A stretch of DNA of 64,000 nt from an uncultured Candidatus Saccharibacteria bacterium (GTDB lineage Bacteria; Patescibacteriota; Minisyncoccia; Phycocordibacterales; UBA2100). Under the pieces are notes generated by a model that was given only the letters and a program-made list of their open reading frames with translations, had not been told where the DNA came from and ran no database searches. Every line of letters begins with the position of its first letter. The first letter of the stretch is position 1. The stretch covers positions 240,564 through 304,563 of the forward strand of contig CAYSUJ010000001.1 of the NCBI GenBank assembly GCA_964434285.1. The letters run 5' to 3'. This document shows, piece by piece, positions 1-64,000 of this stretch. Both the position numbers and the translations under genes were made by a program.

Positions 1-558
1 GGCGGAGCCTTGATTGCCGGTCTACCCTTGCCCATTTCCGCACTGCAAATCATTTGGGTGAATTTCTTCACTGACAGCTTGCCCGCGCTCTCATTCGCGT
101 TTGAGAAAGAATACGCGAAGCGTGCGCATGGGCGCGGTGCAGAGATACTCACGACGGAAGTGAAGGCGCTCACTTTGGGTATCGGCATCTTGACCTCAAT
201 TCTTCTATTTGGGATGTACTGGGCACTCTTGCATTTCGGCGTTGCACTAGAAGCTGCGCGCAGCACGATCTTCGTGTGCTTCGCTCTCTACGGACTCGTC
301 GTTGCCTACTCGTTCCGTTCGCTACACACCTCTATTTTTTCCATGCCTCTCTTTGAGAACACTGCATTAAATTTCAGTTCTGGTTTTGGCATCGCCCTTA
401 TTGCCTGCACGATGTTTATCCCATTCGTACGAGATATTTTCTCGCTCGCGCCGCTTTCACTCTCACTCTTTGGTCTCATCGTCATTTGGCTTGCACTCAA
501 TATTCTGCTCGTCGAAATGACTAAGTTAGGTTTTCGCGCATACACACGAAGAGCTTAA
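1..558 (+). CDS. Cation-transporting P-type ATPase, C-terminal transmembrane part; 5' end lies outside the window
   Basis: ORF 10..558 reads in frame from the window edge. PISALQIIWVNFFTDSLPALSFAFE and the hydrophobic tail match the C-terminal TM7-10 region of P-type ATPases. Confidence 0.75.
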   Translation, partial: GGALIAGLPLPISALQIIWVNFFTDSLPALSFAFEKEYAKRAHGRGAEILTTEVKALTLGIGILTSILLFGMYWALLHFGVALEAARSTIFVCFALYGLVVAYSFRSLHTSIFSMPLFENTALNFSSGFGIALIACTMFIPFVRDIFSLAPLSLSLFGLIVIWLALNILLVEMTKLGFRAYTRRA

Positions 559-1337
559 CGTATTTCGTGCGTCTGGAGCATTCGTTCTGCAAGAATAGCT
601 CCCCCGATGAGCCCCCCGTTATCGCCCAGTTGAGCCATATTTACAGGCACACCAGTGAACCTCACTGCAATATGGTCGAGCGGTATTGGGTTTCTCCCGA
701 CTATCATCGAGCCGCCGATCACGAATACATCCGGCTTCCAAATAGTCGCGATCTCTGCGAGCCCGTCGGCAAGTATGTCAGCGAGCGCATGTCGCTCTTC
801 GAGTGAGTCAAGATCCCTGGGCTCGATGCCAAACTTTCTTCTGACTGCGGTGCCCGATATCTGTGATTCGAGCCGCGACTTTAGTTCGGGAAAATCTACT
901 TGAAGAAGCGGACTGCTTGCGAGGTTGGACATGTTGATGAAAGCGCCTCCTACACCTGTTGAAACGGTGATGTATGCGATAAGATCAAATGCTTTTCCGC
1001 CACCCTGCTCTGCCTCGCCAAGCCCAACGACGATGGCATCATTGAGGACGCTTACCGGAACGCCAACAATTTTTGTGATCTCTTGTTCTATATGTAGTCC
1101 GCTCCATGCTGGTAGGTTGGTCGCCTGATCCACGACGCCACGCGTCACTCGTCCGGCGAAATCGCCCGCAGCGGCCGCGACACCTTCCGGTGCAAGTTCC
1201 TGTGCAATCCGCCCAAGCACCGCAATCCCCTCATTCGGATCCTGCAACGTTTGCACTTTGCGAATCTCACCGAGCTCCCGCCCCTCGGCGGCGGCCACAC
1301 GCATGTTCGTCCCGCCGATGTCGAATACGATGTTCAT
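555..1337 (-). CDS. ROK-family sugar kinase (glucokinase-like)
   Basis: N-terminal DIGGTNMRVA ATP-binding motif, ROK-like glycine-rich core, 260 aa. Confidence 0.75.
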   Translation of the reverse strand: MNIVFDIGGTNMRVAAAEGRELGEIRKVQTLQDPNEGIAVLGRIAQELAPEGVAAAAGDFAGRVTRGVVDQATNLPAWSGLHIEQEITKIVGVPVSVLNDAIVVGLGEAEQGGGKAFDLIAYITVSTGVGGAFINMSNLASSPLLQVDFPELKSRLESQISGTAVRRKFGIEPRDLDSLEERHALADILADGLAEIATIWKPDVFVIGGSMIVGRNPIPLDHIAVRFTGVPVNMAQLGDNGGLIGGAILAERMLQTHEIR

Positions 1338-1375
1338 GCACCATAGTATCTCACACTTTCACCCCTTTTTGTGTA

Positions 1376-1411
1376 TACGATAACTATGACCGACCGGTTA
1401 TAGTTATCGTA
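1376..1411. promoter_or_regulatory. 36-nt palindromic element, copy 1 (TACGATAACTAT-gaccgaccggtt-ATAGTTATCGTA)
   Basis: Perfect 11-12 bp inverted arms read directly. Lies immediately 3' of the PaaX-like gene stop. Two near-identical copies are at 2051-2090 and 11270-11308. Confidence 0.5.
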
Positions 1412-1414
1412 TTA

Positions 1415-2053
1415 CTACTTCCTGGGCAAAATGACGTCGAGGATTGGATCAAGTGCTGTGGGTGTGCGCAGCGGCGATGTTTCCGCGCTCGCCAACTTAA
1501 ATGTGGAACGAAGATCTCCGTCGCCCTCGATTGAATCGACAATAAGATATTTCATGTCGCGGCCGACACGAAGTTCTGTTTTTAAGAGAGCGATGAACTC
1601 CTCGCACGGGTAGGGATATACCCACACACTATGCTGCATATGAACGAAACCGATTTCGCGCAGATGTTCTCGAATCCGAAAGCGAATGTGTCGGCGTTGT
1701 TCTGGGATATCAAAAATAAGCACTCTCCATTTCCCGTCCCACCGCTTCGGCGGAGGAACCTTTGCAAATACCAATGCGAGTGACCTCAAATATTTCTCAC
1801 CTTTGCTCGTCAGATACAGGTGACCATTCTGTTCCTCAAGATACCCCTGCCTTTTGAGGCGCCTCCGAGCAGCAGCGATGTATTCAGTTTGGCGTGGCTT
1901 GGGAAAGAGGCCAAGCCTTTTCATGCCACCGAGCACATTCGGCGCGACAAGTGCTATAGAAAGCGCACCTGCAACCGCAACGCTACCCAGAAGAATCGCT
2001 CTCAATGATTCATTTCTGCGCCGTTTCTTGCTTTTATCTTCAAGATCACCCAT
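1415..2053 (-). CDS. PaaX-family-like transcriptional regulator with an N-terminal membrane helix
   Basis: C-terminal WDGKWRVLIFDIPEQRRHIRFRIREHLREIGFVHMQHSVWVYP matches the PaaX_C (Cas2-like fold) pattern W-G-W-[LV]-FD-PE...R...GF..L...VW. N-terminal hydrophobic stretch AILLGSVAVAGALSIALVAP. Confidence 0.5.
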   Translation of the reverse strand: MGDLEDKSKKRRRNESLRAILLGSVAVAGALSIALVAPNVLGGMKRLGLFPKPRQTEYIAAARRRLKRQGYLEEQNGHLYLTSKGEKYLRSLALVFAKVPPPKRWDGKWRVLIFDIPEQRRHIRFRIREHLREIGFVHMQHSVWVYPYPCEEFIALLKTELRVGRDMKYLIVDSIEGDGDLRSTFKLASAETSPLRTPTALDPILDVILPRK

Positions 2054-2090
2054 ACGATAAGTATACCCGGCCGGAGAGAGTTATCGTATG
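2051..2090. promoter_or_regulatory. 36-nt palindromic element, copy 2 (CATACGATAAgtatacccggccggagagagTTATCGTATG); overlaps the regulator start codon
   Basis: 10-bp perfect inverted arms. CAT at 2051-2053 is the reverse-complement ATG of the 1415..2053 gene. Confidence 0.5.
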
Positions 2091-2093
2091 TGG

Positions 2094-3089
2094 TCAGGAA
2101 CGGTTGTTTGCAAACAGTATTTTCATCCGCTCCCAAAATTCTGGATGCCCCTTTTCGCGCACGTAATACCACCACTCAATACCCCAGAGATACTGGATGC
2201 CGAGGCGCGAAGCGCGCGCGTACGCGAGAATCTCTTCAACTTTTTCGATATTCATGCGGCGGAGTTGTTCCTCGATCGATACGGTTTCTATCGCAGCGCC
2301 AAACCATGGTTCGAGCGAAAGTTCAGAAAGAATAACGTCGCGCTCGCCAAACATGAGACGCATCAGGTTCGCCTTAATCCGATAGTACGATGCGGGGAGC
2401 GCCGTGCGAAAGGCGCCCGCCGTTTCATTCCAGAAGTAGAGATACATGCTCGTACCAAACACATCCGCCCGTTTGTATGTCTCGAACCACGTGCCGGTGT
2501 TGCCGCCGTCGGTGAGCATAACGGGACGATCATCAAGTGTGCGCACGAGCGCAATTTCTTCATCAAGAAACGATGCGTCAACCTTACCACAATGCTCATC
2601 GGCGAAGACGCGGAGAAAGGGCTCGTTCTCCACTTGCCACATACTGATGGTTTCTTCTTCTTTATAGCGCTCTACGACGGCGGTCAGATACTGCATAATC
2701 TCGATTTTCTGCTCATCCCACGGCATGGATCCAACCCATGCGGGAATATGGCATTCTGGCCAGCGTGGCAAACGGCGACCGATGGAGAGAACGACGTCGG
2801 CATCGTGCTTTTTTGCCTCGGCAATTTGAAAATCGAGCTCGGACCAATCATAGATGTCGCGCTCGCGTTCGATGTGTTCCCAGTATGCAGCGAGCCGCAG
2901 GTGCTTCACGTCGAGCTCCTCGAGTACCGCGCGATACACGTCCCGCCAATCAAGACCTAATTCTTCTGCATACAAGGGGCTGAACGTCGCGCCGTATTGA
3001 ATCCGCGTTGGCGCTTCACGAAATGAGAGTCCAATGAGCACAAAGCCGACGAGAAACATGCCGACGATCACCGCGCGCCACCGACTCAT
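2094..3089 (-). CDS. Glycoside hydrolase (TIM-barrel, GH5/GH42-like) with N-terminal membrane anchor
   Basis: WQVENEP catalytic-acid-type motif, N-terminal TM helix. Start taken at the internal Met (MSRWRAVIVG) to avoid a 46-nt overlap with the upstream gene. Confidence 0.55.
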   Translation of the reverse strand: MSRWRAVIVGMFLVGFVLIGLSFREAPTRIQYGATFSPLYAEELGLDWRDVYRAVLEELDVKHLRLAAYWEHIERERDIYDWSELDFQIAEAKKHDADVVLSIGRRLPRWPECHIPAWVGSMPWDEQKIEIMQYLTAVVERYKEEETISMWQVENEPFLRVFADEHCGKVDASFLDEEIALVRTLDDRPVMLTDGGNTGTWFETYKRADVFGTSMYLYFWNETAGAFRTALPASYYRIKANLMRLMFGERDVILSELSLEPWFGAAIETVSIEEQLRRMNIEKVEEILAYARASRLGIQYLWGIEWWYYVREKGHPEFWERMKILFANNRS

Positions 3090-3982
3090 AGATTGAGATA
3101 GTGCCCAACCGAGAGCAGCGCGAGACCGCACACGATGAGGCCGACGCCCGTCGCGGATATTGTGCCGCCATGCCCATGCGTGCGCGAACCCTCCCGCTTT
3201 GGCATGCGCTTTGCAAACAAAATCGCGAATACAAACAGAAAGACGAACTGCAAACCGGCGAGCGCGTTTACGATCGTCACGGAGCCGAGCGAGATCGCAA
3301 AGGCCGTGAGTATGCTTGCGACACCGCCGATTACTTTGTTACCCATAACGAGCCCCTTTGAGCGAGACGATGAGTGTCTGCCACCGTGCGTGATCGCTGC
3401 GCGCCACGGTGGCACGATGAGAAGCCCGAGCGCTAAGACCACGTTTGCTGCACGCGTCCAAAAAAATCCATCAATGAACGGGACTTCAAAGAATACGAGC
3501 TTAAATGTGAACGCAACCAGCCCGAAAAAGAAGCCCGAAAGGAGCGTAAAGGAAAGCGCGTTCCGAGAGAAATGGAAGTGAGAGATGAGTGCTGTTCCTC
3601 CCGCAAGCAGAAGAACAGGCAGCACGAACGCGGTTGTGATGTCGTCGTCGATCCAGAGCCCGGCAAAAACGAGTGTCGTAATCGCTGAAACGGCTCCCAC
3701 GACCGGCGCTACGTCTGAGGCCCGACCATGGGTAAGCGCCGAATAGAGGCAGAAAATGGCGGCGACAAACGCGGCTGCGTTAATAAAGGAAAGCGCGAGC
3801 GCATGCACACTGGGGATGGAAACGAACGGAACAAATACAACTACAAAACCCGAAAGCAAAGAAACATAAAACGTGTAGACAATTGGGCGCCCGATGTGCG
3901 TTGCACGCAGAACAATGTGGCGATCAATCAAGACGGAGACCGCGTAGAGAAACTGTGCCACTATCGCGAGCGCGAGATACAT
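3086..3982 (-). CDS. Polytopic membrane protein, DMT/EamA-like
   Basis: 298 aa with about 10 predicted TM helices in two halves. Confidence 0.45.
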   Translation of the reverse strand: MYLALAIVAQFLYAVSVLIDRHIVLRATHIGRPIVYTFYVSLLSGFVVVFVPFVSIPSVHALALSFINAAAFVAAIFCLYSALTHGRASDVAPVVGAVSAITTLVFAGLWIDDDITTAFVLPVLLLAGGTALISHFHFSRNALSFTLLSGFFFGLVAFTFKLVFFEVPFIDGFFWTRAANVVLALGLLIVPPWRAAITHGGRHSSSRSKGLVMGNKVIGGVASILTAFAISLGSVTIVNALAGLQFVFLFVFAILFAKRMPKREGSRTHGHGGTISATGVGLIVCGLALLSVGHYLNL

Positions 3983-3986
3983 TCCT

Positions 3987-5159
3987 CTATTCTAGCAACC
4001 CATTGTGCTCGATGATCTGCTTATACACGTAGGCACTGGGACGTATCTTTCGCTCGAGGGTTTGGTAGTCTATTTCAACGAGCCCGAAGCGCTTTTCAAA
4101 GCCCTGCGCCCATTCGTAATTATCGAGGAGCGACCAATACATGTAGCCGCGCACATCTGCACCTCGCTGGAGCGCTGCATGCATCGCACGCGCGAGGCGG
4201 GTGATGTAATCAGCACGAATCGCATCTTTCGCATCTGCCACCCCCGCCTCGCTCACCCACAGAGGCTTTCCGTAGCGCTTAAGCATCATGAGGGCGCCAT
4301 AGAGCCCCTCAGGATACACATCCCAATTCATGTCGGTTTTCTCGTAAATCTTTGTGTCGCCGAATTTTTTATGCTGATAGTAGTTCACTCCGATGGAGTC
4401 GCATTTATTGTAGACCTGCGAAATAACGTGGTGCGTGGAGATCCAGTTCATGAATCGCGCGCGGAGCTTGTTGATCGGGTTCCCGTTCGCATGAAAATAC
4501 ACGGTGTGATGCACGATACCGACCTCGGCACCGAAGGCAGCCGCCTTAATTGCGTCGTACGCCAGATTGTGTGCGCGCGTGAGATTATTCATAACGCGCC
4601 AGTAGCCGCGATAGTTTTTCTTTCGGAATGGCGGCCAATCACCACGTATCCATCCGAGCGATGCAAACACCGTCGGTTCGTTCATCGTGGCAAAATGGCG
4701 GCAATCGTTCCCAAGCTTCTTCGCGACGTACGCACAGTAGCGAGCGAATATTTCTGGTGACTCTGGATTCTCAAAACCACCCTTCTCCACAAACCACTGT
4801 GGGAGCGTGAAGTGCCACATCGTAACAAACGGCTTTAAACGCCGTTCGCGGAGCGCAGCCAAGACCGCAAGATAATGCCCTATCTCCCGCTCATCAAACT
4901 TCCCTTCTTCCGGCTCGATGCGCGCCCACTCTATAGAGATACGGTGACAGTTGTGCCCAAGCTCTTTCGCGATATCAAAGTCGCTTTCGAAGCGATTGTA
5001 GTGATCGCATGCTTTGTTGCACGGCGGCACGCGCCCTGCGCGTGCCGCCTCCGCCCAATCGCAGTTCTCAATACCCCCCTCGACTTGGTAGCTCGCCGTT
5101 GCGGCGCCCCAGTAGAAACCCTCGGGGAATTTTCGTTCCATGCTACCGAAGCCCGACAT
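3987..5159 (-). CDS. GH1 beta-glucosidase
   Basis: FYWGAATASYQVEGG N-terminal signature, TMNEP acid/base motif, overall GH1 length and layout. Confidence 0.9.
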   Translation of the reverse strand: MSGFGSMERKFPEGFYWGAATASYQVEGGIENCDWAEAARAGRVPPCNKACDHYNRFESDFDIAKELGHNCHRISIEWARIEPEEGKFDEREIGHYLAVLAALRERRLKPFVTMWHFTLPQWFVEKGGFENPESPEIFARYCAYVAKKLGNDCRHFATMNEPTVFASLGWIRGDWPPFRKKNYRGYWRVMNNLTRAHNLAYDAIKAAAFGAEVGIVHHTVYFHANGNPINKLRARFMNWISTHHVISQVYNKCDSIGVNYYQHKKFGDTKIYEKTDMNWDVYPEGLYGALMMLKRYGKPLWVSEAGVADAKDAIRADYITRLARAMHAALQRGADVRGYMYWSLLDNYEWAQGFEKRFGLVEIDYQTLERKIRPSAYVYKQIIEHNGLLE

Positions 5160-5400
5160 GCTTTTCTAGAGCACGAATGCGTTCAAGTGCGTGATCGATC
5201 TCCTTACTATGACCCGAGTGGTCTGAAGTCTGTCTTTCGATATCTTTGATTCGCATTTTTACATCACGTACTTCCTGTCGTATCTGATCGATGTCGTGCT
5301 TTAATCTCTCAATATCGCTTTTATGAGCAACGTGATCGCGCACAAATGTAAAAAGCTCCCCTATTTCACTCGTCTTTTTTGCGGGTCGCTTCTTTTTCAT
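5143..5400 (-). CDS. Hypothetical small coiled-coil protein
   Basis: 85-aa ORF with heptad-like charged repeats. Sits between GH1 and the cupin PGI on the same strand. Confidence 0.35.
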   Translation of the reverse strand: MKKKRPAKKTSEIGELFTFVRDHVAHKSDIERLKHDIDQIRQEVRDVKMRIKDIERQTSDHSGHSKEIDHALERIRALEKHVGLR

Positions 5401-5416
5401 AACATAATTGTACCAC

Positions 5417-5995
5417 TCATTTTTCTACGATCGGCAGCTCGCCGAAATCGGTTTTCTGTACCTCCGTGTAAAGCGAGTTTTTGAGAAGTGCTGGCTTGCC
5501 GTCGCGCTCGACGACGTAGTAGGCGAAGCCGCGCATTTTCTGCACCATCGTGTAATCGGCGTGTCCGGGCATCGCGATTGGGTTCTTCTCATCGAAGTTT
5601 ACGGGCGAGTCGTCTGCGGTCACGAAATAGGTTTTCCCAATGTTCACCGCAAGGTGCCCATGTCCGGGCGGCATATAAACTGAATCTCCTGGTTTTACGA
5701 CTATCGCACGGAAAAGCTCGACACGTGCAGGATCACTTTCGTCGAAAAGTTTCTGCTGAAGAATGACGCCCTTGCCAAGAAGCACCCAATACGTCTCGTC
5801 GAGCTGCCCGATGTGGTAGTGACCATAGGTCTTAATGTACTCGCCGCCCACGGTGCCCGGCTCCCAGACCGTCACGTTGCGCTGATCGCTCCCGCCGCGA
5901 ATCATGTAGTAGTGGATATTCGGCCCAGGCGCATCCGGTACCATCAAAACTTCGCGCATTTTTTCATGGGTACGTGCAGCGTAGTGTTCGATCAT
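5417..5995 (-). CDS. Cupin-type glucose-6-phosphate isomerase (archaeal-type cPGI)
   Basis: EPGTVGGEYIKTYGHYH...ETYW matches the cPGI signature T-x3-P-x3-G-x-E-x3-T-x-GH-x-H...E-x-Y. PPGHGHLAVN matches PP-x3-H-x3-N. Confidence 0.8.
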   Translation of the reverse strand: MIEHYAARTHEKMREVLMVPDAPGPNIHYYMIRGGSDQRNVTVWEPGTVGGEYIKTYGHYHIGQLDETYWVLLGKGVILQQKLFDESDPARVELFRAIVVKPGDSVYMPPGHGHLAVNIGKTYFVTADDSPVNFDEKNPIAMPGHADYTMVQKMRGFAYYVVERDGKPALLKNSLYTEVQKTDFGELPIVEK

Positions 5996-6531
5996 TCACT
6001 CATAGTATCGCGATACGCGCATAGGGCGCAATCCACAGAAACGTCATTCTTATTCACATGGTTATACACAGCTTTCGCACTTGATTTCCCCGAAAAAGCG
6101 AAAAAATGCCGATTGACTTTTCTTTCTTTTCGCTCAGACTAGAAATTGAAGTTTGTTCTTTCGGGATGGTTCTCAAGAGCACTTTCGGGATCCGACTGGG
6201 AGCCCACTTAACGCTAAATCAGAACTTCAATTCCCGAACGAATGAGCTCGGTGAGAGGCCCGCGGAAGCGGGTTTCTCCATCGGGGGATCGAGCAATATG
6301 GAAACGTTCACCATCATGTGCTCATGCGGAGAAGTCGCATCAGTCGAGGCGACAACACGCCGCGAAGCGGTGCGGATTCTTTCTGAGCGATGGAGCGAGG
6401 GCATGCTCCACCGGCACCTTCGTGAAAAACACCCGAAAGAGCGGCTCCCATCCCGCACCGAGATAACCACTCTCATTGCAAGTAAATTGCTTCCCGTGAC
6501 TTCCTAACGGGAGATTTGCTACAATCCCCGA

Positions 6532-7410
6532 GTGAAAATGACTCACAACCTTGAGCGCCTTCCTATCCTGCTTCTGGGCATCCTAACCCTTGCACTCGGC
6601 ATCGGGGGTTATTTTCTGTGGGATTCGCATCGTTCGCTCAGTGGAATCCGCGCTGAAGCCGAAACGGCGCGCGCCTCGTACGCCGAACTCGAAACGCGTC
6701 TACGCGATGCGGAAGCGCACAACGCCGAACTGCGCTCGCTTCTCGAACGCGCTGCCGCAGAAAATTCTGCATTTGCCGAGCGCGTGAACGAGCTTGCAGG
6801 GAGCGTCACGTTGCTCGACAAGATATTCAAGACGGACGAAGAGCTTTTGCAGAAATATTCTTCCGTGTATTTTTTGAATGAAAACTATGTGCCGGAAAAT
6901 TTGGCGCCTATTAACGACGAACTTCTCGCACGTCCGGGAAATTTTATGTTCCATGGCGGCGCCTTTCCCTACCTCGAAAAGATGATGCAGGCGGCAGAAA
7001 AAGATGGCAAACCGCTCCGTGTCCTTTCCTCGTATCGCTCTTTTGGCGAACAGAGCTCACTCAAATCGAGCTACACACGCAAATATGGCACAGGCGCAAA
7101 TGCATTTTCGGCTGATCAAGGATATTCCGAGCACCAACTCGGGACAACGGTCGATTTCACGACCGCGGAAAATCCCGAAAGCCTCGCACTCTTCGGCGCC
7201 TCAGTGCAATACAGCTGGCTCGTGCGGAACGCGCATGAATATGGCTTCGTGCTCTCGTATCCAAAAGACAACACCTATTTCCAATTCGAGCCGTGGCACT
7301 GGCGCTTTGTTGGCGTCGCCCTCGCCACCCGCCTCTACCATGACAACAAGTTCTTCTACGACCTCGACCAGCGGGAGATCAATCTCTACCTGTCGCGAAT
7401 TTTTGATTAA
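6532..7410 (+). CDS. VanY-type D-alanyl-D-alanine carboxypeptidase (peptidase M15B) with signal anchor
   Basis: SYRSFGEQ, SEHQLGTTVD and EPWHWRF motifs of the LAS/VanY family. The TGCTACAAT box sits 12 nt upstream of the ATG. Confidence 0.85.
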   Translation: MKMTHNLERLPILLLGILTLALGIGGYFLWDSHRSLSGIRAEAETARASYAELETRLRDAEAHNAELRSLLERAAAENSAFAERVNELAGSVTLLDKIFKTDEELLQKYSSVYFLNENYVPENLAPINDELLARPGNFMFHGGAFPYLEKMMQAAEKDGKPLRVLSSYRSFGEQSSLKSSYTRKYGTGANAFSADQGYSEHQLGTTVDFTTAENPESLALFGASVQYSWLVRNAHEYGFVLSYPKDNTYFQFEPWHWRFVGVALATRLYHDNKFFYDLDQREINLYLSRIFD

Positions 7411-7417
7411 TACAAAA

Positions 7418-7448
7418 CAAACGGGTCGCCTGGTGAGCGACCCGTCCC
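7418..7448 (+). terminator. Stem-loop ACGGGTCGC-ctggtga-GCGACCCGT 3' of the VanY gene (no U-tract)
   Basis: 9-bp perfect stem read directly. Confidence 0.35.
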
Positions 7449-7793
7449 CGTGAATGGGTGGTTGGGAGATTAGTGGTAGTTGCCGGGGCGGCGCCAACGC
7501 CGACACCAGCTTCCCTGTCGCGAACGCGCCGGGTCGGTGATGAACGCAGGAAGAGCCTCCTCCGGCCGGTAGATCTGCCGGACGCCATTCGGGTGCCTCA
7601 TCGGCGCCTGAATGACGATCATCCTCGAATCAACGATACGCCCGCCGCGACGGGTCTCGACCTGAATCTGCATCAGCAGTTCTCCCTTTTTTTCAGGTTG
7701 ACGCCGAAAATATACACTACACTTGCTGTTTTGTCAAGACCGTGGTTTGCAAGCAATTTCCTCATTTCGGGCGAAATGAGGAAATTATGGTTT

Positions 7794-8399
7794 TCAGACC
7801 GCACGATACCGGGCAGCGCGGCGATTGCCGGTGCGACGAAGCTTGCCCGCAAGAACAAGGGTGTTTAGGTATCGCGTGGCAGTTGCCGAAGAAACTCGAA
7901 GTGCGAGTGCAACCTCGCGCGCCTGAATAGTTCCCCGCTCGCGGGCGAGCGCGAGAATATGCTCAAGATTCGCGGCGCGCTTCGCGCGCCGCGCCCTGAG
8001 TCCCTCCGCACTACTTATCTGAGGCACTAGGGCGACAGGTGGAGACGAAGGTGGCGGCGCAGGTGGTGACACGGCTTGAGCACTCGTCTGCGTCTCCTTC
8101 TTCTCTTCAATCTTCTCTTCAGTCCCGGCCGGCGCAATTTCTGGCGATTCAGCGACAGGAACTTCCTGAACTGCCGTCGCAGCGGGAACAGGCGCACTTT
8201 CAATTGGTGACACTGGCGCAGTTTCCTGGGGAGTCTCAACCTCCACAGCTTTTGCATCCGGTGTCGTTTCCGCGATAACCTCTTCCGGCACACTCACCTC
8301 AACCGGCGCAACCACACTCTCTTCTTTCGCCACTTCTTCCACGCGCATGACTTCCGGCACTGACTCACTCTCTGCAACTGTGTCACCACTCATACACAC
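7794..8399 (-). CDS. Hypothetical DNA-binding protein: acidic Pro/Glu/Val-rich N-terminus, C-terminal winged-HTH
   Basis: C-terminal REVALALRVSSATATRYLNTLVLAGKLRRTG is HTH-like. The N-terminal 130 aa are low complexity. Confidence 0.45.
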   Translation of the reverse strand: MCMSGDTVAESESVPEVMRVEEVAKEESVVAPVEVSVPEEVIAETTPDAKAVEVETPQETAPVSPIESAPVPAATAVQEVPVAESPEIAPAGTEEKIEEKKETQTSAQAVSPPAPPPSSPPVALVPQISSAEGLRARRAKRAANLEHILALARERGTIQAREVALALRVSSATATRYLNTLVLAGKLRRTGNRRAARYRAV

Positions 8400-8510
8400 A
8401 TCGTAGCATCTTCAATCGAACAATTGGCAATAATCCTTAGGAAAGTCAATTTCGCGCTAGCCGTCATATCTATCGAGGGCATGAATTACTCTAACCCCCT
8501 CCTAATACAT

Positions 8511-9248
8511 ATGACACGCATCACACTACAGCATTATCAGTTCGCACTCGTCGGCATTCTGCTCGCGCTCGCGGCGCTTCCCTTCGGCGTTCATGCCGAT
8601 AGCGATAAGAATAAAAGCTCCTCAAAAGGACTCGGTGGCACGGGAGTTGAAATAAACATCGGCTCGAATGGTGGCGTCTTGGTTCGCGGCGCGAAAGTCA
8701 CCGGCGTTTCGTCCTCGACGATTAACGCGAACACCTCCATCGGCGCATCCATATTGAGTTGGGTGGTTAAAACCGATGGCTCTACGGAATTTACGACGCA
8801 GAATGGCGTAGCGACAGGCCTTTCCGGCATCGCCGTGGGCGATACGATTTCCTTCCGCGGCGCGCTTGATCAGGCGGTTGCCGGACTCACCGTGAACGCA
8901 AAGATCGTGAAGGACTGGAGTCAGGTGGAGACCAAGCGCACGCTCGAAGGCGTTGTGAGCTCGATAAACGCGACACTCGGCTCGTTCACCGTCATCAAGA
9001 ATGATTCGACGACAACCGTGCAAACATCCTCTTCAACACAGTGGAAAGGCGACGCAGATTCCTTCTCTGATCTCATCGTGAATGCGGCAGTGAAGATCAA
9101 AGGCTTCTTCAATGCATCGACCACGGTCATGACGGCGCAGTCCGTTGACGTCGATGATGATAACGATGACAACGAAAGTTGGAGCAGTAATGATAGACAC
9201 GAGTGGCGCGACTGGATCCGCTCAAAGGTCTGGCTGAGCCTCCGCTAA
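8511..9248 (+). CDS. Secreted repeat protein (signal peptide, Ser/Thr/Val-rich beta-repeat)
   Basis: MTRITLQHYQFALVGILLALAALPFGVHA signal peptide. Repeated V-x-G-x-V-x-S/T-I pattern. Acidic C-terminus. Confidence 0.55.
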   Translation: MTRITLQHYQFALVGILLALAALPFGVHADSDKNKSSSKGLGGTGVEINIGSNGGVLVRGAKVTGVSSSTINANTSIGASILSWVVKTDGSTEFTTQNGVATGLSGIAVGDTISFRGALDQAVAGLTVNAKIVKDWSQVETKRTLEGVVSSINATLGSFTVIKNDSTTTVQTSSSTQWKGDADSFSDLIVNAAVKIKGFFNASTTVMTAQSVDVDDDNDDNESWSSNDRHEWRDWIRSKVWLSLR

Positions 9249-9261
9249 ATGCACAGGCACT

Positions 9262-9294
9262 CGGTGCGGCAAGCTCCATTGGAGCTTGCCGCAC
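9262..9294 (+). terminator. Perfect 15-bp hairpin GGTGCGGCAAGCTCC-att-GGAGCTTGCCGCACC 3' of the 8511..9248 gene
   Basis: Read directly. No U-tract follows. Confidence 0.4.
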
Positions 9295-9355
9295 CGCCTT
9301 GTCCCCCATGAGCCCCACACATACAATAGATAAAGGCACTCCTCGTAAGAGGAGC

Positions 9356-9913
9356 ATGGCCTTTGCGTCTTATATGAAAGGCTCCTCGTACGAAGCAGAA
9401 TATCTTTCGGCCTTTGAAATGCACTCAGATGCACTCTTCCGCCACGCATTCTTCCGGCTCTCAAACCGGGACCGCGCGCAAGAGCTCACACAAGAGGCGT
9501 TTCTCAAAACCTGGGACTTTCTGCGCAAGGGGGGCGACGTGCGCGATTTCAAAAGTTTTTTGTATCGCATTTTGAATAATCTCATCATCGACGAGTATCG
9601 AAAGAAGAAATCTTCTTCGCTCGACGAAATACTCGAAGACGATACCGGCGCTTTCGAGGCACGCATGTCAGAGGGTAGCCGTGTCGAGACAGAAACCGAG
9701 CTTGATGAGAAAGTGATCGGCGCGCGTATCCGGGAAAAGATTGAGGAATTGCCCACGATGTATCGTGAGGCGGTCACCATGCGCTTCATCGACGAGCTCT
9801 CGCCAAAAGAAATTGCGGAGATGCTCGGGGAGAGCGAGAACGTCATCTCCGTGCGCATCCATCGTGGAGTCAATAAGCTCAAGCAATTGTGTAGTAATGA
9901 ATCATATGAATAA
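9356..9913 (+). CDS. ECF (sigma-70 family) RNA polymerase sigma factor
   Basis: Region-2 LTQEAFLKTWDFL and region-4 HTH ELSPKEIAEMLGESENVISVRIHRGVNKLK. An RBS-like AGAGGAG sits at 9345-9351. Confidence 0.8.
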   Translation: MAFASYMKGSSYEAEYLSAFEMHSDALFRHAFFRLSNRDRAQELTQEAFLKTWDFLRKGGDVRDFKSFLYRILNNLIIDEYRKKKSSSLDEILEDDTGAFEARMSEGSRVETETELDEKVIGARIREKIEELPTMYREAVTMRFIDELSPKEIAEMLGESENVISVRIHRGVNKLKQLCSNESYE

Positions 9914-11231
9914 CTTTGAAAAACATATCAAGCACACGGGCGCGAGCGTTCATCTTTCGGACGCAGAAAAAGCGCGCATGAAAAGCGTGCTCCAAAGCTA
10001 CATGCGCTTCCATCCCCTACCAGAACCCGTGACCACCTACACAGTGACGCGCGACTGGACACTCTTCCTCTATCGCCCTATCGCGACCTCACTCGTCCTC
10101 GTGCTCGTCGTCGGCTCCGGCGTGTCCTACGCCGCCGAAGGCGCGCTTCCGGGCGACGCGCTCTATACCATCAAGACGAGTGTGAACGAACCCGTGAAAG
10201 TCGCACTTGCCTCCACCGCAGCAGAAAAGGTAGAGGTTGAAATTGAACTCACCGAACGCCGCATCGCAGAGGCAACAGCACTCGCGGCCGACGATCGCCT
10301 CGACGAGATTACCGAAGCTAAGCTCGCAATCGCTCTTGATACACATGCCGAAGCGGCCGCAACTATCATGGAAGAAATCGACGAGGATGACGCGAGCGCG
10401 GGCGCCGAGCTCTCCACACGCTTTGAGACGCGCCTCCGCGCCCGCGAAGACGTCCTCACCGAGGTTCGTCATCAAGGCAAGAATGGAGATTCCGAAAAAA
10501 GCGTCGAGCGCTCGATCCGGACCGCAAGCTCGCGCGTGGCGCTCCTGCGCGAACGCTCCGAAGTCCGTCTCGCACTGGCTCCTGCGCTCGGCGGCAGCCT
10601 CGAAGAGGCTGCCGCCCCAGCGGCTGCAACCATAACCATGGCTGCAAGAGCTGCCACAACGCAAGAAGCAATTTCCCTCACCCTTTCCGCGGATATGGCA
10701 ACAGAAACCACAGAAACCGCTGCAACAAGTGGACCCGCCGTCGAACGGGCGACGGCTGAGCGCATGCACGCCTCTGCCGAGAACAAATTTAAAACAGTGA
10801 GCAAGAAGGCGCGCAAATCCGAGAAAGCCCGCGAGGATCTGAAGATCGCGGAGAACCTTCTCGAAGAGGGCGAAGACCACCTGGGCGATGACGACTACGC
10901 CGCCGCATTCTTCTCCTTCCGCGCCGCACTCGAACAAAGCGAGCGCGTGAGTGTCTTCCTCGATTCCGCAACAATCCTCCAAAAAGCACGCAATAAAAAT
11001 CAGAAGGTGGAGAGTAGAAAAGAGAAGGTGGAAAATGAAAGTCAGATACAAGAAAACAGAAAAGAGACAACAGAAAAAAGCCAAGAGGAGGGTTCCGGAG
11101 ATCAAAAAGATGAAAAGCGCAACGAGGAAAGCGACGATGAGCACAATACTGACGATGACGGGAAAAGCGACACCTCCGGCAGCTCAAAAGTAGAACTCGA
11201 GGTCTCCGGCGGTCTCAACGTCTCGCTCTAA
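9897..11231 (+). CDS. Putative membrane-anchored anti-sigma or co-transcribed partner of the ECF sigma
   Basis: Start overlaps the sigma stop. One TM helix (TSLVLVLVVGSGVSYAA) is followed by long Ala/Glu-rich coiled-coil and Lys/Glu low-complexity sequence. The call is from position and architecture only. Confidence 0.5.
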   Translation: MNHMNNFEKHIKHTGASVHLSDAEKARMKSVLQSYMRFHPLPEPVTTYTVTRDWTLFLYRPIATSLVLVLVVGSGVSYAAEGALPGDALYTIKTSVNEPVKVALASTAAEKVEVEIELTERRIAEATALAADDRLDEITEAKLAIALDTHAEAAATIMEEIDEDDASAGAELSTRFETRLRAREDVLTEVRHQGKNGDSEKSVERSIRTASSRVALLRERSEVRLALAPALGGSLEEAAAPAAATITMAARAATTQEAISLTLSADMATETTETAATSGPAVERATAERMHASAENKFKTVSKKARKSEKAREDLKIAENLLEEGEDHLGDDDYAAAFFSFRAALEQSERVSVFLDSATILQKARNKNQKVESRKEKVENESQIQENRKETTEKSQEEGSGDQKDEKRNEESDDEHNTDDDGKSDTSGSSKVELEVSGGLNVSL

Positions 11232-11269
11232 TATCACGCATCACTCCGGGTACCAATCGATTTTTCTTA

Positions 11270-11308
11270 ATACGATAACTATACCCGACCGGATAGAGTT
11301 ATCGTATG
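11270..11308. promoter_or_regulatory. 36-nt palindromic element, copy 3 (ATACGATAACTatacccgaccggatagAGTTATCGTAT)
   Basis: 11-bp perfect arms. Core CCCGACCGG is shared with copies 1 and 2. A TGCTAGAAT -10 box follows at 11345-11353. Confidence 0.5.
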
Positions 11309-11361
11309 CGCAAAGACGGCTGCATTGGGGGTGGCACAACTCACCGTGCTAGAATCGCGGC

Positions 11362-12084
11362 ATGCCAAAGCATTTCTTTTTTGACCTCGACAACACGCTC
11401 ACCCTAAGCCGTGCGGGAATGGCACCGCGCCATGTACCAATGTTCCAAGAACTGTGCGCACGACATGACGTGGTAGTCGTCACGGGCGGCGCCGAAGAAC
11501 AAATACAAAAGCAGATCCCCTTTCCAAGCGCTGGCAATTTCACAATGTTGAGCCAGCAAGGTAATTACGCCGTGGCGAAAGACGGCACGCTGTTGTGGTA
11601 TGAGACGGTCACTCTTGAACAAGAAGCCGCTGTTCGCGCGTTTGCCGATCTTCTTACCGCAGAACTTGCCCTTCAGGTATCTGACTCGAACGATTTGTTC
11701 GAGAATCGTGGCAGCCAACTCGCATACAGCACGCTCGGTTTCCACGCGAAAAATGAGCTCAAGTACGCGTACGATCCTGATCAATCCAAGCGACGTGCAC
11801 TTCTCGCCGCGCATCCAGAAGAGATGGCACACCTGCATGCTGCAGGTATCGAGGCAATGCCGGCGGGCTCAACAACCATCGATTTCATTCTCAAGGGCAA
11901 GAATAAAGGTCACAACATCAGAAAGCTTATCGAAAATAATAACTGGCAGAAAGAAGAATGCCTCTACATCGGCGACGCCCTCTTCCCCGGCGGGAACGAC
12001 GAAACGGTGATCGGCGTCATCCCCACTCACTCAGTCAAGAACCCCGAGGAAACATTTGCATATCTCGCATCGCTCCTGGGCTAA
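11362..12084 (+). CDS. HAD-superfamily hydrolase, subfamily IIB
   Basis: FFDLDNTLT (DxDxT) motif I. C-terminal YIGDALFPGGNDETV motif IV. Confidence 0.8.
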   Translation: MPKHFFFDLDNTLTLSRAGMAPRHVPMFQELCARHDVVVVTGGAEEQIQKQIPFPSAGNFTMLSQQGNYAVAKDGTLLWYETVTLEQEAAVRAFADLLTAELALQVSDSNDLFENRGSQLAYSTLGFHAKNELKYAYDPDQSKRRALLAAHPEEMAHLHAAGIEAMPAGSTTIDFILKGKNKGHNIRKLIENNNWQKEECLYIGDALFPGGNDETVIGVIPTHSVKNPEETFAYLASLLG

Positions 12085-12154
12085 CACCATTTCTTGCAGA
12101 ACCCGAGTAGGAGGCGTAATCTGCACACATCGTCAGCAGTGAAAGGGACGCGAC

Positions 12155-12511
12155 ATGACGAAAACGTTCTTTGCACTCTCAGTGCTTCTGAGCTGGACTG
12201 TTTCGAATGCAGCGACGGCGCAGGATGGCCACCACGGCCATGGACACAGCACGTATCACCCGTGGTACGAAAGTCTCTACGATCACAAAGGCCATTCGTG
12301 CTGCAACGACCGCGATTGCCGCCCAACCGAACATCGTGCAAATGCCGACGGAACGATCGAGGTCATGGTTGACGGCAACTGGATGAAAGTGCCGCCCGAG
12401 AAAATCCTTAACAAGTCTGCACCAGATCTCGGGAGTCATGTCTGTGCAACTCCACCAGTACCGTGGCAACCGACGAAAATTCTCTGCGTGGTTCTCGGTC
12501 ATGGCGTCTGA
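12155..12511 (+). CDS. Small secreted His/Cys-rich protein
   Basis: Signal peptide MTKTFFALSVLLSWTVSNAATA, HGHGH and CC/C motifs. Confidence 0.45.
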   Translation: MTKTFFALSVLLSWTVSNAATAQDGHHGHGHSTYHPWYESLYDHKGHSCCNDRDCRPTEHRANADGTIEVMVDGNWMKVPPEKILNKSAPDLGSHVCATPPVPWQPTKILCVVLGHGV

Positions 12512-12522
12512 TCTGAAGCCAA

Positions 12523-12551
12523 ACTGCAAGCCCCGTCTCGACGGGGCTTTT
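12523..12551 (+). terminator. Rho-independent terminator AAGCCCCGTC-tcga-CGGGGCTT plus T6
   Basis: Perfect stem followed by TTTTTT. Confidence 0.7.
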
Positions 12552-12582
12552 TTCCAACCTCATCGTCCAGACAAAAAACATC

Positions 12583-12618
12583 CCCGACCAGCGTACGCCG
12601 GTCGGGGACTTTTTCTGA
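12583..12618. terminator. Bidirectional terminator hairpin CCCCGACC-agcgtacgcc-GGTCGGGG with T-runs on both strands
   Basis: ACTTTTT follows on the plus strand and ATGTTTTTT on the minus strand. It sits between the convergent 12155..12511 (+) and 12634..14160 (-) genes. Confidence 0.65.
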
Positions 12619-12633
12619 AAGAACTTCGGAAGG

Positions 12634-14160
12634 TTAGCCGTGAGCTGCCTTGCCCGCGCCGTTGAACGAAAGCTTCATAGCTTGTCCGGCGTTCACGAGG
12701 CCGTCGGCGAGCTTGCTCATGTCGTTGGTGTTGCCACCGGCGACCTGATTCCTGAACATCTCACCCTCAGCTTTCACCTCACGGGCAACGGCTTCGAGGT
12801 CAGCGCCGGTAATTTTGGCGTTGACGTCGCCGGTGCGCCGATTGGCTTCGAGCTCTGCTCGGTTCACAGCTTCCTTGACCCGCGCCGGGATTTCTCCCGC
12901 GAGGATTGCCCCGACACCCGAAAGATCGGTGTTGGGAGCAAGGAGCTTGCCCGCGAACATCTCCACCATCCTAACGACAGTGTCGGCGTCCGGTGCATGC
13001 ACCGGAACGACCAAGTCGATACGACCAGGACGCCGCATAGCAGCGTTGATCTTGTCGGCGTGATTCGAAGTCAGCACCGTTAGGATTTCCGAGGCCTTGC
13101 CGTCGATGCCATCGAGCTGGTTCAGAAGCTCGTTGACCTCTTTCGTGCGATCCAGCCCAGCCACGCGCTCGATGTCTTCAACGAAGACAACGACCGGCTG
13201 GTACTGCACCGCCCACTGCAGAGCCTGCGGGAGCTCGGCCGGATTCTTGACGTAAATGAACGTCCAGCCCGCGGCCGTCGACTCGCGCGCGATGTAACTC
13301 GCGAGCAAGGTCTTGCCGACTCCATACTCGCCCGCGAAGAGCACGCCGCGCTTGAGCGACTTACCCTGCGCCCTGCGCTGTGCCGCATACTTGATCGGCA
13401 CGAGCACGTTCCGGTCGATGGAGTTCTGCAGGTCCTGCCGGAAGATCGGAGTCTCGCCGGTGATCTTGAAGAATTTCGGCTTAGGCATCCGATCCGGCCG
13501 ACCCTGTGCGTCGTGGAACGCGATCGAGAAGGCTTTCCCCTTGTGGAGGCTTTCTTTCGTCGCGATCTCGCGCACTTTCTCGAGCAGACGACGAATGCGC
13601 TGCTCGTAGAGGCGTTTGCATTCGACATGGCACTGAAAGACGATGCGACCATCCTCGAAGGCAGTGTCGGTCCTGACCGTGGCACCGTCCATACCCGGAA
13701 GCTCGAATTGGCCCCAGGGAATCTGAACGGTCTTGCCGAGTTCGACCTCGACGTCGAGTTGGTGCGCATTACCGTCGATCGAGCTCATCTGGTTGAAAAG
13801 CCCGAGTCCGCTCGTGATCGCCTTCTTCAGTGCATGAGCCCCATCCCACGGAGCCACCGGAAGGGTGACGTGGATCTGGGTCCATTGCTGCTCGAAGTCG
13901 TCTTGACGCTCGAGTGCATCGATCACATCGCGCAGCTTCGCACCTTCGGGCAAGATGATTTTGTCGCCCTCGCGCCCGACGGACGGATTGTAGGCTTTCT
14001 CATCGCCACCGCCGGCAAATGCCGCGATGGCAGCCATGAGAGCCGCCTGCGAATCAGAGCCCCGACCGAGGATCTTCTCAAGAATGGCGCGTTCGTTTCC
14101 TTTAAGCTTAGTCATGTTGACTTCTCCGTTTGTTTGGATTGACGTTAGGTTGACGTTCAT
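12634..14160 (-). CDS. Classic-clade AAA ATPase with an N-terminal domain of about 250 aa of unknown function
   Basis: Walker A GVLFAGEYGVGKT, Walker B VVFVEDIERV, second region of homology NHADKINAAMRRPGRIDLV, and a pre-Walker linker of Vps4/FtsH type. The start could instead be MTKLKG at 14115. Confidence 0.85.
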   Translation of the reverse strand: MNVNLTSIQTNGEVNMTKLKGNERAILEKILGRGSDSQAALMAAIAAFAGGGDEKAYNPSVGREGDKIILPEGAKLRDVIDALERQDDFEQQWTQIHVTLPVAPWDGAHALKKAITSGLGLFNQMSSIDGNAHQLDVEVELGKTVQIPWGQFELPGMDGATVRTDTAFEDGRIVFQCHVECKRLYEQRIRRLLEKVREIATKESLHKGKAFSIAFHDAQGRPDRMPKPKFFKITGETPIFRQDLQNSIDRNVLVPIKYAAQRRAQGKSLKRGVLFAGEYGVGKTLLASYIARESTAAGWTFIYVKNPAELPQALQWAVQYQPVVVFVEDIERVAGLDRTKEVNELLNQLDGIDGKASEILTVLTSNHADKINAAMRRPGRIDLVVPVHAPDADTVVRMVEMFAGKLLAPNTDLSGVGAILAGEIPARVKEAVNRAELEANRRTGDVNAKITGADLEAVAREVKAEGEMFRNQVAGGNTNDMSKLADGLVNAGQAMKLSFNGAGKAAHG

Positions 14161-14162
14161 CC

Positions 14163-14408
14163 TCAGGCATTCTCGAGGCAGACATCTACTGCTCTCGGAA
14201 CTTTATTGCCTGCGGAATCATCGACAGTACCAATGGCGAAATGGACGTTGAGTCCACGCGCGAGCTCCAATCCTCCTCGGACTGAAGCCACGACGAACTT
14301 GCGTCCGTCGTATTGGCTAGCATAGTCTTTCACACGCACCGTCCAGACTGTTCGTCCGACCGCCGCGAGATGAGACCCGCTGACAAAGCCGCGATGTCTT
14401 GCATTCAT
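14163..14408 (-). CDS. Hypothetical 81-aa protein (operon with the AAA ATPase)
   Basis: ORF sits 2 nt from the AAA gene start on the same strand. Confidence 0.4.
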   Translation of the reverse strand: MNARHRGFVSGSHLAAVGRTVWTVRVKDYASQYDGRKFVVASVRGGLELARGLNVHFAIGTVDDSAGNKVPRAVDVCLENA

Positions 14409-14417
14409 CGCAGCCTC

Positions 14418-14894
14418 CTAGTGACGCGTCGATGGTTTTTCTCCCGTCGCGGAAGTGCCGCCGAAACGTTCACGAAGCGAGTCGAGAAATTCTTTCAGGC
14501 CTTCGCCATCAAGAACGCCGACAAGATTTTCGTGATCCGTCCAAACGACTTTCCAACCCTTCCTGATACCGATGTTGGGCTTCGCCCACAGTTCAGGAAA
14601 AGCATGGCGACACGAGACCCAGAACATGTCCTTAAGGACATCTGCCTGGGTGTCAAAGTATGCAGCTTCAGCCAACTTCTCCTCGCGCTCCTTTCCTCGG
14701 AGCATGAGGACGGCTGCTGCCGCCTCTTTGGACTTCTTCTGGTATTCGAGCATGAGGAAGAAGAGCCTGCGCATATCCTGGTCGGCAATGCCGACAGGAG
14801 TATCGTGCTCGCACCCTTCGTAATCAGGCTCGACAGAATCCTCATCCGTAACCCTAGCGAGCTCAGCCTGAATCGATTTAAGCCATGATGTCAT
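14418..14894 (-). CDS. Hypothetical 158-aa protein (first gene of the AAA operon)
   Basis: AAAGGAG RBS 7 nt upstream on the minus strand. No recognisable motifs. Confidence 0.45.
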   Translation of the reverse strand: MTSWLKSIQAELARVTDEDSVEPDYEGCEHDTPVGIADQDMRRLFFLMLEYQKKSKEAAAAVLMLRGKEREEKLAEAAYFDTQADVLKDMFWVSCRHAFPELWAKPNIGIRKGWKVVWTDHENLVGVLDGEGLKEFLDSLRERFGGTSATGEKPSTRH

Positions 14895-15074
14895 GGCCGT
14901 CTCCTTTCTGACACTAGTTGACGTTATGACAGTAAGTAGTTTTTAGGCTGATTTACCTCCTTTTTCAAAGATCGAAAATCCGTCTCCATTTGGAGACGAG
15001 GTAGGATTATAATACAATAATGTGTATCCTGTCAAATACAATTTTGCTTTATTCATTTGCTATAATCCCGTTGC

Positions 15075-15833
15075 ATGTCCTCCCCCGCTCTCAAAATCAC
15101 GAATCTCAAAAAGAAGTATGCCAACGGCACCGAAGCCCTCAAGGGCGTTTCGCTCGAAGTGCCTGCGGGAGACTTCTTCGCACTTCTCGGGCCAAATGGC
15201 GCGGGGAAAACGACCATCATCGGCATCTCAACTGGCCTCGTAAACAAGAGCGAGGGTTCGGTTTCGGTATTCGGATACGACATCGACAAAGAGCCTGAGA
15301 TGGCGAAAGCGCAGATCGGTCTCGTCGGTCAAGAGATTAATTTCAACCCGTTCGAAAAGCCGATTGATATCGTCGTGAATCAGGGTGGCTACTACGGCAT
15401 CCCCCGCGCGGAGGCGATTCCCCGCGCTGAGCAACTTCTCAAAGACTTGGGGCTCGGCGAAAAGATGAACGTCAAATCCATGGAACTTTCCGGCGGCATG
15501 AAGCGTCGCCTCATGATCGCCCGCGCCCTCATACACAAGCCGCGCTTCCTCGTCTTGGACGAACCAACAGCGGGGGTGGACGTCGAACTCCGCCGCGGCA
15601 TGTGGGATTACTTACGCAAACTCACGTCCGAAGGCCTTACGATCCTACTCACTACACACTATCTGGAAGAAGCAGAACAACTCGCGAAGCATGTTGCCAT
15701 CATCCGAAAAGGCGAAATCGTCGCGAACGGCACCATGGATGAGATCCTCGGCATGCACCAAGATAAAGGCGGCGAGGGCTACAAAGGCGGCAGGCTTGAG
15801 GAAGTGTTCATCCAGCTCACGAAGGAGAATTAA
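15075..15833 (+). CDS. ABC transporter ATP-binding protein (ABC-2 exporter type)
   Basis: Walker A GPNGAGKTT, signature LSGGMKRRL, Walker B LVLDEPT. TTGCTATAAT -10 box 7 nt upstream, so likely leaderless. Confidence 0.9.
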   Translation: MSSPALKITNLKKKYANGTEALKGVSLEVPAGDFFALLGPNGAGKTTIIGISTGLVNKSEGSVSVFGYDIDKEPEMAKAQIGLVGQEINFNPFEKPIDIVVNQGGYYGIPRAEAIPRAEQLLKDLGLGEKMNVKSMELSGGMKRRLMIARALIHKPRFLVLDEPTAGVDVELRRGMWDYLRKLTSEGLTILLTTHYLEEAEQLAKHVAIIRKGEIVANGTMDEILGMHQDKGGEGYKGGRLEEVFIQLTKEN

Positions 15834-15960
15834 TTTGCAAGCTTCAAAGATCAATTCGCAAAAGAAATCACAATGAACAAATTACAAACATATACGAACA
15901 TTTGTGGCATGCGATTTGGAATTTCATTTGCAAATTGCAAATTGTCAAATTGAAAATTGT

Positions 15961-16743
15961 ATGTCTCCTTCCCAACAATGGATTTCCTTCTACACCATGA
16001 TCCGCAAGGACGTCGTTCGTATGTTCCGCATCTGGGTTCAGACGTTCCTGCCATCGGTCATCACTTCCTCTCTCTACTTTCTCGTTTTTGGCACCGTTCT
16101 TGGTTCACGCATCGGAGAAATGCAGGGCGTGGATTACATGACCTTCGTTGTCCCGGGGCTCGTCATGCTCGCGATTGTCACTACGAGCTACGCGAACACG
16201 TCATTCACCTTTTTCGCTTCCAAATTCTTCGCAAAAAATATTGAGGAGATTCTCGTCTCACCCACGCCACCATGGCTCATGATCGCGGGGTTCGTCGGCG
16301 GTGGCATCGTGCGTGGTGTTATCACGGGCGCCCTGGTGCTTCTCGTTTCTCTTTTCTTCACGGGACTCTCGCTCTCGATCCATAACCTCATCATCATCCT
16401 CGGCTTCGCCGTCCTCACGTGTCTCGTATTCGCACTCGCTGGTCTCGTAAACGGCATTTATGCGAAATCAATTGATGGCATCAACATCGTCCCCACATTT
16501 GTCCTCACCCCACTCGTCTACCTCGGCGGCATCTTTTATTCAGTGCATGCCCTGCCCGACTGGTGGCAGGCAATCACGTACGCTAATCCCCTCTTTTATC
16601 TCATCAACGGCTTCCGCTATGGTTTCTTAGGCTTTTCAGACGTCTCTCTCACACTCGCCGTCAGCATCCTCGCGGCAATGGTGGTCGCCCTCGTAACACT
16701 CAACTGGTATCTCATCCGCACCGGCCTTGGCTTGAAGCAGTAG
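15961..16743 (+). CDS. ABC-2 family transporter permease
   Basis: 6-TM ABC-2 permease layout directly downstream of the ATPase. Confidence 0.8.
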   Translation: MSPSQQWISFYTMIRKDVVRMFRIWVQTFLPSVITSSLYFLVFGTVLGSRIGEMQGVDYMTFVVPGLVMLAIVTTSYANTSFTFFASKFFAKNIEEILVSPTPPWLMIAGFVGGGIVRGVITGALVLLVSLFFTGLSLSIHNLIIILGFAVLTCLVFALAGLVNGIYAKSIDGINIVPTFVLTPLVYLGGIFYSVHALPDWWQAITYANPLFYLINGFRYGFLGFSDVSLTLAVSILAAMVVALVTLNWYLIRTGLGLKQ

Positions 16744-16810
16744 CGATAGAAATTGCACTCGTTTCGTGGTACAAAGCTCCAAGTTTTGTTCTACGAGAAG
16801 GAGAAAAATC

Positions 16811-17782
16811 ATGGCGTATCTCTCGCCAATGCGCGAATCAATTCCAACGCTCGCCGGTTTGCATCTCGCCCATCGCGGCAAGGTCCGCGATAGCTATGAA
16901 CTCTTCGGCAATCGCCGGCTAATCGTCGCAACCGACGCAATCAGCATCTTCGACTTCGTCTTAAACGCGCTCGTCCCCGGCAAGGGAGCGATCTTGAACG
17001 CACTCAGCCACCACTGGCTTGCGTTCCTCGAGTCACGAGGCATTGCGACCCACATGATCGCCGCAGGAGCGCGAATCGACGCATACCTACCCGAATCCAT
17101 ACAGGGCAACACAGAGCTACAGACACGTGCGATGGTAGCGCGAAATCTCAAGATGATTCCGATCGAATTCATCGCGCGCAACTGCCTGACCGGCTCGGCC
17201 CTATCACAGTACCGAAAATCGGGGACCGTATACGGTCATGTTCTGCCAGCTGGCCTGCACGACGGTGACAGGCTCAAAGAACCTCTCTTCACGCCGACGA
17301 CAAAAGCAGAAGAGGGACACGACGAACCGATGAGTGAAGAGTACGTTCGCAGTGAGTATCCAGAAGCAACGCGTACCTTTCTGCACGCATTTGCTGTAAT
17401 AACGGCCGAAGCGTGGAGTAAGGGCATCGTACTTGCTGATAGTAAGGGCGAGCTTGATACAGAGGGCTGCATCGGCGATGAGTTCGGTACACCGGATTCC
17501 TCGCGCTTTTGGGACCTTGATGCGTGGATCACTTCGCGCGAAGCAAACAGCCGCACTGCACCAACGCCCTTCGACAAGCAGATGGTACGGGCGTGGGGTA
17601 TCGAGCGCGGCATCAATACGCTCGATCCTACGAACCCCGAACACGTCAAGCACGTTCATGATCTGGACGTTCCAGAGGAGCTGCTGCAAGCAACCGCAGA
17701 CATCTATCGGACGATTTTCCAAAAACTCACCGGCTTCCCCCTCGAAGAGTATCAACGCCGGTTTTTAGGGATTTCTGTCTAA
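16811..17782 (+). CDS. purC: Phosphoribosylaminoimidazole-succinocarboxamide synthase (SAICAR synthetase), long form
   Basis: HRGKVRDSYELFGNRRLIVATDAISIFD matches the PurC GKVR-x-Y...TDR-SAFD N-terminal signature. Confidence 0.7.
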   Translation: MAYLSPMRESIPTLAGLHLAHRGKVRDSYELFGNRRLIVATDAISIFDFVLNALVPGKGAILNALSHHWLAFLESRGIATHMIAAGARIDAYLPESIQGNTELQTRAMVARNLKMIPIEFIARNCLTGSALSQYRKSGTVYGHVLPAGLHDGDRLKEPLFTPTTKAEEGHDEPMSEEYVRSEYPEATRTFLHAFAVITAEAWSKGIVLADSKGELDTEGCIGDEFGTPDSSRFWDLDAWITSREANSRTAPTPFDKQMVRAWGIERGINTLDPTNPEHVKHVHDLDVPEELLQATADIYRTIFQKLTGFPLEEYQRRFLGISV

Positions 17783-17826
17783 CTGAAAGGGCCCGCGCAT
17801 GTTGCGTCGGGCCCTTCTCATTTCTT

Positions 17827-19059
17827 CTACCGCACCTCGAGTTCGCTCGCGGTGAACTCAATGCCCAGAGGACGAATGATCACTCGACGCTCCTGCGCCG
17901 CCTTAATCTCGCCAGCAATGAATCCCCCGAAAGGATACCTACCTTTCGCCAAGAGCTGCAGTGCAGCACGTGCGTCTTCTTCTGGCATGTAGAGCGCAAA
18001 TCCCGCGCCCATGTTGAAGTCGGCAAACATATTCCGTCGACTCACTCCACCTTTCTGTTCGATGAATTCGAAAAGCGGCATAGGATCGGGAATGACACCG
18101 ATTTCATACGAGAACGGCTCCGGAGCACGCATGAGCTTCCGCCACCCATGCCCAGTAATGTTCACACCATAGTGAATCTCGATGTGCGCATTGATGCAGT
18201 CCTCGATAAACGGGCCGTAGAGATGGGTGGGCGTGAGAAGCGCCTTTCCGTAATACTCGCCATTCGAAAGGGGCGCCAGATATCCTTTGCGCATTTCCTT
18301 TGCGAGGTCACGCGCAAACGTGAGTCCGTTCGCATGAATACCTGAACTCTCGAGAAGAACAATGACATCTCCATCTGCAATGTTGCGGCGGATCAGTTTC
18401 CCCTTTGGTGTGACAATTCCATCGGCAGAACCCGAAAGAATCGACCTGCCAGGCAACACGAGATCGCGCAGCGCCGGCGTCTCGCCACCACCCCACGCGC
18501 ACCGAACCTCACGACACGCCGCTTCCCAACCTCCTACAAGTGCCTCCGCCCGGGCAGCGCGCTCAAACCACGACGCATTCTCAACAGCGAGATGCATGTG
18601 GAGCGAGACCGGGACGACACCGAGCGTTGCCATGTCGTTCAGAATCATCGCGGCCGTACACTGCGCAAGATTGTCGTACGAGCAGCCGTCGTGCCTCCAA
18701 TCAGTATCTTCAGCAAGAGCGAGATCGAGTGCATAGTGATCGCCCACGATGTTTTTCGTCCCAAGCCCTTCGTTCACATGTCCGGCGTAGTGATCGGGGT
18801 ACTCAACAAGAAACACGCTCTCGCCACGCGACCACTCCACGACCCGTGCGTCCAACCTCTCGATGTTCGCGCCCGTGCGGCTCGCCGCTGCTTGTGCGGC
18901 TCGCTTAAACGCATCAAGGGTTCCGTAGCCCACTTCATACTTATTCCTCATCCGAATCCTCCAGTGACAGAACAAGAAACGGGGAATCCCCCGTGACTCG
19001 CGCCACTCTACCCCACTCGCCTGCCAAAATCTATGCACGTCCTCCAGCACGTTCATCAT
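17827..19059 (-). CDS. purM: AIR synthase (phosphoribosylformylglycinamidine cyclo-ligase)-like protein
   Basis: GDVIVLLESSGIHANGLTFARDL, NITGHGWRKL and FNMGAGFALYMP match PurM C-terminal domain motifs. Confidence 0.65.
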   Translation of the reverse strand: MMNVLEDVHRFWQASGVEWRESRGIPRFLFCHWRIRMRNKYEVGYGTLDAFKRAAQAAASRTGANIERLDARVVEWSRGESVFLVEYPDHYAGHVNEGLGTKNIVGDHYALDLALAEDTDWRHDGCSYDNLAQCTAAMILNDMATLGVVPVSLHMHLAVENASWFERAARAEALVGGWEAACREVRCAWGGGETPALRDLVLPGRSILSGSADGIVTPKGKLIRRNIADGDVIVLLESSGIHANGLTFARDLAKEMRKGYLAPLSNGEYYGKALLTPTHLYGPFIEDCINAHIEIHYGVNITGHGWRKLMRAPEPFSYEIGVIPDPMPLFEFIEQKGGVSRRNMFADFNMGAGFALYMPEEDARAALQLLAKGRYPFGGFIAGEIKAAQERRVIIRPLGIEFTASELEVR

Positions 19060-19124
19060 GAAATCTTCATCTTCAATAGAGATACTATAAAAAGCGCGGG
19101 ATATGCGCTTGATACACTACTCGT

Positions 19125-19799
19125 ATGAAAGTCCTCTTAGTTGAAGACGAAGCCCGGCTTGCAGATGCGCTTTCGCGCGGCCTCACGCACAAAGGCTATA
19201 CCGTCGACGTCATCGATGATGGCGAGAAGGCGCTCACCCGTATCCTCCTCCATCGTAACGACTATAACGTCATCATCCTTGATCTCATGCTCCCCGGGAA
19301 GGACGGACTCGAAGTATGCGCGACTGCCCGCGCCGAGGGCGTTACGACTCCGATTCTCATACTCACCGCTCGTGGCGAAACCGACCGCAAGGTCGAGCTC
19401 CTCCTCGCAGGCGCCGATGATTACCTCGTCAAACCCTTCTCGTTCGATGAGCTCGCGGCGCGCCTGCACGCGCTACTCAGGCGCCCGACAGAGACCGTGC
19501 CCGACATTCTAAAAGTCGGCACTATCGAATTGAATCCCGTCGAACGACGCGTCACGCGCGACGGCAAAGAGCTCAATCTGACGCTGAAGGAATTCAATAT
19601 TCTGGAATACTTCATGCACCGCCCGAACCAGGTCGTGAATCGGGAAGATTTATTATCTAATCTATGGGATTTTAACTATGCGTCCTTCTCCAACGTGGTG
19701 GACGTCCATGTCAAAAACCTTCGCAGAAAACTCGATGACGAAGAACATAGTGAACTTTTGGAAACGGTTCGGGGCATTGGGTACCGACTTCGCGTCTAA
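19125..19799 (+). CDS. OmpR-family response regulator
   Basis: Receiver domain with the phospho-acceptor Asp in ILDLMLPGKDG, and a winged-helix C-terminus. Confidence 0.9.
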   Translation: MKVLLVEDEARLADALSRGLTHKGYTVDVIDDGEKALTRILLHRNDYNVIILDLMLPGKDGLEVCATARAEGVTTPILILTARGETDRKVELLLAGADDYLVKPFSFDELAARLHALLRRPTETVPDILKVGTIELNPVERRVTRDGKELNLTLKEFNILEYFMHRPNQVVNREDLLSNLWDFNYASFSNVVDVHVKNLRRKLDDEEHSELLETVRGIGYRLRV

Positions 19800-20868
19800 A
19801 TACCAAAACAATCCGTTTTTCCGGACTGAAACACGCATCGTTGCTTTTCACGTCCTCTTTGCTGCGTTTATTGTTTCCGCACTTGTTGCCTCATACATCA
19901 ACACCTCGTATTTCATCGGCACAACGCCCACGATGAGTACCACAACCGACCCTAATGCGGTTGTCACGACGCTCATCGCGGCAAGTTTTGAACAACTCGA
20001 GTATCGCCGCATTCGCAATCTGACGCTTGTCATTTCCGCAATCGTCCTCGCAACACTCATCGCGAGCTACGTCCTCGCGCAAATATCACTCAAACCCGCC
20101 CGCGAGGCGCTCGCGCAACAAAAAATCTTTGTCAGCAATATTGCGCACGAACTCCGAACCCCGCTCTCTACCATACAAACCAACACCGAGGTGGCACTGT
20201 TCGACACCTCGCTCAATCCTGCGCTGCGCGAAACGCTCGAAAACAACGTTCGCGATCTCAAACGCATCTCGGAAATCATCAACAATTTGCTTTCACTCGA
20301 CGTCTCACTTCAGCGAGAACGCATTCCCTTTGGAAAGATCGATCTCGCGCTCATCGTGCACACCGCACTCGAAAGGCTTAACTCCCTCTCGGTCACCAAA
20401 CAAGTCCGCCTCAACGCCCCCGCGCGCGGCAATTTCATCGTGTGGGGTAACGGAAACGCACTTGAGCAAATCGTGACGAACATTCTCAAAAATGCACTCA
20501 CGCACACCCCGTCCGGCGGGCGCGTCACTATCCGGCTCGGGCGCGCGGAGCCCGCCATGGTCGAGCTCTGCATTGAGGACACCGGCGCTGGCATCGCGCC
20601 AGCCGATCTTGCGCACATATTCGAACCGTTTTTTCGTTCAGATCGTTCGCGCAGCCGCGCACGCGGTGAAGCGGGCCTCGGTCTCACGATTGTCCACGAA
20701 CTCGTCAAATTGCACCGCGGCTCGATCCGTGTGCACAGTGTCCTCAAGCAAGGAACAACCGTGCTGGTGCGCATACCAACAGGGGCACCACAGAGTGATC
20801 ACACATATCCCACGTCACCGCTCTCAAACGAAATTACGGTTGATTATTCCGAAGAGCGTGGCGTATAA
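19708..20868 (+). CDS. Sensor histidine kinase (HisKA + HATPase_c)
   Basis: H-box NIAHELRTPLS, N-box and G-boxes (DTGAGI, GLGLTIV). Overlaps the RR stop in another frame. Confidence 0.85.
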   Translation: MSKTFAENSMTKNIVNFWKRFGALGTDFASKYQNNPFFRTETRIVAFHVLFAAFIVSALVASYINTSYFIGTTPTMSTTTDPNAVVTTLIAASFEQLEYRRIRNLTLVISAIVLATLIASYVLAQISLKPAREALAQQKIFVSNIAHELRTPLSTIQTNTEVALFDTSLNPALRETLENNVRDLKRISEIINNLLSLDVSLQRERIPFGKIDLALIVHTALERLNSLSVTKQVRLNAPARGNFIVWGNGNALEQIVTNILKNALTHTPSGGRVTIRLGRAEPAMVELCIEDTGAGIAPADLAHIFEPFFRSDRSRSRARGEAGLGLTIVHELVKLHRGSIRVHSVLKQGTTVLVRIPTGAPQSDHTYPTSPLSNEITVDYSEERGV

Positions 20869-21305
20869 GCCACCTTCACGTTCAGTTCACCACTCATTTT
20901 TTACACTCTCCTCAGACTGCTCTTGGGGCCCACGAACCGCAGGGCTTTACGCGCTTTCTCCCGGAAGAAAGTTGTCCTGCGGCATTCGTGGCTACATGGT
21001 CGAGGAGTGAGTAGATTTCAACGTAATAGCTATGGCATGTGAATACACGATACACAACGCAACAATCGAACGCTCGACCGCCGGATGAAATCGGCGATGA
21101 AGAGTTAAACGTTCGAGCCGGGGAGGTGGCGTACCGAAGAGGGCGCTGCCTCCCCGGCGCGTTACGGGTGAGACTTCGCACAAAATCGCACACCAACGCG
21201 CAGCAGTCTCTGTTCAGTAAATGAATTCGTAAGTATGAATGTTTCAAATCGTCTCTAGTTCTGTGCACCGCAATGCAGTCTTTAGTAGTTCTTCAAGCAT
21301 AATAT

Positions 21306-22652
21306 ATGTCTGCTCCCACCTCTCTCAATGCACCATCATTAGTGAAAGAAACACACTCTACAAAGCCGTCGAAACACGAAACTGTTGTGGTTATAGGTGT
21401 CGGCTATGTGGGTCTTCCACTCACCCTTCGCGCGGCGGCTCACGGATATCGCGCCATTGGGTTCGACATCGATAAGAAAAAAATTGCCGAGCTCAAGAAA
21501 GGAAACGCTCTCTATATTTCCGACGACGAACAAGCGCTGCTGCACGATCTCTCTAACATCTATTTCACGCACAGCGATGCCGACATTTGGCACGCAACGA
21601 ATTACATCATCTGCGTTCCCACACCCGTCCATCACAGCCATGCGCCCGATCTCGAGCCACTGAAAAGCGCTGCGCGCATCGTCGGCAAACACATGGCGAG
21701 GGGTGCGCTCGTCGTCGTTGAGTCAACGGTGAATCCCGGGGTGTGCGAAGAGGTTGTACTCCCTATTCTCGAGCGCGAGTCGAGCCTTCGCGGCGAAGAA
21801 GATTTCTTTTTCGCGCATTGCCCCGAGCGCATTAACCCGGGCGACGATGCGTGGCACGTAGGCTCGATTCCCCGAGTCATTGGCGCACTCGGCCCCACTT
21901 CGCTCGCCCGTGCGCACGCACTCTACGATGCGATGCTGGACGCCCCGCTGCACGACATGCAATCAATCAAAGAGGCGGAGGCGGTGAAGATGGTCGAGAA
22001 TACGTTTCGCGACGTCAACATCGCATTTGTGAACGAGCTCGCGATGTCGTTCGATCGCGCAGGCATCGATCTCACGAGCGTCATTCGCGGAGCGTCCACC
22101 AAACCCTTCGCCTTCATGCAGCACATGCCGGGCTGTGGCGTGGGCGGTCACTGCATCCCCGTTGACCCGTACTACCTCATTCGCTACGGCGAGGGCAATG
22201 GTTTCGAGCACGCCTTCTTGAAAACCGCCCGTCGTATCAACGAGGCAATGCCCCGCTACACTGTGCGCCGACTTGCTGGTGCACTGGCAGAAAAAAACAA
22301 GACGCTCAAAGGATCGACGATCGCGCTTTTGGGCCTCGCGTATAAAAAAGACATCCCCGACGTGCGCGAGAGCCCCGCGCTCGCGATCATGCACACGCTC
22401 AAGAACAAGGGGGCGCACGTTCAGTCATTTGATCCGCACGTTCCCCAGCACTCAAGCGTCGGCAGTTTTGAAGACGCGCTCCACGGAGCAGACGCAGTGC
22501 TCATCGCAACCAATCACTCAGCGTTCTGTGAGCGCACGCCCGAGGAATTCGCACGTGCAGGGACGACGATTGTCGTCGACGGTCGCAACTGCCTTGATCA
22601 GAAAGCCTTCACGGCGGCGGGAATCACCTATCGCGGTATCGGACGCTCATAA
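21306..22652 (+). CDS. Nucleotide-sugar dehydrogenase (UDP-glucose / UDP-ManNAc 6-dehydrogenase family)
   Basis: N-terminal Rossmann VVVIGVGYVGLPL, catalytic Cys region GCGVGGHCIP. Confidence 0.9.
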   Translation: MSAPTSLNAPSLVKETHSTKPSKHETVVVIGVGYVGLPLTLRAAAHGYRAIGFDIDKKKIAELKKGNALYISDDEQALLHDLSNIYFTHSDADIWHATNYIICVPTPVHHSHAPDLEPLKSAARIVGKHMARGALVVVESTVNPGVCEEVVLPILERESSLRGEEDFFFAHCPERINPGDDAWHVGSIPRVIGALGPTSLARAHALYDAMLDAPLHDMQSIKEAEAVKMVENTFRDVNIAFVNELAMSFDRAGIDLTSVIRGASTKPFAFMQHMPGCGVGGHCIPVDPYYLIRYGEGNGFEHAFLKTARRINEAMPRYTVRRLAGALAEKNKTLKGSTIALLGLAYKKDIPDVRESPALAIMHTLKNKGAHVQSFDPHVPQHSSVGSFEDALHGADAVLIATNHSAFCERTPEEFARAGTTIVVDGRNCLDQKAFTAAGITYRGIGRS

Positions 22653-22714
22653 TATGTATGAAGACTCACGCACACATCCGCACAGCACACACCACACCCT
22701 CCATCGTGCGGATG

Positions 22715-24103
22715 GGTGCAGAGATCTATTCACGCCCTGTTGAGCGCGCGCGCAAAGAAACACCGCAACAACACGAGGAGCGGGCGCATGATCGGCGCAT
22801 ATGGTATGAGGTCGTACTCTTCGCGATCGCGCTCTCGATCCTCGTCTGCATCACCCTTTTAAAGGCGGAAACCGCCGCAGCTTCAGACGTCGATGGCATT
22901 CTATTGTTTTATACATTCTTTGTGACGCTGTTCCAGCTCTCGCGCCTGATGGCATCCCTCATGTACACATCGTCATACTCAAGCGTCCTGCACCCGAGAG
23001 AAGCGCAGGCTGCATATCAACCCAAAATCTCGTTTGTGATCCCGTGCATGAATGAAGAAAAGGAGATCCAGACGACGATCAGGGCATGCTTTGACGCGCA
23101 CTACCCCCGACACCTCCTCGAGGTCATCGTCATTAACGACGGTTCAACGGACGGCACGGGAGAGAAGATTCGCGAGATCAGGAGGGAGTATCCCGAATTA
23201 GTTGTCGTCGATTGGACCGAGAATCGTGGTAAACGCCACGGTATGGCAGAAGGATTTCGCAGAGCTACCGGTGAGTTAGTGATCCAGCTCGACAGCGACA
23301 GCCGCATTGAACCTCGCGACGTCGCCTATCTCGTCGAGCCGTTCCGGAATCCTCGCGTCGGCGCGGTCAGCTTCCACACTGATCCCGCGAACGCGGATGA
23401 AAATATTCTCACGAAGATGCAGGCAGCGTACTATTTCCTTTCGTTTCGCATCCTCAAAGCCGCCGAATCAACATTTCGCATTGTGTTTTGCTGCAGCGGC
23501 TGCGCCTCGGCCTACCGCCGCGACATTGTGCTCCCGATTCTCGACAACTGGCTCATTGAGAAATTCTTAGGCCTTCCTGTCACCTGGGGCGACGATCGCT
23601 CGCTCACCAATCGGGTGATCGCACAAGGCTACGACACGCTCTACAGTGATCGCGCGCGCGCCTACACCATCGTGCCGAACACGCTCCGTCAATTTATTAA
23701 GCAGCAGATACGCTGGAAGAAAGGCTGGTTTGTAAATTCCCTATTTGCATCACGCTTCATCATTCGTCGTGATCCTTTTGTTGCGTTCACCTACTTCTTC
23801 CCGCTCATGGTCGTGACCATCTTTACGCCGTTCATGGCAGCACGCGCGTTCATCTACACGCCCATTGTCTACGGCTTCTCGAGCACCCTCTATTACATTC
23901 TCGGCGTCCTCGCCATCGCCGGTCTCTTTCTTGTGTTTTACCGCTTCTTCTCTAAAGACAACCCCTACTATCGCTACGTGTTCGTGTGGGCGGTCCTCAA
24001 CATGCTCGTTCTCTCGTATATGCTTTTCGTCGCGCTCGCAACCATCCAGAACCGCGGGTGGGGTACTCGCGGAATCGCTGCTGCGAAGAAGAGCGCTGTA
24101 TGA
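22715..24103 (+). CDS. Processive family-2 glycosyltransferase (cellulose/chitin/PNAG-synthase-like)
   Basis: GT2 DxD region VINDGSTDGT...QLDSDS, QQIRWKKGW (QxxRW) motif, flanking TM helices. Confidence 0.8.
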   Translation, partial: GAEIYSRPVERARKETPQQHEERAHDRRIWYEVVLFAIALSILVCITLLKAETAAASDVDGILLFYTFFVTLFQLSRLMASLMYTSSYSSVLHPREAQAAYQPKISFVIPCMNEEKEIQTTIRACFDAHYPRHLLEVIVINDGSTDGTGEKIREIRREYPELVVVDWTENRGKRHGMAEGFRRATGELVIQLDSDSRIEPRDVAYLVEPFRNPRVGAVSFHTDPANADENILTKMQAAYYFLSFRILKAAESTFRIVFCCSGCASAYRRDIVLPILDNWLIEKFLGLPVTWGDDRSLTNRVIAQGYDTLYSDRARAYTIVPNTLRQFIKQQIRWKKGWFVNSLFASRFIIRRDPFVAFTYFFPLMVVTIFTPFMAARAFIYTPIVYGFSSTLYYILGVLAIAGLFLVFYRFFSKDNPYYRYVFVWAVLNMLVLSYMLFVALATIQNRGWGTRGIAAAKKSAV

Positions 24104-24106
24104 CAT

Positions 24107-25672
24107 ATGAAACTACACACTTTTTCACTGTCACATCACCGACTTGCACTCGTCCTATCAACGGTCGTGCTCGCGATTTTCATAGGAGGTGGCGCTTGGT
24201 ACGCGGAGCAAGAGCCTGCGCTTTCACTGCGCGGCTTGCGGGCGCTTTTCGAACGCCCACTCTATGCACTCGAATTTGCGACGCTTGATACTCGCGCTTC
24301 GACAGGTAGCGCACGGGCGATTCCCGTCCTCACCTACCATCGTATCGTTTCTGACGGGAGCGACGTAGCGAACACCACGCGCTCACGATTTAAGGACCAG
24401 ATGGCTGCACTTAAGCGCGCCGGATGGGAAACCGTGACGCTCGAAGAGTTTGAATCATTCATGCGCGGAGAGCGCACGCTTCCCGATAAATCGTTCTTAC
24501 TGACATTTGACGATGCGGCGAAAGACAGCTTCTACCCCGTCGATCCGATTCTCGAGGCACTCGGGTATGAAGCGGTCAATTTTGTCATTGTCGAATCCTC
24601 AAACATTCCGCGTACCGTGTACTATCTCAATCCGAAGGAAATCAAGCGCATGATCGAGAGCGGCAGATGGTCGATCGGCTCTCACTCATACGACGGTCAC
24701 CGGCCCTATCCCGTGGACGCCTCGGGACAGACCGGCATATTCTTTGCAGACAGGCTCTTCCGAGAGAGCGAAGAGCGGCTTGAATCAAACACCGAATTTA
24801 GAGAGCGCGTCCATGCAGACCTCGTGCTCGCGAAAGAGGAACTTGAGAAAACCTATGGCGTCCCCATTAATAGCTTTGCATTCCCCCTCGGCAACGAGAC
24901 CGGCATCAACGGCGCAAACAACTTTCCTGAAGGGTCAGCCATAACAGAAGAGGAAGCGAAATCAGTGTACGAATTCGGGTACCTGCAATTAGCAAGCCAA
25001 CACTTCACGACGAATCTGCCGCGTGTAAACGCTTCTAGCACGCCACCTATGCCGAGTGATTTTCTCGTCTACCGCATACACGTGGATTACGACTGGGACG
25101 GTGCGCGCGTTTTAGAGATTCTCGAAAACGGCCGCGCAAAGGAAATCCCGTTCAACGACGACTTTTCAGAAAACAGAGGCTGGATCAACACCTGGGGATC
25201 GATCGATCTGGGGCGAAACAATTTTGTCCTTCGCGCGACGGAGGACGGCACGAGCGCCTCAGCCTTTCTCGATGGCACCTCGCTGTGGGACGATTATATT
25301 TTCGACCTCTCGGCAGAATGGAACCAAGGACATTTGATCGTCCTTGCTGACGTCACAGAAGGCAGCACATACAACGCGTGCGTCTTCTCTCCGGGCGTCG
25401 TGCACATTCAATCAACAGTCCGTGGCGTTACAGAGACGCTTGCCGAAGTGCGCGACCCCTCAATCGGCTACGGTGAAAACGTCCGCGCGGGCGTGCGCGT
25501 TCATGGGGCCGTTATCGAATGTGCGTGGGATTTCAACTCAATAGCTGAAGCCTATTCTCGGCCATTCTCAGGCGGCATCGGCATACAAACATGGGACGAA
25601 AATGAAGGCGCGGCCGAACTGCGCGTCTCAGAAGTCATCGTCCGACCGTATGCCACCTCAACCAACAATTAA
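24107..25672 (+). CDS. Polysaccharide deacetylase (NodB-homology) with N-terminal TM anchor and large C-terminal extension
   Basis: LLTFDDAAKDS (TFDD motif) and HSYDGH. 4-nt gap from the GT2 gene. Confidence 0.7.
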   Translation: MKLHTFSLSHHRLALVLSTVVLAIFIGGGAWYAEQEPALSLRGLRALFERPLYALEFATLDTRASTGSARAIPVLTYHRIVSDGSDVANTTRSRFKDQMAALKRAGWETVTLEEFESFMRGERTLPDKSFLLTFDDAAKDSFYPVDPILEALGYEAVNFVIVESSNIPRTVYYLNPKEIKRMIESGRWSIGSHSYDGHRPYPVDASGQTGIFFADRLFRESEERLESNTEFRERVHADLVLAKEELEKTYGVPINSFAFPLGNETGINGANNFPEGSAITEEEAKSVYEFGYLQLASQHFTTNLPRVNASSTPPMPSDFLVYRIHVDYDWDGARVLEILENGRAKEIPFNDDFSENRGWINTWGSIDLGRNNFVLRATEDGTSASAFLDGTSLWDDYIFDLSAEWNQGHLIVLADVTEGSTYNACVFSPGVVHIQSTVRGVTETLAEVRDPSIGYGENVRAGVRVHGAVIECAWDFNSIAEAYSRPFSGGIGIQTWDENEGAAELRVSEVIVRPYATSTNN

Positions 25673-25742
25673 CAGCGAGCGCGGTCATGAAAGAAATCTC
25701 TCGCGATCATTCCGCACGCAATCCTCAAACCCCACGCGAGCC

Positions 25743-25852
25743 GGTGACGTGGCACACGCCTCTCGAGGGTCTTTCGCAGCGCGTCGGCGCGAGAAGGAGC
25801 AAATTTTCAGCAGAAAATTATGCGACCCCCGAGAGGCGTGTGCCACGTCACC
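25743..25852 (+). repeat. Hairpin-embedded conserved element, copy A
   Basis: 22-bp perfect outer inverted repeat GGTGACGTGGCACACGCCTCTC / GAGAGGCGTGTGCCACGTCACC. Encloses the conserved core GGGTCTTTCGCAGCGCGTCGGCGCGAGAAGGAGCAAATTTTCAGCAGAAAATTATGCGACCCCC. Confidence 0.7.
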
Positions 25853-26030
25853 GCGAGCCCCCTTCTTCATGAAAAAATAGTTAAGCCATGATCTTCATCA
25901 AAAATACATTGACCAGAAATGGAGTACCCGTAAGATTATCGATGTGTTATTCGTGTCTCGCAGTGTGGCGTTGTCGGAAACAACGAGCTCTTTGTTCCTC
26001 TCACCGATCGGGGTTCATACGCTTCTCATT

Positions 26031-26909
26031 ATGAAGCGCCTTTCTCTTCGCGATGTTTTCTCTTCGCATCTAAACGTCATTCTTATCTGCTCGCTCATCC
26101 TCGGCGCGACAGCATTTCTTGTTCCCCCACCACCTCAACGCACACCAAATGTTGCCGCTGTCGTGACTGCATCGAGCCCCTTTCAATACCACTTCGACAC
26201 GAACGACGTGCTTCACGAGTCCAGTGACTACGACCAAAGCACGAGCCCCTATTGGTGGCTCAATTCTGGCGCGCAATTACGTCTCAAAAACGGCGTTGGA
26301 TCGACCGTGCAAGGAAACCTTCCGTCGGTGGATCGTTGGCGCCTCATGTACGCCGCATCGAATCCCGTCGACACCGATAACGGCTACCACCCCCAGAATA
26401 TTTTCCGTCTCGTCACGAAGGCAACGGGAGCGAGTATGCGTGTCGAATCGCTCTTTAAGATTCACGCTGACAACTGGAGCACCTCTCCTAACCGAAATTC
26501 GTCAAACGGGCTCCTGCTCATGAGCTCCTACGTCGATGGCAACTCTCTCTACTACGCAGGACTCCGCGTCGACGGTACGGCGGTTATCAAGAAAAAGTAC
26601 AAGGGCACCTACTACACCATCACGCAACCAAAGGTTTTCTCGGGCACGTACTCTCGTGAAGGCAAGGTCAATCTCATTCCTCATAACGAATGGCTCGGAC
26701 TACGGTCAGACACGAAGCGCAATGCCGATGGAAGCGTCTCCATCACGCTTTCAATGAAACGCGAAGGTTCAAACACGTGGACAAAAATTGCAGAGGGTCG
26801 CGATGATGGGCAATACGGCGGCACGCCGCCTATGAGCCAAGGACACGCAGGCATCCGCACCGATTTCATGGACGTGAGCTTCGAGTCGTTCCGCATGGAA
26901 GCGCTCTAG
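26031..26909 (+). CDS. Hypothetical signal-anchored extracellular protein
   Basis: MKRLSLRDVFSSHLNVILICSLILGATAFLV signal anchor. No catalytic motifs recognised. Confidence 0.5.
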   Translation: MKRLSLRDVFSSHLNVILICSLILGATAFLVPPPPQRTPNVAAVVTASSPFQYHFDTNDVLHESSDYDQSTSPYWWLNSGAQLRLKNGVGSTVQGNLPSVDRWRLMYAASNPVDTDNGYHPQNIFRLVTKATGASMRVESLFKIHADNWSTSPNRNSSNGLLLMSSYVDGNSLYYAGLRVDGTAVIKKKYKGTYYTITQPKVFSGTYSREGKVNLIPHNEWLGLRSDTKRNADGSVSITLSMKREGSNTWTKIAEGRDDGQYGGTPPMSQGHAGIRTDFMDVSFESFRMEAL

Positions 26910-26917
26910 GTGGGGTC

Positions 26918-27018
26918 TCATCATAACATGTTTGACGGGGTCTTCGGAGCGCGTCGGCGCGAGACTGAGGGAAATTTCAGCAGAAATTTACCCGACCCCG
27001 GAGAACATGTTGTGATGA
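26918..27018 (+). repeat. Hairpin-embedded conserved element, copy B
   Basis: Outer arms TCATCATAACATGTT / AACATGTTGTGATGA. Core GGGGTCTTCGGAGCGCGTCGGCGCGAGACTGAGGGAAATTTCAGCAGAAATTTACCCGACCCC. Confidence 0.7.
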
Positions 27019-27135
27019 GATACTCCTTCATCCTCACTTCAGGGCACATCGCGTACAGTGAACATGTTCCGGCAAGTGCGGGACTGGTCGAAAAGCGCGC
27101 TTATGCGCCCATTACCAGCCGTAACAACACCTCGT

Positions 27136-27258
27136 ATGGAACACACTACTGATACCATCACGTGTGACAAGTGCGGCGCAAAGTTCGATGCGCGCAGTGA
27201 GTACGAAACTCACTATCAAGACGTCCACAAGACCTCCGCACCAAAGTCGCGTGAGTAA
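27136..27258 (+). CDS. Possible 40-aa C2H2-type zinc-finger peptide
   Basis: MEHTTDTITCDKCGAKFDARSEYETHYQDVHK has C-x2-C-x12-H-x4-H spacing. A perfect 12-bp hairpin CGACATCGCCAT-tccag-ATGGCGATGTCG follows at 27272-27300. Confidence 0.3.
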   Translation: MEHTTDTITCDKCGAKFDARSEYETHYQDVHKTSAPKSRE

Positions 27259-27355
27259 TACCCAGGAACGACATCGCCATTCCAGATGGCGATGTCGTAA
27301 GGGTGCATTCTATGCGATACTAGGGGTATGTCGCGACGACACACCCTGTATTTGA

Positions 27356-29392
27356 GTGCCAGCACCCGCACCGGCCCGCCAGCCTAATACAATGTCACCC
27401 GCCACGATTCGGCATCTTGCGTACGTTGGTGGTGTTGCACTATTCGCAGGAGTCTATTACGTCACCGCAAAATTTGGCCTGCGCGTGACAGAACTACACC
27501 CAAGCGTTACAACCATCTGGGCGCCAACCGGTATCTCATTTGTCGTACTGTTGCTCGCGGGCATCAGATACTGGCCAGGGGTTTTTATCGGAGCATTCGC
27601 CGCGAATCTCACTACCTTTGGCACGGTGATCACGTCATGGCTCATTGCATGCGGCAACACGCTCGAGGCCGTCGTCATCACCTACCTCGTCATAACATTT
27701 GCATTCGGCGTGCGCGTGTTTGATCGTCTCCAAACCGTCGGCACATTCATCGTGGCCGCGCTCGCGGGAGGTGCGATCAGCTCCTCAGTCGGCGTTGGCA
27801 GTCTTCTCATTTTCGATTTTGCAGATCCGCATCTCGCCACGACCATCTGGACAACATGGTTTTTAGGAAACCTCGGCGGTGCCATCGTGATCGCGCCCTT
27901 AGCTCTCGCTTGGTGGAACAACAACCGCATGACCTGGAGCAAAAGGCAGTTCCTTGAAATCGGCGCGGTGCTCTCCGGTGTCCTTCTCACAGCGTATGTG
28001 ATTTTCGGCCCCCCCAGTTTCCCCTTCGACTTTCTTGTCGCACCCGTTCTCGTGTGGGCCATCATGCGCTTCTCGATGCGCGAGGCAATGAGCGCCTTCG
28101 CGCTTCTCTCGGCATGCGCGGTTTTGGGAACCATGGTGGGAAACGGTCCGTTTGCCGCTCATCCGCCAGCGCTCTCGCTCCTCTATTTGCAAACCTTCTT
28201 CGTCGTTGTGGGCATGTGTATTCTTGCACTTTCAGCGACGGTCGCCGAACGTCGAAGCATTGAAACATCGCTCAAAAATGCTGACCGCGCCAAAGACCAG
28301 TTCCTCTCAATGCTCTCTCACGAGCTTCGAAATCCCTTAACGACCATCGTAAGCTACGCGCAGCTTCTCACCTACGGCAAGCGCACTGCCGACGAACGCC
28401 TCATGTTAGACAACATGCAGAAAGAAATCGAGCACATTACACACCTACTCGAAGACCTCCTCGATCTCTCGCGCATCCGTCGCGGCCGCATCGAGCTCAA
28501 GCGAGACCTCGTCAATGTTGAGAAAGTCGCTCGCGATGCGGGAGAGAGCGCTCATTCGATCATGCACGAACGCGGGCTCGCCTTTTCTGTCGAGAGCGAA
28601 TCATCACTCTATACGTGGGGCGACGCAACGCGCATTAAGCAAATGATCGTAAATCTGCTTACGAATTCCGCAAAATACACCGACGAAGGCTCGATCACGC
28701 TTTCTGCGCATGCGGAAAAAGAATCGATCGTCGTTCGTGTGAAGGATACGGGCATCGGCATTTCGCCCGCGCGTCTTCCGTTTTTGTTTGATGAATCCCG
28801 AGCGCACGGAGCGCTATCGAAACGCCACTCGCGCGCAGGCCTTGGCATTGGCCTCTCGCTCGTCAATCGCCTTGCCGCTCTCCACGGCGGCACACTGAGT
28901 GCGGAGAGCGAAGGCGAAGGCAAGGGCAGCGTCTTTACGATTCGATTACCGCGCGCTGCCGCAGTCTCGATAGCGCCCGCGGAAACACTCACCTTGCCCG
29001 ACATGGAGAAAGTACCCCCAGCGCGACCAGCTGCAATGCTCTCGATTTTCGTCGTCGACGACAATATACTCTCAGCCGACGCGCTCGCGCAGCTCCTCCA
29101 CACTTATGGCTATCCGACCGAAGCTCTCTACAGCGGTCGCGCACTCCTCAAACGTCTCACCATGCGAGTTCCTGATGTCATCCTGCTCGACATTGATCTC
29201 GGCGATATGAGCGGATACACGGTTGCGGAAAAAATGCACGCACTCCATCTCAACCCTCAACCAATTCTTATCGCACTTTCAGGGTACGGATCCGACGATG
29301 ATATCGAGCGATCACGCGGCGAGGGATTCGCGCACTATTTAGTCAAACCAGTCAACATCACGCACGTGCGAGAAATACTCGCTCGCCTCTAG
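27356..29392 (+). CDS. Hybrid sensor histidine kinase: MASE1 membrane domain, HisKA/HATPase_c, C-terminal receiver
   Basis: About 8 TM helices of MASE1 type, H-box LSHELRNPLT, HATPase G-boxes, and a receiver with VILLDIDLGDMSG. Confidence 0.85.
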   Translation: MPAPAPARQPNTMSPATIRHLAYVGGVALFAGVYYVTAKFGLRVTELHPSVTTIWAPTGISFVVLLLAGIRYWPGVFIGAFAANLTTFGTVITSWLIACGNTLEAVVITYLVITFAFGVRVFDRLQTVGTFIVAALAGGAISSSVGVGSLLIFDFADPHLATTIWTTWFLGNLGGAIVIAPLALAWWNNNRMTWSKRQFLEIGAVLSGVLLTAYVIFGPPSFPFDFLVAPVLVWAIMRFSMREAMSAFALLSACAVLGTMVGNGPFAAHPPALSLLYLQTFFVVVGMCILALSATVAERRSIETSLKNADRAKDQFLSMLSHELRNPLTTIVSYAQLLTYGKRTADERLMLDNMQKEIEHITHLLEDLLDLSRIRRGRIELKRDLVNVEKVARDAGESAHSIMHERGLAFSVESESSLYTWGDATRIKQMIVNLLTNSAKYTDEGSITLSAHAEKESIVVRVKDTGIGISPARLPFLFDESRAHGALSKRHSRAGLGIGLSLVNRLAALHGGTLSAESEGEGKGSVFTIRLPRAAAVSIAPAETLTLPDMEKVPPARPAAMLSIFVVDDNILSADALAQLLHTYGYPTEALYSGRALLKRLTMRVPDVILLDIDLGDMSGYTVAEKMHALHLNPQPILIALSGYGSDDDIERSRGEGFAHYLVKPVNITHVREILARL

Positions 29393-29895
29393 CGCGATCG
29401 CTCCAGATCCACCCATCGATACTGCAACCCCTGATACTCCCGATCCTCCTCAAAAATGACGTTATTAAACTCTTCTTCATATTCAGGAAAAAATGAATCC
29501 CCCTCTTTCTCATCATCGATAAGCGTGAGATACAGCCTGTCGGTAAACGGCAGCGCTTGTCGGTAGACCTCCCCTCCGCCACCAATAAAAACCTCCTCAC
29601 CCCCCGGCGCACCTTTCGCCTTATCAATCGCCCCCTCCACTGACCCAGCAACCATCACATCATATCGATTTACGAAATCGATATTTCGCGTGACGACAAT
29701 ATTCGTCCGTCCCGGCAAGGGTTTCCCAATAGCCGCAAGAATCGATTCAAACGTCTTCCGCCCCATAATCACCGGATGCCCCAACGTGAGTTCCTTAAAC
29801 CGCTTCAAATCATCCGGTATGTGCCACAAAAGCTGATTATCCTTCCCCAAAACCCGCCCCCTCCCAATCGCCGCAATGGCCGAAACCCCCGCCAT
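29389..29895 (-). CDS. folA: Dihydrofolate reductase
   Basis: AIGRGRVLGKDNQLLWHIPDDLKRFKELTLGHPVIMGRKTFESI is the canonical DHFR N-terminus. Confidence 0.9.
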   Translation of the reverse strand: MAGVSAIAAIGRGRVLGKDNQLLWHIPDDLKRFKELTLGHPVIMGRKTFESILAAIGKPLPGRTNIVVTRNIDFVNRYDVMVAGSVEGAIDKAKGAPGGEEVFIGGGGEVYRQALPFTDRLYLTLIDDEKEGDSFFPEYEEEFNNVIFEEDREYQGLQYRWVDLERSR

Positions 29896-29896
29896 A

Positions 29897-30529
29897 TCAG
29901 ACTGCCTTATGAGCAGATTTCAACTTCTTGATATCCCCCGAAAAAACTAATTTCATCTCAGTGGCCTTTTCTTTCTTACCCTTTTCGACGACATCTTTTT
30001 TATGCCAACGACTTTTACGCGCTTCGACGGGATGCTTGAGCTCCTCAAAAACAACCTGGCAGATACGCTCTCCAGGATGCAGAGTGATCACCTGGGAGCG
30101 CGTGTTGTTGCGCACAGGAAGCGTGAGCGGCCCCTCATAGCTCGCATCAATAATTCCCGTGAGGTCAACGGAAAGCCCCTTGCGATTCACTGACGAGCGC
30201 GGGTACAACACACCCATCAAGTCTTTAGGGAGCTTCACCGTCTCAAACGTCGAGACGAGTACATATTCTTGCGGCAAGAGATCAAACGTTTGTCCCTGTT
30301 CGAGCTCGATCACGTCAAAATACTCGGGCCCATGATCCTTCAGCGGGTCGATCATATACGCTTCACGCCCCTCTTTTGTCATGCGCCACTGCTTTGGTAT
30401 GAGAAAGGTGAAGCCCATGCGCAAATCCACCGCATGTGCCTGAAGTTGAAAGGTGTCGAGTGATGGATGAAAAGCGAGTGATCCTTCCTTCACGCGCGCA
30501 ATGATCTCGTCTCTCGTGATGACAGCCAT
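29897..30529 (-). CDS. dcd: dCTP deaminase / dUTPase-superfamily protein
   Basis: Dcd-like beta-barrel motifs. 1-nt gap to folA. Start taken at MAVITRDEII. Confidence 0.7.
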   Translation of the reverse strand: MAVITRDEIIARVKEGSLAFHPSLDTFQLQAHAVDLRMGFTFLIPKQWRMTKEGREAYMIDPLKDHGPEYFDVIELEQGQTFDLLPQEYVLVSTFETVKLPKDLMGVLYPRSSVNRKGLSVDLTGIIDASYEGPLTLPVRNNTRSQVITLHPGERICQVVFEELKHPVEARKSRWHKKDVVEKGKKEKATEMKLVFSGDIKKLKSAHKAV

Positions 30530-30539
30530 AGTCGTACAG

Positions 30540-31376
30540 TTATAACACAATAGTCAGCCCCTTAATTGCCTCTTGTGGTCGGTACTGCTTCACAAATTCG
30601 GCAACGATTTCATCAACTAATTTCGGATGCTTCTTCTCAGCGCGTTCGTAGGCATTCTTCGGCATACTAATCTTGATGGGCTTATGTGTATTCTTGCGCC
30701 TTAACATCTCCTTCACGGCATCGTATTGGTTGTCATAGATATGCGCGTTCGAGATGGAGTGCGAGTAGATACCCGGTTTGACCTTCAATTTTTGCGCGAG
30801 AAACATCTGAAGCAGTGCGAAACCCGCCACATCCGCCGGGAACCCGAGCACCATGTCGTTCGAGCGCACCATATTATGCAAATTTAAACGACCGCCGATA
30901 ATGTTCACGGTAAAGGTATACGGGCACGGCACATTCTTCTTGTTGGTAACCCCAAGACCATCCCCCGCCGGATCCCACGTCACCACCACACCATGGCGCG
31001 AGGTCGGATCTTCTTTAAGATGCTTTACGAGAAGCCCGAGCTGATCGCGCCCGAAGTGTTTTCGCCACCGATAGCCGTAGGCCACCGTGACAACATCTGC
31101 CGGATTGGTAAAACTATCCCAAATCTTCGTAAAATCTCGTAAAAAATCTTCGGGTTTGCGTGCGCCAGAAATAAACCACACCTGCTCCGCGACAAACATC
31201 TTTACCGGAATCTTGCGGAGCGTAAGAAGTGGGAAACCGTCTTTCTCGATGTCTATCGAAAAATGCACCCCTGGAATCGCAGCCACTTCGTGTCCCGTGC
31301 GCTTATTCTTCTCGCGCACACCCTCCTTGACGATGCGCTTCAGCATATCTTGATAGATCGCATCGAACTTTGTCAT
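30540..31376 (-). CDS. thyA: Thymidylate synthase (ThyA-type)
   Basis: ThyA fold motifs (FHGRWRG-like region, CxxxQ-type catalytic region). Same operon as dcd and folA. Confidence 0.75.
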   Translation of the reverse strand: MTKFDAIYQDMLKRIVKEGVREKNKRTGHEVAAIPGVHFSIDIEKDGFPLLTLRKIPVKMFVAEQVWFISGARKPEDFLRDFTKIWDSFTNPADVVTVAYGYRWRKHFGRDQLGLLVKHLKEDPTSRHGVVVTWDPAGDGLGVTNKKNVPCPYTFTVNIIGGRLNLHNMVRSNDMVLGFPADVAGFALLQMFLAQKLKVKPGIYSHSISNAHIYDNQYDAVKEMLRRKNTHKPIKISMPKNAYERAEKKHPKLVDEIVAEFVKQYRPQEAIKGLTIVL

Positions 31377-31415
31377 GCGAAGATTATACGCGGTGTGCTA
31401 TATAGTACCTAGACC

Positions 31416-31907
31416 ATGGAGGATTCGAACATGACTGAGACAGGAATCAAGTATCCGTATCTGCCCGAAGGCAAGAAAATTCTGTACGTCCCCGAAGACC
31501 ATCCGCATATGCAACGTGCAAAGGGGCGCGCTCTTGAGCACTCTCTCGACGACGCGGTGAAGACTGGTGCGGTTGTCGTTCGCGGCAGTATTGTCATCGG
31601 CGAGGGGGCAAACGGGAGCGACTATCACAAGACGAACGAATGCGAACGTGTGAAGCGCGGGATGCCGACTGGTCAGGGTTATGAGCTCTGCGAAGGATGC
31701 CACCCGAAGAATCATGCCGAACCACGCGCAATCGCTGACGCGCGCACGAGCGGTCACTCGACCGAAGGCGCCGACCTGTACTTGTATGGTCACTGGTGGT
31801 GTTGCGAACCTTGCTGGCGAGCCATGATAGAGGCGGGTATTGCGAATGTGTACCTACTCGAGCGCAGCGAAATTCTCTTTAACAATAAACGCGAGGCGAA
31901 ACGCTAA
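31416..31907 (+). CDS. dCMP deaminase (CDA-fold zinc deaminase)
   Basis: HAEPRAI (H-A-E) and CCEPC (PCxxC) zinc-binding motifs. Confidence 0.8.
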   Translation: MEDSNMTETGIKYPYLPEGKKILYVPEDHPHMQRAKGRALEHSLDDAVKTGAVVVRGSIVIGEGANGSDYHKTNECERVKRGMPTGQGYELCEGCHPKNHAEPRAIADARTSGHSTEGADLYLYGHWWCCEPCWRAMIEAGIANVYLLERSEILFNNKREAKR

Positions 31908-31912
31908 CCTAA

Positions 31913-31945
31913 GGAGCCGGCAGTTCCCTGAACTGCCGGCTCATT
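31913..31945 (+). terminator. Rho-independent terminator GAGCCGGCAGTTC-cctg-AACTGCCGGCTC plus ATTTTGTG
   Basis: 12-bp perfect stem 6 nt after the dCMP deaminase stop, with a T-rich tail. Confidence 0.7.
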
Positions 31946-32345
31946 TTGTGCACACTCACACATCGATGCCCCAAAAGTAGCCGATCCACGAATAGACGAG
32001 AAGTATCATCGTCTCCAGATCGGGTTCGGCGTACAGGGCAAAAAGAACGACCAGCGCCGTGCCGGAATCAAACAGGCGAACGCTACGAATCCTCGTCTCG
32101 ACGCGCAACTGGTAGCCGATGAACATACCGGCAAGCGCACAATACAGAATCGAAAGTGCCATCTGTGCCTCCTGTGTTCCCTACACCCATGTGTAATATC
32201 ATCTTTACCTCTCCTACTCAAGGAGTACGGTCAAAGTGGAATCCTTCCCCCATGTGCGGCATTCTGATCGAGATCGACATCTTGATTTCAATTTTTTTCG
32301 ATTATACTTAAGTGAGTTAGATGTTCATAGTCGAGGAGAAATGAA

Positions 32346-32522
32346 ATGGGTGAAATTAGTGAGAGAGAGGCAGACCAAGTTGCGCTTGAGGTAGCGCCCA
32401 ATTCTGCGAAAATAATGGCGCAGATAAGAAAAGCCATCGATGAAGACATTGAAAAGTCTTTGCGTCTCGATCTGTTTCGGCAGGCGCGGGGACAGGGCAC
32501 GAAAAACTCCTCGGATAAATGA
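32346..32522 (+). CDS. Hypothetical 58-aa protein (absent from the ORF track; below its size cutoff)
   Basis: GAGGAG Shine-Dalgarno about 9 nt upstream of ATG 32346. Stop overlaps the downstream ATG in an ATGA arrangement. Sequence MGEISEREADQVALEVAPNSAKIMAQIRKAIDEDIEKSLRLDLFRQARGQGTKNSSDK. Confidence 0.35.
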   Translation: MGEISEREADQVALEVAPNSAKIMAQIRKAIDEDIEKSLRLDLFRQARGQGTKNSSDK

Positions 32523-32605
32523 CCGAGCCAGAGAGATTGTCATGCACTTATTATGGCCGACTCACGAGGTTCGGCCATATATTTTGCGCATGCTATCATC
32601 CGTCC

Positions 32606-33283
32606 ATGCGCGGCATACTCATTGATATCGAAGGTGGCGACGGCGCGGGCAAGGCGACGCAGACAAAGATGCTTGCCGAGCGACTCAAGGCGGAAGGACG
32701 AGAAGTCGTCACCTTCTCTTTCCCCCGCTACTACGAATCCCATTCCGGCAAACTCATCGGCGAACTCCTTGCCGGAAAACACGGCGATTTCATGAGTGTG
32801 CCGCCCTACATCTCCGCGCTTCCCTATGCGATGGATCGCGGCACAGCGCGGGATGCGATTCAGGAAGCGCTTGCAAAGGGTGCCACTGTAATCTGCGACC
32901 GCTACACATCATCAAATCTCGCGCACCAAAGTGCAAAACTCCCCAAAGATGAACAGGGCGCACTCGTCGAATTCATCGAGAATCTCGAATATGTCGATTT
33001 ACGCCTCCCACGCCCCGACGTCGTCATGTACCTCTCCGTTCCGACTGATGTTTCTGCGGAGCTCGTCTCAAAGAAAGAGGCCCGCGAATACACAGGAGGC
33101 GAGAAGCGCGATCAGGCCGAACGCAATATGGCACACCAAGATAGAACACGTTCCGCCTACCTGCGATTAGCTGCAGAAAAAGGCTGGCGCATCGTGGAAT
33201 GCGCGCCCTCGGGCGCACTCAGAGGACCTGAAGACATCCACGAGGAGGTGTCAAGAATTGTGCACGAAATGCTGGCGGTATAA
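32606..33283 (+). CDS. tmk: Thymidylate kinase
   Basis: MRGILIDIEGGDGAGKATQ P-loop, DRY motif (ICDRYTSS), Tmk lid region. Confidence 0.85.
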   Translation: MRGILIDIEGGDGAGKATQTKMLAERLKAEGREVVTFSFPRYYESHSGKLIGELLAGKHGDFMSVPPYISALPYAMDRGTARDAIQEALAKGATVICDRYTSSNLAHQSAKLPKDEQGALVEFIENLEYVDLRLPRPDVVMYLSVPTDVSAELVSKKEAREYTGGEKRDQAERNMAHQDRTRSAYLRLAAEKGWRIVECAPSGALRGPEDIHEEVSRIVHEMLAV

Positions 33284-33290
33284 TGCGTGG

Positions 33291-33626
33291 ATGGATTTTG
33301 ATGAGTACGAAAAGTTGGCATCCCGCACGGCAACATTCGACGGCTCGCAAAAAGAATACGCACTCCTCTATCTTGGCCTTGGAGTAACAGGCGAAGCGGG
33401 TGAAATCGCGGAGAAAATTAAGAAGATTGCACGCAACGATAACGGCGTCGTTTCCGATGAGAAACGGGAAGCTCTAAAACAAGAAATTGGCGATGTACTC
33501 TGGTACCTCTCCCAACTCTCGCGCCATCTCGGCATTCCATTCTCTGACGCAGCAAAAGCAAACATCCAAAAAACCGCCGATCGTGCAGCCCGCGGCGTTA
33601 TAAAAAGCTCCGGCGATAACCGATAA
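33291..33626 (+). CDS. MazG-like nucleotide pyrophosphohydrolase
   Basis: EAGEIAE and EIGDVLWYL metal-binding helices of the all-alpha NTP-PPase fold. Confidence 0.65.
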   Translation: MDFDEYEKLASRTATFDGSQKEYALLYLGLGVTGEAGEIAEKIKKIARNDNGVVSDEKREALKQEIGDVLWYLSQLSRHLGIPFSDAAKANIQKTADRAARGVIKSSGDNR

Positions 33627-33683
33627 CGGTATGATTTAGCTTTTTCTACAAACCACAGTCTACAAACTACTAACTACTCCTCT

Positions 33684-34952
33684 ATGGAACTCTACCCTTT
33701 CACCAAAAAACAAGACCCAAAAATCTACAAAGCCCTCCAAGGCGAGGAAAAACGCCAAGCCGCCGGACTCGAACTCATTCCCTCAGAAAACTACGTCTCG
33801 CGCGCCGTGCGTGAGGCAAATTACTCCATCCTCACTAATAAATATTCGGAGGGCTATCCCGGTAAGCGCTACTACGGCGGGCAGGAATTTACCGACGCCG
33901 TGGAAACACTTGCGATCGAGCGCGCAAAAAAGCTCTTCAAGGCGAAGTACGCCAACGTGCAAACACTTGGTGGCGCAAATGCCAACATCGCGATGTATTT
34001 CGCTCTACTCGAACCCGGCGATACCGTCCTCGGCATGGATCTCTCGCATGGCGGCCACCTCACGCACGGTCACCCCGTCACCTATCTCACCAAAATCTTC
34101 CGCTTCGTGCGCTACAAGATGAAAAATCCCGATACCGGCGAGATTGATTACGACGAGATGCGACAGGTGGCGCTCAAGGAGAAGCCGAAAATCCTGCTTG
34201 CAGGATTTTCGGCCTACCCCCGCGAACTCGACTACAAACGCATGGCCGCGATCGCGCGAGAAGTCGGTGCCTATGCCGTGATGGACGTCGCCCACATCGC
34301 AGGACTCATTGCCGGTAAAGCGGTGAAAAACCCCTTCGACTACGGCTTCGACATCATGACCTCAACAACGCACAAAACCCTCCGCGGCCCCCGAGGTGGT
34401 CTCATCCTCATTCGCGAAAGCGAAGAGCTCGCTAAGAAAATCAACAAATCCGTCTTTCCCGGCCTTCAGGGTGGCCCCCACATGCACGCCGTTGCCGCAA
34501 AAGCAGTCGCCTTCGGCGAAGCGCTCTCCCCGAAATTCCGCGTCTATGCGAAACAGGTTCTGAAGAACGCGAAAGCGATGGAGAAAGTATTCAAAGCGCA
34601 CAACATTCGCCTCCTCGCAGGTGGCACGAGCAACCACCTCCTCTTGGCTGACGTGTACGGATCGCTCGGTATCACTGGGCAAGATGCCGAACACACGCTC
34701 GACCTCGTCGGCATTACACTGAACAAAAACTCTGTCGCGGACGACGTCCGCGGCCCAATGGATCCCTCCGGCATCCGTTTCGGCACGCCCGCCATCACGA
34801 CTCGCGGCTTGAAGGAAAAAGAATGCATAAAAGTCGCCGAATGGATGGTCGCCGCACTCAAAAATAAAGACAACAAAAAAGAATTAGTAAAAATTAAAAA
34901 GGAGGTCGAAAAACTCTGCAAAAAATTCCCGATTCCGAACAAGTTCGTATAA
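33684..34952 (+). CDS. glyA: Serine hydroxymethyltransferase
   Basis: LIPSENYVS, PLP-lysine region TTTHKTLRGPRGG, full SHMT length. Confidence 0.95.
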   Translation: MELYPFTKKQDPKIYKALQGEEKRQAAGLELIPSENYVSRAVREANYSILTNKYSEGYPGKRYYGGQEFTDAVETLAIERAKKLFKAKYANVQTLGGANANIAMYFALLEPGDTVLGMDLSHGGHLTHGHPVTYLTKIFRFVRYKMKNPDTGEIDYDEMRQVALKEKPKILLAGFSAYPRELDYKRMAAIAREVGAYAVMDVAHIAGLIAGKAVKNPFDYGFDIMTSTTHKTLRGPRGGLILIRESEELAKKINKSVFPGLQGGPHMHAVAAKAVAFGEALSPKFRVYAKQVLKNAKAMEKVFKAHNIRLLAGGTSNHLLLADVYGSLGITGQDAEHTLDLVGITLNKNSVADDVRGPMDPSGIRFGTPAITTRGLKEKECIKVAEWMVAALKNKDNKKELVKIKKEVEKLCKKFPIPNKFV

Positions 34953-35021
34953 AAAAGCCCCTGTCACATTTAAGACGCGGGGCTTGTCTCGAGCTGGGAC
35001 GTACCCTTGCGAAAACGCTGG

Positions 35022-35240
35022 TTAGTTAGACCGGGTCTTCGCAGTCTCGTGAACAAGCCTCATGAAGTCAGCGAATTGCTCCGCGGTGGCTTCCTGTCGC
35101 TCGTCCTCGATGTACGTTTCCAACTCCTCGGGAGTCATTCTGCGGATATCGTTCCGCATATCATTCTCGATCGTATCCCGGATGTAATCGAGAAATTGCT
35201 GCTCTTTAGGCGACAGCGGCCTTTTCTTGTCTGCGCTCAT
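35022..35240 (-). CDS. Hypothetical small acidic protein
   Basis: ORF only. No motifs. Confidence 0.3.
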   Translation of the reverse strand: MSADKKRPLSPKEQQFLDYIRDTIENDMRNDIRRMTPEELETYIEDERQEATAEQFADFMRLVHETAKTRSN

Positions 35241-35358
35241 CGCGCACCTCCAAGACCTATACCCGATCGTATAGTCTCTACAAATTAACAATAACATTAC
35301 AATTTGTCAATCCCCAAAATCCCATTGAAACAAGCCAAAAATCGGTCATACTACGGAG

Positions 35359-36720
35359 ATGTTTTTTGGTATTGATTTAATCCAAGCAATTCAAGTGATT
35401 GGCTACCCCGGCATTTTTGCGATCATCCTGGCAGAGAGCGGCCTCTTTTTCGCCATCTATCTCCCTGGCGGCTCCCTTCTCTTCACCGCAGGCCTTCTCG
35501 CCTCGCAAGACATTCTCAACATCTGGCTTCTTCTCTCCATCGTCATCGTCGCAGCCGCGCTCGGCGACACGATCGGCTATTGGTTTGGCGCGTGGGTCGG
35601 CCCGGCACTCTGGCGTCGCGAAGATTCCCGCTTCCTCAAGCGAAAACACCTCGAACAAACACGCGAATTCTTCGATGAACACGGTGCGAAGACCATCCTC
35701 CTCGCACGCTTCGTTCCAATCGTACGCACCTTCGCACCGATTCTCGCGGGCGTGGGCGAGATGCGCTATCACACCTTCCTTTTTTACAACCTCCTCGGTG
35801 CACTTATTTGGGGCGGCGGCTTCACACTCGCTGGCTATTTCCTCGGCACCTCAATTCCGGATGCGAGTAAATATCTTGAGGTGATTGTTCTCGGCATTGT
35901 CTTCGTCACCATCCTTCCCTTGGTGCATCATGTGTGGCAAGCGCGCAGGCGTGAAGCGAAAAAAAACGACACCGGAGCATCAAAACCGCACGCATTAATT
36001 TTCGACCTCGACGACACGCTCGCGGAGAGCTTCCAAGCACCGAGCGAGCAAATTCTTGAGAAAGTGTTCACTCTCGCGGAGCGCATGCCGGTTGCCATTA
36101 TGTCGGGAGCCACATTCTCACGCCTCGAACGCGACATCATGCAACGTCTTCCCGCACACCACATGGCACAACTCTCCGTCTTTTCTGACAACGGCGCACG
36201 CGCTGACGTATGGAAAAACGGCACATGGGAAACCGCCTACCACTTCCCCCTTGAAAGCGCCGAGCGAGAACAAATAAAGAACATCGTCTCTGAAGCAGTC
36301 GCGGAAACCGGCGTGTTTAATGCTGAAGAGCCGCAGTATCGCATCATCGACCGCGGCACCTCCGTCTCTTTTGCTGCGCTCGAAGACGGGGCGACGAAAA
36401 CCAAGAAAAGCACATGGGATCCCGATCTTTCCAAGCGCTCAAAGCTTGCAGAAGCTCTCCGCGCGAAACTCCCCGGCTATGAAGTGCTGATCGCCGGCAA
36501 AACCACCATCGACATCGTCCGCAAAGGCATCAGCAAAGCCTACGGCGTTGAATGGCTCGCAGAGCACTTAGGTATCCCAGCAAAAGACATGCTTTTCGTC
36601 GGCGACGCCTTTTACGAAGGCGGGAACGACGCCGCTGTTATCCCCACCGGCATTAAAACCCACCACACGAGCGGCCCCAAAGAAACGGAAGAGCTCATCG
36701 ACAACCTCCTCCGCCCCTAA
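35359..36720 (+). CDS. Fusion of DedA/SNARE-associated membrane domain and HAD-IIB hydrolase
   Basis: N-terminal DedA-like GIFAIILAESGLFFAIYLPGGSLLFTAG with 4-5 TM. C-terminal LIFDLDDTLAES and FVGDAFYEGGNDAAV. The C-terminal half is paralogous to 11362..12084. Confidence 0.75.
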   Translation: MFFGIDLIQAIQVIGYPGIFAIILAESGLFFAIYLPGGSLLFTAGLLASQDILNIWLLLSIVIVAAALGDTIGYWFGAWVGPALWRREDSRFLKRKHLEQTREFFDEHGAKTILLARFVPIVRTFAPILAGVGEMRYHTFLFYNLLGALIWGGGFTLAGYFLGTSIPDASKYLEVIVLGIVFVTILPLVHHVWQARRREAKKNDTGASKPHALIFDLDDTLAESFQAPSEQILEKVFTLAERMPVAIMSGATFSRLERDIMQRLPAHHMAQLSVFSDNGARADVWKNGTWETAYHFPLESAEREQIKNIVSEAVAETGVFNAEEPQYRIIDRGTSVSFAALEDGATKTKKSTWDPDLSKRSKLAEALRAKLPGYEVLIAGKTTIDIVRKGISKAYGVEWLAEHLGIPAKDMLFVGDAFYEGGNDAAVIPTGIKTHHTSGPKETEELIDNLLRP

Positions 36721-36776
36721 CCCAAGGCACCCATCCCCAAGGTCCCCAAGGCGACGCCTTGTTCCAAACAAGCCAA

Positions 36777-37448
36777 TCAGAGAGCCATATTTTTATAGTA
36801 CTCTGCAGCATCTTCCAGGACCTCTGCCAGTTCCACATTTGTTTCGAACAAAGTGCGTGTTTCCGGATCAAGTACTAAGCTTTCAGCCCTCGGTGCACCA
36901 AAATAGTATCCGGCGCTGCTATATTCATAATTCAAAAGACGCTTCTTGAGTTGTGCAATATCTGCCCTGAGAATCCCCCGCTTCCAATGTGGTTCGAACA
37001 ATTCTGCAGGATTAAGATGGAGATAATTCGGTATGTGCATGAAGTGCGCTTCACTCGTGATTCTTCGTGCACGAAATGGTTTGAGAAATAGATTTCCCGT
37101 TCGTTCGTTGCGTTTATTGAAATACATCGTATACGCAGTACCAACTTTTTGCATATAAGAAGAAATGCCTCCTTCTACTATCTCCTGCATCACTATATGA
37201 AAATGATTTGGCATCAGACAATACGCAGCAATAGATACGAGAGGATCGCCGCGTATATGTCTGAAGATCTCATCGTGCGAAAGGAAGTTAACGTCATTTT
37301 GATGTATTGCTTTCGTACTGTTACTCAGATACAAAGCCTGAAGAAAACGCCGATAGTCATGAGGCGAACAGAAAACACGCCTCTTGTCGACGCCACGATT
37401 GTAACAATGATACCATTCACCGACTCCAAAGGACTCTCGCAACGCCAT
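36777..37448 (-). mobile_element. Y1 (HUH) transposase of the IS200/IS605 TnpA / RAYT family
   Basis: YHCYNRGVDKRRVF and AYCLMPNHFHIVMQ match the Transposase_17 His-hydrophobic-His and catalytic Tyr-region signatures. Flanked by palindromes sharing CAAGGCGACGCCTTGTTC. Confidence 0.8.
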
Positions 37449-37461
37449 TGCCTCTACTATA

Positions 37462-37502
37462 CCACCCCACAGAACAAGGCGACGCCTTGTTCTGTGGGGT
37501 GG
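37462..37502. repeat. Perfect 20-bp hairpin CCACCCCACAGAACAAGGCG-a-CGCCTTGTTCTGTGGGGTGG, 13 nt upstream of the RAYT start
   Basis: Read directly. The same CAAGGCGACGCCTTGTTC core is at 36747-36764, after three CCCAAGG tandem repeats (36721-36752). Confidence 0.6.
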
Positions 37503-37560
37503 CTTAAAATAAGAATATTATTGGTACACGACTTTGAGCTTGGGTGCACGAGCGTGCTGG

Positions 37561-38509
37561 TTACGGCAGACTTTCGCACACGCTACCATCCTTATTGCCA
37601 TCGAGACGATGAACATCGTTCCCAACGCCGCCGCACTGTTCAAACACTGACTGCGCCTCGGCTTGTGTCTTGAAATGCGAACAGTTGTAGGTGTTCGTTG
37701 AACATGTGTACCCGCCACCTGCGGGAGCTGGCTCTTCTTCTGACTCAGGCGAAAGTTCGGGTTCGGGTTTGGGTTCCGTCTTAGGCTCCACTTTCGGTTC
37801 CTCCTTTTTAACTTCCAGAGGAGTCGCCGGCGGCGCAGCGGAAGCAGGCGTTGTCGAGGCCCCGAGCACCGCAGAAACTGCGGGCACGGGGGGGCAAGAT
37901 CACTTTTTTTACTTCTGCTTTCACGGTCGGTTTCGGGCACGCGTCTGGCGCCCAGAGCCCCTTTCCTCCTTCTCGAGCCGCCGCCTCTGCGGCCTTGAAT
38001 GTATCCTGGTATTTATAATCGTCGTCGTACGTATATTCGTACGCATAGCCATCTTCAATCATCTTTTGGTTGAGATGCACTCCGTTCTCCGCAAAAAGAT
38101 ACACGAGGAGGCGTTTGTATTTGTCTCGCTCACCCTGGCTTGAATCCGTCTCCACCGCCACGCGCTTGCCGATTATTTTCTTGAGGTACGCTGTTGCCTC
38201 AGCGCCAAAACACTCGACACCTGCACGCGCATCGTTTGTTTCCGGCGTATCGATCCCAATCAAGCGCAGCGTCTCGTTTTTCTCCCTCATCTTGATCGTG
38301 ACAGTGTCACCGTCAATGACCTTTATGACCTCGTACAGCTCCCGCGTGGACGATGCCTGAGCGCTCTGCTCGTCCCCATCCTCAAACATCTCAAAACCGC
38401 TCGCGGCATCCGCTATCTGCGAATCATTTTTACTCGGCACAAAAAACGCCGCTCCGAGCCCAAGTCCTATCCCGATCGCCCCCACGAGAACGAGAAGCAA
38501 CTGTGGCAT
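37561..38509 (-). pseudogene. Secreted thermonuclease (SNase-like) with C-terminal Excalibur Ca-binding domain, split by a +1 frameshift at a C7 tract
   Basis: SNase motifs VIDGDTV...LRLIGIDTPE in frame A (37808..38509). Excalibur motif CSHFKTQAEAQSVFEQCGG...LDGNKDGSVCESLP in frame B (37561..37887). The frames overlap at the homopolymer 37888-37894, and removing one C joins them. Confidence 0.6.
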
Positions 38510-38510
38510 A

Positions 38511-39524
38511 TCACCCGAAGAGCTGCGCGATTGCGAGCACTGGTTCTGCAAAGAACACCCAATCAGCAACCACAAAGAGCATCGACATAATACCGAGAAG
38601 TGCGCCCGCTTTTGCGGCATGACGCAGGTGGTGGCGATGCAGCTCCCATTCCACATCGAAGAAAAGTGCGACAAGTATAATGAGACCAATAACATAATAC
38701 GCGTACTGCAACACATGTCGCGGCTGCGCGACGAGGAATGCCCACCATGGCCGCTCGTCCGGCGTCATGATCGCCGCATCGCCGTCTTGTTCCGCGAGCG
38801 CACCACTGACTCCCACCTCTTCATGTGGTGCAACAACTTCCACCTGCTCGCCAAGGACGTCGGGAGATGAAGCCTCAGCAATCGTGGGCGCAGGAGCCGC
38901 AGCAACGGCGCGCCCAAGCGCATCCGATTTCGGTCGCCCAAACATCTGCACGGCAAACACCGCCTCGCGTCCCTGATACATCCCGACAGCCGTCGCGATG
39001 CCAATCTCCGTGTAGCGCGGATTCACGATGTTGTCGCGATGCGTCGGCGAATTCATCCACGCATTCTGCACGTCACCGGAATCAACGAAATTCACCGCGA
39101 GATTCTCCCCCGCAAATTGGTAGTCATAGCCAACTTTCTTTAACCAGTGCCACGAATCATATCCCTCCGGTGTTGTGTGCGAAAAATAGCCCTTCTCGGC
39201 CATATCGTTCGCTTTCGCTTGCGCCGCGGCGGTCAAAACTGGATTGGCCTCAAGGCGCTCGAGCGCGAGCGCTTCACGATCATTGTTTGCAAGATCCACC
39301 AAGACCGATGCGATCACCGCCGCAACATACGGCGTATGCATCTCGCGCACCACGCGCTCGACGACACCCGCCGCGACGAAGAGGCACACCACAAGCGCCC
39401 CCGTCGCCACCATGACGGAGTGTTTCAGATATTTCGGTTCAAAACTGTATTGTTTTTTGACGTGCTTTCGTGAGCGGCGTTTCGGACTCATCTCATGTAT
39501 GGTACACGGCAAAAACGCGTGCAA
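38511..39524 (-). CDS. CAP/SCP/PR1-domain protein with N- and C-terminal membrane segments
   Basis: GYFSHTTPEG...GENLAVN...NAWMNSPTHRDNI CAP-domain motifs. Confidence 0.65.
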   Translation of the reverse strand: MHAFLPCTIHEMSPKRRSRKHVKKQYSFEPKYLKHSVMVATGALVVCLFVAAGVVERVVREMHTPYVAAVIASVLVDLANNDREALALERLEANPVLTAAAQAKANDMAEKGYFSHTTPEGYDSWHWLKKVGYDYQFAGENLAVNFVDSGDVQNAWMNSPTHRDNIVNPRYTEIGIATAVGMYQGREAVFAVQMFGRPKSDALGRAVAAAPAPTIAEASSPDVLGEQVEVVAPHEEVGVSGALAEQDGDAAIMTPDERPWWAFLVAQPRHVLQYAYYVIGLIILVALFFDVEWELHRHHLRHAAKAGALLGIMSMLFVVADWVFFAEPVLAIAQLFG

Positions 39525-39554
39525 AATAGTTTTTCAACAGGTGAAATCGCCCCC

Positions 39555-40181
39555 TCACCACGCCCAGAAAAATCCAAGCACGCGCGCGAATAACGCTGGC
39601 ATCGACTTGATCGCGCTTTCAAAACGAGTCATGAACGGAGGAGAATGCCCCTCAGTTGATGAAGAAAGACGTGCCTCAATGGATTCTTCATTCCCGTGCT
39701 CGTCTTTGGTAGTCGCACTCACTTCCGCTCCACTCTCATCGACGCGCGTCGAGACTTCAAGGTGCATCGGCTGTCCTGCTCCCACTTTCTTCTCATACTC
39801 ACGCGTTTCTGTCTCGCCATTTCGGGATGTCTCCACCTTCACCCTTGCCTCACCTCCCTCTGAACCGACATTAATGTATGTTTCCGAGCGCGACGACGCA
39901 CTCACATCGCCATCAGAAACCGAGGAGCCGCCGCTTCCCACTACCTTCCCACCAGTTGATACGGAAGAATGATTTTCAATAATGACAGCGCCACCCTGCC
40001 CCTCCGCAGCCTGCGACGCCTCACGCACGAGTTCGTCGACCCAAGACTCGGCGCTTACAAAACTCGGCACACCCAGAAAAACCACAGCCACCGCGAAGGC
40101 GCGCGGGAACGTGCCTTGAGCGAGCATCGCGCAGGGCACTCGCACACGTGCGAACACTTGGCAGAAGCTCGTTTTTTTCAT
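39555..40181 (-). CDS. Hypothetical secreted Ser/Gly/Glu-rich protein
   Basis: Signal peptide AFAVAVVFLGVPSFVSA. Low-complexity acidic body. Confidence 0.45.
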   Translation of the reverse strand: MKKTSFCQVFARVRVPCAMLAQGTFPRAFAVAVVFLGVPSFVSAESWVDELVREASQAAEGQGGAVIIENHSSVSTGGKVVGSGGSSVSDGDVSASSRSETYINVGSEGGEARVKVETSRNGETETREYEKKVGAGQPMHLEVSTRVDESGAEVSATTKDEHGNEESIEARLSSSTEGHSPPFMTRFESAIKSMPALFARVLGFFWAW

Positions 40182-40230
40182 GCGTGCAATCAACATACGG
40201 CTCGAACAAGGCACGCTCACGCGCGCAGAG

Positions 40231-43149
40231 CTACAATTCAAACGCCTCCACAAACGGCACTAAGCTGAAGAAGAGTCCTGAGAACAACCGGAGCGGGAGC
40301 CCCATCTGCACTTCCGTGCTTGGCTTTGGCGCGAGCAGGTTTACGCTCTGTATTGGCTTCGGTGCAAACGCATTCTGCTTCGGCGCCACCTGCCCAGTCT
40401 CATTTTTCTTGAGAAGCACGTCGAGTCCGACACCCGGTGCCTTCACGGAACCGCGGAACCGCGAGATCTCACTCAGCTGCGCCTCGGAGAGATCGAATGT
40501 CATTGCGTTCTGGCAGGCGATCTCGTTCACTTTCTTCTGTGTCGTGTAGTAGACGTTCCCCGTCGGTCGTGAGATGCCCCATGGCGTGAGGATGTCCGTC
40601 GCATACTTGCTCTGGAAGCGCATGACCGCAGCAAGGGTCTTCGAATCATAGGTACCGGTGGTGTCCAAGGTCTCGCCCTCGTATGAATTGAGGAATGTCT
40701 GGAGCGCCACCACCTGTCCCGGCGCATTCTGCTTCATTGGGCGAATGTATTCCGTAAGGAGGGGGGCGCAGGTCTCCTCTCCCAACACTTCGCCACCGGG
40801 CAAGATCTCGATAACCTTCTTCGCCACAATCGTCGCGAGTGGAATACCTGTGTCATACATACCCGTCATCTTTGCCGTGTTGGTGTAGTAGCCCGGCTTT
40901 ACGGTCGCACCAAAATCAACCGTGTATTTAATGGTAACCACCTCTTTTTCCTTAAGGGTGCCCAAATCCCAGCGCTGCGTGCCAATCTCCTTGCCATCCG
41001 GTGAGACCAAGACGTCAGTCACCACCACCTTCTTAAGCTTTCCGCCCTGATTATCGACGGTGATCACATATTCAACCTGTGTTGGTCCCGAGATCGTGCT
41101 TGCGCTTGCTTCCTTTGTGAGGATCACATTCGGCTTATAGTAGCTCTTGCCGCCTGAGCCGCCACCCGAGCCACCGCCGCCGCCACCGCCTCCACCGATA
41201 ACCTGCTCCGTAATGTCGCCAAGAATATCTGGCTCGCCTGGCTTTACGCCGAACTGCAGATCGCCGTCCCAATCGCCTGCGATGTTGAACATCGCGAAGA
41301 TCCAGTCTTGCCCAATGATCGTCTGGTTGACCACGTTCAAGATCGAGAGGAATGCGTCTGCATCTCCCGTGTTAATCGTTGCCGACTGCCCTTCCGCCGT
41401 GTTCGCGCCCGTCCTCGCCTCCACAATCGCACCGTTCAAGATGCGCGCGTAATTCGTGGTCGAGGCGATAAGTCCGTCATGTCCTGCACGATCGCTCGCG
41501 CCACCCGCGCCACAGATGAGGTGACCAAACTCCGTCCCTACGTGCTGGAAGCCCTCCGGCATCTGTACCACTTCACCATTCCAGTCTCCGCCGACAGAAA
41601 CCACGAAGCAGATAGGCGCACCGATCTGGTTCACAAAGTTTGCAACGGTCGTCTTTGCACGTGCATCACCTGTCGTGATATCAGAGCCTTCGGTCGAGAG
41701 CGCCGTGTTATCGCCCGTAAGCGCTGTTGTCGTACCGTTGTTCAAAACACCCGCGTCGTTGTCCACCTTTAAGACACTGTCGCGACCAAGTGTCGCACCC
41801 GTTGAGAGTGTCTTAAAGAATGCGCCATCTGGAAGCAGAATGTCGCCGGAAAGGTCACCCTCGTTATGCATTAGGAGAATGAGGTAGCGGGAATCAACGA
41901 GCTGAAGGTTACCGAAGTTCACGATACCGCCATAGGCAAGCGCGTCCCCTGTGTCGATCGTCGCATCGCCCTCTTCTGAGTGGGCACGATTCTCGCCAGA
42001 GAGCGAGCTGACCACGAGTTCATTCTTGATCTCGACCTCGTTCTCAGTGTAGAGGCGGAATTTCGCGTCGTCGGTGTCATCGCAACCCGTAAGGTTACAT
42101 GCCGTTGTGACGAGTCCAGAGAAAAGATCAATGATGCGCTGCGTGAAATCAAGCGCATCGCCGAGAGGATTGCGAAGGAAGAGAATGTTTCCTGTCGAAT
42201 TTGTGATTGCGATATTGAAGAGTGAAATGAGATAGCCGAATGCCTTTGAGCGTCCGGTCACGATAAGCGCATCACCTGGCTCCGTCACCTCGGTTGCACC
42301 CGTGAGATCCGTCTGCCCTTCGGTTGAAGTTGCCGTGTCGGCGAGTTCATCAGTAATAGATTCAGCGGTAGTACTTGCACCGGCAACGTCACCAAGGTTA
42401 GCCTCATCACTCGAGCCGCCGCCAGAGCCTCCACCCGAACCATTCGCAGAGCCGCCATCGCCGCCTGAGCCACCCGAACCACCGTCACCACCAGTTGCAC
42501 CGGAATCGGCCCCTGTTTCGCCATCTGCTGTTGCGTCGGCACCTGCGCCATCTCCACCTGTGCCACCCGTGCCAGCGTCAGCGCCACCACCAGTGCCGTC
42601 GCCGCCGTCACCACCTGCTCCGCCTGAGCCGCCCGTAGCGTCCGCGCCCGCATCGGTACTTTCGGAATCAGCCGTGCCGGTGCCGCCATCGCCACCCGCA
42701 CCACCATCGCCAGCGTCGCCAGTTGAAGCATCCCCACCAGTGCCACCATCACCACCCGCGCCACCCGTTGCGCCGGCATCGGTGCCATCACCAGTTGCGT
42801 CCGCCGTGCCGCCATCGCCGCCTGTACCCGCATCGCCGCCGCTTGCACCAGAACCACCGTCGCCGCCAGTTCCTGCGTCCCCGCCAGTTGCATCGGCGCC
42901 GCCATCTGTCCCGCCATCCGTCGACTCAGAAGTCGCCTCAGGCGCAGGATCTGAGGTTGTCTCCGTTGTTTCCTCAACAACAGGTTCCGGTGTTGGCTCG
43001 GGAGTAGGTTCGGAGACCGCCTCAGCAGTGGGTGCAGGATCAGCTTCTTGTGCAAATGCTACAAACGCAGGAAGTGGCGCCGCAAACACAAGAACGAACA
43101 TCGTGACGATGCTCGCAAGCTGCATAGTGATGGAGTTTTTTGTAAACAT
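40231..43149 (-). CDS. Giant (972 aa) secreted surface protein: Gly/Asp/Thr low-complexity N-terminal region, TGDA-repeat beta-domain, poly-Gly linker, C-terminal peptidoglycan-binding-like domain
   Basis: Signal peptide MQLASIVTMFVLVFAAPLPAFVAFA. (GGDGG/TGGDA)n. C-terminal LQTFLNSYEGETLDTTGTYDSKTLAAVMRFQSKYATDILTPWG resembles PG_binding_1. Confidence 0.7.
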   Translation of the reverse strand: MFTKNSITMQLASIVTMFVLVFAAPLPAFVAFAQEADPAPTAEAVSEPTPEPTPEPVVEETTETTSDPAPEATSESTDGGTDGGADATGGDAGTGGDGGSGASGGDAGTGGDGGTADATGDGTDAGATGGAGGDGGTGGDASTGDAGDGGAGGDGGTGTADSESTDAGADATGGSGGAGGDGGDGTGGGADAGTGGTGGDGAGADATADGETGADSGATGGDGGSGGSGGDGGSANGSGGGSGGGSSDEANLGDVAGASTTAESITDELADTATSTEGQTDLTGATEVTEPGDALIVTGRSKAFGYLISLFNIAITNSTGNILFLRNPLGDALDFTQRIIDLFSGLVTTACNLTGCDDTDDAKFRLYTENEVEIKNELVVSSLSGENRAHSEEGDATIDTGDALAYGGIVNFGNLQLVDSRYLILLMHNEGDLSGDILLPDGAFFKTLSTGATLGRDSVLKVDNDAGVLNNGTTTALTGDNTALSTEGSDITTGDARAKTTVANFVNQIGAPICFVVSVGGDWNGEVVQMPEGFQHVGTEFGHLICGAGGASDRAGHDGLIASTTNYARILNGAIVEARTGANTAEGQSATINTGDADAFLSILNVVNQTIIGQDWIFAMFNIAGDWDGDLQFGVKPGEPDILGDITEQVIGGGGGGGGGSGGGSGGKSYYKPNVILTKEASASTISGPTQVEYVITVDNQGGKLKKVVVTDVLVSPDGKEIGTQRWDLGTLKEKEVVTIKYTVDFGATVKPGYYTNTAKMTGMYDTGIPLATIVAKKVIEILPGGEVLGEETCAPLLTEYIRPMKQNAPGQVVALQTFLNSYEGETLDTTGTYDSKTLAAVMRFQSKYATDILTPWGISRPTGNVYYTTQKKVNEIACQNAMTFDLSEAQLSEISRFRGSVKAPGVGLDVLLKKNETGQVAPKQNAFAPKPIQSVNLLAPKPSTEVQMGLPLRLFSGLFFSLVPFVEAFEL

Positions 43150-43399
43150 ACGTATTTAAAGTTGGTTTTCCCTGGTAATGGTGGAACTGCGACCGTCGTC
43201 AAAAGTTTTTTCCTGCTGGAAAAACTTTCGACCCTGTCTCGCCCCGACGGGCTCCGGCCTTGCGACGGGGCCCCAACCCCGTCTCACCCTCTCCGAGAAC
43301 CCGAGAGCATTTCCCTAGCAGCTAGAAGCTAGTACCTAGAAGCTCTTACCGATTCTCGTGAGAAGGAGGGAGGTTGCCCTCCCTGCCTTCTTCCGCCAT

Positions 43400-44272
43400 T
43401 TAGCGGATAACGCGGATCAAGAGCGAATTGATGAGATTCACTGCACCCGAGTTAGATACTGCAGCACCCGTTACGATGAGGCCGCCAGCACCGCCGTTGC
43501 CGCCGTTGCCGCCGTCACCACCTGAGCCTGCCTTACCACCGTCTGCATCTGCATCTGCATCAGCATCGCCGTCTTCAGCGTCTGCATCTGCGTCAGCGTC
43601 AGCTTCGCCGCCGGTTGAGCCGTTGCCAGCATCATCACCGTCGCCACCGAACGAGCCATCAGCCCAGTTCCAGCCGGTCTTAGCGTATGCGTCTGTCTTG
43701 TTGACGAGAGCGCCTCCGTTAACAACTGCGATTTCAACTTCATTGTCTGCATCGTAGTCGACATCGTCGAAATCTTCGACATCGTCGAGATCAGCATCAC
43801 AGCCACAGCCCTCAACCTTGATGTCGGTCGAGTTGATGACGTTCATCGTGCCAGCGTTTGCTTCTGCATCGCCAGTTGCGATTGTGCCACCAGCACCGCC
43901 TGCGCCGCCGTTACCGCCGTCGCCGCCTGAGCCGCCCTTACCGCCGTCTGCATTTGCATCAGCATCTGCATCGCCGTATTCGTCAGCATCTGCATCTGCG
44001 TCAGCATCAGCGTCGCCGCCGTAGCCGCCGTTGCCGCCCTCCTCGCCGTCGCCGCCGTAGGAGCCGCCTGCCCAGTTGCCACCCGTTGAAGCAGTTGCAG
44101 TCGTCGAGTTCACGACGAATGCGCTGTTCACGACAGTGACCTTCACATCGTTGTCCAAGTCAACGTCGATCTCCGAGTCGTTGTAGTCTGCAAACGCTGG
44201 GAGAGCCGCCGTCAACGAAAGGAGTGCTGCGATCGTTGCAACCGCTGCACCGTAGTTCATTGTCTTTGTCAT
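43400..44272 (-). CDS. Secreted Gly/Asp/Ala-rich repeat protein with an internal tandem duplication of about 120 aa
   Basis: Signal peptide. Two homologous halves, each with VVN-x-T, GG-NWAGGS-GGDG, (DA)n and TGDA-x-N-x-G-x-N-I-NS segments. Confidence 0.6.
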   Translation of the reverse strand: MTKTMNYGAAVATIAALLSLTAALPAFADYNDSEIDVDLDNDVKVTVVNSAFVVNSTTATASTGGNWAGGSYGGDGEEGGNGGYGGDADADADADADEYGDADADANADGGKGGSGGDGGNGGAGGAGGTIATGDAEANAGTMNVINSTDIKVEGCGCDADLDDVEDFDDVDYDADNEVEIAVVNGGALVNKTDAYAKTGWNWADGSFGGDGDDAGNGSTGGEADADADADAEDGDADADADADGGKAGSGGDGGNGGNGGAGGLIVTGAAVSNSGAVNLINSLLIRVIR

Positions 44273-44755
44273 AATTATTTTTGAATTTAGAAGATTCTGT
44301 TAATTCCCTTTTAATCTCCCATTCCGCCCCCGTACGGATGGCGTAATGCTGGAGTCCTCGACCTCGTGTCTGTGTAAGAGCCGCTAAGCCCCCCGTGCAG
44401 TCCACGGCGCGATTCCTCGGGGGAGGAATCGCGCCATACACTTCACGCGTTTTCCTCCGAACGAACAGCCAAAACACCACGAGCAGAAACTCGCGACGTT
44501 AATACAAAAAAACCAGTACTGAAAATCTTGTAATGAGTCATGCGCTCGAAAGCGCTGGTTTCCCCATCTCACTTAACAAGCTCGCGCTTGTTATGGAGAT
44601 TGCTCACTGATTTCCCTTACTGGTTTCCTTACCATCTCACTTTGCGTAGAGATGATGCAGGGATTATCTCGCACCCACACGTGAAGTCAATGTTTTTTTC
44701 GTGTGGATAACGCCGACGATACAAATATCTGCATGCGTCAATAATTTTTAAAAGA

Positions 44756-44790
44756 AAAATCCCCGGAAAGTTCTGGGGATTTTTCTTTCT
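44756..44790. terminator. Bidirectional terminator AAAAATCCCC-ggaaagttct-GGGGATTTTT
   Basis: Perfect 10-bp stem with A/T runs on both sides. Confidence 0.6.
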
Positions 44791-44968
44791 TCGAGGTAAG
44801 GCTTCTGAACGGGCCCAAGACAGTAGGGAAACCAGCGCAAAGCTGTCTGTCTCGGGACCCGTTCCGAAGTCCTACACGCAACGAACATTCATACCAACAC
44901 CCGGCAAATCCGCGACACAGTGTCTGTCTTGGAACCCGTTTCGAAGCCGAACCAAAGATCATTCTCGC

Positions 44969-44994
44969 GCAGCGGGCGCTTACGCGCCCGCTGC
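44969..44994 (-). terminator. Hairpin GCAGCGGGCGC-ttac-GCGCCCGCTGC directly 3' of the 45003..46130 (-) gene
   Basis: 11-bp perfect GC-rich stem 9 nt after the stop. Confidence 0.5.
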
Positions 44995-45002
44995 CCATTC
45001 AC

Positions 45003-46130
45003 TTACCAGAATCGGTCAAACATTCGTCGGAAGAAGTCAGAAATTCGATTGCTTGGGAGCGTTACCACTCCTGCATCTTCACGCTGGCCTTCACCCTTAT
45101 CGTCACCCGCGTTCTCTACCGGCGCGGCAGGTGCCTTCAGTGCTGGAGCTATCGCACGAACTGCTGCCGTTTGAACGGTACCTCCCACCTTTCCGGTTTC
45201 GACGATACTCTGCTCATCAGTCGAAAGCGGGAACTCTTTGCCCTCACAGTAGATCTCATTCACCTGCTTACGGGTCGTGAGGTACACGAATCCTGTCGGC
45301 GAAGTGAGCCCCCATGGCATCAAAATCTTCTCGGCGTACTTGCCCTGAAACGCGAGGACTGCCGCGTGAGTAGTGTCATCAAAGACACCGTTCACTTCCA
45401 CCTCGAACCCATCCTTCTTGAGCACATCCTGAAGTCGCTGCACTTGCTCAAGCTTGTTCTCGCCCCCCTTCTTCAGGAAGTCGGTGAGATACATGTCGCA
45501 GGACGTAACACCCTCGAGATATGCTGGAGTCGACGTGCCGAGAACGCTTCCGCCTCCACCACCTCCGCCACCTCCACCGCCACTCCCACCGCCCGAGACG
45601 GGGTCAGCTTCGTCAGAGTCCCCTGAATTAGCGCATCCAGGATCCTCCATATCAATTTTTCCATCGGCATCATTGTCAGTCCCATCGCTACAGGCTGGGT
45701 TACTACCTCCACCGCCACCGCCATTATCCTCGTCAACGCATTGATCATCGACAAGAACCTTCCCCTCAGGAACTGATTCCTGGGCGCCGTCTATGTTAGG
45801 ACAAACGTCCGTTGGTTCTTCGCCACCTCCACCGCCATCACAGTTAGGCGGAAGGTTACCAAGCTCGTCAAAAATATCGCATGGATCAACAGGAACGTCC
45901 GGAACGTCGCCACCGCCATTGCCTCCATCAGAATCACCGCCTCCACACGCGCTTTCAAGTTCTGCAGGAATTGGCTCGCCTGCCGCCTGGAGCGCGGCGT
46001 ACGTCTCGCAGATAATGTCCTCCGCAAGCGTATCTGCATAAACCTCACGCTGGTTTCCCAAAACCACCGCAACCAATGAGAGAAACGCGAGAATAATCGC
46101 GATTCCTATGTGTGCTTTTCGTAGTGTCAT
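45003..46130 (-). CDS. Secreted Gly/Asp-rich protein with C-terminal peptidoglycan-binding-like domain
   Basis: Signal peptide. (G)n and DxDxDG-like acidic stretches. C-terminal LQDVLKKDGFEVEVNGVFDDTTHAAVLAFQGKYAEKILMPWG is paralogous to the C-terminus of 40231..43149. Confidence 0.65.
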   Translation of the reverse strand: MTLRKAHIGIAIILAFLSLVAVVLGNQREVYADTLAEDIICETYAALQAAGEPIPAELESACGGGDSDGGNGGGDVPDVPVDPCDIFDELGNLPPNCDGGGGGEEPTDVCPNIDGAQESVPEGKVLVDDQCVDEDNGGGGGGSNPACSDGTDNDADGKIDMEDPGCANSGDSDEADPVSGGGSGGGGGGGGGGGSVLGTSTPAYLEGVTSCDMYLTDFLKKGGENKLEQVQRLQDVLKKDGFEVEVNGVFDDTTHAAVLAFQGKYAEKILMPWGLTSPTGFVYLTTRKQVNEIYCEGKEFPLSTDEQSIVETGKVGGTVQTAAVRAIAPALKAPAAPVENAGDDKGEGQREDAGVVTLPSNRISDFFRRMFDRFW

Positions 46131-46489
46131 AAACGTGAGTAATTTTTGTAGTAATTAAATTCCCCTGCTAAACAAAACTGGCGTCAGGGTATCTCCCTAG
46201 AAGCGCGAGTCAATATAGCCAAACGCAAGCAATTATGCCGTGATTTTAATATGTCTTTTATTTATAAAAATAAGCATCGCCATGCGATGTCTTTTTAAAG
46301 ATGTGTCCCTTAAATATCCTTTGATACCAACGTTTGGGAGTATAGGTGAAAGGACACACTGTCCTTTGTCTTTTATAAAGGACAGTGTGCGTCGCTAGCG
46401 AGAGGAGCTTGACGAGAGCGTCAAAAATCATTGTATCTTGTTCCCGTACTTCTCCCTCTTTCCTGGGCCGGTCTTGGTATACTTTGCCC

Positions 46490-48142
46490 ATGTCGCTTCG
46501 TGATGAAATCGCATCTTTCGTACGAGGCACGGTAAGTGATGCCCACGAAGACCTCGCGCGCCTCTCTCGCGACACGAGTATATTTAAGCGGAAGCCGGCT
46601 CTTATGGTAGCCCCTCGCGATGCCGCGGATCTCTCTGCCCTCATTCGGTGGGTCGCCTCGGAGAGAGCGCGTGGAAAAGCGCTTTCCCTCACGGCCCGTT
46701 CTGCCGGCACCGACATGACGGGCGGCCCACTCACCAACTCGATCGTGGTGTCTTTTACCGAACACATGAACTCAATCGGCGATATTGGTGATGACTACGC
46801 CGAGGCAGAGCCCGGTGTTTTCTATCGCGATTTCGAGAAGGAAACACTCTCGAAGGCTGGCAAGCTCCTTCCCTCTTTTCCTGCTTCACGCGAAATCTGC
46901 GCCATCGGCGGTATAGTCTCAAATAACTCCGGTGGCGAACTGACCCTTAAATACGGCAAGACTGAGCAGTATGTGCAATCACTGGACGTCGTGCTCGCAG
47001 ATGGTTCCCAAACGACGCTGAGACCGTTGTCCCCAGTAGAGCTCGCCGAGAAGAAAAAAGGTGATTCCTTCGAGGCAAAGATCTACCGCGATATGGACCA
47101 GCTTCTCACAGAAAACGAGGCTTTAATTACATCGGCGAAACCGAAGGTCTCCAAAAACTCCTCTGGTTATGCACTCTGGAGCGTGAAAGATAGGAATAAG
47201 GGCACATTTGACCTCTCAAAGCTGATCGTCGGATCACAAGGCACTCTTGCGCTTGTGACCAAAGCGAAACTGGGACTCATCGAACGCGCCACGCACAAAG
47301 CCATGCTCGTTATCTTCCTCAAAGATCTCGAAGTGCTCCCCGAGGTGGTGAAGCGCGTACTTGCGCACGAGCCAGAGTCTTTTGAGAGTTACGATAATCA
47401 CACCTTCTCACTCGCTGTTAGATTTTTGCCCCAAATATTGCGCTCTATGGGCCCTCTCAAAGCTATTTCGCTTGGCGCCTCGTTCCTTCCAGAACTGTAT
47501 CTCGTGCTTACGGGCGGTGTGCCGAAGCTCGTCTTGATGGCAGAATTTGCCGAGGACTCTGAGGTCGCCGCGCGAGACAAAGTCCGCGAAACACGACATG
47601 CGCTCAGTGATCTTTCCGTGACAACACGCATGGCTGCAGGGACCATAGGCCCTGAAAAATACTGGAAAATTCGCCGCGAGAGCTTTAACCTCCTCCGCAA
47701 AAATGTGCCAGGCCTCTACGCCGCGCCCTTCATAGACGACTGCGTCGTGCTTCCTGAGACCTATCCAACGTTTTTGCCCGAACTCGAGGCATTACTCTCT
47801 CAATACCCATTCACCTTCACTATCGCGGGTCACGTTGGAAACGGCAACTTCCACATCTTCCCGCTGGTAGATATGACGAAAGACGCCGTTCACGAACAGA
47901 TCATAGAGCTTAACAAGAAGGTCTACGAGCTCGTTTTAAAGTATGGCGGCTCAACGACGGGCGAACACAACGATGGCATCATCCGCACGCCGTATGTGAA
48001 AGATATGTTCGGCCCGGAAATGTATGCCCTCTTTGAGAAAACGAAGCAGATTTTCGACCCCCAGAACATTTTCAACCCCGGCAAAAAGGTAGGTGGCACC
48101 CTCGACGACATCGAGACCTACATGATGCACTCTCCGCGCTAA
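46490..48142 (+). CDS. FAD-linked oxidase (PCMH-type FAD-binding; GlcD / D-lactate dehydrogenase-like)
   Basis: FAD_binding_4 region RSAGTDMTGGPLT. C-terminal FAD-oxidase_C-like region. Leaderless TATACT-type box 6 nt upstream. Confidence 0.75.
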   Translation: MSLRDEIASFVRGTVSDAHEDLARLSRDTSIFKRKPALMVAPRDAADLSALIRWVASERARGKALSLTARSAGTDMTGGPLTNSIVVSFTEHMNSIGDIGDDYAEAEPGVFYRDFEKETLSKAGKLLPSFPASREICAIGGIVSNNSGGELTLKYGKTEQYVQSLDVVLADGSQTTLRPLSPVELAEKKKGDSFEAKIYRDMDQLLTENEALITSAKPKVSKNSSGYALWSVKDRNKGTFDLSKLIVGSQGTLALVTKAKLGLIERATHKAMLVIFLKDLEVLPEVVKRVLAHEPESFESYDNHTFSLAVRFLPQILRSMGPLKAISLGASFLPELYLVLTGGVPKLVLMAEFAEDSEVAARDKVRETRHALSDLSVTTRMAAGTIGPEKYWKIRRESFNLLRKNVPGLYAAPFIDDCVVLPETYPTFLPELEALLSQYPFTFTIAGHVGNGNFHIFPLVDMTKDAVHEQIIELNKKVYELVLKYGGSTTGEHNDGIIRTPYVKDMFGPEMYALFEKTKQIFDPQNIFNPGKKVGGTLDDIETYMMHSPR

Positions 48143-48210
48143 TGCGTAGAAACCAAGCGCAGAAAAAAGCCGCTCGGCGAACCGTGCGGCTTCTCAAAGT
48201 CTGAAACGCA

Positions 48211-48642
48211 TTACGCATCCCAGAAGTTTCTTCCTGTTTTGTATGCCTCAAAATAGCTCGGCAAGGTGGCGAAAAGAGGACTTGGAGGGTCGTCTATACT
48301 TCGCCACTCCCACGCCTCCATCTTTTCAGGCTCCATCACCCTGGGCTCACCACTCTTCCAATCAGCGACGAGAGCAATATCAACGTAGTGCTTCGGCGCG
48401 TAGGCCTTGAGGTTCATGAGCCGTAAGAAGCGAACGTTCTCGATCTCTATCCCGGCTTCTTCCATCGTTTCTCGCTTGGCACACTCTTCGAAGGACTCCA
48501 TGTATTCCATATGCCCTCCCGGCCACGCCCACTCACCATCTCCGTGCGAATTTTTACGCTTACCGAATAGTGCTTTCCCGTCTTTGAGAATCATTACGCC
48601 GATACCCACTTTGGGACGTTCGTTTGCCGGTTGTTCGGTCAT
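48211..48642 (-). CDS. NUDIX hydrolase
   Basis: Nudix box GGHMEYMESFEECAKRETMEEAGI. Confidence 0.85.
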   Translation of the reverse strand: MTEQPANERPKVGIGVMILKDGKALFGKRKNSHGDGEWAWPGGHMEYMESFEECAKRETMEEAGIEIENVRFLRLMNLKAYAPKHYVDIALVADWKSGEPRVMEPEKMEAWEWRSIDDPPSPLFATLPSYFEAYKTGRNFWDA

Positions 48643-48705
48643 GGTTAGTTACCTCCTCTTCAACCGGTGCAATAGTACTTAATCCAATCAAGTACAACAA
48701 GCGGC

Positions 48706-49242
48706 TTAGCGTCTCGCACGCACGAGGAGCATCAGGACAATGAGAAAAGAAAACAGGGTAAACGCAAGGAGTGGAAACGTCACGTACCCAAACTCAAAGA
48801 GGAGACGTTGAGCACAGGAAGATCCGACGGCTGGGCACGGGAGACCAGAATTTGGGATCATTTGCAGTGCGTGTTGGTAGAGCGCAACGCCTGCACCGAA
48901 GAAAGACAATGCAATAGAATATTCAGCGATGTACAGGTCGCGCTTCCAAAGCGCCATACTAAATAGAATGATTTGCGGGAACATGAAAATTCGCTGCCAC
49001 CAACACAGAGGGCACGGCTCAAAACCAAGCACGTCAGAATAGAAAAGCGTGAGGCACGCAGCACAAAACGATATGACAAGCCCTATAAGGAGCCCTCTCT
49101 CTCCGACTACCCTTGTCACATCTGCACAGCCTGGAAACCGATTCCGAAGTACATATGCGGCAAGGAGTGTAACCGTTACGATCTGCAGAACCACGGCACC
49201 AAGCGCAATGATGTAATTTAATTCACTCACCTCCATACTCAT
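48706..49242 (-). CDS. DsbB/BdbC-family disulfide oxidoreductase (membrane)
   Basis: 4 TM with CPLCWWQR in the first periplasmic loop and a second Cys pair. Confidence 0.7.
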   Translation of the reverse strand: MSMEVSELNYIIALGAVVLQIVTVTLLAAYVLRNRFPGCADVTRVVGERGLLIGLVISFCAACLTLFYSDVLGFEPCPLCWWQRIFMFPQIILFSMALWKRDLYIAEYSIALSFFGAGVALYQHALQMIPNSGLPCPAVGSSCAQRLLFEFGYVTFPLLAFTLFSFLIVLMLLVRARR

Positions 49243-49619
49243 TCAGGCAATGTACAACCAGTCTTTTCCGCCAGAAACTGTGGGGTCTTTTCTCCAACCT
49301 CACGAGAGCCATCTGCGAAAATCCATGTTGGATACGATTGAATACCGACGTCAATGCACGCTTGGAGTTGAGACTTACCATCGGGGCTTGAACATTCAAC
49401 GTACGGGAGAAGTTCTGCTGAGTTACCAAACATCTTCTTTTGCTCTTGACAATGTGAGCACCAAAACGCCCCGTAAAACGTCGCGCTTTTCTCTCCCAAG
49501 CAGCGTGCCAAATCATCATATTTGCCCGGAAGGGTTTTTGCATACATCGTCCACCCGAGACCTCCAACAATAAGAAGTACTATAACCGCCCAAAAAATGG
49601 TAATTCCTTTTCCTTTCAT
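49239..49619 (-). CDS. Membrane-anchored thioredoxin-fold thiol:disulfide oxidoreductase
   Basis: FWCSHCQEQ CxxC motif after an N-terminal TM. 4-nt overlap with the DsbB-like gene. Confidence 0.7.
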   Translation of the reverse strand: MKGKGITIFWAVIVLLIVGGLGWTMYAKTLPGKYDDLARCLGEKSATFYGAFWCSHCQEQKKMFGNSAELLPYVECSSPDGKSQLQACIDVGIQSYPTWIFADGSREVGEKTPQFLAEKTGCTLPE

Positions 49620-49656
49620 ACGGCTCAGAGTACCACAGACATGCTAGAATGCACGA

Positions 49657-50166
49657 GTGCGAAGTTTCAAATCTCGCCTCGCCTACTACATCGGTGACAT
49701 TGTCTACGGAGCGAACGATGGCCTTATCACCACCTTCGCAGTGATCGCCGGTGCCGCAGGCGCTGGATTCTCATCAGCAATCATTATTGTGCTCAGTATT
49801 GCAAACCTTATTGCGGATGGCTTCTCGATGGGTGCCTCGCGCTATCTTTCGCTCAAATCAGAACAAGCAGTTGCCGGCGCGGAAAAAACGCGCAACCCCT
49901 TCAACGATGGGTTCGCAACATTTATGGCATTCGTCATTGCCGGAAGCCTTCCCGTCATCCCATTTTTGATATCAGATTTTTCTCACAACGCCTTTCAGAC
50001 GGCACTCATCACAACAGGTATCGCTTTCTTTGTTGTTGGCGCCGCACGCTCACTCGTCATCCAGAGAAACCCGCTTATCGCAGGTATCGAAATGCTTATC
50101 GTCGGCGGCGTCGCCTCCGCAATAGCCTACGGCCTCGGTTCGTGGGTTGAGACGTTGATACACTAA
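49657..50166 (+). CDS. VIT1/CCC1-family (DUF125) metal transporter
   Basis: GANDGLITTFAVIAG signature. GTG start 16 nt after a TGCTAGAAT box. Confidence 0.75.
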   Translation: MRSFKSRLAYYIGDIVYGANDGLITTFAVIAGAAGAGFSSAIIIVLSIANLIADGFSMGASRYLSLKSEQAVAGAEKTRNPFNDGFATFMAFVIAGSLPVIPFLISDFSHNAFQTALITTGIAFFVVGAARSLVIQRNPLIAGIEMLIVGGVASAIAYGLGSWVETLIH

Positions 50167-50170
50167 ACGT

Positions 50171-50599
50171 ATGCGCCGCTATTACTACCTCCTAACTCTC
50201 ACGTTCGTTTTCTGTATACCAACCATTATTGCGGCAGTATTGTTACAAGACGTCATCGCACTTCGTGAGCTCGTGCCATTCGTCGTACTGGTAACCATCA
50301 TCGGCAGTATCTGGGATGTCTGGGCAACACGCCACGGCAAGCGAGACCGAGTCTGGCTCTGGCAATTCCACCAATCTCAAACGCTTGGACATCGTTTCCT
50401 CGGACTTCCGATTGAGGAGTATCTGTTCTACACAGCAAGTAGCATATACATAATTTATATGTGGGAAGGGCTCAAGGTTATGGCTGGGGGGGACCACACG
50501 TGTCTACATCGTAATTTTCGGGCTGGCACTGTGGACGCTTCTTGCAATCGCATTTCCGTATTTCTTCCGCAAGAAAGGCGACAAATTTATCAACTGACC
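50171..50599 (+). pseudogene. Lycopene-cyclase-domain membrane protein with a +1 frameshift at a G7 tract (50488-50494)
   Basis: IWDVWATRHG...GLPIEEYLFY matches the lycopene cyclase domain. After GGGGGGG the annotated frame reads non-protein-like sequence, while the +1 frame reads TTRVYIVIFGLALWTLLAIAFPYFFRKKGDKFIN*, a clean TM helix plus basic tail. Confidence 0.55.
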
Positions 50600-50605
50600 T
50601 AGCAC

Positions 50606-50717
50606 GTAGGTGGCGGCAGATACTTTGAGGGGGTCTTTCGCAGACCGACGGGGCGAGAAGGAGGGAATTTTCAGCAGAAAATTACCCGACCCCCGAGAAG
50701 TATCTGCCGCCACCTAC
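50606..50717 (+). repeat. Hairpin-embedded conserved element, copy C
   Basis: 20-bp perfect outer arms GTAGGTGGCGGCAGATACTT / AAGTATCTGCCGCCACCTAC. Core GGGGGTCTTTCGCAGACCGACGGGGCGAGAAGGAGGGAATTTTCAGCAGAAAATTACCCGACCCCC. Confidence 0.7.
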
Positions 50718-51148
50718 TGCGCCACCTTCACGTGCGGCGAAGGAAGTCCCTTTTCACACGACGCACATTTACACCCAATCGGCTTAATGAATTCCTCAAA
50801 ATATTCCTCATCGTAATCAATCGTGAGCTCTTCACCCACCGCAATATCCTTCTGCGCGTAAATCATGATTTTGCCATCCTCAATCTCCGCCTCAACGTTT
50901 GGGTGGCAATCATGATTTATATAGCCCGCAGTATTTTCTGGCACGGGGCCATCTAGCGTCCACTCATCATCCACCTCGAAGAGATAACGTGAGTCGGATT
51001 CATCGGCGGTGGCGGTGGGGATCTTTACGCCCGTATACTCAATAAGAAAATCGCCGTCCTTAATCGGTACCCGCGCAAAAAGCCCCAAGCCCGTGCCCGG
51101 CCTGCCCTCCCGCACCTCAAAACGCGGATCTATGCTGATTTCCCCCAT
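50714..51148 (-). CDS. SET-domain protein (lysine methyltransferase-like)
   Basis: GLGLFARVPIKDGDFLIEYTG, NHDCHPN (NHSCxPN) and ELTIDY motifs. Post-SET Cys cluster CKCASC. Confidence 0.75.
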   Translation of the reverse strand: MGEISIDPRFEVREGRPGTGLGLFARVPIKDGDFLIEYTGVKIPTATADESDSRYLFEVDDEWTLDGPVPENTAGYINHDCHPNVEAEIEDGKIMIYAQKDIAVGEELTIDYDEEYFEEFIKPIGCKCASCEKGLPSPHVKVAQ

Positions 51149-51214
51149 GGCGTCGGCTATCGTAACACACAGGCGCACCTTTCAATACTCGTGCCCTTCG
51201 GTGATAATCCGAGA

Positions 51215-51427
51215 ATGAGCGGCGTCGTGTCTGGATTCTTTCCCGTTGTTGGATGGGCTATATTTCTCGGTGCTCTCGCACTCTCCATCACCCTTGGAAT
51301 AATTCTGGGCTTCCACTGGTTTAGTTATGCTCGCAATGATGGCGCAGCTCTCACGGCGAGTATTGTCTACGGGGCTGGGTGTCTCGTGATTCTCATTATG
51401 CTCCTTGGGGCTGTTGTTGCCTTATGA
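51215..51427 (+). CDS. Small two-TM membrane protein
   Basis: ORF with two hydrophobic helices directly upstream of, and overlapping, the next kinase gene. Confidence 0.3.
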   Translation: MSGVVSGFFPVVGWAIFLGALALSITLGIILGFHWFSYARNDGAALTASIVYGAGCLVILIMLLGAVVAL

Positions 51428-52650
51428 GCGACCCAATCTCAGGATCAGACGCCGTCCTCATGACCGTGCGCAAGCACTGGATCATCCTCGCCGAAGAGAC
51501 GACCGGCGTTGCTATCGCCGCATTTGTACCCCTCATCTTTCTTGGCGCGCTCTCCGCGGCGCCGTACGGCTTCTCAGCCGATCTCTCATTCCTGCGTGTC
51601 ATTTCCATCCTCTGGCTTCTCGTGTGCTGGATGACACTCGCACTCCTTTGGACAGCATACTATCTCGACATTTGGATAGTGACGGACAAGCACATCTATG
51701 CCGTTGATCAGATAGGACTTTTTGAACGCAACGTGCGCACGATCGCGCTTGAGCGCATTGAGGAAATTAATGTGCGAACCGAGGGAGTCCTGCAAACCTT
51801 TTTCAAATACGGCACGATTGAGGTGCATACCGCGAGCCCCAATGAAGATGATGCCGTGTTCCGCGGCATTCCGGATCCCCAAATGGTGCGCTCGCTCCTC
51901 CTCGACCAAATCGAGAGACTCCCCCAACTCGAGCGCGAAAATGCAGAACTGCACACCGCGACCGAAAATCAGGAGAAACTGATTCACATGGTTGGGCACG
52001 AGGTGAAGAGCTATCTCACCAAGAGCGCGGGAGCTCTTGCGGCAATCGCGGAGGGAGATTTAGGCACTGTTCCTGAAGGCGTCCAGAAAATGGCAGGAGC
52101 CGCGCTCCAAGAAACGCGCAAAGGCGTCGACACCGTTTCAAACATTCTGCATGGCGCGGATACATCACACGGCACGCTGGCGCTTGAAAAGAAGAAGTTC
52201 GATCTAAAGCAGACGGTGCTGCAAGCAGCACGCGCTCTTGAAGATGTCGCACTCAAGAAGGGACTCGCGTATGAACTTCTCGCGAGCGAAGGCGAACTCC
52301 CTTTCGTGGGAGACGAAGCAAAGCTTCGAGATCAAGTCTTTCGTAATCTCATCGAGAATGCGATTCGGTACACCCCCAGAGGCACAATTCGCATGGAACT
52401 CACCGCTTCCGGCAGTCAGTATCGCTTCATCATCACTGATTCCGGCGTTGGTATCTCTCCAGAAGACATGCAGAAGCTTTTTACCGAGGGTGGCCACGGC
52501 GCTCACTCGAAAGACGTGAACCCCGACTCCACCGGCTTTGGCCTCTCCATCGCAAAACAGATCACCGAAGCACACGGTGGCGCTATCCGCGCAGAATCAA
52601 AAGGTTCGGGCTCCGGCTCATCGTTCATTGTCGAATTACCCACCGCGTAA
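51424..52650 (+). CDS. Histidine kinase with N-terminal membrane-associated bacterial PH (YdbT/DUF304-like) domain
   Basis: VRKHWIIL plus two TM and a beta-rich segment. H-box MVGHEVKSYLT. HATPase G-boxes DSGVGIS and GFGLSIA. Confidence 0.75.
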   Translation: MSDPISGSDAVLMTVRKHWIILAEETTGVAIAAFVPLIFLGALSAAPYGFSADLSFLRVISILWLLVCWMTLALLWTAYYLDIWIVTDKHIYAVDQIGLFERNVRTIALERIEEINVRTEGVLQTFFKYGTIEVHTASPNEDDAVFRGIPDPQMVRSLLLDQIERLPQLERENAELHTATENQEKLIHMVGHEVKSYLTKSAGALAAIAEGDLGTVPEGVQKMAGAALQETRKGVDTVSNILHGADTSHGTLALEKKKFDLKQTVLQAARALEDVALKKGLAYELLASEGELPFVGDEAKLRDQVFRNLIENAIRYTPRGTIRMELTASGSQYRFIITDSGVGISPEDMQKLFTEGGHGAHSKDVNPDSTGFGLSIAKQITEAHGGAIRAESKGSGSGSSFIVELPTA

Positions 52651-52662
52651 TACAGTGCTCCT

Positions 52663-53916
52663 ATGTCAAAAGACAAACTTTCCACCGACCCCTACAAAGG
52701 CGTGCGTGATTTCTATCCAGAAGACCAATTCGTGCAGGATTACATTTTTGAGCAGATGCGCCGCGCATGTGAGCTCTTCGGCTACGAAGAATACAGCGCC
52801 TCCATTCTTGAGCCGTCCGAACTGTATCGCTCGAAGACATCCGAAGAAATTGTGAACGAACAGACTTACACCTTCACCGACCGCGGCGACCGGGAAGTGA
52901 CGCTCCGCCCAGAGATGACACCGACCCTCGCGCGCATGGTCGCCGCCAAGAGTCGCGATATCCCCATGCCCGCGCGCTTTTTTACCATTGCGAACGTGTT
53001 CCGCTATGAACGCCCGCAAAAAGGACGCCTCCGCGAACACTGGCAATTGAACGCCGATATAGTCGGCTCCACATCGATTGAAGCGGATGCCGAAATTATC
53101 ACTCTCGCGCACACCATCCTCCGCGCATTCGGCGCCGATGAGCGCAGCTTTGAGATCCGCATCTCCGATCGTCGCCTTCTCGAGAGCATATTTGATGAGC
53201 TCTCGATTCCTGTAGAGAAACGTAGTGCAGCAACACGCATTCTTGATCGTCGCGCAAAGCTCGAGAACTTCCCTGAAAAACTCGAAGAAGTGATTGGACA
53301 AAATGCTGCAATCCTCATTGACCGTATCGACCGCACCACCTCCACCGCCTACCTTGAGGAACTGCGCGGCCTCCTCCTCGCACGCGGCGTCGGCAACATG
53401 ATTGTCGACACCAAAATAACGCGCGGCTTTGATTACTACACAGGCATGGTGTTTGAGGTCTTTGACACCTCTGGTGAAAATTCGCGCTCACTCTTCGGCG
53501 GCGGTCGCTATGACAACCTCATGACGCTCTTTGGAAACGACATGATACCAGCCGTGGGTTTCGGCATGGGCGACGTCACCACGCGTGATTTCCTCGAGAC
53601 GCATAATCTGAAGCCAAACTACACACCCTCAACCGAACTCATGATCTGCGTCATAGACGCGAGCGCGATGAGTCATGCCCAAAAAATCGCCACCGATCTG
53701 CGCCGCGAAGACGTCTCTGTCGCCGTCAATATCTCCGGCAAAAAACTTGGCGATCAGATCCGCCAGGCCGACAAACTCAAAGTGCCATTTATTCTGGCGC
53801 TCGGCGAAAAAGAACGCGAAAGCGGGCAGTACACTATCAAGAATCTCGCCACAGGGCACGAGCTCACGACGAGCGCCGACAGGATAGCAGAACACCTGTT
53901 TAGTTCGCTTGGTTAG
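52663..53916 (+). CDS. hisS: Histidyl-tRNA synthetase
   Basis: Class-II motifs. GGGRYDNL motif 3. C-terminal anticodon-binding domain. Confidence 0.95.
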   Translation: MSKDKLSTDPYKGVRDFYPEDQFVQDYIFEQMRRACELFGYEEYSASILEPSELYRSKTSEEIVNEQTYTFTDRGDREVTLRPEMTPTLARMVAAKSRDIPMPARFFTIANVFRYERPQKGRLREHWQLNADIVGSTSIEADAEIITLAHTILRAFGADERSFEIRISDRRLLESIFDELSIPVEKRSAATRILDRRAKLENFPEKLEEVIGQNAAILIDRIDRTTSTAYLEELRGLLLARGVGNMIVDTKITRGFDYYTGMVFEVFDTSGENSRSLFGGGRYDNLMTLFGNDMIPAVGFGMGDVTTRDFLETHNLKPNYTPSTELMICVIDASAMSHAQKIATDLRREDVSVAVNISGKKLGDQIRQADKLKVPFILALGEKERESGQYTIKNLATGHELTTSADRIAEHLFSSLG

Positions 53917-53934
53917 TTTGATATACTTCCGCGG

Positions 53935-54507
53935 ATGCGAATTGTTACTTTTGATATTGAGACCTACGGCAACATCCGCGGGCCGTGGAAGCCGGAGGAT
54001 TTGGAGCTCACCATTTGCTGCATCCACGATTCTGAAACCGACTCCTATTCTTCCTATCTCAAAGAAGAGCTCCCGCAGCTCTGGAAAATTCTCGAATCCA
54101 CCGACATCCTTGTCGGTTTCAATTCCGACCACTTCGACATCCCTGTTCTAAATAAATACTATCCGGGCGATCTCACCAAAATTCGCTCTCTCGATCTGCT
54201 TAAGGAAATTGCAGGCTCGCTTGGACGTCGCGTGAAGCTCGATGCCATCGCTGAAGGCACGCTCGGCCTTAAGAAGAACGGCTCGGGTCTTCAAGCCATC
54301 CAATGGTGGAAAGAAGGCAATATCGATAAGCTCCGCGCTTATTGCTTGAAAGACGTAGAAATCACGAAGAAAGTGCTTGATTATGCGCTTGAAAACAACC
54401 TCCTCAAGTTCAAAGAACTCGGCATCAAGAAAGAGGTAAAGCTCGACACATCAAAATGGCTCACCGCTACGCAAACCGCTTCACTTACGAAAACTCTGGG
54501 ATTTTAA
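53935..54507 (+). CDS. DEDD-family 3'-5' exonuclease (RNase H-like fold)
   Basis: Exo I FDIET, Exo II FNSDHFDIPVL, Exo III YCLKDVE. Confidence 0.7.
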   Translation: MRIVTFDIETYGNIRGPWKPEDLELTICCIHDSETDSYSSYLKEELPQLWKILESTDILVGFNSDHFDIPVLNKYYPGDLTKIRSLDLLKEIAGSLGRRVKLDAIAEGTLGLKKNGSGLQAIQWWKEGNIDKLRAYCLKDVEITKKVLDYALENNLLKFKELGIKKEVKLDTSKWLTATQTASLTKTLGF

Positions 54508-54562
54508 TTGAATCTTCACGCAGTCTCACTATAATCAAGTAGTCTGTAACGAAGGAGGGAAA

Positions 54563-54787
54563 ATGCTCTTCTACGGACTCTCTAAAGACGTGGCGGCTCG
54601 CCGCTTTGTTGACGTTGTCAGACCGCTTCAAGGAATGACACATGCAGAGCAGAACGAGTTCCTTGGGGTTCTGTGGCATTCCGTAAGGACCGCCAGAGTG
54701 ACCTCTCAATATCGCCGCGATCTGAGCGAAATCACAGCGTCTGTCAAGCGTACGCAGGTAATGGCGCAGGCAAATGGTTCTGCGTGA
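54563..54787 (+). CDS. Hypothetical 74-aa protein
   Basis: Strong SD GAAGGAGGG 4 nt upstream of ATG. Terminator-like hairpin GGCAGA-cactca-TCTGCC plus T-run at 54803-54836. Confidence 0.45.
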   Translation: MLFYGLSKDVAARRFVDVVRPLQGMTHAEQNEFLGVLWHSVRTARVTSQYRRDLSEITASVKRTQVMAQANGSA

Positions 54788-54941
54788 GAAAATCGGGGCT
54801 CGGCAGACACTCATCTGCCGGCCCTTTTCTTTTTGCCATTTTGTCCTGTAGTTGTTCCTTCCCCTCCACACCCACTCCCGAATGCTATAATTCCCCAGTC
54901 TTATCTAATATCTATTATCTAATCTCTATTTTCTCGTCCTT

Positions 54942-55712
54942 ATGGAAACTGTTCAAAAACTCGCAGTCCCCATCGCTATCGTCATTGCAGGAGCGATGAT
55001 CGCAGCATCGCTGTTCTTCGTCCAATCAAAAGCACCTGCTGCAGGCGGAACACCACAGGCAGTAGTCGCAGAAGAGATTCGCGGTCCACAATCTGACGAC
55101 CACATTCGCGGCAATCCCAATGCAAAAGTGGTCATCGTGGAGTTCTCTGACACGGAGTGCCCATTCTGTAAGCAGTTCCACGAGACCATGAAGCGCGTCA
55201 TTGATGAGTACGGTGCTTCCGGCGACGTCGCATGGGTTTACCGCCACTTCCCAATCCCTTCACTCCACCCGAAAGCCCCTAAGGAAGCAGAGGCACTCGA
55301 GTGCGCAGCTGAGCAGGGTGGCAACGACATGTTCTGGAAATTTACCGACATGGTCTATGGCCGCACCGAGGCAAACAACTCGCTCGACATCGGCATCCAC
55401 AACTCACCGAAAGACGTGCCACTCGGTCCCGACGGCAAACCTTACTACGCCCAGGCAACGCCACGCTCCGCATCAGACGCAGGTCAGCTCTCTGACTTCG
55501 CCCGCGAACTCGGGCTCGACGTGGCAAAGTTTGAAGAGTGCATGACCTCGGGTCGCATGACAGACCGCGTGAACAAAGATCAAGCTGAGGTAGTTGCCGC
55601 AGGCGGCGGCGGCACTCCGCACTCCATCATTATCGTTGACGGTGAACAAATCCCTCTCGAAGGCGCACAGCCGTTCGATGTAGTGAAAGGTCTCATCGAC
55701 TCACTCCTCTAG
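54942..55712 (+). CDS. DsbA-family thiol:disulfide oxidoreductase with signal anchor
   Basis: CPFCKQFH active site in a thioredoxin fold. N-terminal TM. Confidence 0.85.
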   Translation: METVQKLAVPIAIVIAGAMIAASLFFVQSKAPAAGGTPQAVVAEEIRGPQSDDHIRGNPNAKVVIVEFSDTECPFCKQFHETMKRVIDEYGASGDVAWVYRHFPIPSLHPKAPKEAEALECAAEQGGNDMFWKFTDMVYGRTEANNSLDIGIHNSPKDVPLGPDGKPYYAQATPRSASDAGQLSDFARELGLDVAKFEECMTSGRMTDRVNKDQAEVVAAGGGGTPHSIIIVDGEQIPLEGAQPFDVVKGLIDSLL

Positions 55713-55869
55713 CCCCGCTCGCGAGGTTGCCAGAAACACCTCTTTCGGGTCGCTGTCTGCGCGTGCTCGCGCAGCGCTCACTCTCGGCTCGTCAGCCTGC
55801 GAGAGACCCTCATGAGGTATTTCTGTCACCCTCGTCTCGCTCAACAAATCGCACTGTTCTCAGCGAGAC

Positions 55870-56069
55870 GACGATGCGGGGCGATGCTTTGACGGGGTCT
55901 TTCGCAGTGAGGAGGGGTTGGGGCCCCGCCGCAAGGCCGAAGCAGCTTGGCTGTGAGGCGGGGTCGCGCAAAATCGCAGCAGCGATTTATGCGTGACCGT
56001 CGGCGCGAGAAGGAGCGAATTTTCAGCAGAAAATTACGCGACCCCGGAGAAGCACCGCCCCGCATCGTC
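55870..56069 (+). repeat. Hairpin-embedded conserved element, copy D, with an insertion of about 85 nt in the core
   Basis: Outer arms GACGATGCGGGGCGaTGCTT / AAGCAcCGCCCCGCATCGTC. Core ends GGGGTCTTTCGCAG ... CGTCGGCGCGAGAAGGAGCGAATTTTCAGCAGAAAATTACGCGACCCC. The insert carries a second AGCA-loop hairpin AAATCGC-agca-GCGATTT. Confidence 0.7.
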
Positions 56070-56088
56070 ACGAGCCAAAGTGATGGCA

Positions 56089-56991
56089 TCACTCGGTAAG
56101 CCCAAGTCGGTAAATATCGAACGAGTGTTCGCCCTCGAACATATCTGAAGGATTCGGAAGAAACACCTTCCGGCGAGCCAGATCGTTCGTGGCGTCAGTG
56201 ATGAGTCGCCTGAAGATGACGAATTCTTCCGCACACTGCGAGAAATCGATCACATATTTCCGCATCTGGCTTTTTCCATCAGCATTCTTCCGCTTTTTGC
56301 ATTCGTGCAAAATAAACTTCCCCACCGGTTTCCCAAACTGCGCCTGAACGGTGTAGTAGTTGAACATCGCCTGCACGATAAAGAGTGTTTTTGAGGCGCC
56401 CATGCCGCTAAAAGAATCAACAAACTTGTGGTCGACAATATCAATCTCTTTTGCATTCGTCTTTGAGCGCACCACAAGGTCTGAAACAGCCTTGAGAGGG
56501 AGCGGAAGCCCGGGAACTTTTGTCATTGCCTTAACTTCAACACCGAGTACGTCGTAACGCGGAGGTCGCGCCAAGTAGAATCCAATCGCCTGGAGGTATT
56601 CACGCTCCATACTCGCCCGCTTTTCTTTCTGCGCCTTCTTAGTCTTCGCAACGCCAAAATTAACCTCGAAATCACCCACGTTCCGCAGGTTCTCAAGCCC
56701 CAGCTCAATCGCACCCTCTTTCGCGATGCCGCCATAAAAGTGCTGGAGTGCCACATGCGCTGCTCGACCCACAATTCCCGCAGGCGAGGACGGTGTGTCG
56801 TATACATGCTCCACATACCGCTTGTACCACGCGAGCGGGTTGCGCAAATACGCCATAAGGGAGGAGTGGCTCCAATAGGATATCGGCAGCTTACGCATCA
56901 TGGCGGCAGTATACCAATTGAGAAACTCATAAATATATGTAATGGTAGGCGAAGTCAGCATCAGGGAGAGACCCATGGAAACAACTCGCAT
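56089..56991 (-). CDS. PD-(D/E)xK nuclease superfamily protein (RecB/Cas4-like fold)
   Basis: EIDIVDHKF matches the (V/I)D-x-K core with an upstream acidic residue. No Cys cluster seen. Confidence 0.5.
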   Translation of the reverse strand: MRVVSMGLSLMLTSPTITYIYEFLNWYTAAMMRKLPISYWSHSSLMAYLRNPLAWYKRYVEHVYDTPSSPAGIVGRAAHVALQHFYGGIAKEGAIELGLENLRNVGDFEVNFGVAKTKKAQKEKRASMEREYLQAIGFYLARPPRYDVLGVEVKAMTKVPGLPLPLKAVSDLVVRSKTNAKEIDIVDHKFVDSFSGMGASKTLFIVQAMFNYYTVQAQFGKPVGKFILHECKKRKNADGKSQMRKYVIDFSQCAEEFVIFRRLITDATNDLARRKVFLPNPSDMFEGEHSFDIYRLGLTE

Positions 56992-57329
56992 AATCCGGTA
57001 CAGAGACGCCCTCCTGAAATACGTTCACAAGTGGGTGAATATGGCTGGCAAAGATCCCGAGAAGCGGCGAAAAGGGACCACGTGCCTGCTCGAGGACCTT
57101 GATTTCGCACTACAGCATTGCGAAGTTGGGGACCACGTGAGGGCGCGCAACGCACTTCGTGCGGCGTTCAAGGGTGCCCTTGAACTCCACATTATTCCCC
57201 GTATTGGCAGGGTCATTTTGAGGTGATCACAGCGAGCGAAGAGCGGCGTGGATGTTACCTTCCATGCCGCTTCACTTTTTCCCTGGCGGGCGTATACTCA
57301 AGAGGGTTAAGTAACTGAGGGAGAATATC

Positions 57330-57611
57330 GTGAGCAGAAAGTACAAAGACTCTCAACGGCTAAATGCAGAGATGCAAATTAGGCGAGCAAAACGGTATGT
57401 CACTTTAACGCGCCGCATGTCGCGCTCGCCTCTGGCTCCCATATGCATCTGGGAGGCGCAAGCGCTCATTACGCTTGCGGTCCGCGCCTACAATCGTGGA
57501 GGGTTTCGTGATGTCAGTCGGCTGACGGCAAACGTCCGACCAGCCCTCACAAACGTAATTCCGCGATGGACAACAGTCCACGATTATATGGCTGCATCCC
57601 TGCGGGGATGA
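57330..57611 (+). CDS. Hypothetical basic 93-aa protein
   Basis: ORF followed by terminator CAACCGC-ttgcccccaggcat-GCGGTTG plus ATTTTTTC at 57617-57656. Confidence 0.3.
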   Translation: MSRKYKDSQRLNAEMQIRRAKRYVTLTRRMSRSPLAPICIWEAQALITLAVRAYNRGGFRDVSRLTANVRPALTNVIPRWTTVHDYMAASLRG

Positions 57612-57771
57612 TAACTCAACCGCTTGCCCCCAGGCATGCGGTTGATTTTTTCATCGTCTTTACACTTTCTAGAAAAAGAGTAGTGTGATTAAAAATACTT
57701 GATCATCCACGGAATCCACGCACCGCAGCCCTGATCAAACTCCGGCAGATATATACTCTTGAGATTCTGAT

Positions 57772-60333
57772 ATGACATCACACACCCATAGTCCAGATTC
57801 CTGTTTCAATGAATCGCGAGTGCTGGAGACACTCAAACACTATCTTCCCTCCCAGGGCCCTTTAAAGGACTTTGTGCACCACAATAGCCTCCACGCCTTT
57901 CAAGACATGGAGTTTTATGCCGCTATTTTCAAAGCATCGAAAATATTTGGCTATAAAGTGACCTTTTCTCTGGCTGAGTATCGCAACCTGTACCGCATCA
58001 ATCGCATTCACAAGAACATCCTCGAACGCGTTATTCGCGAACATGTTGGCGACGATCATTTTCAAGTATGGCTCGAAAAGCTTATGCACGGGACTTATGG
58101 CGGAAAGCTTGATGCTCGCGCTCTGAAACTTCGACAAGGCTGGCAAGAGCAGTATCCGATAGACCTCAATAACGCTGTGCATCCGGTGTTATTCCGCATC
58201 CTGTGCAGTTACCTGGATCAGGGAGTGGCCATCACACCATTCCCTTTTGAGAACAAAGGGCTCCTCAACGCGATTCGGATACTTGAGCGTCATAGTTTTG
58301 TACACTTTTTCAGAACAAAACGAGCGCGAATACTCCTCCACGACAATGACCTTTCCCTCAAAAAACTCCTTACCATCCTCGTTGGCAAAGAGGAGTTTTT
58401 TGAAGAATATCTCTACGGGCAGCAATTTTCGCACCGCGGATGGTCAGGCATGGTTTCTACTCTTGAAAATCGTCCTGAGACCCTCTTGTATCCAAAGAAC
58501 ATAACACTCAAGGAGCTTATACTACTGGAGTGTCTATTGGAAATTGATGCACTGGACTCAGCCCTCGGCACACACTGGAAACCCTTGGGAGAGATTACCC
58601 GTCGCACGCCTACGAACATCTTTGCAGATACTGAGCCAAATGAAATCTACGAGGTTATCAAGATATGGCACGATGCTTTTGAGTGGAGTTACTACGACGA
58701 GGCATTAGCGGCCTTACTCGCCACCGCAACATCGGCGGCTGCGCCCAGAAAGAAGCATGCATCGTTCCAAGCCGTCTTCTGCATTGATGAGCGCGAGGAT
58801 TCAATCCGCCGTCACATCGAACGAGCCGACCGTTCATGCGAGACACTAGGAGCTCCAGGCTTCTTTGGCGTCGAGTTTTATTTCCACCCGGCGCACGCCA
58901 AGTTCTATGACAAACTGTGCCCTGCCCCTGTCACACCACGATACTTGATTCAAGAAATCTCCCCCACCGAAACGCATACGCCCGCACGCGAGGTTGCATA
59001 CCTCAAAGAGTCGCACACACTTTTCCGTGGCGCACTGGCTTCATATATCTTAGGCATCCCCTCGTTAGTGCGACTTCTCTATAACATCTTCTCACCGAGC
59101 ATGAGCCCCGCCATCGCAAACGCGTTCGGACACATGCATGCCGAATATGCGCTGACGATTTTGCACAAAGGAAAACGAGATGAAAAGCATGACCTCCAGA
59201 TCGGATTCACTATGAGTGAAATGGCGGATCGTGTTGAGAAGTTGCTCCGTGGCATCGGCTTGGCTAAGCATTTCTCTGATCTCGTATATTTCGTAGGCCA
59301 CGGGTCATCAAGTGCAAACAACCCACACCATGGTGCGCATGATTGCGGCGCGTGCAGCGGACGCCCGGGTTCGGTTAATGCGCGCGTTGCCGCATCAATG
59401 GCAAACGATGATTCCGTACGAGGAGAGCTTGCGAAACGTGGCCTTGTCATCCCAGCTTCAACGCGATTCGTAGGAGCGCTGCATGATACCGCGAGTGACG
59501 AGATTGAGTTCTACGATGAAAAAGACCTTCCGCCCACACACCGATCCCTCCACGCAAAGAATAAAGAAAGTTTTGAACACGCCCTCGATCTCAACGCAAA
59601 GGAGCGCTCACGGCGTTTTATGTCCATCAACACCAAGCAATCCCTCAAACAAGTGCGCAGGGCGGTTAAACAGCGATCTGTTTCCTTCTTTGAGCCGCGA
59701 CCCGAGCTTGGCCATGGCACCAACGCACTCTGCATCGTAGGCAACCGTACACTCACTCGCAATCTCTTCCTCGATCGACGCGCCTTTATGAACTCCTATG
59801 ATTACCAGACGGATCCCGACGGAACATTTCTGGCGAATGTCATCGCGCCGCTTCCAATGGTATGCGGAGGCATCAATCTTGAATACTATTTCTCGCGAAT
59901 GGACAACTCCAAACTGGGGGCAGGCACCAAATTACCACACAACGTCATGGGACTGATCGGAGTTGCGAATAGCAGCGACGGAGATCTCCGCGCCGGGCTT
60001 CCGCTCCAAATGATCGAAGTGCACGATCCCGTTAGGTTGCTCATGATTATTGAGCATGACCCCGCGGTGGTATTACGCGTGATTTCTGCATCTCCCTCGC
60101 TTTATGAGTGGTTCATCAACGCATGGATACATTTGGTAGTGCTGCACCCCGGCGAAAAAAAGCTCTATCTCTTTAAAAAAGGAGTGTTCGTTCCGTATGA
60201 ACCGTCCACCGCCGAGGTGAACATTCTCACAACAGATTTTCTTGAAATGATCGAGTCTACTGCCAAAATGAAAACGAATGACATACTCGACGCAACTCAC
60301 GAAAACATTAAGGTTCAGATTCTCCACCAGTAA
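57772..60333 (+). CDS. dabA: DabA (DUF2309) subunit of a DAB-type energy-coupled inorganic-carbon pump
   Basis: 853 aa. Beta-carbonic-anhydrase-like zinc-site motifs FCIDERED (C-x-D-x-R) and HGAHDCGAC (H-x2-C). DUF2309 length. Immediately upstream of a NuoL-like gene. Confidence 0.85.
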   Translation: MTSHTHSPDSCFNESRVLETLKHYLPSQGPLKDFVHHNSLHAFQDMEFYAAIFKASKIFGYKVTFSLAEYRNLYRINRIHKNILERVIREHVGDDHFQVWLEKLMHGTYGGKLDARALKLRQGWQEQYPIDLNNAVHPVLFRILCSYLDQGVAITPFPFENKGLLNAIRILERHSFVHFFRTKRARILLHDNDLSLKKLLTILVGKEEFFEEYLYGQQFSHRGWSGMVSTLENRPETLLYPKNITLKELILLECLLEIDALDSALGTHWKPLGEITRRTPTNIFADTEPNEIYEVIKIWHDAFEWSYYDEALAALLATATSAAAPRKKHASFQAVFCIDEREDSIRRHIERADRSCETLGAPGFFGVEFYFHPAHAKFYDKLCPAPVTPRYLIQEISPTETHTPAREVAYLKESHTLFRGALASYILGIPSLVRLLYNIFSPSMSPAIANAFGHMHAEYALTILHKGKRDEKHDLQIGFTMSEMADRVEKLLRGIGLAKHFSDLVYFVGHGSSSANNPHHGAHDCGACSGRPGSVNARVAASMANDDSVRGELAKRGLVIPASTRFVGALHDTASDEIEFYDEKDLPPTHRSLHAKNKESFEHALDLNAKERSRRFMSINTKQSLKQVRRAVKQRSVSFFEPRPELGHGTNALCIVGNRTLTRNLFLDRRAFMNSYDYQTDPDGTFLANVIAPLPMVCGGINLEYYFSRMDNSKLGAGTKLPHNVMGLIGVANSSDGDLRAGLPLQMIEVHDPVRLLMIIEHDPAVVLRVISASPSLYEWFINAWIHLVVLHPGEKKLYLFKKGVFVPYEPSTAEVNILTTDFLEMIESTAKMKTNDILDATHENIKVQILHQ

Positions 60334-60339
60334 ACCAAT

Positions 60340-62181
60340 ATGTTGATACTGCTTTTCATTGTCCTGCCGCTTTTCGCACTCGCGCTCTGCTGCATGTTCC
60401 CCAATCGCTTGGAAAGAAGCATATCTAACACAGCAACATCGGCCATTCTTGCAGTATCGGCACTATTTGCAGGGACGCTTTTCCACTGGTGGCAAGGTGG
60501 ATTTACCCCTCTTTCCCAGAAGGGACTCACACTCTTCTCTAGCGCCCACTACGTATTTGCAGTGGATTTCTATATGGACAGCATCTCAGCTGTCTTCTTT
60601 GGAATGACGTGCATAATAACGATCCTCGTACTCCTCTTTAGCCGGTACTACATGCACCGCGATCCCGGATTCAGACGCTTCCATACGACAATCTTGTTCT
60701 TTTTTGCGGGCCTTGCCCTCATTATCTTCTCGGGAAATTTTGAAACACTGCTCATTGGGTGGGAGTGGATCGGCATCAGTTCCTTCATACTGATTGCGTT
60801 TTACCGAGATCGTTTCTTGCCCACGAAAAATGGCCTCAAGGTCTTCTCACTATACCGCTTAGGAGATGCGCTCCTTATTGTCGCGATCTGGTATGCGCAC
60901 CACCTCTTCGAAACCAACGTGCACTTTTCGCAGTTTCCATCGCTCGTAAACATGCACGGGAACGCGCTTCTTGTGCTTGGCATCCTTTTTCTGATGGTGT
61001 CCATGATAAAGTCCGCGCAATTCCCTTTCTCATATTGGCTCCCGCGCGCAATGGAGGGGCCGACCGTATCGAGCGCGATATTTTACGGCGCACTTTCAGT
61101 GCATATCGGCTTATTCCTCTTGCTTCGCACATATCCCCTCTGGGAAGGTAGCGCTGCGCTGCGCATGTCCATTATGTTTCTGGGATTCCTTACGGCACTC
61201 ATCGCAACCTCTATTACTCGTGTCCAATCGTCGATTAAAACACAGATTGCATACGCATCAGTCACCCAGATCGGCATCATGTATATGGAGCTCGCAGCCG
61301 GATTCCACTCCTTGGTACTTCTCCACTTCGTGAGTAACGCATGTCTCCGCACCTATCAGCTCCTTATTTCTCCCTCTATCGTCAGTTATCTGACCCATTA
61401 TCAAATCTACACATTCGTACCGCCGGAAAATAAAATACGCCCGGGTTTCATCGGGAAAATCCGTGCCACTCTCTTCATTCTGGGATTAAAAGAGTGGAAC
61501 ATGGACGGTGTAATGACGCGATTTCTTTGGCAACCACTCAAGCGCGTAGGACAGCGGATGCGATTCTTAGATACTGTGTGGGCAAGCGCCCTCTCCGCAA
61601 TCCTCATAATCATGGGAGTGTTTGCCATCTATGACGAAGCGCTGCCACATGCGACCCTCGACATCATCACGTGGACGAGCAGTATTCTGAGTATACTCTT
61701 TTTCATACGTGCTTACATAAGTAAAGGCACCGCACTTATGTGCTGGACCCAGATTTTTCTTGGGCAACTCTTTGCCAGCCTTTCCCTAGGCGCGCTCTCG
61801 AGCGCCGCTGCCCATACCGTCCCACTCTATCTTTCGGGCATCATACTTGCCTACCTCGTAGGCATTGCCTGTCTCCTCGTGCTGAGCCGCTCTGTAGGAT
61901 CCTACACATTGCTGGAATTCCATGGATTCATGTACACACATCCTGTACTCGGTAACATATTTCTCGTCGCCAGCCTCGCTATGATGGTATTTCCTATAAC
62001 CCCATCCTTTGTAGGTGGAGAAATTCTCCTGAGTGTTATACATACACATTACATCGCACTCGTATCGATGTTTTCGTTGGGGTATGTGTTGTCGGGAATC
62101 TCTGCACTACGACTCTTTGCAAAAGTATTCTTCGGACCCCACCAAAAGACCCACCACGAGATTGCCTACCGGTCGTCGTAA
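60340..62181 (+). CDS. dabB: DabB: NuoL/MrpA-like proton-conducting membrane subunit
   Basis: 613 aa, at least 14 TM, Proton_antipo_M-type core (WLPRAMEGPTVSSAIFYGALSVHIG). 6-nt gap from dabA. Confidence 0.85.
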   Translation: MLILLFIVLPLFALALCCMFPNRLERSISNTATSAILAVSALFAGTLFHWWQGGFTPLSQKGLTLFSSAHYVFAVDFYMDSISAVFFGMTCIITILVLLFSRYYMHRDPGFRRFHTTILFFFAGLALIIFSGNFETLLIGWEWIGISSFILIAFYRDRFLPTKNGLKVFSLYRLGDALLIVAIWYAHHLFETNVHFSQFPSLVNMHGNALLVLGILFLMVSMIKSAQFPFSYWLPRAMEGPTVSSAIFYGALSVHIGLFLLLRTYPLWEGSAALRMSIMFLGFLTALIATSITRVQSSIKTQIAYASVTQIGIMYMELAAGFHSLVLLHFVSNACLRTYQLLISPSIVSYLTHYQIYTFVPPENKIRPGFIGKIRATLFILGLKEWNMDGVMTRFLWQPLKRVGQRMRFLDTVWASALSAILIIMGVFAIYDEALPHATLDIITWTSSILSILFFIRAYISKGTALMCWTQIFLGQLFASLSLGALSSAAAHTVPLYLSGIILAYLVGIACLLVLSRSVGSYTLLEFHGFMYTHPVLGNIFLVASLAMMVFPITPSFVGGEILLSVIHTHYIALVSMFSLGYVLSGISALRLFAKVFFGPHQKTHHEIAYRSS

Positions 62182-62245
62182 TCAACCTAATCTACCGAAT
62201 TGCATTTACGCCACAGAAATGCTATCCTTGGCAAGGAGGTGAAGC

Positions 62246-62440
62246 ATGCAAGAAACCCTTGGAATTCTGGTTCTTGTGGCTGCCATTGTGGCAGTTATCA
62301 AGAACCCCCATCGACGCGATGCCGAGGTGGAAGAGCGGCTCAAACGCCGCGAATCGGCAGTCAGGATGAAAAGACGCCTTGGCCTTCCCCTCGACTGGGA
62401 AGACACAGCGACCATCTTCGCGCGGCAGATGCGCTTTTAG
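62246..62440 (+). CDS. Small single-TM protein downstream of dabB
   Basis: Strong SD CAAGGAGGTG 5 nt upstream. MQETLGILVLVAAIVAVIKNP TM helix then a basic tail. Confidence 0.5.
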   Translation: MQETLGILVLVAAIVAVIKNPHRRDAEVEERLKRRESAVRMKRRLGLPLDWEDTATIFARQMRF

Positions 62441-62564
62441 AAAACAGCAGGCGGCCTCTTGGAGAGACCGCCTGCAACCTTATGCACTTCGCTATCTTGC
62501 CAGTACTCAAGAGAAGAGTAGTATGGCCGAATCCGCCAAACGCCAAACCCAAAAGGAGGGAATA

Positions 62565-63245
62565 ATGACGCGTGACGGACAAGTACTTTCGTTTGCCGTT
62601 TCAGGACTGCGGGGGACCGGAAGAACCCTGCTCTATCGCGAGCTCGAATCCGTGTTGCCGAAGGAGCCAACCCTTCGGGAATGTGAATTCGCGTTCTTGG
62701 GAAATCCGTTCGGACACCTCCCTCACCCACTTATCTGGGTTCAGGAGGGTAACCACAAAAAGCATGGACTCTCACGGCTCTTTGAGTGCTGGGGCATGCT
62801 GAACGATTTCACCGAGGACAAGTGGCTTCCGGCACTTCGTGCAGGAAAGGTGCCTATCATGGATGGTTGCGGCCTTGATGCGGTTTTGTACGCAACAGCG
62901 TGCATTGGCTGCGTCAACGACGACGAGAAGGTGATTGACTGGCATCGAGCATGGGTGCAAGACCGCTTGGTGAAGCAGGGCGTACAACCGCCTCACTACA
63001 TCATCACACGAGCCGAACCGAAGCAGATCGTCAACCATATTGCACGGCACGTGAACACGCGGCTGCATCGCAATGACATCCGCCGGTTCGTGGAAAAGGA
63101 GCGCTCGATCATTGCCGACTACTTCAAGGACGGTGGTGGTCAGCACGTTCCACACCAGCTTCCAGTATGCACTTCGGAGAAGGATATGGCTTTTAATGCC
63201 GTCGCCTCCATCCGCCGCCTCACGCACATGCGTGTGGCAGCCTGA
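62565..63245 (+). CDS. P-loop kinase-like hypothetical protein
   Basis: SD AAAGGAGGG 5 nt upstream of ATG 62565. Degenerate P-loop AVSGLRGTGRT. The ORF-track version extends further upstream without an RBS. Confidence 0.45.
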   Translation: MTRDGQVLSFAVSGLRGTGRTLLYRELESVLPKEPTLRECEFAFLGNPFGHLPHPLIWVQEGNHKKHGLSRLFECWGMLNDFTEDKWLPALRAGKVPIMDGCGLDAVLYATACIGCVNDDEKVIDWHRAWVQDRLVKQGVQPPHYIITRAEPKQIVNHIARHVNTRLHRNDIRRFVEKERSIIADYFKDGGGQHVPHQLPVCTSEKDMAFNAVASIRRLTHMRVAA

Positions 63246-63432
63246 AACACTTGAAGGCCCCGAAATGTTTTCGTGGCCTTCTTCTTTTACCTGTGAGAAT
63301 GCCAAAGGTACTGGACGCGTACATATTTTTGACACCTCAATGCTCGAAGAGTACCATATCGCGTGCTAAAGCATGTGCCCCGATCGACTCTGCTCGCAGC
63401 AGTATACCTCGCACCTGCCGTAGCTACCTTCC

Positions 63433-64000
63433 ATGGAGCTCTCGCTCGTCTCAGTCTTACTTGTTTTCGTGTTATTCGCTGTTTCTGGCGGCGCTTTTTT
63501 CCTCGCACGGAGAAGTGGCATTCCTCACACGGTGATTCTCGTCGCAATCGGTGTCCTTTTGACAGCGCTCTCACAATTTCCCCCACTCGCCTTTCTTGGA
63601 GGTCTCCATCTTACACCCGAACTTCTCTTCTACATCTTCCTCCCGACACTCATTTTTGAATCTGCATATGCCATAAGCATTCGTCGCCTTACGCAGGATG
63701 CGATTCCCGTCGCACTCCTTTCAATCGTAAGCCTCATGGTCTCCGCGCTCGCAATTGCGCTTGGACTTTACTATTTCCTGCCACTTATTGGCTTCCCCAT
63801 TCCATTCGTCGTTGCGTTCCTCTTTGGCTCACTCATTTCTGCAACCGATCCCGTCGCGGTGCTCGCGCTCTTTAAGGAGTATGGTGCTCCTCGGCGCCTC
63901 GCACTTCTTTTCGAGGGTGAAAGCCTCTTTAATGATGCGACTGGCTTTGCATTGTTCCTCATAGCGCTTGAATTCGCTCTCAAGGGCGGTTTCTCGGCGG
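63433..64000 (+). CDS. CPA1-family Na+/H+ exchanger (NhaP-type); 3' end lies outside the window
   Basis: Frame open from ATG 63433 to the window end. FGSLISATDPVAVLALFKE...GESLFNDATG is the CPA1 signature. Not in the ORF track because no stop falls in the window. Confidence 0.75.
   Translation, partial: MELSLVSVLLVFVLFAVSGGAFFLARRSGIPHTVILVAIGVLLTALSQFPPLAFLGGLHLTPELLFYIFLPTLIFESAYAISIRRLTQDAIPVALLSIVSLMVSALAIALGLYYFLPLIGFPIPFVVAFLFGSLISATDPVAVLALFKEYGAPRRLALLFEGESLFNDATGFALFLIALEFALKGGFSA

Follow-up and report, generated by a model that had tools for sequence, protein, structure and literature searches.

RAYT-like Y1 genes are textbook examples of 'domesticated' transposases, and what maintains them is an open question (PMC5581495, PMC6006769). 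One such gene lies between two copies of a single palindrome in the DNA of an uncultured Candidatus Saccharibacteria bacterium, and the locus raises the question of what kind of element this arrangement represents. The gene could be a tamed enzyme that spreads a genome-wide family of repeats, the transposase of an ordinary insertion sequence, a host enzyme whose palindromes are control sites, or the centre of a small cassette that moves rarely and as a unit. The window, meaning the whole stretch of DNA that was analysed, comprises 64,000 nt of one strand (GCA_964434285.1 CAYSUJ010000001.1:240564-304563), and the host is a Patescibacteria genome. Judged from its sequence, the block at this locus is a 0.84-kb cassette composed of one gene for a putative RAYT-like enzyme that cuts single-stranded DNA and two copies of its own palindrome.

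The Y1 enzyme and its two palindromes

The Y1/HUH gene (36777..37448, minus strand) is an open reading frame of 223 aa that matches Pfam PF01797 Y1_Tnp with 26.5 bits, above the cut-off of 23; the same model is matched by 60/60 family members. As the initial annotation had recognised, the product displays the hallmarks of Y1 HUH enzymes, including YHCYNRG and AYCLMPNHFHIVMQ, and its HUH motif is formed by H82-F-H84 in a PNHFH context. The catalytic tyrosine is Y142 in NYLHLNP, outside the AYTMYFN stretch, and its counterpart in the alignment with E. coli TnpAREP is the catalytic Y115. A tail motif follows at Y174..S177-S178 (Y-x-Y-S-S). Across an alignment of 60 homologues, H82, H84, Y142, H144, N146 and S178 are invariant and S177 is kept in at least 90%, and the Y motif, NYLHLNPAE in the window, has the family consensus YIHLNP with Y(I/L/V)HLNP variants. 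Comparison of five orthologues gives dN values of 0.16-0.32 and saturated dS. The enzyme retains its catalytic residues and is under strong purifying selection, and the invariance of these residues suggests that nicking activity has been kept.

An AlphaFold (AF2) model of the protein, with a pLDDT of 94, was compared with known structures by Foldseek. The top PDB match (E 1.2e-5) is 4er8_A, the complex of TnpAREP with a REP hairpin, followed by the ISDra2, IS608 and IS200 transposases, and 4er8, 2xma, 2vjv and 2a6m all reach a probability of 1.0. Similarity to E. coli TnpAREP at the sequence level is marginal (E 0.13). The sole profile match besides Y1_Tnp is NCBIfam NF047646 REP_Tyr_transpos, with 38.7 bits under a cut-off of 80. 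At the position of the W motif the protein has F followed by V/L rather than W[EQ] or FQ, and no C-terminal HTH of the Bac_DnaA_C, HTH_23 or HTH_28-like kind was detected in any of the 60 family members. Since Y---NP denotes class 2 and Y---Q class 1 (PMC6006769 Table 1), the protein is assigned by its motifs to the Y1 HUH enzymes as a class-2, RAYT-like TnpAY1, not to the IS200 type of class 1. Within class 2, subclass 2.1 (TIRYT) appears to fit best in a comparison of motifs with PMC6006769 Table 1.

The gene belongs to an 840-bp block (36721..37560, minus strand), the whole of which is absent from the empty sites of relatives described below. Its limits are the stop codons of a convergent DedA-HAD fusion gene (36718-36720) and of an SNase-Excalibur gene (37561-37563). 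Neither neighbour is broken, and the gene is present in one copy within the 64-kb window, flanked by its own palindromes and with no tnpB at the locus, all of which agrees with the earlier description. A weak 18-nt terminal inverted repeat (78%) lies close to the block ends in the window and was not seen in the orthologous locus L001.

One explanation of this layout is an ordinary IS200-type insertion sequence, that is, an active, selfish and multicopy element with left and right end hairpins. The unit is about 0.8 kb long, carries tnpA only and has a hairpin at each end, and its composition lies well under that of the host (gene GC 0.435 versus 0.55 in the surroundings, GC3 0.41 versus 0.60-0.66). 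The protein itself argues against this identity: its Y motif, Y-LHLNP, is of class 2, whereas TnpAIS200 has Y--NQ (PMC6006769 Table 1), and it measures 223 aa rather than about 150 aa. The ends differ as well, being perfect symmetric palindromes in place of the imperfect and asymmetric ends of such elements. On these grounds and on those given in the following sections, an ordinary insertion sequence is considered unlikely.

The upstream palindrome (37462..37502) is 41 nt long and consists of two 20-nt arms, 100% complementary, around one central base, with the sequence CCACCCCACAGAACAAGGCG-a-CGCCTTGTTCTGTGGGGTGG. This odd palindrome lies 13 nt from the Y1 ATG, as the initial annotation had said of its perfect 20-bp hairpin, and spans about -54 to -14 relative to the ATG, the family core AAGGCG-W-CGCCTT occupying 37476-37488. 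Folded as single-stranded DNA, the palindrome reaches -25 kcal/mol (z = -11.5). At its outer edge lies a WAAGCCAY-type motif, TAAGCCAC (37499..37506, minus strand), which recurs at a constant distance outside the upstream palindrome in 5/5 orthologous loci, as read from the junction sequences.

The downstream copy is a partial palindrome (36747..36764), CAAGGCG-a-CGCCTTG followed by TTC, located 12 nt past the Y1 stop. It is an exact 18-nt direct repeat, CAAGGCGACGCCTTGTTC, of the centre of the upstream palindrome; its stem is 7 bp long, and its folding is not significantly better than that of shuffled sequences. When up to 2-3 mismatches are allowed, the 64 kb contain sites at the two flanks only, a count reached by 0/100 shuffles, and the family core AGGYGNCRCCT has no match in the 64 kb beyond these two sites. 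Matches to the TIRtron motif GGGGWSAS in the window (GGGGTGGT, GGGGACCT and GGGGATGG) each carry one to two or more mismatches. A search for known RNA families returned sub-threshold miRNA noise only.

These counts bear on a second explanation, a classical REPIN-RAYT system (REPtron), in which a domesticated RAYT stands beside hairpins that belong to a genome-wide REP family spread by the enzyme. A single-copy class-2 Y1 gene between its own palindromes is the arrangement that such a system would present, and TnpAREP is the closest fold. The absence of further copies from the 64 kb speaks against it, as does the REP_Tyr_transpos score below threshold; moreover, the motifs are those of subclass 2.1 (Bertels group 1/TIRYT), for which no REPs have been reported (PMC6006769). 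This explanation is given the lowest probability of those weighed here and is regarded as quite improbable.

The initial annotation had also drawn attention to CCCAAGG repeats past the stop codon, followed by the palindromic core. Three units are indeed present (36721..36751; CCTTGGG(G) on the gene strand) and the core is the same, but the order was reversed: on the gene strand the stop is followed by 12 nt, the partial palindrome and then the units, which run up against the DedA-HAD stop codon. CCCAAGG is not enriched as a word in the window (6 found versus 5.1 expected), and the only unusual feature is that three of them crowd into 31 nt. Their gene-strand sequence is CGCCTTGGGG-A-CCTTGGGG-ATGGGTG-CCTTGGG; TRF reports two exact tandem copies of TCCCCAAGG, and the third CCCAAGG unit extends into the palindrome arm. 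Arranged in tandem, the units repeat part of the downstream palindrome's outer arm together with a G-run, and their minus strand forms a canonical G-quadruplex motif. They are not present at the four orthologous loci (L001, L129, L130, L131) and therefore constitute a lineage-specific embellishment. In the same region, GGATGGG...TGCCTTGGG at the DedA-side junction resembles GGATGGG...TGCCTTAG at the SNase 3' end. The resemblance is suggestive of a remnant duplicate of the SNase 3' end, and the stretch could equally consist of tandem palindrome-arm copies.

The position of the upstream palindrome relative to the promoter provides a further clue. A putative extended -10 promoter, TGgTATAGT (37456..37464, minus strand), lies 7 nt before the ATG. 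A generic sigma-70 scan did not call the Y1 promoter of the window, for want of a -35 match. The case for this promoter rests on a family-wide -10 statistic: TAnnnT ends 5-9 nt (mostly 6-7) before the ATG in 60/79 family genes versus 4.9% of control ATGs, and TGn precedes the hexamer in 40/79, with the -10 boxes of the close clade being weaker than those of the family at large. The expected product would be a leaderless mRNA. With a -10 element 5-9 nt before the ATG, the palindrome, centred at about -32, falls over the -35 region, and it probably doubles as an operator of the leaderless promoter.

Such an arrangement is compatible with a third explanation, according to which the gene encodes a fully domesticated host enzyme with a cellular role, for example hairpin or cruciform processing in replication or repair. 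The cassette would then be immobile and the palindromes an operator and a terminator only. A palindrome located where the -35 element of the Y1 promoter would lie is in keeping with this, symmetric dyads are typical of operators, and strong purifying selection would be expected. The invariance of the catalytic residues, and hence the retention of nicking activity, counts against it, and the observations on the junction and on the family weaken it further, so that this explanation is held to be improbable.

Occupied and empty alleles of one junction

The four closest relatives of the window's cassette (L001, L129, L130 and L131, with 61-72% identity) occupy the same SNase-Excalibur/DedA-HAD junction. 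All 10 flanking palindromes at the five syntenic loci keep CAAGGCG-W-CGCCTTG, while the adjacent spacers are unalignable by eye. The divergence of the orthologues at this site, to 61-75% identity with saturated dS, implies long vertical residence, which is a further argument against an ordinary IS.

Empty sites were found by a search with the neighbouring DedA-HAD protein and subsequent contig retrieval. The closest relatives of the window genome, L147 (92% identity) and L148/L149 (about 88%), have no Y1 gene, and neither have the more distant L151/L152 (74%) and L153/L154 (72%). At all of these sites DedA-HAD abuts SNase and the stop codons overlap by 2 nt (CTAA, TTAG, CTAG and CTAA), so that in the empty allele ...CGCCCCTAA is joined directly onto CGGCAGACTTTCGC.... 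The insertion point is the YTAR made by the overlapping stops, and the block edges are resolvable to about 4 nt at best from the comparison of occupied and empty sites. In the occupied state TA is found on both sides of the block, where both genes need stop codons anyway. The TA at the junction may represent a target, a duplication or a coding constraint; target duplication is atypical for Y1 transposition.

A host topology derived from three proteins places the window with L147, then L148, with L001 outside: ((window, L147), L148). The Excalibur C-terminus splits the hosts into group A (window, L147, L148, L151, L153) and group B (L001, L129, L130, L131). All members of group B are occupied, and in group A the window alone is occupied, nested among hosts with empty sites. 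The history of the cassette is ambiguous between one gain at the junction of group B and ancestral presence followed by at least three precise losses. Either history requires that the block moved in or out as a discrete unit with near-nucleotide precision. Import of the whole locus by homologous recombination was considered and is unlikely, because the SNase 3' end in the window keeps its native, L147-like form as far as the stop codon.

Between the stops of the two convergent genes, the cassette of the window is thus either wholly present or precisely missing, and the 840-bp block is a discrete unit of insertion or excision on which purifying selection acts. An insertion sequence would also produce such a polymorphism, with clean empty sites beside occupied ones. 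The earlier description of the gene as domesticated and not a mobile IS is correct in that there is no multicopy element, but 'domesticated, immobile' is too simple, since close relatives hold a seamless empty site and the block was thus inserted or excised as a unit. A fully domesticated host enzyme would account for the empty sites by ancestral absence and one horizontal acquisition, which leaves unexplained why two host groups carry a precise insertion at one and the same junction.

A family of single-copy cassettes in Patescibacteria

The locus belongs to a large group. A collection of 90%-identity clusters contains 3765 relatives of the Y1 protein at E <= 1e-3, most of them about 223 aa long, and those with names are Patescibacteria 'transposases'. 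At E <= 1e-30, 206 clusters were retrieved from a 50%-identity library. Patescibacteria genomes are small and carry little junk, so a family of some 200 clusters (50% identity) in them is a point in favour of a fully domesticated host enzyme.

The flanks were analysed by script in 80 metagenomic loci with Y1 relatives of 44-54% identity. Near-perfect odd palindromes occur on both sides of the Y1 gene in the large majority of these loci, and of 81 distinct family genes, 59 were scored as having a flanking palindrome on the upstream side and 53 on the downstream side. Alignment on their centres gives the core RAGGYG-W-CRCCTY, with conservation of -5A (94%), -4G (94%), -3G (88%) and -1G (81%) in the upstream set and of the same positions (88%, 88%, 81% and 77%) in the downstream set. 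Covarying pairs are found at +/-2 (C:G or T:A) and +/-6 (A:T or G:C). The distal stem varies between loci yet matches across both flanks of one gene. The median position of the upstream centre is 32 nt before the ATG, and that of the downstream centre is 15 nt past the stop, which the downstream palindrome overlaps in some loci. Neither the identity of sequence on the two flanks nor the co-variation of distal stems between them is explained by a role as operator and terminator, and both thus speak against a purely cellular enzyme.

The position profile of the family survey is dyad-symmetric, with no conserved one-sided or GTAG-type tag and no strand asymmetry, which is at odds with a classical REPIN-RAYT system. 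Of 40 flank pairs, 21 share the central base and 19 have complementary bases there, and beyond the stem the two copies match at chance level. In the close clade, the extra bases shared by the two copies are found on the 5' side only (TTCTATAC in L130, TAGAA in L001). A guide-like 5' tag was examined as a candidate and rejected, matches outside the stem being at chance level in the 40 loci.

Copies of the palindrome away from a Y1 gene are rare. In 558 kb, made up of the window and 81 related loci, only five locus-specific orphans were found, versus more than 100 gene-flanking copies. The REP population of tens to hundreds expected by the initial annotation is thus not seen, either in this sample or in the 64 kb of the window. 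Palindrome doublets or triplets occur in a few relatives (L078, L079, L095 and L101), and these, together with the rare orphans, are what a repeat-spreading REPtron can claim in its favour. A scan of genome contigs with GAACAAGGCGTCGCCTTG yielded 47 single matches in unrelated phyla and none in Patescibacteria, in a collection that does not include the source genome. A modest number of further dispersed palindrome copies may lie elsewhere in the source genome, outside the 64-kb window, which is part of a 405-kb contig.

The cassettes also behave as single-copy units. On contigs with two family genes (L069/L109, L054, L095), the genes have diverged from each other and their palindromes differ. 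Identical proteins from different samples always occupy one site: P0081, found on 11 contigs, and P0093, found on 10, each have one gene neighbourhood. No relative of the Y1 protein was found in 2.9 million viral contigs, and plasmid relatives reach only 23-33% identity. Single-copy occurrence and the lack of close relatives on viruses and plasmids argue against an active IS200-type element. The initial annotation had named canonical IS200/IS605 ends and multiple identical copies as signs of an ordinary IS; that combination was not seen in the window or in the contigs compared, and that identification was rejected. Each cassette is present in a single copy at one site, and the core RAGGYG-W-CRCCTY is conserved over hundreds of Patescibacteria cassettes. 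This apparently represents a large, undescribed family of single-copy Y1 cassettes that do not spread repeats.

Two other properties of the family were considered. A preference for junctions of convergent genes was rejected, as the orientation of neighbours across the family loci is about 50:50. Low GC as an argument for a recent horizontal arrival was likewise rejected: all 57 scorable family genes are AT-richer than their host, and GC3 follows host GC (r = 0.64). Low GC is thus a family trait and no sign of recent arrival, which removes the compositional argument for an insertion sequence.

Relation to known Y1 systems and proposed mode of action

The nearest described relatives are the TIRtrons, whose TIRYT enzymes form TnpAY1 subclass 2.1 and correspond to Bertels RAYT group 1 (PMC3733652; PMC6006769; PMC5581495). 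The similarities include an HUH motif of the form NH[YF]H (here NHFH), a Y motif Y[IV]HLNP (here YLHLNP), an SS tail, a length of about 220-240 aa, low copy number, and a gene located between inverted or self-complementary repeats of which the rest of the genome has few copies or none. Several features differ. The DnaA_C/HTH-like C-terminal domain of TIRYT was detected in 0/60 proteins here, the W motif is F then V/L instead of W[EQ] or FQ, and the flanks are near-perfect odd palindromes with the core RAGGYG-W-CRCCTY, whereas many TIRtrons share the TIR motif GGGGWSAS. The hosts differ too, being Patescibacteria here; the taxonomic distributions of the surveys contain no Patescibacteria/CPR lineage, and Parcubacteria are not mentioned (PMC6006769 Table 1).

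REPtrons or REPIN-RAYT systems comprise subclasses 2.2, 2.4, 2.5, 2.7 and 2.8 and Bertels groups 2 and 3 (PMC6006769; PMC5581495), with E. coli TnpAREP/RayT and its REP/BIME sequences as the reference (PDB 4er8; PMC3479197; PMC8266576). E. coli TnpAREP shares with the present protein its fold, the class-2 Y---NP motif and the placement of a single gene between cognate palindromes, and by analogy hairpin-specific cleavage and rejoining of single strands is presumed here. Unlike that system, the cassette has no hundreds of REPs, no 5' GTAG and no bulge or strand-specific feature; its protein has a 75-aa helical C-terminal extension and bears little sequence similarity to TnpAREP. The RAYT reading of the initial annotation thus holds for the class-2 motif and the TnpAREP fold, but not for a REP population, a GTAG tag or a REP_Tyr_transpos score above threshold.

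IS200, IS608 and ISDra2 (TnpAIS200, subclass 1.1) have in common with the cassette the HUH/Y1 fold, a tnpA between hairpins of which the upstream one lies by the promoter, a unit of about 0.8 kb, and seamless empty sites such as peel-and-paste excision leaves. The cassette departs from them in lacking the Y---Q signature, in a protein 70 aa longer, in not being multicopy, in its symmetric perfect palindromes with no recognisable guide or cleavage tetranucleotides, and in its long residence at one site. REPs and IS200/IS605 ends have a tag and strand asymmetry, unlike the symmetric sites of the cassette (PMC8266576).

The explanation favoured here, with moderate confidence, treats the block as a self-contained Y1 cassette akin to REPtrons and TIRtrons, in which a class-2 HUH gene and two cognate palindromes would undergo rare precise excision and reinsertion. 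By analogy with the TnpA proteins of IS608 and ISDra2 and with E. coli TnpAREP, the palindromes would fold into hairpins when the DNA is single-stranded or in a cruciform state, and the enzyme would bind the conserved apical part of the hairpin. It would then cut and rejoin one strand close by through Y142, with the metal held by H82/H84, and action at both flanks would make the rare precise excision and reinsertion of the cassette possible. Binding at the upstream palindrome, over the -35 region, may repress the Y1 gene and keep activity low, and the two hairpins may shield the cassette from transcription of the adjoining genes. In practice, inheritance of the cassette is mostly vertical, and it seeds no REP-like repeats.

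In known Y1 systems a guide or GTAG tetranucleotide directs cleavage. The symmetric dyads of the cassette, with no equivalent of such a tetranucleotide, are evidence against this self-contained cassette as just outlined. The site may be recognised as duplex DNA by a dimer rather than as a hairpin, both being compatible with symmetric and tag-less palindromes. A bolder version of the self-contained cassette, put forward only tentatively, is a widespread, undescribed Patescibacteria Y1 subclass defined by symmetric core palindromes, one copy, autorepression, and seamless site-specific insertion and excision at a convergent stop overlap. If true, this would explain why distant hosts have the cassette at the same junction while close relatives have that junction empty.

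Nothing at the locus falls outside the known Y1 framework, and it departs from known systems chiefly in its symmetric tag-less palindromes. As far as its motifs and flanks indicate, the locus belongs to a branch of RAYT/TIRYT-like Y1 cassettes in Patescibacteria, whose symmetric palindromes are conserved and which lack a repeat cloud. The finding extends the TnpAY1 classification to Patescibacteria; if the cassette is just a quiet TIRtron, the value is mainly one of cataloguing. The family offers a stripped-down case, with one gene, two palindromes and no REP cloud in hosts whose genomes are very small, and one site is available in both its natural forms, occupied and empty. Action of the enzyme on its own flanks, direction of cleavage by symmetric palindromes without a guide, and the function of the palindrome as an operator are all testable. 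Should the undescribed subclass prove real, these bacteria would harbour a Y1 element with a site-specific, copy-number-one lifestyle, intermediate between an insertion sequence and a domesticated RAYT.

Cassette ends and the empty insertion site

The 840-bp cassette, which holds the Y1/HUH gene and its two flanking palindromes, carries an 18-nt inverted repeat near its ends (36727-36744 and 37530-37547). The two arms are 78% complementary, with the outer 7 nt (GCACCCA) matching exactly, and lie 6 and 13 nt inward from the ends of the block. As terminal inverted repeats they are weak candidates, and L001, a related locus in which the cassette occupies the same position between the same two neighbours, showed no equivalent pair. 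On the minus strand, the CCCAAGG units at the DedA-HAD end form a canonical G-quadruplex motif, GGGGACCTTGGGGATGGGTGCCTTGGG (36721-36747); the 64-kb window has just three of these, counting both strands.

In cassette-free genomes, DedA-HAD and SNase converge so closely that a single TA serves the stop codons of both genes, within a tetranucleotide (CTAA, TTAG or CTAG). This tetranucleotide lies at 7359-7362 in L147, 7395-7398 in L148, 4401-4404 in L151 and 4356-4359 in L153. The tight overlap is kept among hosts up to about 30% apart in protein sequence.

Neighbouring genes and palindrome-like sequences in the window

The coding sequence of the adjacent SNase-Excalibur gene (37561-38509, minus strand) is split over two frames. 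Residues 1-218 of the orthologue at the empty site L147 correspond to frame -1 of the window, and residues 209-318 to frame -2. The frame changes at about 37865-37893, adjoining a run of seven G; the frameshift may be genuine or may come from misassembly of the homopolymer.

On the other side of the cassette, 120 nt from its insertion site, GGCGACGCCTT (36601-36611) matches the palindrome core AGGCGACGCCT at 10 of 11 bases. It lies within the DedA-HAD coding sequence, in the VGDAFYEG motif, and is kept in L148 and nearly kept in L147; the likeness probably arose by chance from the coding sequence. Elsewhere in the window, 14 nt 3' of an ORF at 8424..9248 (plus strand), lies a perfect palindrome of unrelated sequence, CGGTGCGGCAAGCTCCA-a-TGGAGCTTGCCGCACCG (9262-9296), whose stem is 17 bp long and which is probably a terminator.

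Palindrome multiplets and DnaA-box-like sites in relatives

In some related metagenomic loci the palindrome is present two or three times upstream of the Y1 gene (L064, L066, L078, L079, L092, L095, L100 and L101), and some of these multiplets make up larger hairpins resembling REPINs. The copy proximal to the gene lies, in L077, L097 and L107, in the interval separating a -35 box (TTGACT) from the -10 box.

The DnaA-box-like sequence TTATCCACA (at most one mismatch) is absent from the window. Within about 100 nt of Y1 family genes it is enriched approximately 5-fold (1.06 versus 0.21 per kb), occurring in the gene flanks of L077, L097, L113, L120, L121 and others, often at the outer edge of palindromes; L120 contains three exact DnaA boxes. 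This enrichment is intriguing because DnaA_C-like tails have been reported for proteins of TnpAY1 subclass 2.1 (TIRYT).

Follow-up and report, generated by a model that had tools for sequence, protein, structure and literature searches.

A probably mobile family of strand-specific hairpins with a conserved three-way junction at gene ends of CPR/Patescibacteria

Copy C lies between two convergent gene ends

The locus lies within a 64-kb stretch of DNA, the whole of which was analysed (the window), and contains a lycopene-cyclase-domain ORF on the plus strand, a palindromic element termed copy C, and a SET-domain gene on the minus strand. In agreement with the sequence-only reading that preceded this analysis, copy C is placed exactly between the two convergent gene ends. 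The features of the locus, in window coordinates, are:

50167..50605, plus strand: remainder of the segment absent from relatives L155-L160 and present in L163/L164, including the lycopene-cyclase-domain ORF
50171..50602, plus strand: lycopene-cyclase-domain ORF (ORF143; PF18916 Lycopene_cyc)
50606..50625, plus strand: P1 outer 5′ arm of copy C, GTAGGTGGCGGCAGATACTT, perfect complement of 50698-50717; P1 columns covary family-wide
50626..50635, plus strand: internal loop TGA, then P1b 5′ strand GGGGGTC
50636..50658, plus strand: P2, consisting of P2a UUUC/GAGA, a 3-nt bulge GCA, and P2b GACC-GACG-GGGC
50659..50687, plus strand: J2/3 AGGA, then P3, consisting of GGG / AATTTTC, loop AGCA, GAAAATT / bulged A / CCC
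50688..50717, plus strand: P1b 3′ strand GACCCCC, loop GAG, P1 3′ arm AAGTATCTGCCGCCACCTAC
50718..50725, plus strand: 3′ junction TGCGC(CAC), probably the last inserted bases, encoding the new SET C-terminus ..VAQ*
50714..51178, minus strand: SET-domain gene (PF00856, 75.6 bits), with last codons and stop probably supplied by the insert

Copy C occupies positions 50606-50717 and reads GTAGGTGGCGGCAGATACTT-TGA-GGGGGTC-(52-nt core)-GACCCCC-GAG-AAGTATCTGCCGCCACCTAC. The 20-bp arms (50606-50625 and 50698-50717) are perfectly complementary and, together with the inner helix GGGGGTC/GACCCCC, make up a 30-nt inverted repeat with 90% complementarity, in which the loop TGA opposes GAG at 50695-50697 as tandem G.A. 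The earlier description of a perfect 20-bp palindrome around a core common to copies A, B and D is thus borne out by the sequence and by repeat finding, which groups copy C in direct-repeat family D4 with the repeats at 25767, 26937 and 55983. The 71-nt core of copy C is unique at up to 3 mismatches, and shuffled sequences give no hits. Folded as RNA, copy C has a predicted minimum free energy of −79.7 kcal/mol (z-score −10.4). With the family covariance model it reaches 81.8 bits (E=1e-25), and its reverse strand 18 bits.

Both neighbouring genes end at the element. The stop codon of the SET gene, CTA at 50714-50716, is located inside the 3′ arm of copy C, as had been noticed. On the other side, the start of copy C had been put 4-7 nt past the lycopene-cyclase gene, which is approximately right: the TAG of the ORF ends 3 nt ahead of the arm. 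The ORF is frameshifted at a G7 run (50486-50492), and the TGA that closes the frame matching homologues (50595-50597) lies 8 nt ahead of the arm.

Copy C belongs to a repeat family

The covariance model of the family, R1, together with repeat finding, reveals five full copies in the window (A, B, C, D and F) and a sixth hit, E, that represents a second family:

25743..25852, plus strand: copy A, 93.3 bits, with a 7-bp direct repeat GCGAGCC at 25736-25742 and 25853-25859
26910..27023, plus strand: copy B, 73.3 bits, directly after the TAG of ORF 25944..26909, with GCGAG repeats absent
43186..43315, minus strand: element E, second family, 20.3 bits (E=4e-4), sharing the CGNCGGNGCGAGA segment and the A-N-Y-A hairpin module
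50606-50717, plus strand: copy C, 81.8 bits
55722..55834, minus strand: copy F, 98.7 bits, head-to-head with copy D and missing from the sequence-only reading
55870..56069, plus strand: copy D, 30.3 bits, with a ~90-nt family-2 element (55908-55997) nested in P2

The low score of copy D is explained by the element nested in its P2; locus L091 bears a D-like copy without the nested insert. In the D-like subfamily (D, L023, L091, L126a, L152 and L154), the arms show residual homology across loci and genomes.

Beyond the window there are ~35 relatives, all of them in CPR/Patescibacteria contigs. A pattern scan of metagenomes yielded 33 stretches, all family members except L122 and L129, and model R1 finds additional copies within these collected loci. 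The first collection pattern, GCGAGANNGAG..CAGCAG..GACCCC, proved too loose for genomes, as ~115 of the 119 genome matches listed are chance matches in GC-rich genomes. Among the matches listed in that scan, the genuine members in species-representative genomes are L023, L063, L091 and L103, from genomes labelled as Minisyncoccia, Ca. Paceibacterota and Ca. Saccharibacteria MAGs and as an uncultured bacterium. The family copies are 95-130 nt long, and their genomes have 40-59% GC. By its protein neighbours, the window itself groups with Ca. Paceibacterota/Kaiserbacteria-like CPR bacteria.

The arm and the core of copy C match no viral contig, phage record or plasmid record, which gives no support to the idea of the arms as spacer-like guides. 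The inverted repeat at 40099-40226 and the interior of the L163 element are unrelated to each other and to family 1. A search of the whole window against Rfam 15 gives 0 hits at the gathering score and, in E-value mode, only generic miRNA-hairpin matches far below threshold; the window contains no detectable tRNA gene. In addition, the core resembles neither the hammerhead nor the group II domain V/VI consensus by inspection, and it matches none of the Rfam twister-sister, pistol, hatchet or K-turn/box C-D families. Neither Rfam 15 nor the searchable literature yielded a description of the family, which we take to be previously undescribed and to belong with the bacterial structured mobile repeats.

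The family shares one strand-specific fold

An alignment of 31 copies (A1), in which covariation was compared with shuffles and with slid-partner controls, strongly supports one fold: a variable P1 topped by a three-way junction of P1b, P2 and P3. P1 is ~18-30 bp long with frequent tandem G.A pairs, and its arms are the most variable columns of the alignment, retaining only short CGG...CCG ends and similarity at the subfamily level. P1b, GGGUC/GACCC, is nearly invariant. P2a, UYUC/GAGA, continues directly from P1b and is followed by the bulge GCA; the 3′ strand of P2 also reads GCGAGA. The joiner J2/3 is 5 nt long (RKGAG). In P3, a bulged A in the 3′ strand separates 3 bp from a further 7 bp, which are closed by the tetraloop A-N-Y-A; 9 of the 10 pairs show compensatory changes, the loop is present in nearly all copies, and the bulged A is >90% conserved.

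The register of P2 is set by P2b, which is GCGC-GNCG-GCGC in the family and GGCU/AGCC in F, L126b and L152, the covariation of these three copies being decisive. The sequence-only reading had noted that the short internal hairpin is altered in copy C. The variant is real, and in the covariation register it is GACC-GACG-GGGC, which differs from the family P2b by one compensated pair and one A.G mismatch.

Over the whole alignment, 97.8% of cells hold standard pairs; shuffling lowers this to 73.5%, and the slid controls do not exceed 50%. Compensatory changes are found in 22 of 33 pairs, and none of 500 shuffles matches any observed measure. Furthermore, 23 columns are invariant, including the unpaired G and A of the GCA bulge and the GA of the joiner.

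The fold is asymmetric between the strands. P1 contains 52 G.U/U.G wobbles versus 8 A.C/C.A, and the 4-bp P2a helix holds 11 U.G pairs. With RNA parameters, the sense strand is the more stable one in 31 of 32 copies (mean difference 7.8 kcal/mol); with DNA parameters, this is so in all 32. R1 gives ~90 bits for sense and ~20 for reverse. Because deamination bias on this C-rich strand would run in the opposite direction, we infer that the asymmetry reflects selection on a single-stranded form. Copy orientation relative to GC skew (19 versus 8) is a weak test and one that coding-strand bias confounds.

Copies are present in some relatives and absent from others

The contig L161 is syntenic with the window around copies A and B (glycosyltransferase, deacetylase, a ~300-aa ORF and histidine kinase; proteins 84-87% identical), has no R1 hit, and contains the exact empty sites of both copies. 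The empty site of copy A is ccccacGCGAGCCcccttc, and the window has ccccac-GCGAGCC-(110 nt)-GCGAGCC-cccttc, so that GCGAGCC occurs once in the empty site and twice in the filled one. The empty site of copy B reads ctcTAG/tccttc, between the two parts of which the window holds 114 nt. The more distant outgroup L162 likewise has no R1 hit around the syntenic genes. Since L161 and L162 both lack A and B, the parsimonious reading is that the two copies inserted in the lineage of the window.

There is no palindrome at either empty site in L161, which indicates that the arms and core arrived together. The sequence comparison thus points to elements that are mobile and that, at A and B, arrived as one unit. 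The absence of the arms of A and B from the empty sites also rejects the idea that the arms are inverted copies of the target made during insertion.

A related pattern is found at copy C. In five relatives with 68-92% identical SET (L155-157, L159 and L160), VIT1 and SET abut or overlap, and there is no palindrome, lycopene-cyclase ORF or element between them; in L158, the two genes are separated by ~80-95 nt of unrelated AT-rich filler. Since the syntenic relatives lack both the ORF and copy C, the window appears to bear an insert of ~560 bp (50167 to ~50725) between VIT1 and SET, comprising the lycopene-cyclase ORF and copy C. The SET protein ends ..PHMKAKTSLSE* in L155, ..PHMKVKKVD* in L159 and ..PHVKVAQ* in the window, and homology to the SET of L155 and L159 ends after ..H(V/M)K(V), which places the 3′ junction. 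The insert thus seems to have replaced the C-terminus of SET, whose last codons and stop would derive from it.

The lycopene-cyclase ORF and a hairpin also occur in L163 and L164, in the same order VIT1, ORF, SET. ORF143 and its hairpin are therefore patchily distributed, being present in the window and L163 and missing from the closer relative L155; on the sequences compared, insertion, loss and transfer by homologous recombination would all fit and cannot be separated.

Interiors, nesting and neighbouring ORFs depart from simple transposition of the whole unit

Several observations are not predicted by simple whole-unit transposition. In L163/L164, the outer arms (GCGCAGTAGCTGGTG..) and the SET end ..AQ* are homologous to those of copy C and P1b is retained (GGGTCG/CGACCC), and the 88-nt interior is unrelated to copy C, with a nil R1 score. 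The orthologous copies L124 and L135 have flanks that are 80-86% identical and the same arms, and their P3 stems differ at 7/7 pairs. Family 2 occurs inside P2 in copy D and beside P3 in L152.

In addition, head-to-head pairs with 3′ ends outward recur. Copies F and D of the window are 35 nt apart, and the PD-(D/E)XK nuclease and DsbA-like genes bracket the two alone; the same two genes in L126 bracket L126b, a SAM-methyltransferase-like ORF and L126a, with D-like and F-like members in swapped positions. The pair in L091 brackets a small membrane ORF of ~115 aa. These arrangements suggest that the elements may bracket or accompany cargo genes.

Many copies have GCGAG flanks and end near stop codons

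GCGAG is found outside P1, no more than a few bases away, on the 5′ side in 17 of 32 copies, on the 3′ side in 14 and on both sides in 13, against an expectation of 2.8% per side (p ~1e-18, 5e-14 and 1e-32, respectively). Copy A has the 7-bp repeat, there is no target-site duplication at B or C, and ~40% of copies, B and C among them, have no GCGAG flanks. An internal segment formed by the P2a 5′ strand and the bulge is conserved as CUCGC, to which GCGAG is exactly complementary. The majority variant of this segment is UCUCGC; copy C has UUUCGC, which is complementary to GCGAGA with one G.U wobble. The relation between GCGAG and UCUCGC is thus seen as enrichment and complementarity, with no covariation between the two by which pairing could be tested.

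The 3′ end of the element is also positioned with respect to genes. A long convergent ORF (136-1271 aa) has its stop at −3 to +25 nt from the 3′ end of P1, most commonly at 10-13 nt, in ~19 of 32 copies; for copy F, the distance between the 3′ end and the stop of the DsbA-like gene is 10 nt. Gene ends show no comparable regularity on the 5′ side of copies, and with element-associated cases set aside by visual inspection, the native CTCGC motif is not enriched after stop codons. Each of the six window copies has a co-oriented gene upstream, and elsewhere some copies lie between co-directional genes. L126b and several other copies are antisense to both neighbouring genes. A T-run after the hairpin is absent on either strand.

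Interpretation as a non-autonomous mobile repeat

We lean towards the explanation that copy C is a member of a non-autonomous mobile repeat family of CPR/Patescibacteria (as sampled), whose arms and core move whole. The sense strand, GGGUC...ANYA...GACCC, would fold into a locus-variable P1 hairpin capped by the conserved three-way junction. The unit would land in tiny gene-end spacers, usually with its 3′ end flush with the stop codon of the opposite-strand gene and often at GCGAG, which would then be present on both sides of the element. The conserved junction may provide the handle for a trans-acting enzyme on the folded single strand, which could be either ssDNA, in the manner of HUH/Y1 transposases, or RNA. 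Furthermore, the internal UCUCGC may help to pick GCGAG sites, and the inserted hairpin may serve the flanking transcripts as a 3′-end or termination structure. A canonical terminator role is unsupported because the U-tract is missing; a factor-dependent or structural 3′-end role is possible.

One candidate for such an enzyme type is encoded in the window:

36777-37448, minus strand: Y1/HUH transposase, 223 aa (PF01797, 26.5 bits; cut-off 23)

This is the only recombinase-like gene in the window. It contains the HUH motif as NHFHIV as well as YLHLNP, and against the NCBIfam model for REP-associated tyrosine transposases it reaches 38.7 bits, short of the cut-off. The pair of hairpins on its two sides (GAACAAGGCG/CGCCTTGTTC) is its own, occurs only there and is dissimilar to the family element, and no Y1 gene was found near the other family copies. 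An IS200/RAYT-like ssDNA route is plausible in this genome, and nothing links the Y1 gene to family 1. Equally open, given the G.U wobbles, tandem G.A pairs and tetraloops, is an RNA-level role or an RNA intermediate; as several copies are antisense to both neighbours (e.g. L126b), an RNA form would there require its own promoter.

Variable arms are unexpected for a cut-and-paste or copy-and-paste element, and under the mobile-repeat explanation they can only be accounted for by old subfamilies together with mutation that homogenises palindromes.

Alternative explanations

The copies could instead be structured ncRNA genes or cis-acting mRNA 3′-end modules, with a fold selected because it benefits the host, for example by binding a protein, by exposing the 25-30-bp P1 to RNase III-type processing or by serving in factor-dependent termination. 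Very strong covariation and invariant unpaired nucleotides across genomes of 40-59% GC are what such a function would leave behind; so are the G.U bias, the 11 U.G pairs of P2a, the tandem G.A pairs and the A-N-Y-A tetraloops, and read-through from the co-oriented upstream genes would cover all six copies of the window. We nevertheless consider this reading rather doubtful, because presence/absence between close relatives, target-like GCGAG duplications and nesting indicate mobility, L126b and others are antisense to both neighbours, and there is no Rfam family, promoter signal or U-tract. It is compatible with the mobile-repeat explanation, since a mobile element may itself be under RNA-level selection.

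The sequence-only reading had proposed that the outer palindromes are older, locus-specific bidirectional terminators, and that a mobile core (P1b-P2-P3) enters or replaces their loop. This proposal, which we now hold to be unlikely, is mostly refuted by the palindrome-free empty sites of A and B in L161, by the five syntenic relatives in which VIT1 and SET abut without any hairpin, by the GCGAG repeats that sit outside the arms in about half of the copies, and by the lack of a T-run on either strand. The arm homology within the D-like subfamily further indicates that arms are inherited with the core. In favour of the proposal, perfect palindromes of 15-20 bp stand “empty” at several gene ends of this genome (37462-37502, 9262-9296 and 7755-7786); the first of these is part of the Y1-transposase unit. 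A weaker form of the idea survives: L163/L164, which keep the arms of copy C and the SET end around an unrelated interior, L124/L135, with wholly different P3 stems between the same arms and flanks, and family 2, inside P2 in copy D and adjoining P3 in L152, can mean that interiors are exchangeable inside a retained stem.

Exchangeable interiors also enter a more elaborate version of mobility, in which the family would be a new, guide-bearing kind of minimal ssDNA or RNA element, possibly passing through a small circle closed at GCGAG, with UCUCGC-guided targeting, modules such as P3 and family 2 exchanged within resident stems, and the ferrying of single genes such as the lycopene-cyclase ORF into convergent spacers of streamlined CPR genomes. 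We judge this version improbable.

Under a further reading, small gene cassettes would recombine site-specifically at the folded single strand of the element, much as at integron attC or CTX-phage attP, with GCGAG as the core, and a gene would be gained or lost together with the element downstream of it. The lycopene-cyclase ORF together with copy C varies as a single indel at one site across lineages, cargo ORFs lie within the head-to-head pairs of L126 and L091, the folded strand is antisense to the abutting gene and flush with its stop, like the attC bottom strand, and a short identical core is duplicated at both junctions. However, A and B inserted alone, without an ORF, the window contains neither arrays nor an integrase-type gene, and the flanking boxes are direct repeats, unlike the inverted R″/R′ core sites of attC, which leaves this reading with a slim chance. 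That the element is nothing more than an intrinsic bidirectional terminator present in several copies, as its convergent-gene position and very stable hairpin (−80 kcal/mol) might suggest, is highly improbable, as no T-run follows the hairpin on either strand, a 52-nt three-way-junction core with invariant unpaired bases is unneeded for intrinsic termination, the structure is strand-asymmetric, and copies also occur between co-directional genes.

Comparison with known systems

The mobile-repeat explanation places the family beside several known hairpin repeats, and its layout, a variable stem with a conserved apical three-way junction, is the reverse of theirs. Like REP/REPIN-RAYT systems, the copies are short, ORF-less, high-copy and strand-specific hairpins at gene ends and in convergent spacers, with an enzyme presumed to act in trans, and the window encodes a Y1/RAYT-like protein. 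REPs, however, are conserved palindromes after GTAG with a variable loop or spacer. Here the arms are unconserved, the flank motif GCGAG occurs on both sides, and the Y1 gene is flanked by a different hairpin.

Elements of the IS200/IS605 PATE type, such as IS608, share with the family the strand-specific folding of a single strand. They insert next to a specific penta- or tetranucleotide without true duplication, to which the GCGAG flanks may correspond. In IS608, the site is read by an internal guide near the hairpin, and the analogue here would be UCUCGC versus GCGAG. IS608 differs in having two different subterminal hairpins, whereas the family has one long, junction-bearing hairpin in which the putative guide is 25-30 bp from GCGAG in the folded element, and no TnpA/TnpB is associated with it.

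ERIC, Correia (CREE) and RUP elements are likewise imperfect palindromes of ~100-150 bp in transcribed intergenic DNA; they show presence/absence polymorphism, take up nested insertions at fixed internal positions and may affect mRNA ends. They have conserved terminal inverted repeats and duplications of TA (or similar), and all of them lack a covarying three-way-junction core and a GCGAG target. As in MITEs, the copies are small, multicopy and without an ORF and are polymorphic for presence, but terminal inverted repeats are not conserved between copies as in classical MITEs.

Integron attC sites also conserve structure over sequence, with one active folded strand that is antisense to the ORF and starts near the stop codon. 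In contrast to the family, attC conserves the outer R″/R′ and varies the centre. The ends of the family element are direct GCGAG repeats instead of R″ (RYYYAAC) and R′ (GTTRRRY), its centre is conserved, its copies are dispersed on both strands instead of forming arrays, and there is no integrase/IntI among the window ORFs. In Rho-independent terminators, a GC-rich hairpin runs directly into a U-tract, which P1 lacks on both strands.

Hardly any repeats or mobile DNA have been described from the small genomes of CPR/Patescibacteria. A family with many copies (six in the 64 kb of the window) that is conserved across Paceibacterota-, Minisyncoccia- and Saccharibacteria-labelled genomes would add a well-supported new structured family to the catalogues, with covariation strong enough to justify an Rfam entry. 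It would be a tractable case of an element in which the apical junction is conserved instead of the termini, with a possible internal target guide, and it would serve as a marker of recent gene gain and loss at gene ends. For annotation, it would mean that the C-terminus and stop codon of SET originate from the insert. The family would also explain assembly breaks at such sites in these genomes; public short-read assemblies end at copy A.

Family-1 repeats at assembly ends and around single ORFs

The family-1 repeat, a mobile hairpin repeat of ~110 bases, breaks up assemblies of these genomes. L001 and L002 (Logan SRR14932609 and SRR14932608, respectively), two short-read assemblies of the same organism as the window, stop ≤91 nt and ≤113 nt past the deacetylase gene, both at copy A, and the final 33 nt of L002 match R1, the covariance model built from family 1. 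At two other loci, head-to-head family-1 pairs surround single ORFs:

L126 11700-12701, pair around a SAM-methyltransferase-like ORF
L091 7108-7714, pair around the ORF of a ~115-aa membrane protein

The TAG stop codon of the L126 cargo ORF is the TAG within the 5′ box ggTAGCGAGA.

The VIT1/SET junction

The VIT1/SET junction, which in the window holds the lycopene-cyclase-domain ORF and copy C, seems to receive insertions repeatedly. In another relative, it carries an insert of unrelated sequence:

L158 3433-3513, AT-rich insert of ~80-95 nt with internal inverted repeats

The lycopene-cyclase-domain ORF has undergone a frameshift at a G7 run, 50486-50492, and the homologous C-terminus (..FPYFFRKKGDKFIN*) sits in a different frame. 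Since the 143-aa product is identical in an independent Logan assembly (P0241), the frameshift points either to a genuine pseudogene or to a homopolymer error common to both assemblies.

Other repeats

A second structured repeat family combines a GGGGTTGGGGCCCCGYCGCAAGGCCGRAGC hairpin with an A-N-Y-A hairpin from which an A bulges. This family is found alone, upstream of a 972-aa surface-protein gene, and also nested within family-1 copies. Its members are:

43186-43315 (−), window
55908-55997 (+), window
L145 695-770
L131 4715-4810
L123 3574-3623
L152

The window also contains an IS200/RAYT-like unit, in which a Y1/HUH transposase gene lies between two hairpins that have GAACAAGGCG-T-CGCCTTG in common, a hairpin with no further occurrence within the window:

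36745-37502, whole unit
~36745-36763, hairpin, shorter copy
36777-37448 (−), Y1/HUH transposase gene, 223 aa (PF01797, 26.5 bits; motifs NHFHIV and YLHLNP)
37462-37502, hairpin, 20-bp perfect palindrome

Where two minus-strand ORFs meet, there is an inverted repeat:

40099-40226, 27-nt inverted repeat, 85% complementary, 74-nt spacer

Its 5′ arm includes GAGCGAGC. It scores weakly against R1 (13.5 bits), and alignment was possible neither with family 1 nor with the hairpin interior of the relative L163.

GC-rich repeats with 9-nt periodicity (GCCGCCNNN) extend over 41150-45850 within large minus-strand ORFs, which probably encode repetitive Gly-rich surface proteins:

40231..43149 (−), DUF11 and PG_binding
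43400..44272 (−)
45003..46130 (−)

Finally, a 38-bp palindrome, ATACGATAACTATACCCGACCGGATAGAGTTATCGTAT, occurs in three intergenic copies:

1375-1412
2051-2090
11270-11307

The palindrome resembles an operator site; one copy adjoins a PaaX-like regulator gene (1415..2053).

Follow-up and report, generated by a model that had tools for sequence, protein, structure and literature searches.

A structure-conserved hairpin repeat family of Patescibacteria, with a copy best described as composite

Copy D, the element at the centre of this analysis, occupies positions 55870-56069 (+) of a 64-kb stretch of a Saccharibacteria genome, the whole of which is called the window here. It lies between the convergent genes of a DsbA-like protein (54942-55712, +) and a PD-(D/E)xK nuclease (56089-56991, -), as had been stated in a preceding sequence-only reading of the window; the same gap also holds copy E of the same family, which that reading had overlooked and which was found by BLAST against the fetched loci and then by covariance model. 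CPR/Patescibacteria genomes are tiny and contain little non-coding DNA, and to our knowledge almost nothing is known about their non-coding elements. In members of the family, the strand carrying the AGCA motif folds into an outer stem of 15-45 bp of free sequence, capped by a conserved three-way junction of helices P1, P2 and P3. P1 is GGGGUC/GACCCC, P2 has a conserved base and a small variable apex, and P3 is a hairpin of 10 bp capped by an AGCA tetraloop and bearing an extrahelical A. The parts of D are as follows:

55862-55869 (+): 5' flank motif AGCGAGAC, conserved 5' of copies in high-GC genomes
55870-55889 (+): outer stem 5' arm GACGATGCGGGGCGATGCTT, paired with 56050-56069; homologous to the outer arm of L098
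55890-55899 (+): internal loop TGAC, opposite GGAG at 56046-56049 (tandem G-A), and P1 5' strand GGGGTC (55894-55899)
55900-55907 (+): TTTCGCAG, 5' strand of the P2 base and conserved unpaired bases; nearly invariant in 25 copies, pairing register from RNAalifold
55908-55997 (+): insert of 90 nt in the P2 apex, homologous to the divergent member F and absent from the D-like copy L098
55922-55965 (+): GC-rich hairpin of the insert, stem GGCCCCGCC (55922-55930) / GGCGGGGTC (55957-55965), AGCAGC apical loop with AGCA at 55941-55944
55968-55992 (+): P3-type hairpin of the insert, GCA-AAATCGC-AGCA-GCGATTT-A(bulge)-TGC, with P3 architecture as in copy A
55998-56014 (+): P2 apex remnant (CG-TCGG-CG), P2 3' strand CGAGA and junction AGGA
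56015-56039 (+): canonical P3, GCG-AATTTTC-AGCA-GAAAATT-A(bulge)-CGC
56040-56069 (+): P1 3' strand GACCCC (56040-56045), loop GGAG and outer stem 3' arm AAGCACCGCCCCGCATCGTC (56050-56069)
56070-56076 (+): 3' flank motif ACGAGCC (consensus GCGAGCGG)

When the sequence was read directly (55600-56400), the outer arms (20 bp with a single A-C mismatch) and both core ends of D were found to match the family, as described before, and D has every family feature: P1, the P2 base with CGAGA, an AGCA-loop P3 with 3' bulged A, and a long outer stem. An insertion of 85 nt had been reported. The insertion is real and its size needs correction: 90 nt (55908-55997) lie between TTTCGCAG and CGTCGGCGCGAGA in D, compared with 2 nt in A, B, C and the CPR copies, a net gain of 88 nt. 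The GC-rich stem and the hairpin AAATCGC-AGCA-GCGATTT (55971-55977, 55978-55981 and 55982-55988, respectively) are present within it as described, while the bulged A that follows the stem (55989) and the GCA/TGC base (55968-55970 / 55990-55992) had been missed. The predicted fold of the whole of D (-123 kcal/mol, z = -10.2 against shuffles) keeps P1, P3 and the outer stem, and the insert adds two hairpins to it. It is only because of the insert that the score of D with our covariance model (R1) is as low as 34.5 bits; on the 3' side of the insert, D shares 98% identity with L004.

The covariance model search of the 64 kb yielded five copies (A-E) and a divergent relative, F. Besides D, these are:

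25736-25859 (+): copy A, hairpin 25743-25852, with direct repeat GCGAGCC at 25736-25742 and 25853-25859
26910-27020 (+): copy B, a 111-nt hairpin cleanly inserted relative to L116
50606-50717 (+): copy C, whose outer stem overlaps the stop codon of a SET-domain gene
55715-55841 (-): copy E, of a subfamily with GC-rich P3; covariance model 78 bits, core 92.6% identical to L021, outer stem homologous to L105
about 43170-43300 (-): element F, divergent relative with P2 apex, CGAGA and AGCA-loop P3 with bulged A; 25 bits, E = 0.0017

The core motifs occur four to eight times in the window, against 0.03-0.08 occurrences expected. Copies A, B, C and D are all on the plus strand, and all window copies are located just past stop codons or between convergent genes. 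Copy E (P3 CGCTGCGCG-AGCA-CGCGCAG; flanks GCGAGAC and GCGAGCGG) stands head to head with D, with 20 nt between their 5' flank motifs. The same arrangement was seen in all three cases of adjacent copies (E/D, L033 and L004), one partner being decayed in L033 and L004. No two of the five copies have related outer arms. Since the outer stems of A, B and C are wholly different, these copies do not represent a recent burst from one master copy, which weighs against the mobile reading given below. When the arms of A-E were compared with the rest of the window, no other match with up to three mismatches was found, and the possibility that they serve as guides or antisense sequences was rejected on this ground.

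The fold was evaluated on a structure alignment of 25 intact copies that come from 20 or more CPR contigs (99 columns, 39 pairs scored). Paired states made up 93.4% of the cells, compared with 69.8% in shuffles, and 26 pairs changed on both sides. None of 500 shuffles reached the observed level of covariation, and sliding of the 3' partners reduced pairing to 37-51%. The outer stem, P2 and P3 were recovered independently by RNAalifold. For the P2 base, the register tried first displayed no covariation, and the RNAalifold register (23-48, 25-47, 26-46, 30-43), with two covarying pairs, was preferred. The stems contain 41 G-U against 11 A-C oppositions; from this excess it follows that the AGCA-carrying strand is the one that folds, as RNA or single-stranded DNA alike. 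P3 was paired in 98.8% of cells. The sequence-only reading had seen in the AGCA loop on a covarying stem a recognition feature, for example a protein- or RNase-binding tetraloop. The constancy of the loop stands: AGCA and the bulged A are unchanged in 25 of 25 copies, and nine of the ten P3 pairs change on both sides. The AGCA-loop hairpin is thus probably a feature recognised by a partner. As to the kind of partner, the flanks, the insertion polymorphism and the lack of promoters described below would fit the recognition hairpin of a single-stranded-DNA mobile element at least as much as an RNA tetraloop. Decayed copies exist as well (the second copies of L004, L033 and L038), and those of L004 and L033 have lost the AGCA loop (AGGA).

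An exact-pattern scan of 185,579 species genomes returned 21 loci. Nine of these were true members, all in Patescibacteria assemblies (labelled Nomurabacteria, Paceibacterota, Minisyncoccia, Kaiserbacteria, Saccharibacteria, an unclassified Patescibacteria MAG and one "uncultured bacterium"). The genome from which the window comes is itself Paceibacterota/Kaiserbacteria-like. A metagenome scan added 15 true members; the remaining matches were chance hits in Slackia coding sequence. No true member was present in the viral, phage and plasmid collections (IMG/VR, INPHARED, PLSDB), and a phage or plasmid origin was rejected accordingly. At gathering scores, Rfam 15 gave no match anywhere in the window; around A, D and F, a search at E <= 10 gave only sub-threshold noise from generic long hairpins. 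The family does resemble the structured RNAs of Rfam 15 in being a covariation-supported three-way junction with invariant loop bases, as many small RNAs and riboswitches are. We take the junction layouts of SRP RNA, 6S, Y RNA, hammerhead, twister and hairpin ribozymes and riboswitches not to fit the family, and none of these scored against it. The window contains no tRNA or tmRNA genes. No description of the hairpin family, including its literal sequences, was found in the searchable literature. Within the genomes and metagenomes searched, the family is CPR/Patescibacteria-specific and previously undescribed.

Comparison with related contigs revealed presence/absence differences at several sites. 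The stretch 20002-35897 of the window is collinear with L116 (86% protein identity, about 80% [77-84%] DNA identity), from which A and B are precisely absent. As for A, the empty site in L116 reads CCCAC-GCGAGCC-CCCTTC and the filled site in the window reads GCGAGCC-[110-nt hairpin]-GCGAGCC. As for B, a clean 111-nt hairpin has been inserted relative to L116 with at most a TAG/TAC repeat (<=3 bp) and no GCGAG-type flank. The outgroup L118 has no room for either copy. In about 214 kb of partly redundant sequence from relatives we found a single copy, on L105. The DsbA/nuclease junction is occupied in L102 (90% protein identity) by an unrelated 113-nt spacer without D or E, and in L111/L112 by a 35-nt spacer with a plain hairpin and no element; L106-108 and L113/L114, in which the two genes overlap, have no element there. 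In L113, a pre-existing GCGAGCG lies exactly where the flank of E is found. The D-like copy L098, which has no insert, and the E-like copy L105 share homologous outer stems with D and E, respectively, and reside in different genomic contexts. Because copies with homologous arms sit elsewhere in other genomes, the whole hairpin including its arms is taken as the moving unit. The idea that a core had been inserted into pre-existing terminator hairpins, attractive for the stem lengths, was rejected: A and B are whole-hairpin insertions relative to L116, and the pairs D/L098 and E/L105 share their arms. These comparisons show that close relatives differ by the gain or loss of whole hairpins; the "empty" sites of L116 could represent precise losses instead of sites never filled. 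One element, found at L051:7014-7149 and L085:413-572 on two related metagenome contigs, is inverted between them within collinear flanks of 78% identity, as expected from recombination between the arms. The neighbouring genes of the copies are unrelated, with the exception of yqeY and an exonuclease gene in Nomurabacteria, and the orientation of copies to their neighbours is arbitrary; a cis-regulatory leader of one particular gene was rejected because of these unrelated neighbours.

The flanks of the copies follow a directional pattern. Of 24 copies from high-GC genomes, 12 are bordered by sense-oriented RCGAG at both ends and none by antisense RCGAG at both, the high-GC consensus being AGCGAGAC ... 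GCGAGCGG; copies from low-GC genomes have no GCGAG flanks. Ordinary, orientation-free target duplication was rejected as the source of GCGAG, given the constant orientation and the fact that the two flanks differ in the same way across copies (GCGAGAC vs GCGAGCGG). Such flanks agree with insertion at GCGAG in a fixed orientation, or with recombination that uses GCGAG as its core. The flanking duplications are uneven (7-8 bp at A, no more than 3 bp at B, possibly 10 bp at the first copy of L012, none at many) and therefore do not fit one simple transposase. The direct repeat AATCCTC(A/G)CC (10 bp), which contains the reverse complement of GCGAG, lies a few bases beyond the stem of the first copy of L012 (740-905); this may be a longer target duplication in opposite orientation, off the GCGAG rule.

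As for the origin of the extra sequence in D, the insert shares the block GGGGTTGGGGCCCCGYCGCAAGGCCG with F without a single difference (26 of 26 nt; F side 43255-43280, -), where no such match is expected by chance, and a collinear alignment of about 100 nt continues through the GGGTCG motif, the P3-type hairpin (AGCA, bulged A) and TGAC. F lies 12.6 kb from D on the opposite strand, in a 250-nt gap between two large repeat-rich proteins and upstream of a 972-aa gene, and the layout of its hairpin is the same as that of the P3-type module of the insert. The inner hairpin had been said to mimic the family motif. It does carry the AGCA loop on a different, complementary stem, but the roughly 100-nt alignment with F makes it homologous and no mere mimic. 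Because of the 26-nt identity and this alignment, we regard the insert as a piece of an F-type member in the P2 apex instead of a chance resemblance, and a composite (nested) copy is the best description of D. A partial duplication or a recombination event inside D itself, with no capture of a second element, would explain why GGGGTC...TCGCAG occurs twice in it (55894-55907 and 55960-55979) and why the second occurrence can be aligned by the covariance model as an alternative 5' half. This weaker alternative to F-type capture appears improbable to us, as it leaves aside the 26/26-nt block and the collinear similarity to a locus 12.6 kb away on the other strand, and as nothing in canonical copies corresponds to the first 50 nt of the insert. 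A different P2-apex expansion, of 24 nt with two small hairpins, is found in the metagenome copy L085 and is missing from its ortholog L051, and the P2 apex is thus a site that tolerates expansion. F-type elements were sought at other loci, and none was found among 118 loci.

The reading that we favour, and to which we assign a probability of roughly 0.6, sees in D a composite copy of a mobile hairpin repeat that is strand-specific, non-autonomous, CPR-specific, non-coding, conserved in structure and gained or lost as whole units. According to this model, a trans-acting protein would read the junction and the P3 hairpin, with its loop and extrahelical base, on a single strand, and would move the element in an orientation-specific manner to GCGAG sites. 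Our best available guess for the route would be HUH/Y1 single-strand DNA transposition of the IS200/IS605 or REP-RAYT kind. Surviving copies would be those at gene 3' ends, where long stems may be harmless or may act as terminators. A more far-reaching version starts from a mere lead, namely that the P2 3' strand is formed by GCGAGA, to which GUCUUUCGC in the core is complementary. In this version, which we put forward as one joint claim and consider rather unlikely, the family would be a new kind of minimal mobile element acting as a single folded strand, either DNA or a mobile RNA gene, that chooses its targets by base pairing of GUCUUUCGC with GCGAG. If so, the conserved three-way junction of one hairpin of about 110 nt would bear both the recognition hairpin, with its AGCA loop and extrahelical A, and GUCUUUCGC, and the element would select its target by base pairing, as the ends of IS200/IS605 or the guide sequences of ribozymes do, but within a single hairpin, and D would record the insertion of one element into another.

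The only candidate for a mobile-DNA enzyme in the window is a Y1/HUH transposase-like gene at 36777-37448 (-), which matches PF01797 (26.5 bits), contains the HUH motif PNHFHIV and scores weakly with NCBIfam REP_Tyr_transpos (38.7 bits, under the cut-off of 80). No linked TnpA or integrase domain was found in the window. The Y1 gene is flanked by palindromes of its own, CAAGGCGACGCCTTG (36747-36761 and 37475-37489), which occur nowhere else in the window and are not family copies; the second of these lies inside a 20-bp perfect hairpin (37462-37502). The stretch 36747-37502 (-) looks, in itself, like a REP/RAYT-type system in a CPR genome. Homologs of the Y1 gene on L109/L110 have different flanking repeats (GATGTCCGACATC) and sit in 20-kb stretches devoid of elements. 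The Y1 gene is not linked to the family, to which no enzyme could be tied, a point against the mobile reading. That the family comprises the cognate REPs or REPINs of this RAYT-like transposase would be suggested by the PF01797 and weak REP_Tyr_transpos matches and the HUH motif, and by the nature of the elements, which are hairpins with a short conserved flank motif that often form inverted pairs. However, the gene is bordered by palindromes absent elsewhere in the window, its homolog on L109 by yet another palindrome, and the NCBIfam score is below the cut-off. Moreover, REP arms are conserved between copies, whereas here the arms vary and the cap is conserved. We hold this relationship to be very doubtful, the least probable of the explanations considered.

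A serious rival to the mobile repeat, possible in our view though it falls well short of even odds, is a CPR-specific host small-RNA gene, trans-acting or serving as an RNA-protein scaffold, which has been duplicated in some lineages. In this case the P2 expansion would make D a variant with a second AGCA hairpin for protein binding, and the gain and loss of copies would be ordinary gene turnover. The two readings are not mutually exclusive. In Nomurabacteria, at least six contigs have a single copy at a syntenic site between yqeY and an RNase T/ExoX-like exonuclease gene, and compensatory changes are seen in its P3 and outer stem; this looks like a host-selected gene and not like a selfish repeat. 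In L033, a decayed syntenic copy adjoins an intact one, as expected if one working copy is needed. The G-U bias on one strand, the conservation of unpaired bases and of a wobble or G-A loop, as is typical of RNA, and a T-run 8-10 nt past the 3' flank of several copies point in the same direction. On the other hand, although CPR promoters are poorly known, a scan near A, B, D and E detected no sigma-70-like promoter, and the copies do not share any conserved box upstream, so that an own promoter for the element was rejected; head-to-head pairs leave no room for promoters at all. The small RNA is further opposed by the arbitrary orientation to neighbouring genes, inverted even between the orthologs L051 and L085, by the lack of copies in most of the about 214 kb from close relatives, by the precise filled and empty sites with duplicated GCGAGCC, and by the want of an Rfam match. 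Alternatively, the elements could be terminators, insulators or 3'-end stabilisers of tightly packed genes, with the long stem doing the work, the conserved cap binding a factor, and D being a longer version. The location of all window copies just after stop codons or between convergent genes agrees with this, as do the many plain perfect hairpins (14-25 bp) of the same stem length at such places in this genome and the plain hairpin of L111 at the junction where the window has D and E. For such a role, however, GCGAG flanks would be unnecessary, and so would a 60-nt junction with conservation between CPR classes; many copies run antisense to the genes on either side, and in close relatives the genes overlap at the same junctions and elements are missing. 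We give this explanation little weight, and we keep to the mobile, composite reading of D.

Regarded as a mobile repeat, the family can be compared with several known systems. With REP/REPIN-RAYT it shares short non-coding palindromic repeats at gene ends, a hairpin specific to one strand and bordered by a short conserved motif, the frequent occurrence of inverted pairs, persistence in a lineage over long times and a Y1/HUH gene in the same genome. It differs in that REP arms are conserved, whereas the family has free arms and a conserved 60-nt three-way-junction cap; in addition, its flank is GCGAG and not GTAG, its copy number is low, and the local RAYT-like gene is flanked by unrelated palindromes. 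When the REP criterion was applied, GTAG was found to begin the stem only in copy C and in some Nomurabacteria copies. Non-autonomous derivatives of IS200/IS605 (palindrome-associated transposable elements) likewise need the fold on one strand only and have an extrahelical base in the recognition hairpin. The family may also resemble them in precise excision and in orientation-specific insertion by a 4-5 nt target that then flanks the element; the GCGAG flanks of A and other copies and the GCGAGCG at the site of E would agree with such insertion, but B has no such flank. However, these have two distinct end hairpins and cause no duplication, while the family consists of one composite hairpin with the same pentamer on both sides; B, C and the low-GC copies are without the flank motif, and no cognate TnpA was found. 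MITE-like repeats (Correia, ERIC, RUP, BOX) are also intergenic hairpin-forming insertions of 100-150 nt with presence/absence polymorphism and nested copies, but they possess conserved terminal inverted repeats and target duplications of fixed length, in contrast to the varying arms and the flank repeats of 0-10 bp seen here. Integron attC sites, finally, are recombination sites that fold from a single strand, are defined by their structure and contain extrahelical bases and a variable region. In attC it is the stem base that is conserved (R and L boxes) and the apex that varies, the reverse of the family, which has direct-repeat and not inverted flanks, and lacks R''/R' boxes, an integrase and a cassette array.

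The family is a covariation-supported element common to Paceibacterota/Kaiserbacteria, Nomurabacteria, Saccharibacteria and other lineages, with no entry in Rfam and no mention in the searchable literature. It would be either a new type of mobile repeat, with free arms, a conserved cap and oriented pentamer flanks, or a lineage-specific small RNA, and each would be a first for the CPR radiation. The covariance model R1 can be used at once for annotating the element. The pairs of filled and empty sites and the composite copy D provide concrete substrates for biochemistry with CPR Y1 transposases or RNA-binding proteins.

Several other features of the window were recorded. Intergenic perfect hairpins of 14-25 bp with loops of 1-4 nt, mostly without T-run and as long as the outer stems of the elements, are found at 7755-7786, 9262-9296, 12573-12614, 31911-31945, 34184-34213, 44394-44447 and 44751-44788; these plain hairpins are probably the usual terminators of this genome. 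The palindrome ATACGATAACTAT..ATAGTTATCGTAT is present in three copies (1375-1412, 2051-2090 and 11270-11307), two of which bracket a PaaX-like regulator gene (1415-2053, -), and these palindromes may be operator sites. L102, the closest relative of the window, has a gene for bAvd, the accessory protein of a diversity-generating retroelement, between its RNase_H_2-like and HisRS genes (L102:6274-6615), where the window has none. The two large proteins encoded at 40231-44272 (-) are rich in short repeats of Gly/Ala type (9-nt periodic GCCGCC) and contain DUF11 and peptidoglycan-binding domains. At 57772-62181 (+), DabA (PF10070, 699 bits) is paired with a proton-antiporter-like (DabB-type) gene, forming an inorganic-carbon uptake module.
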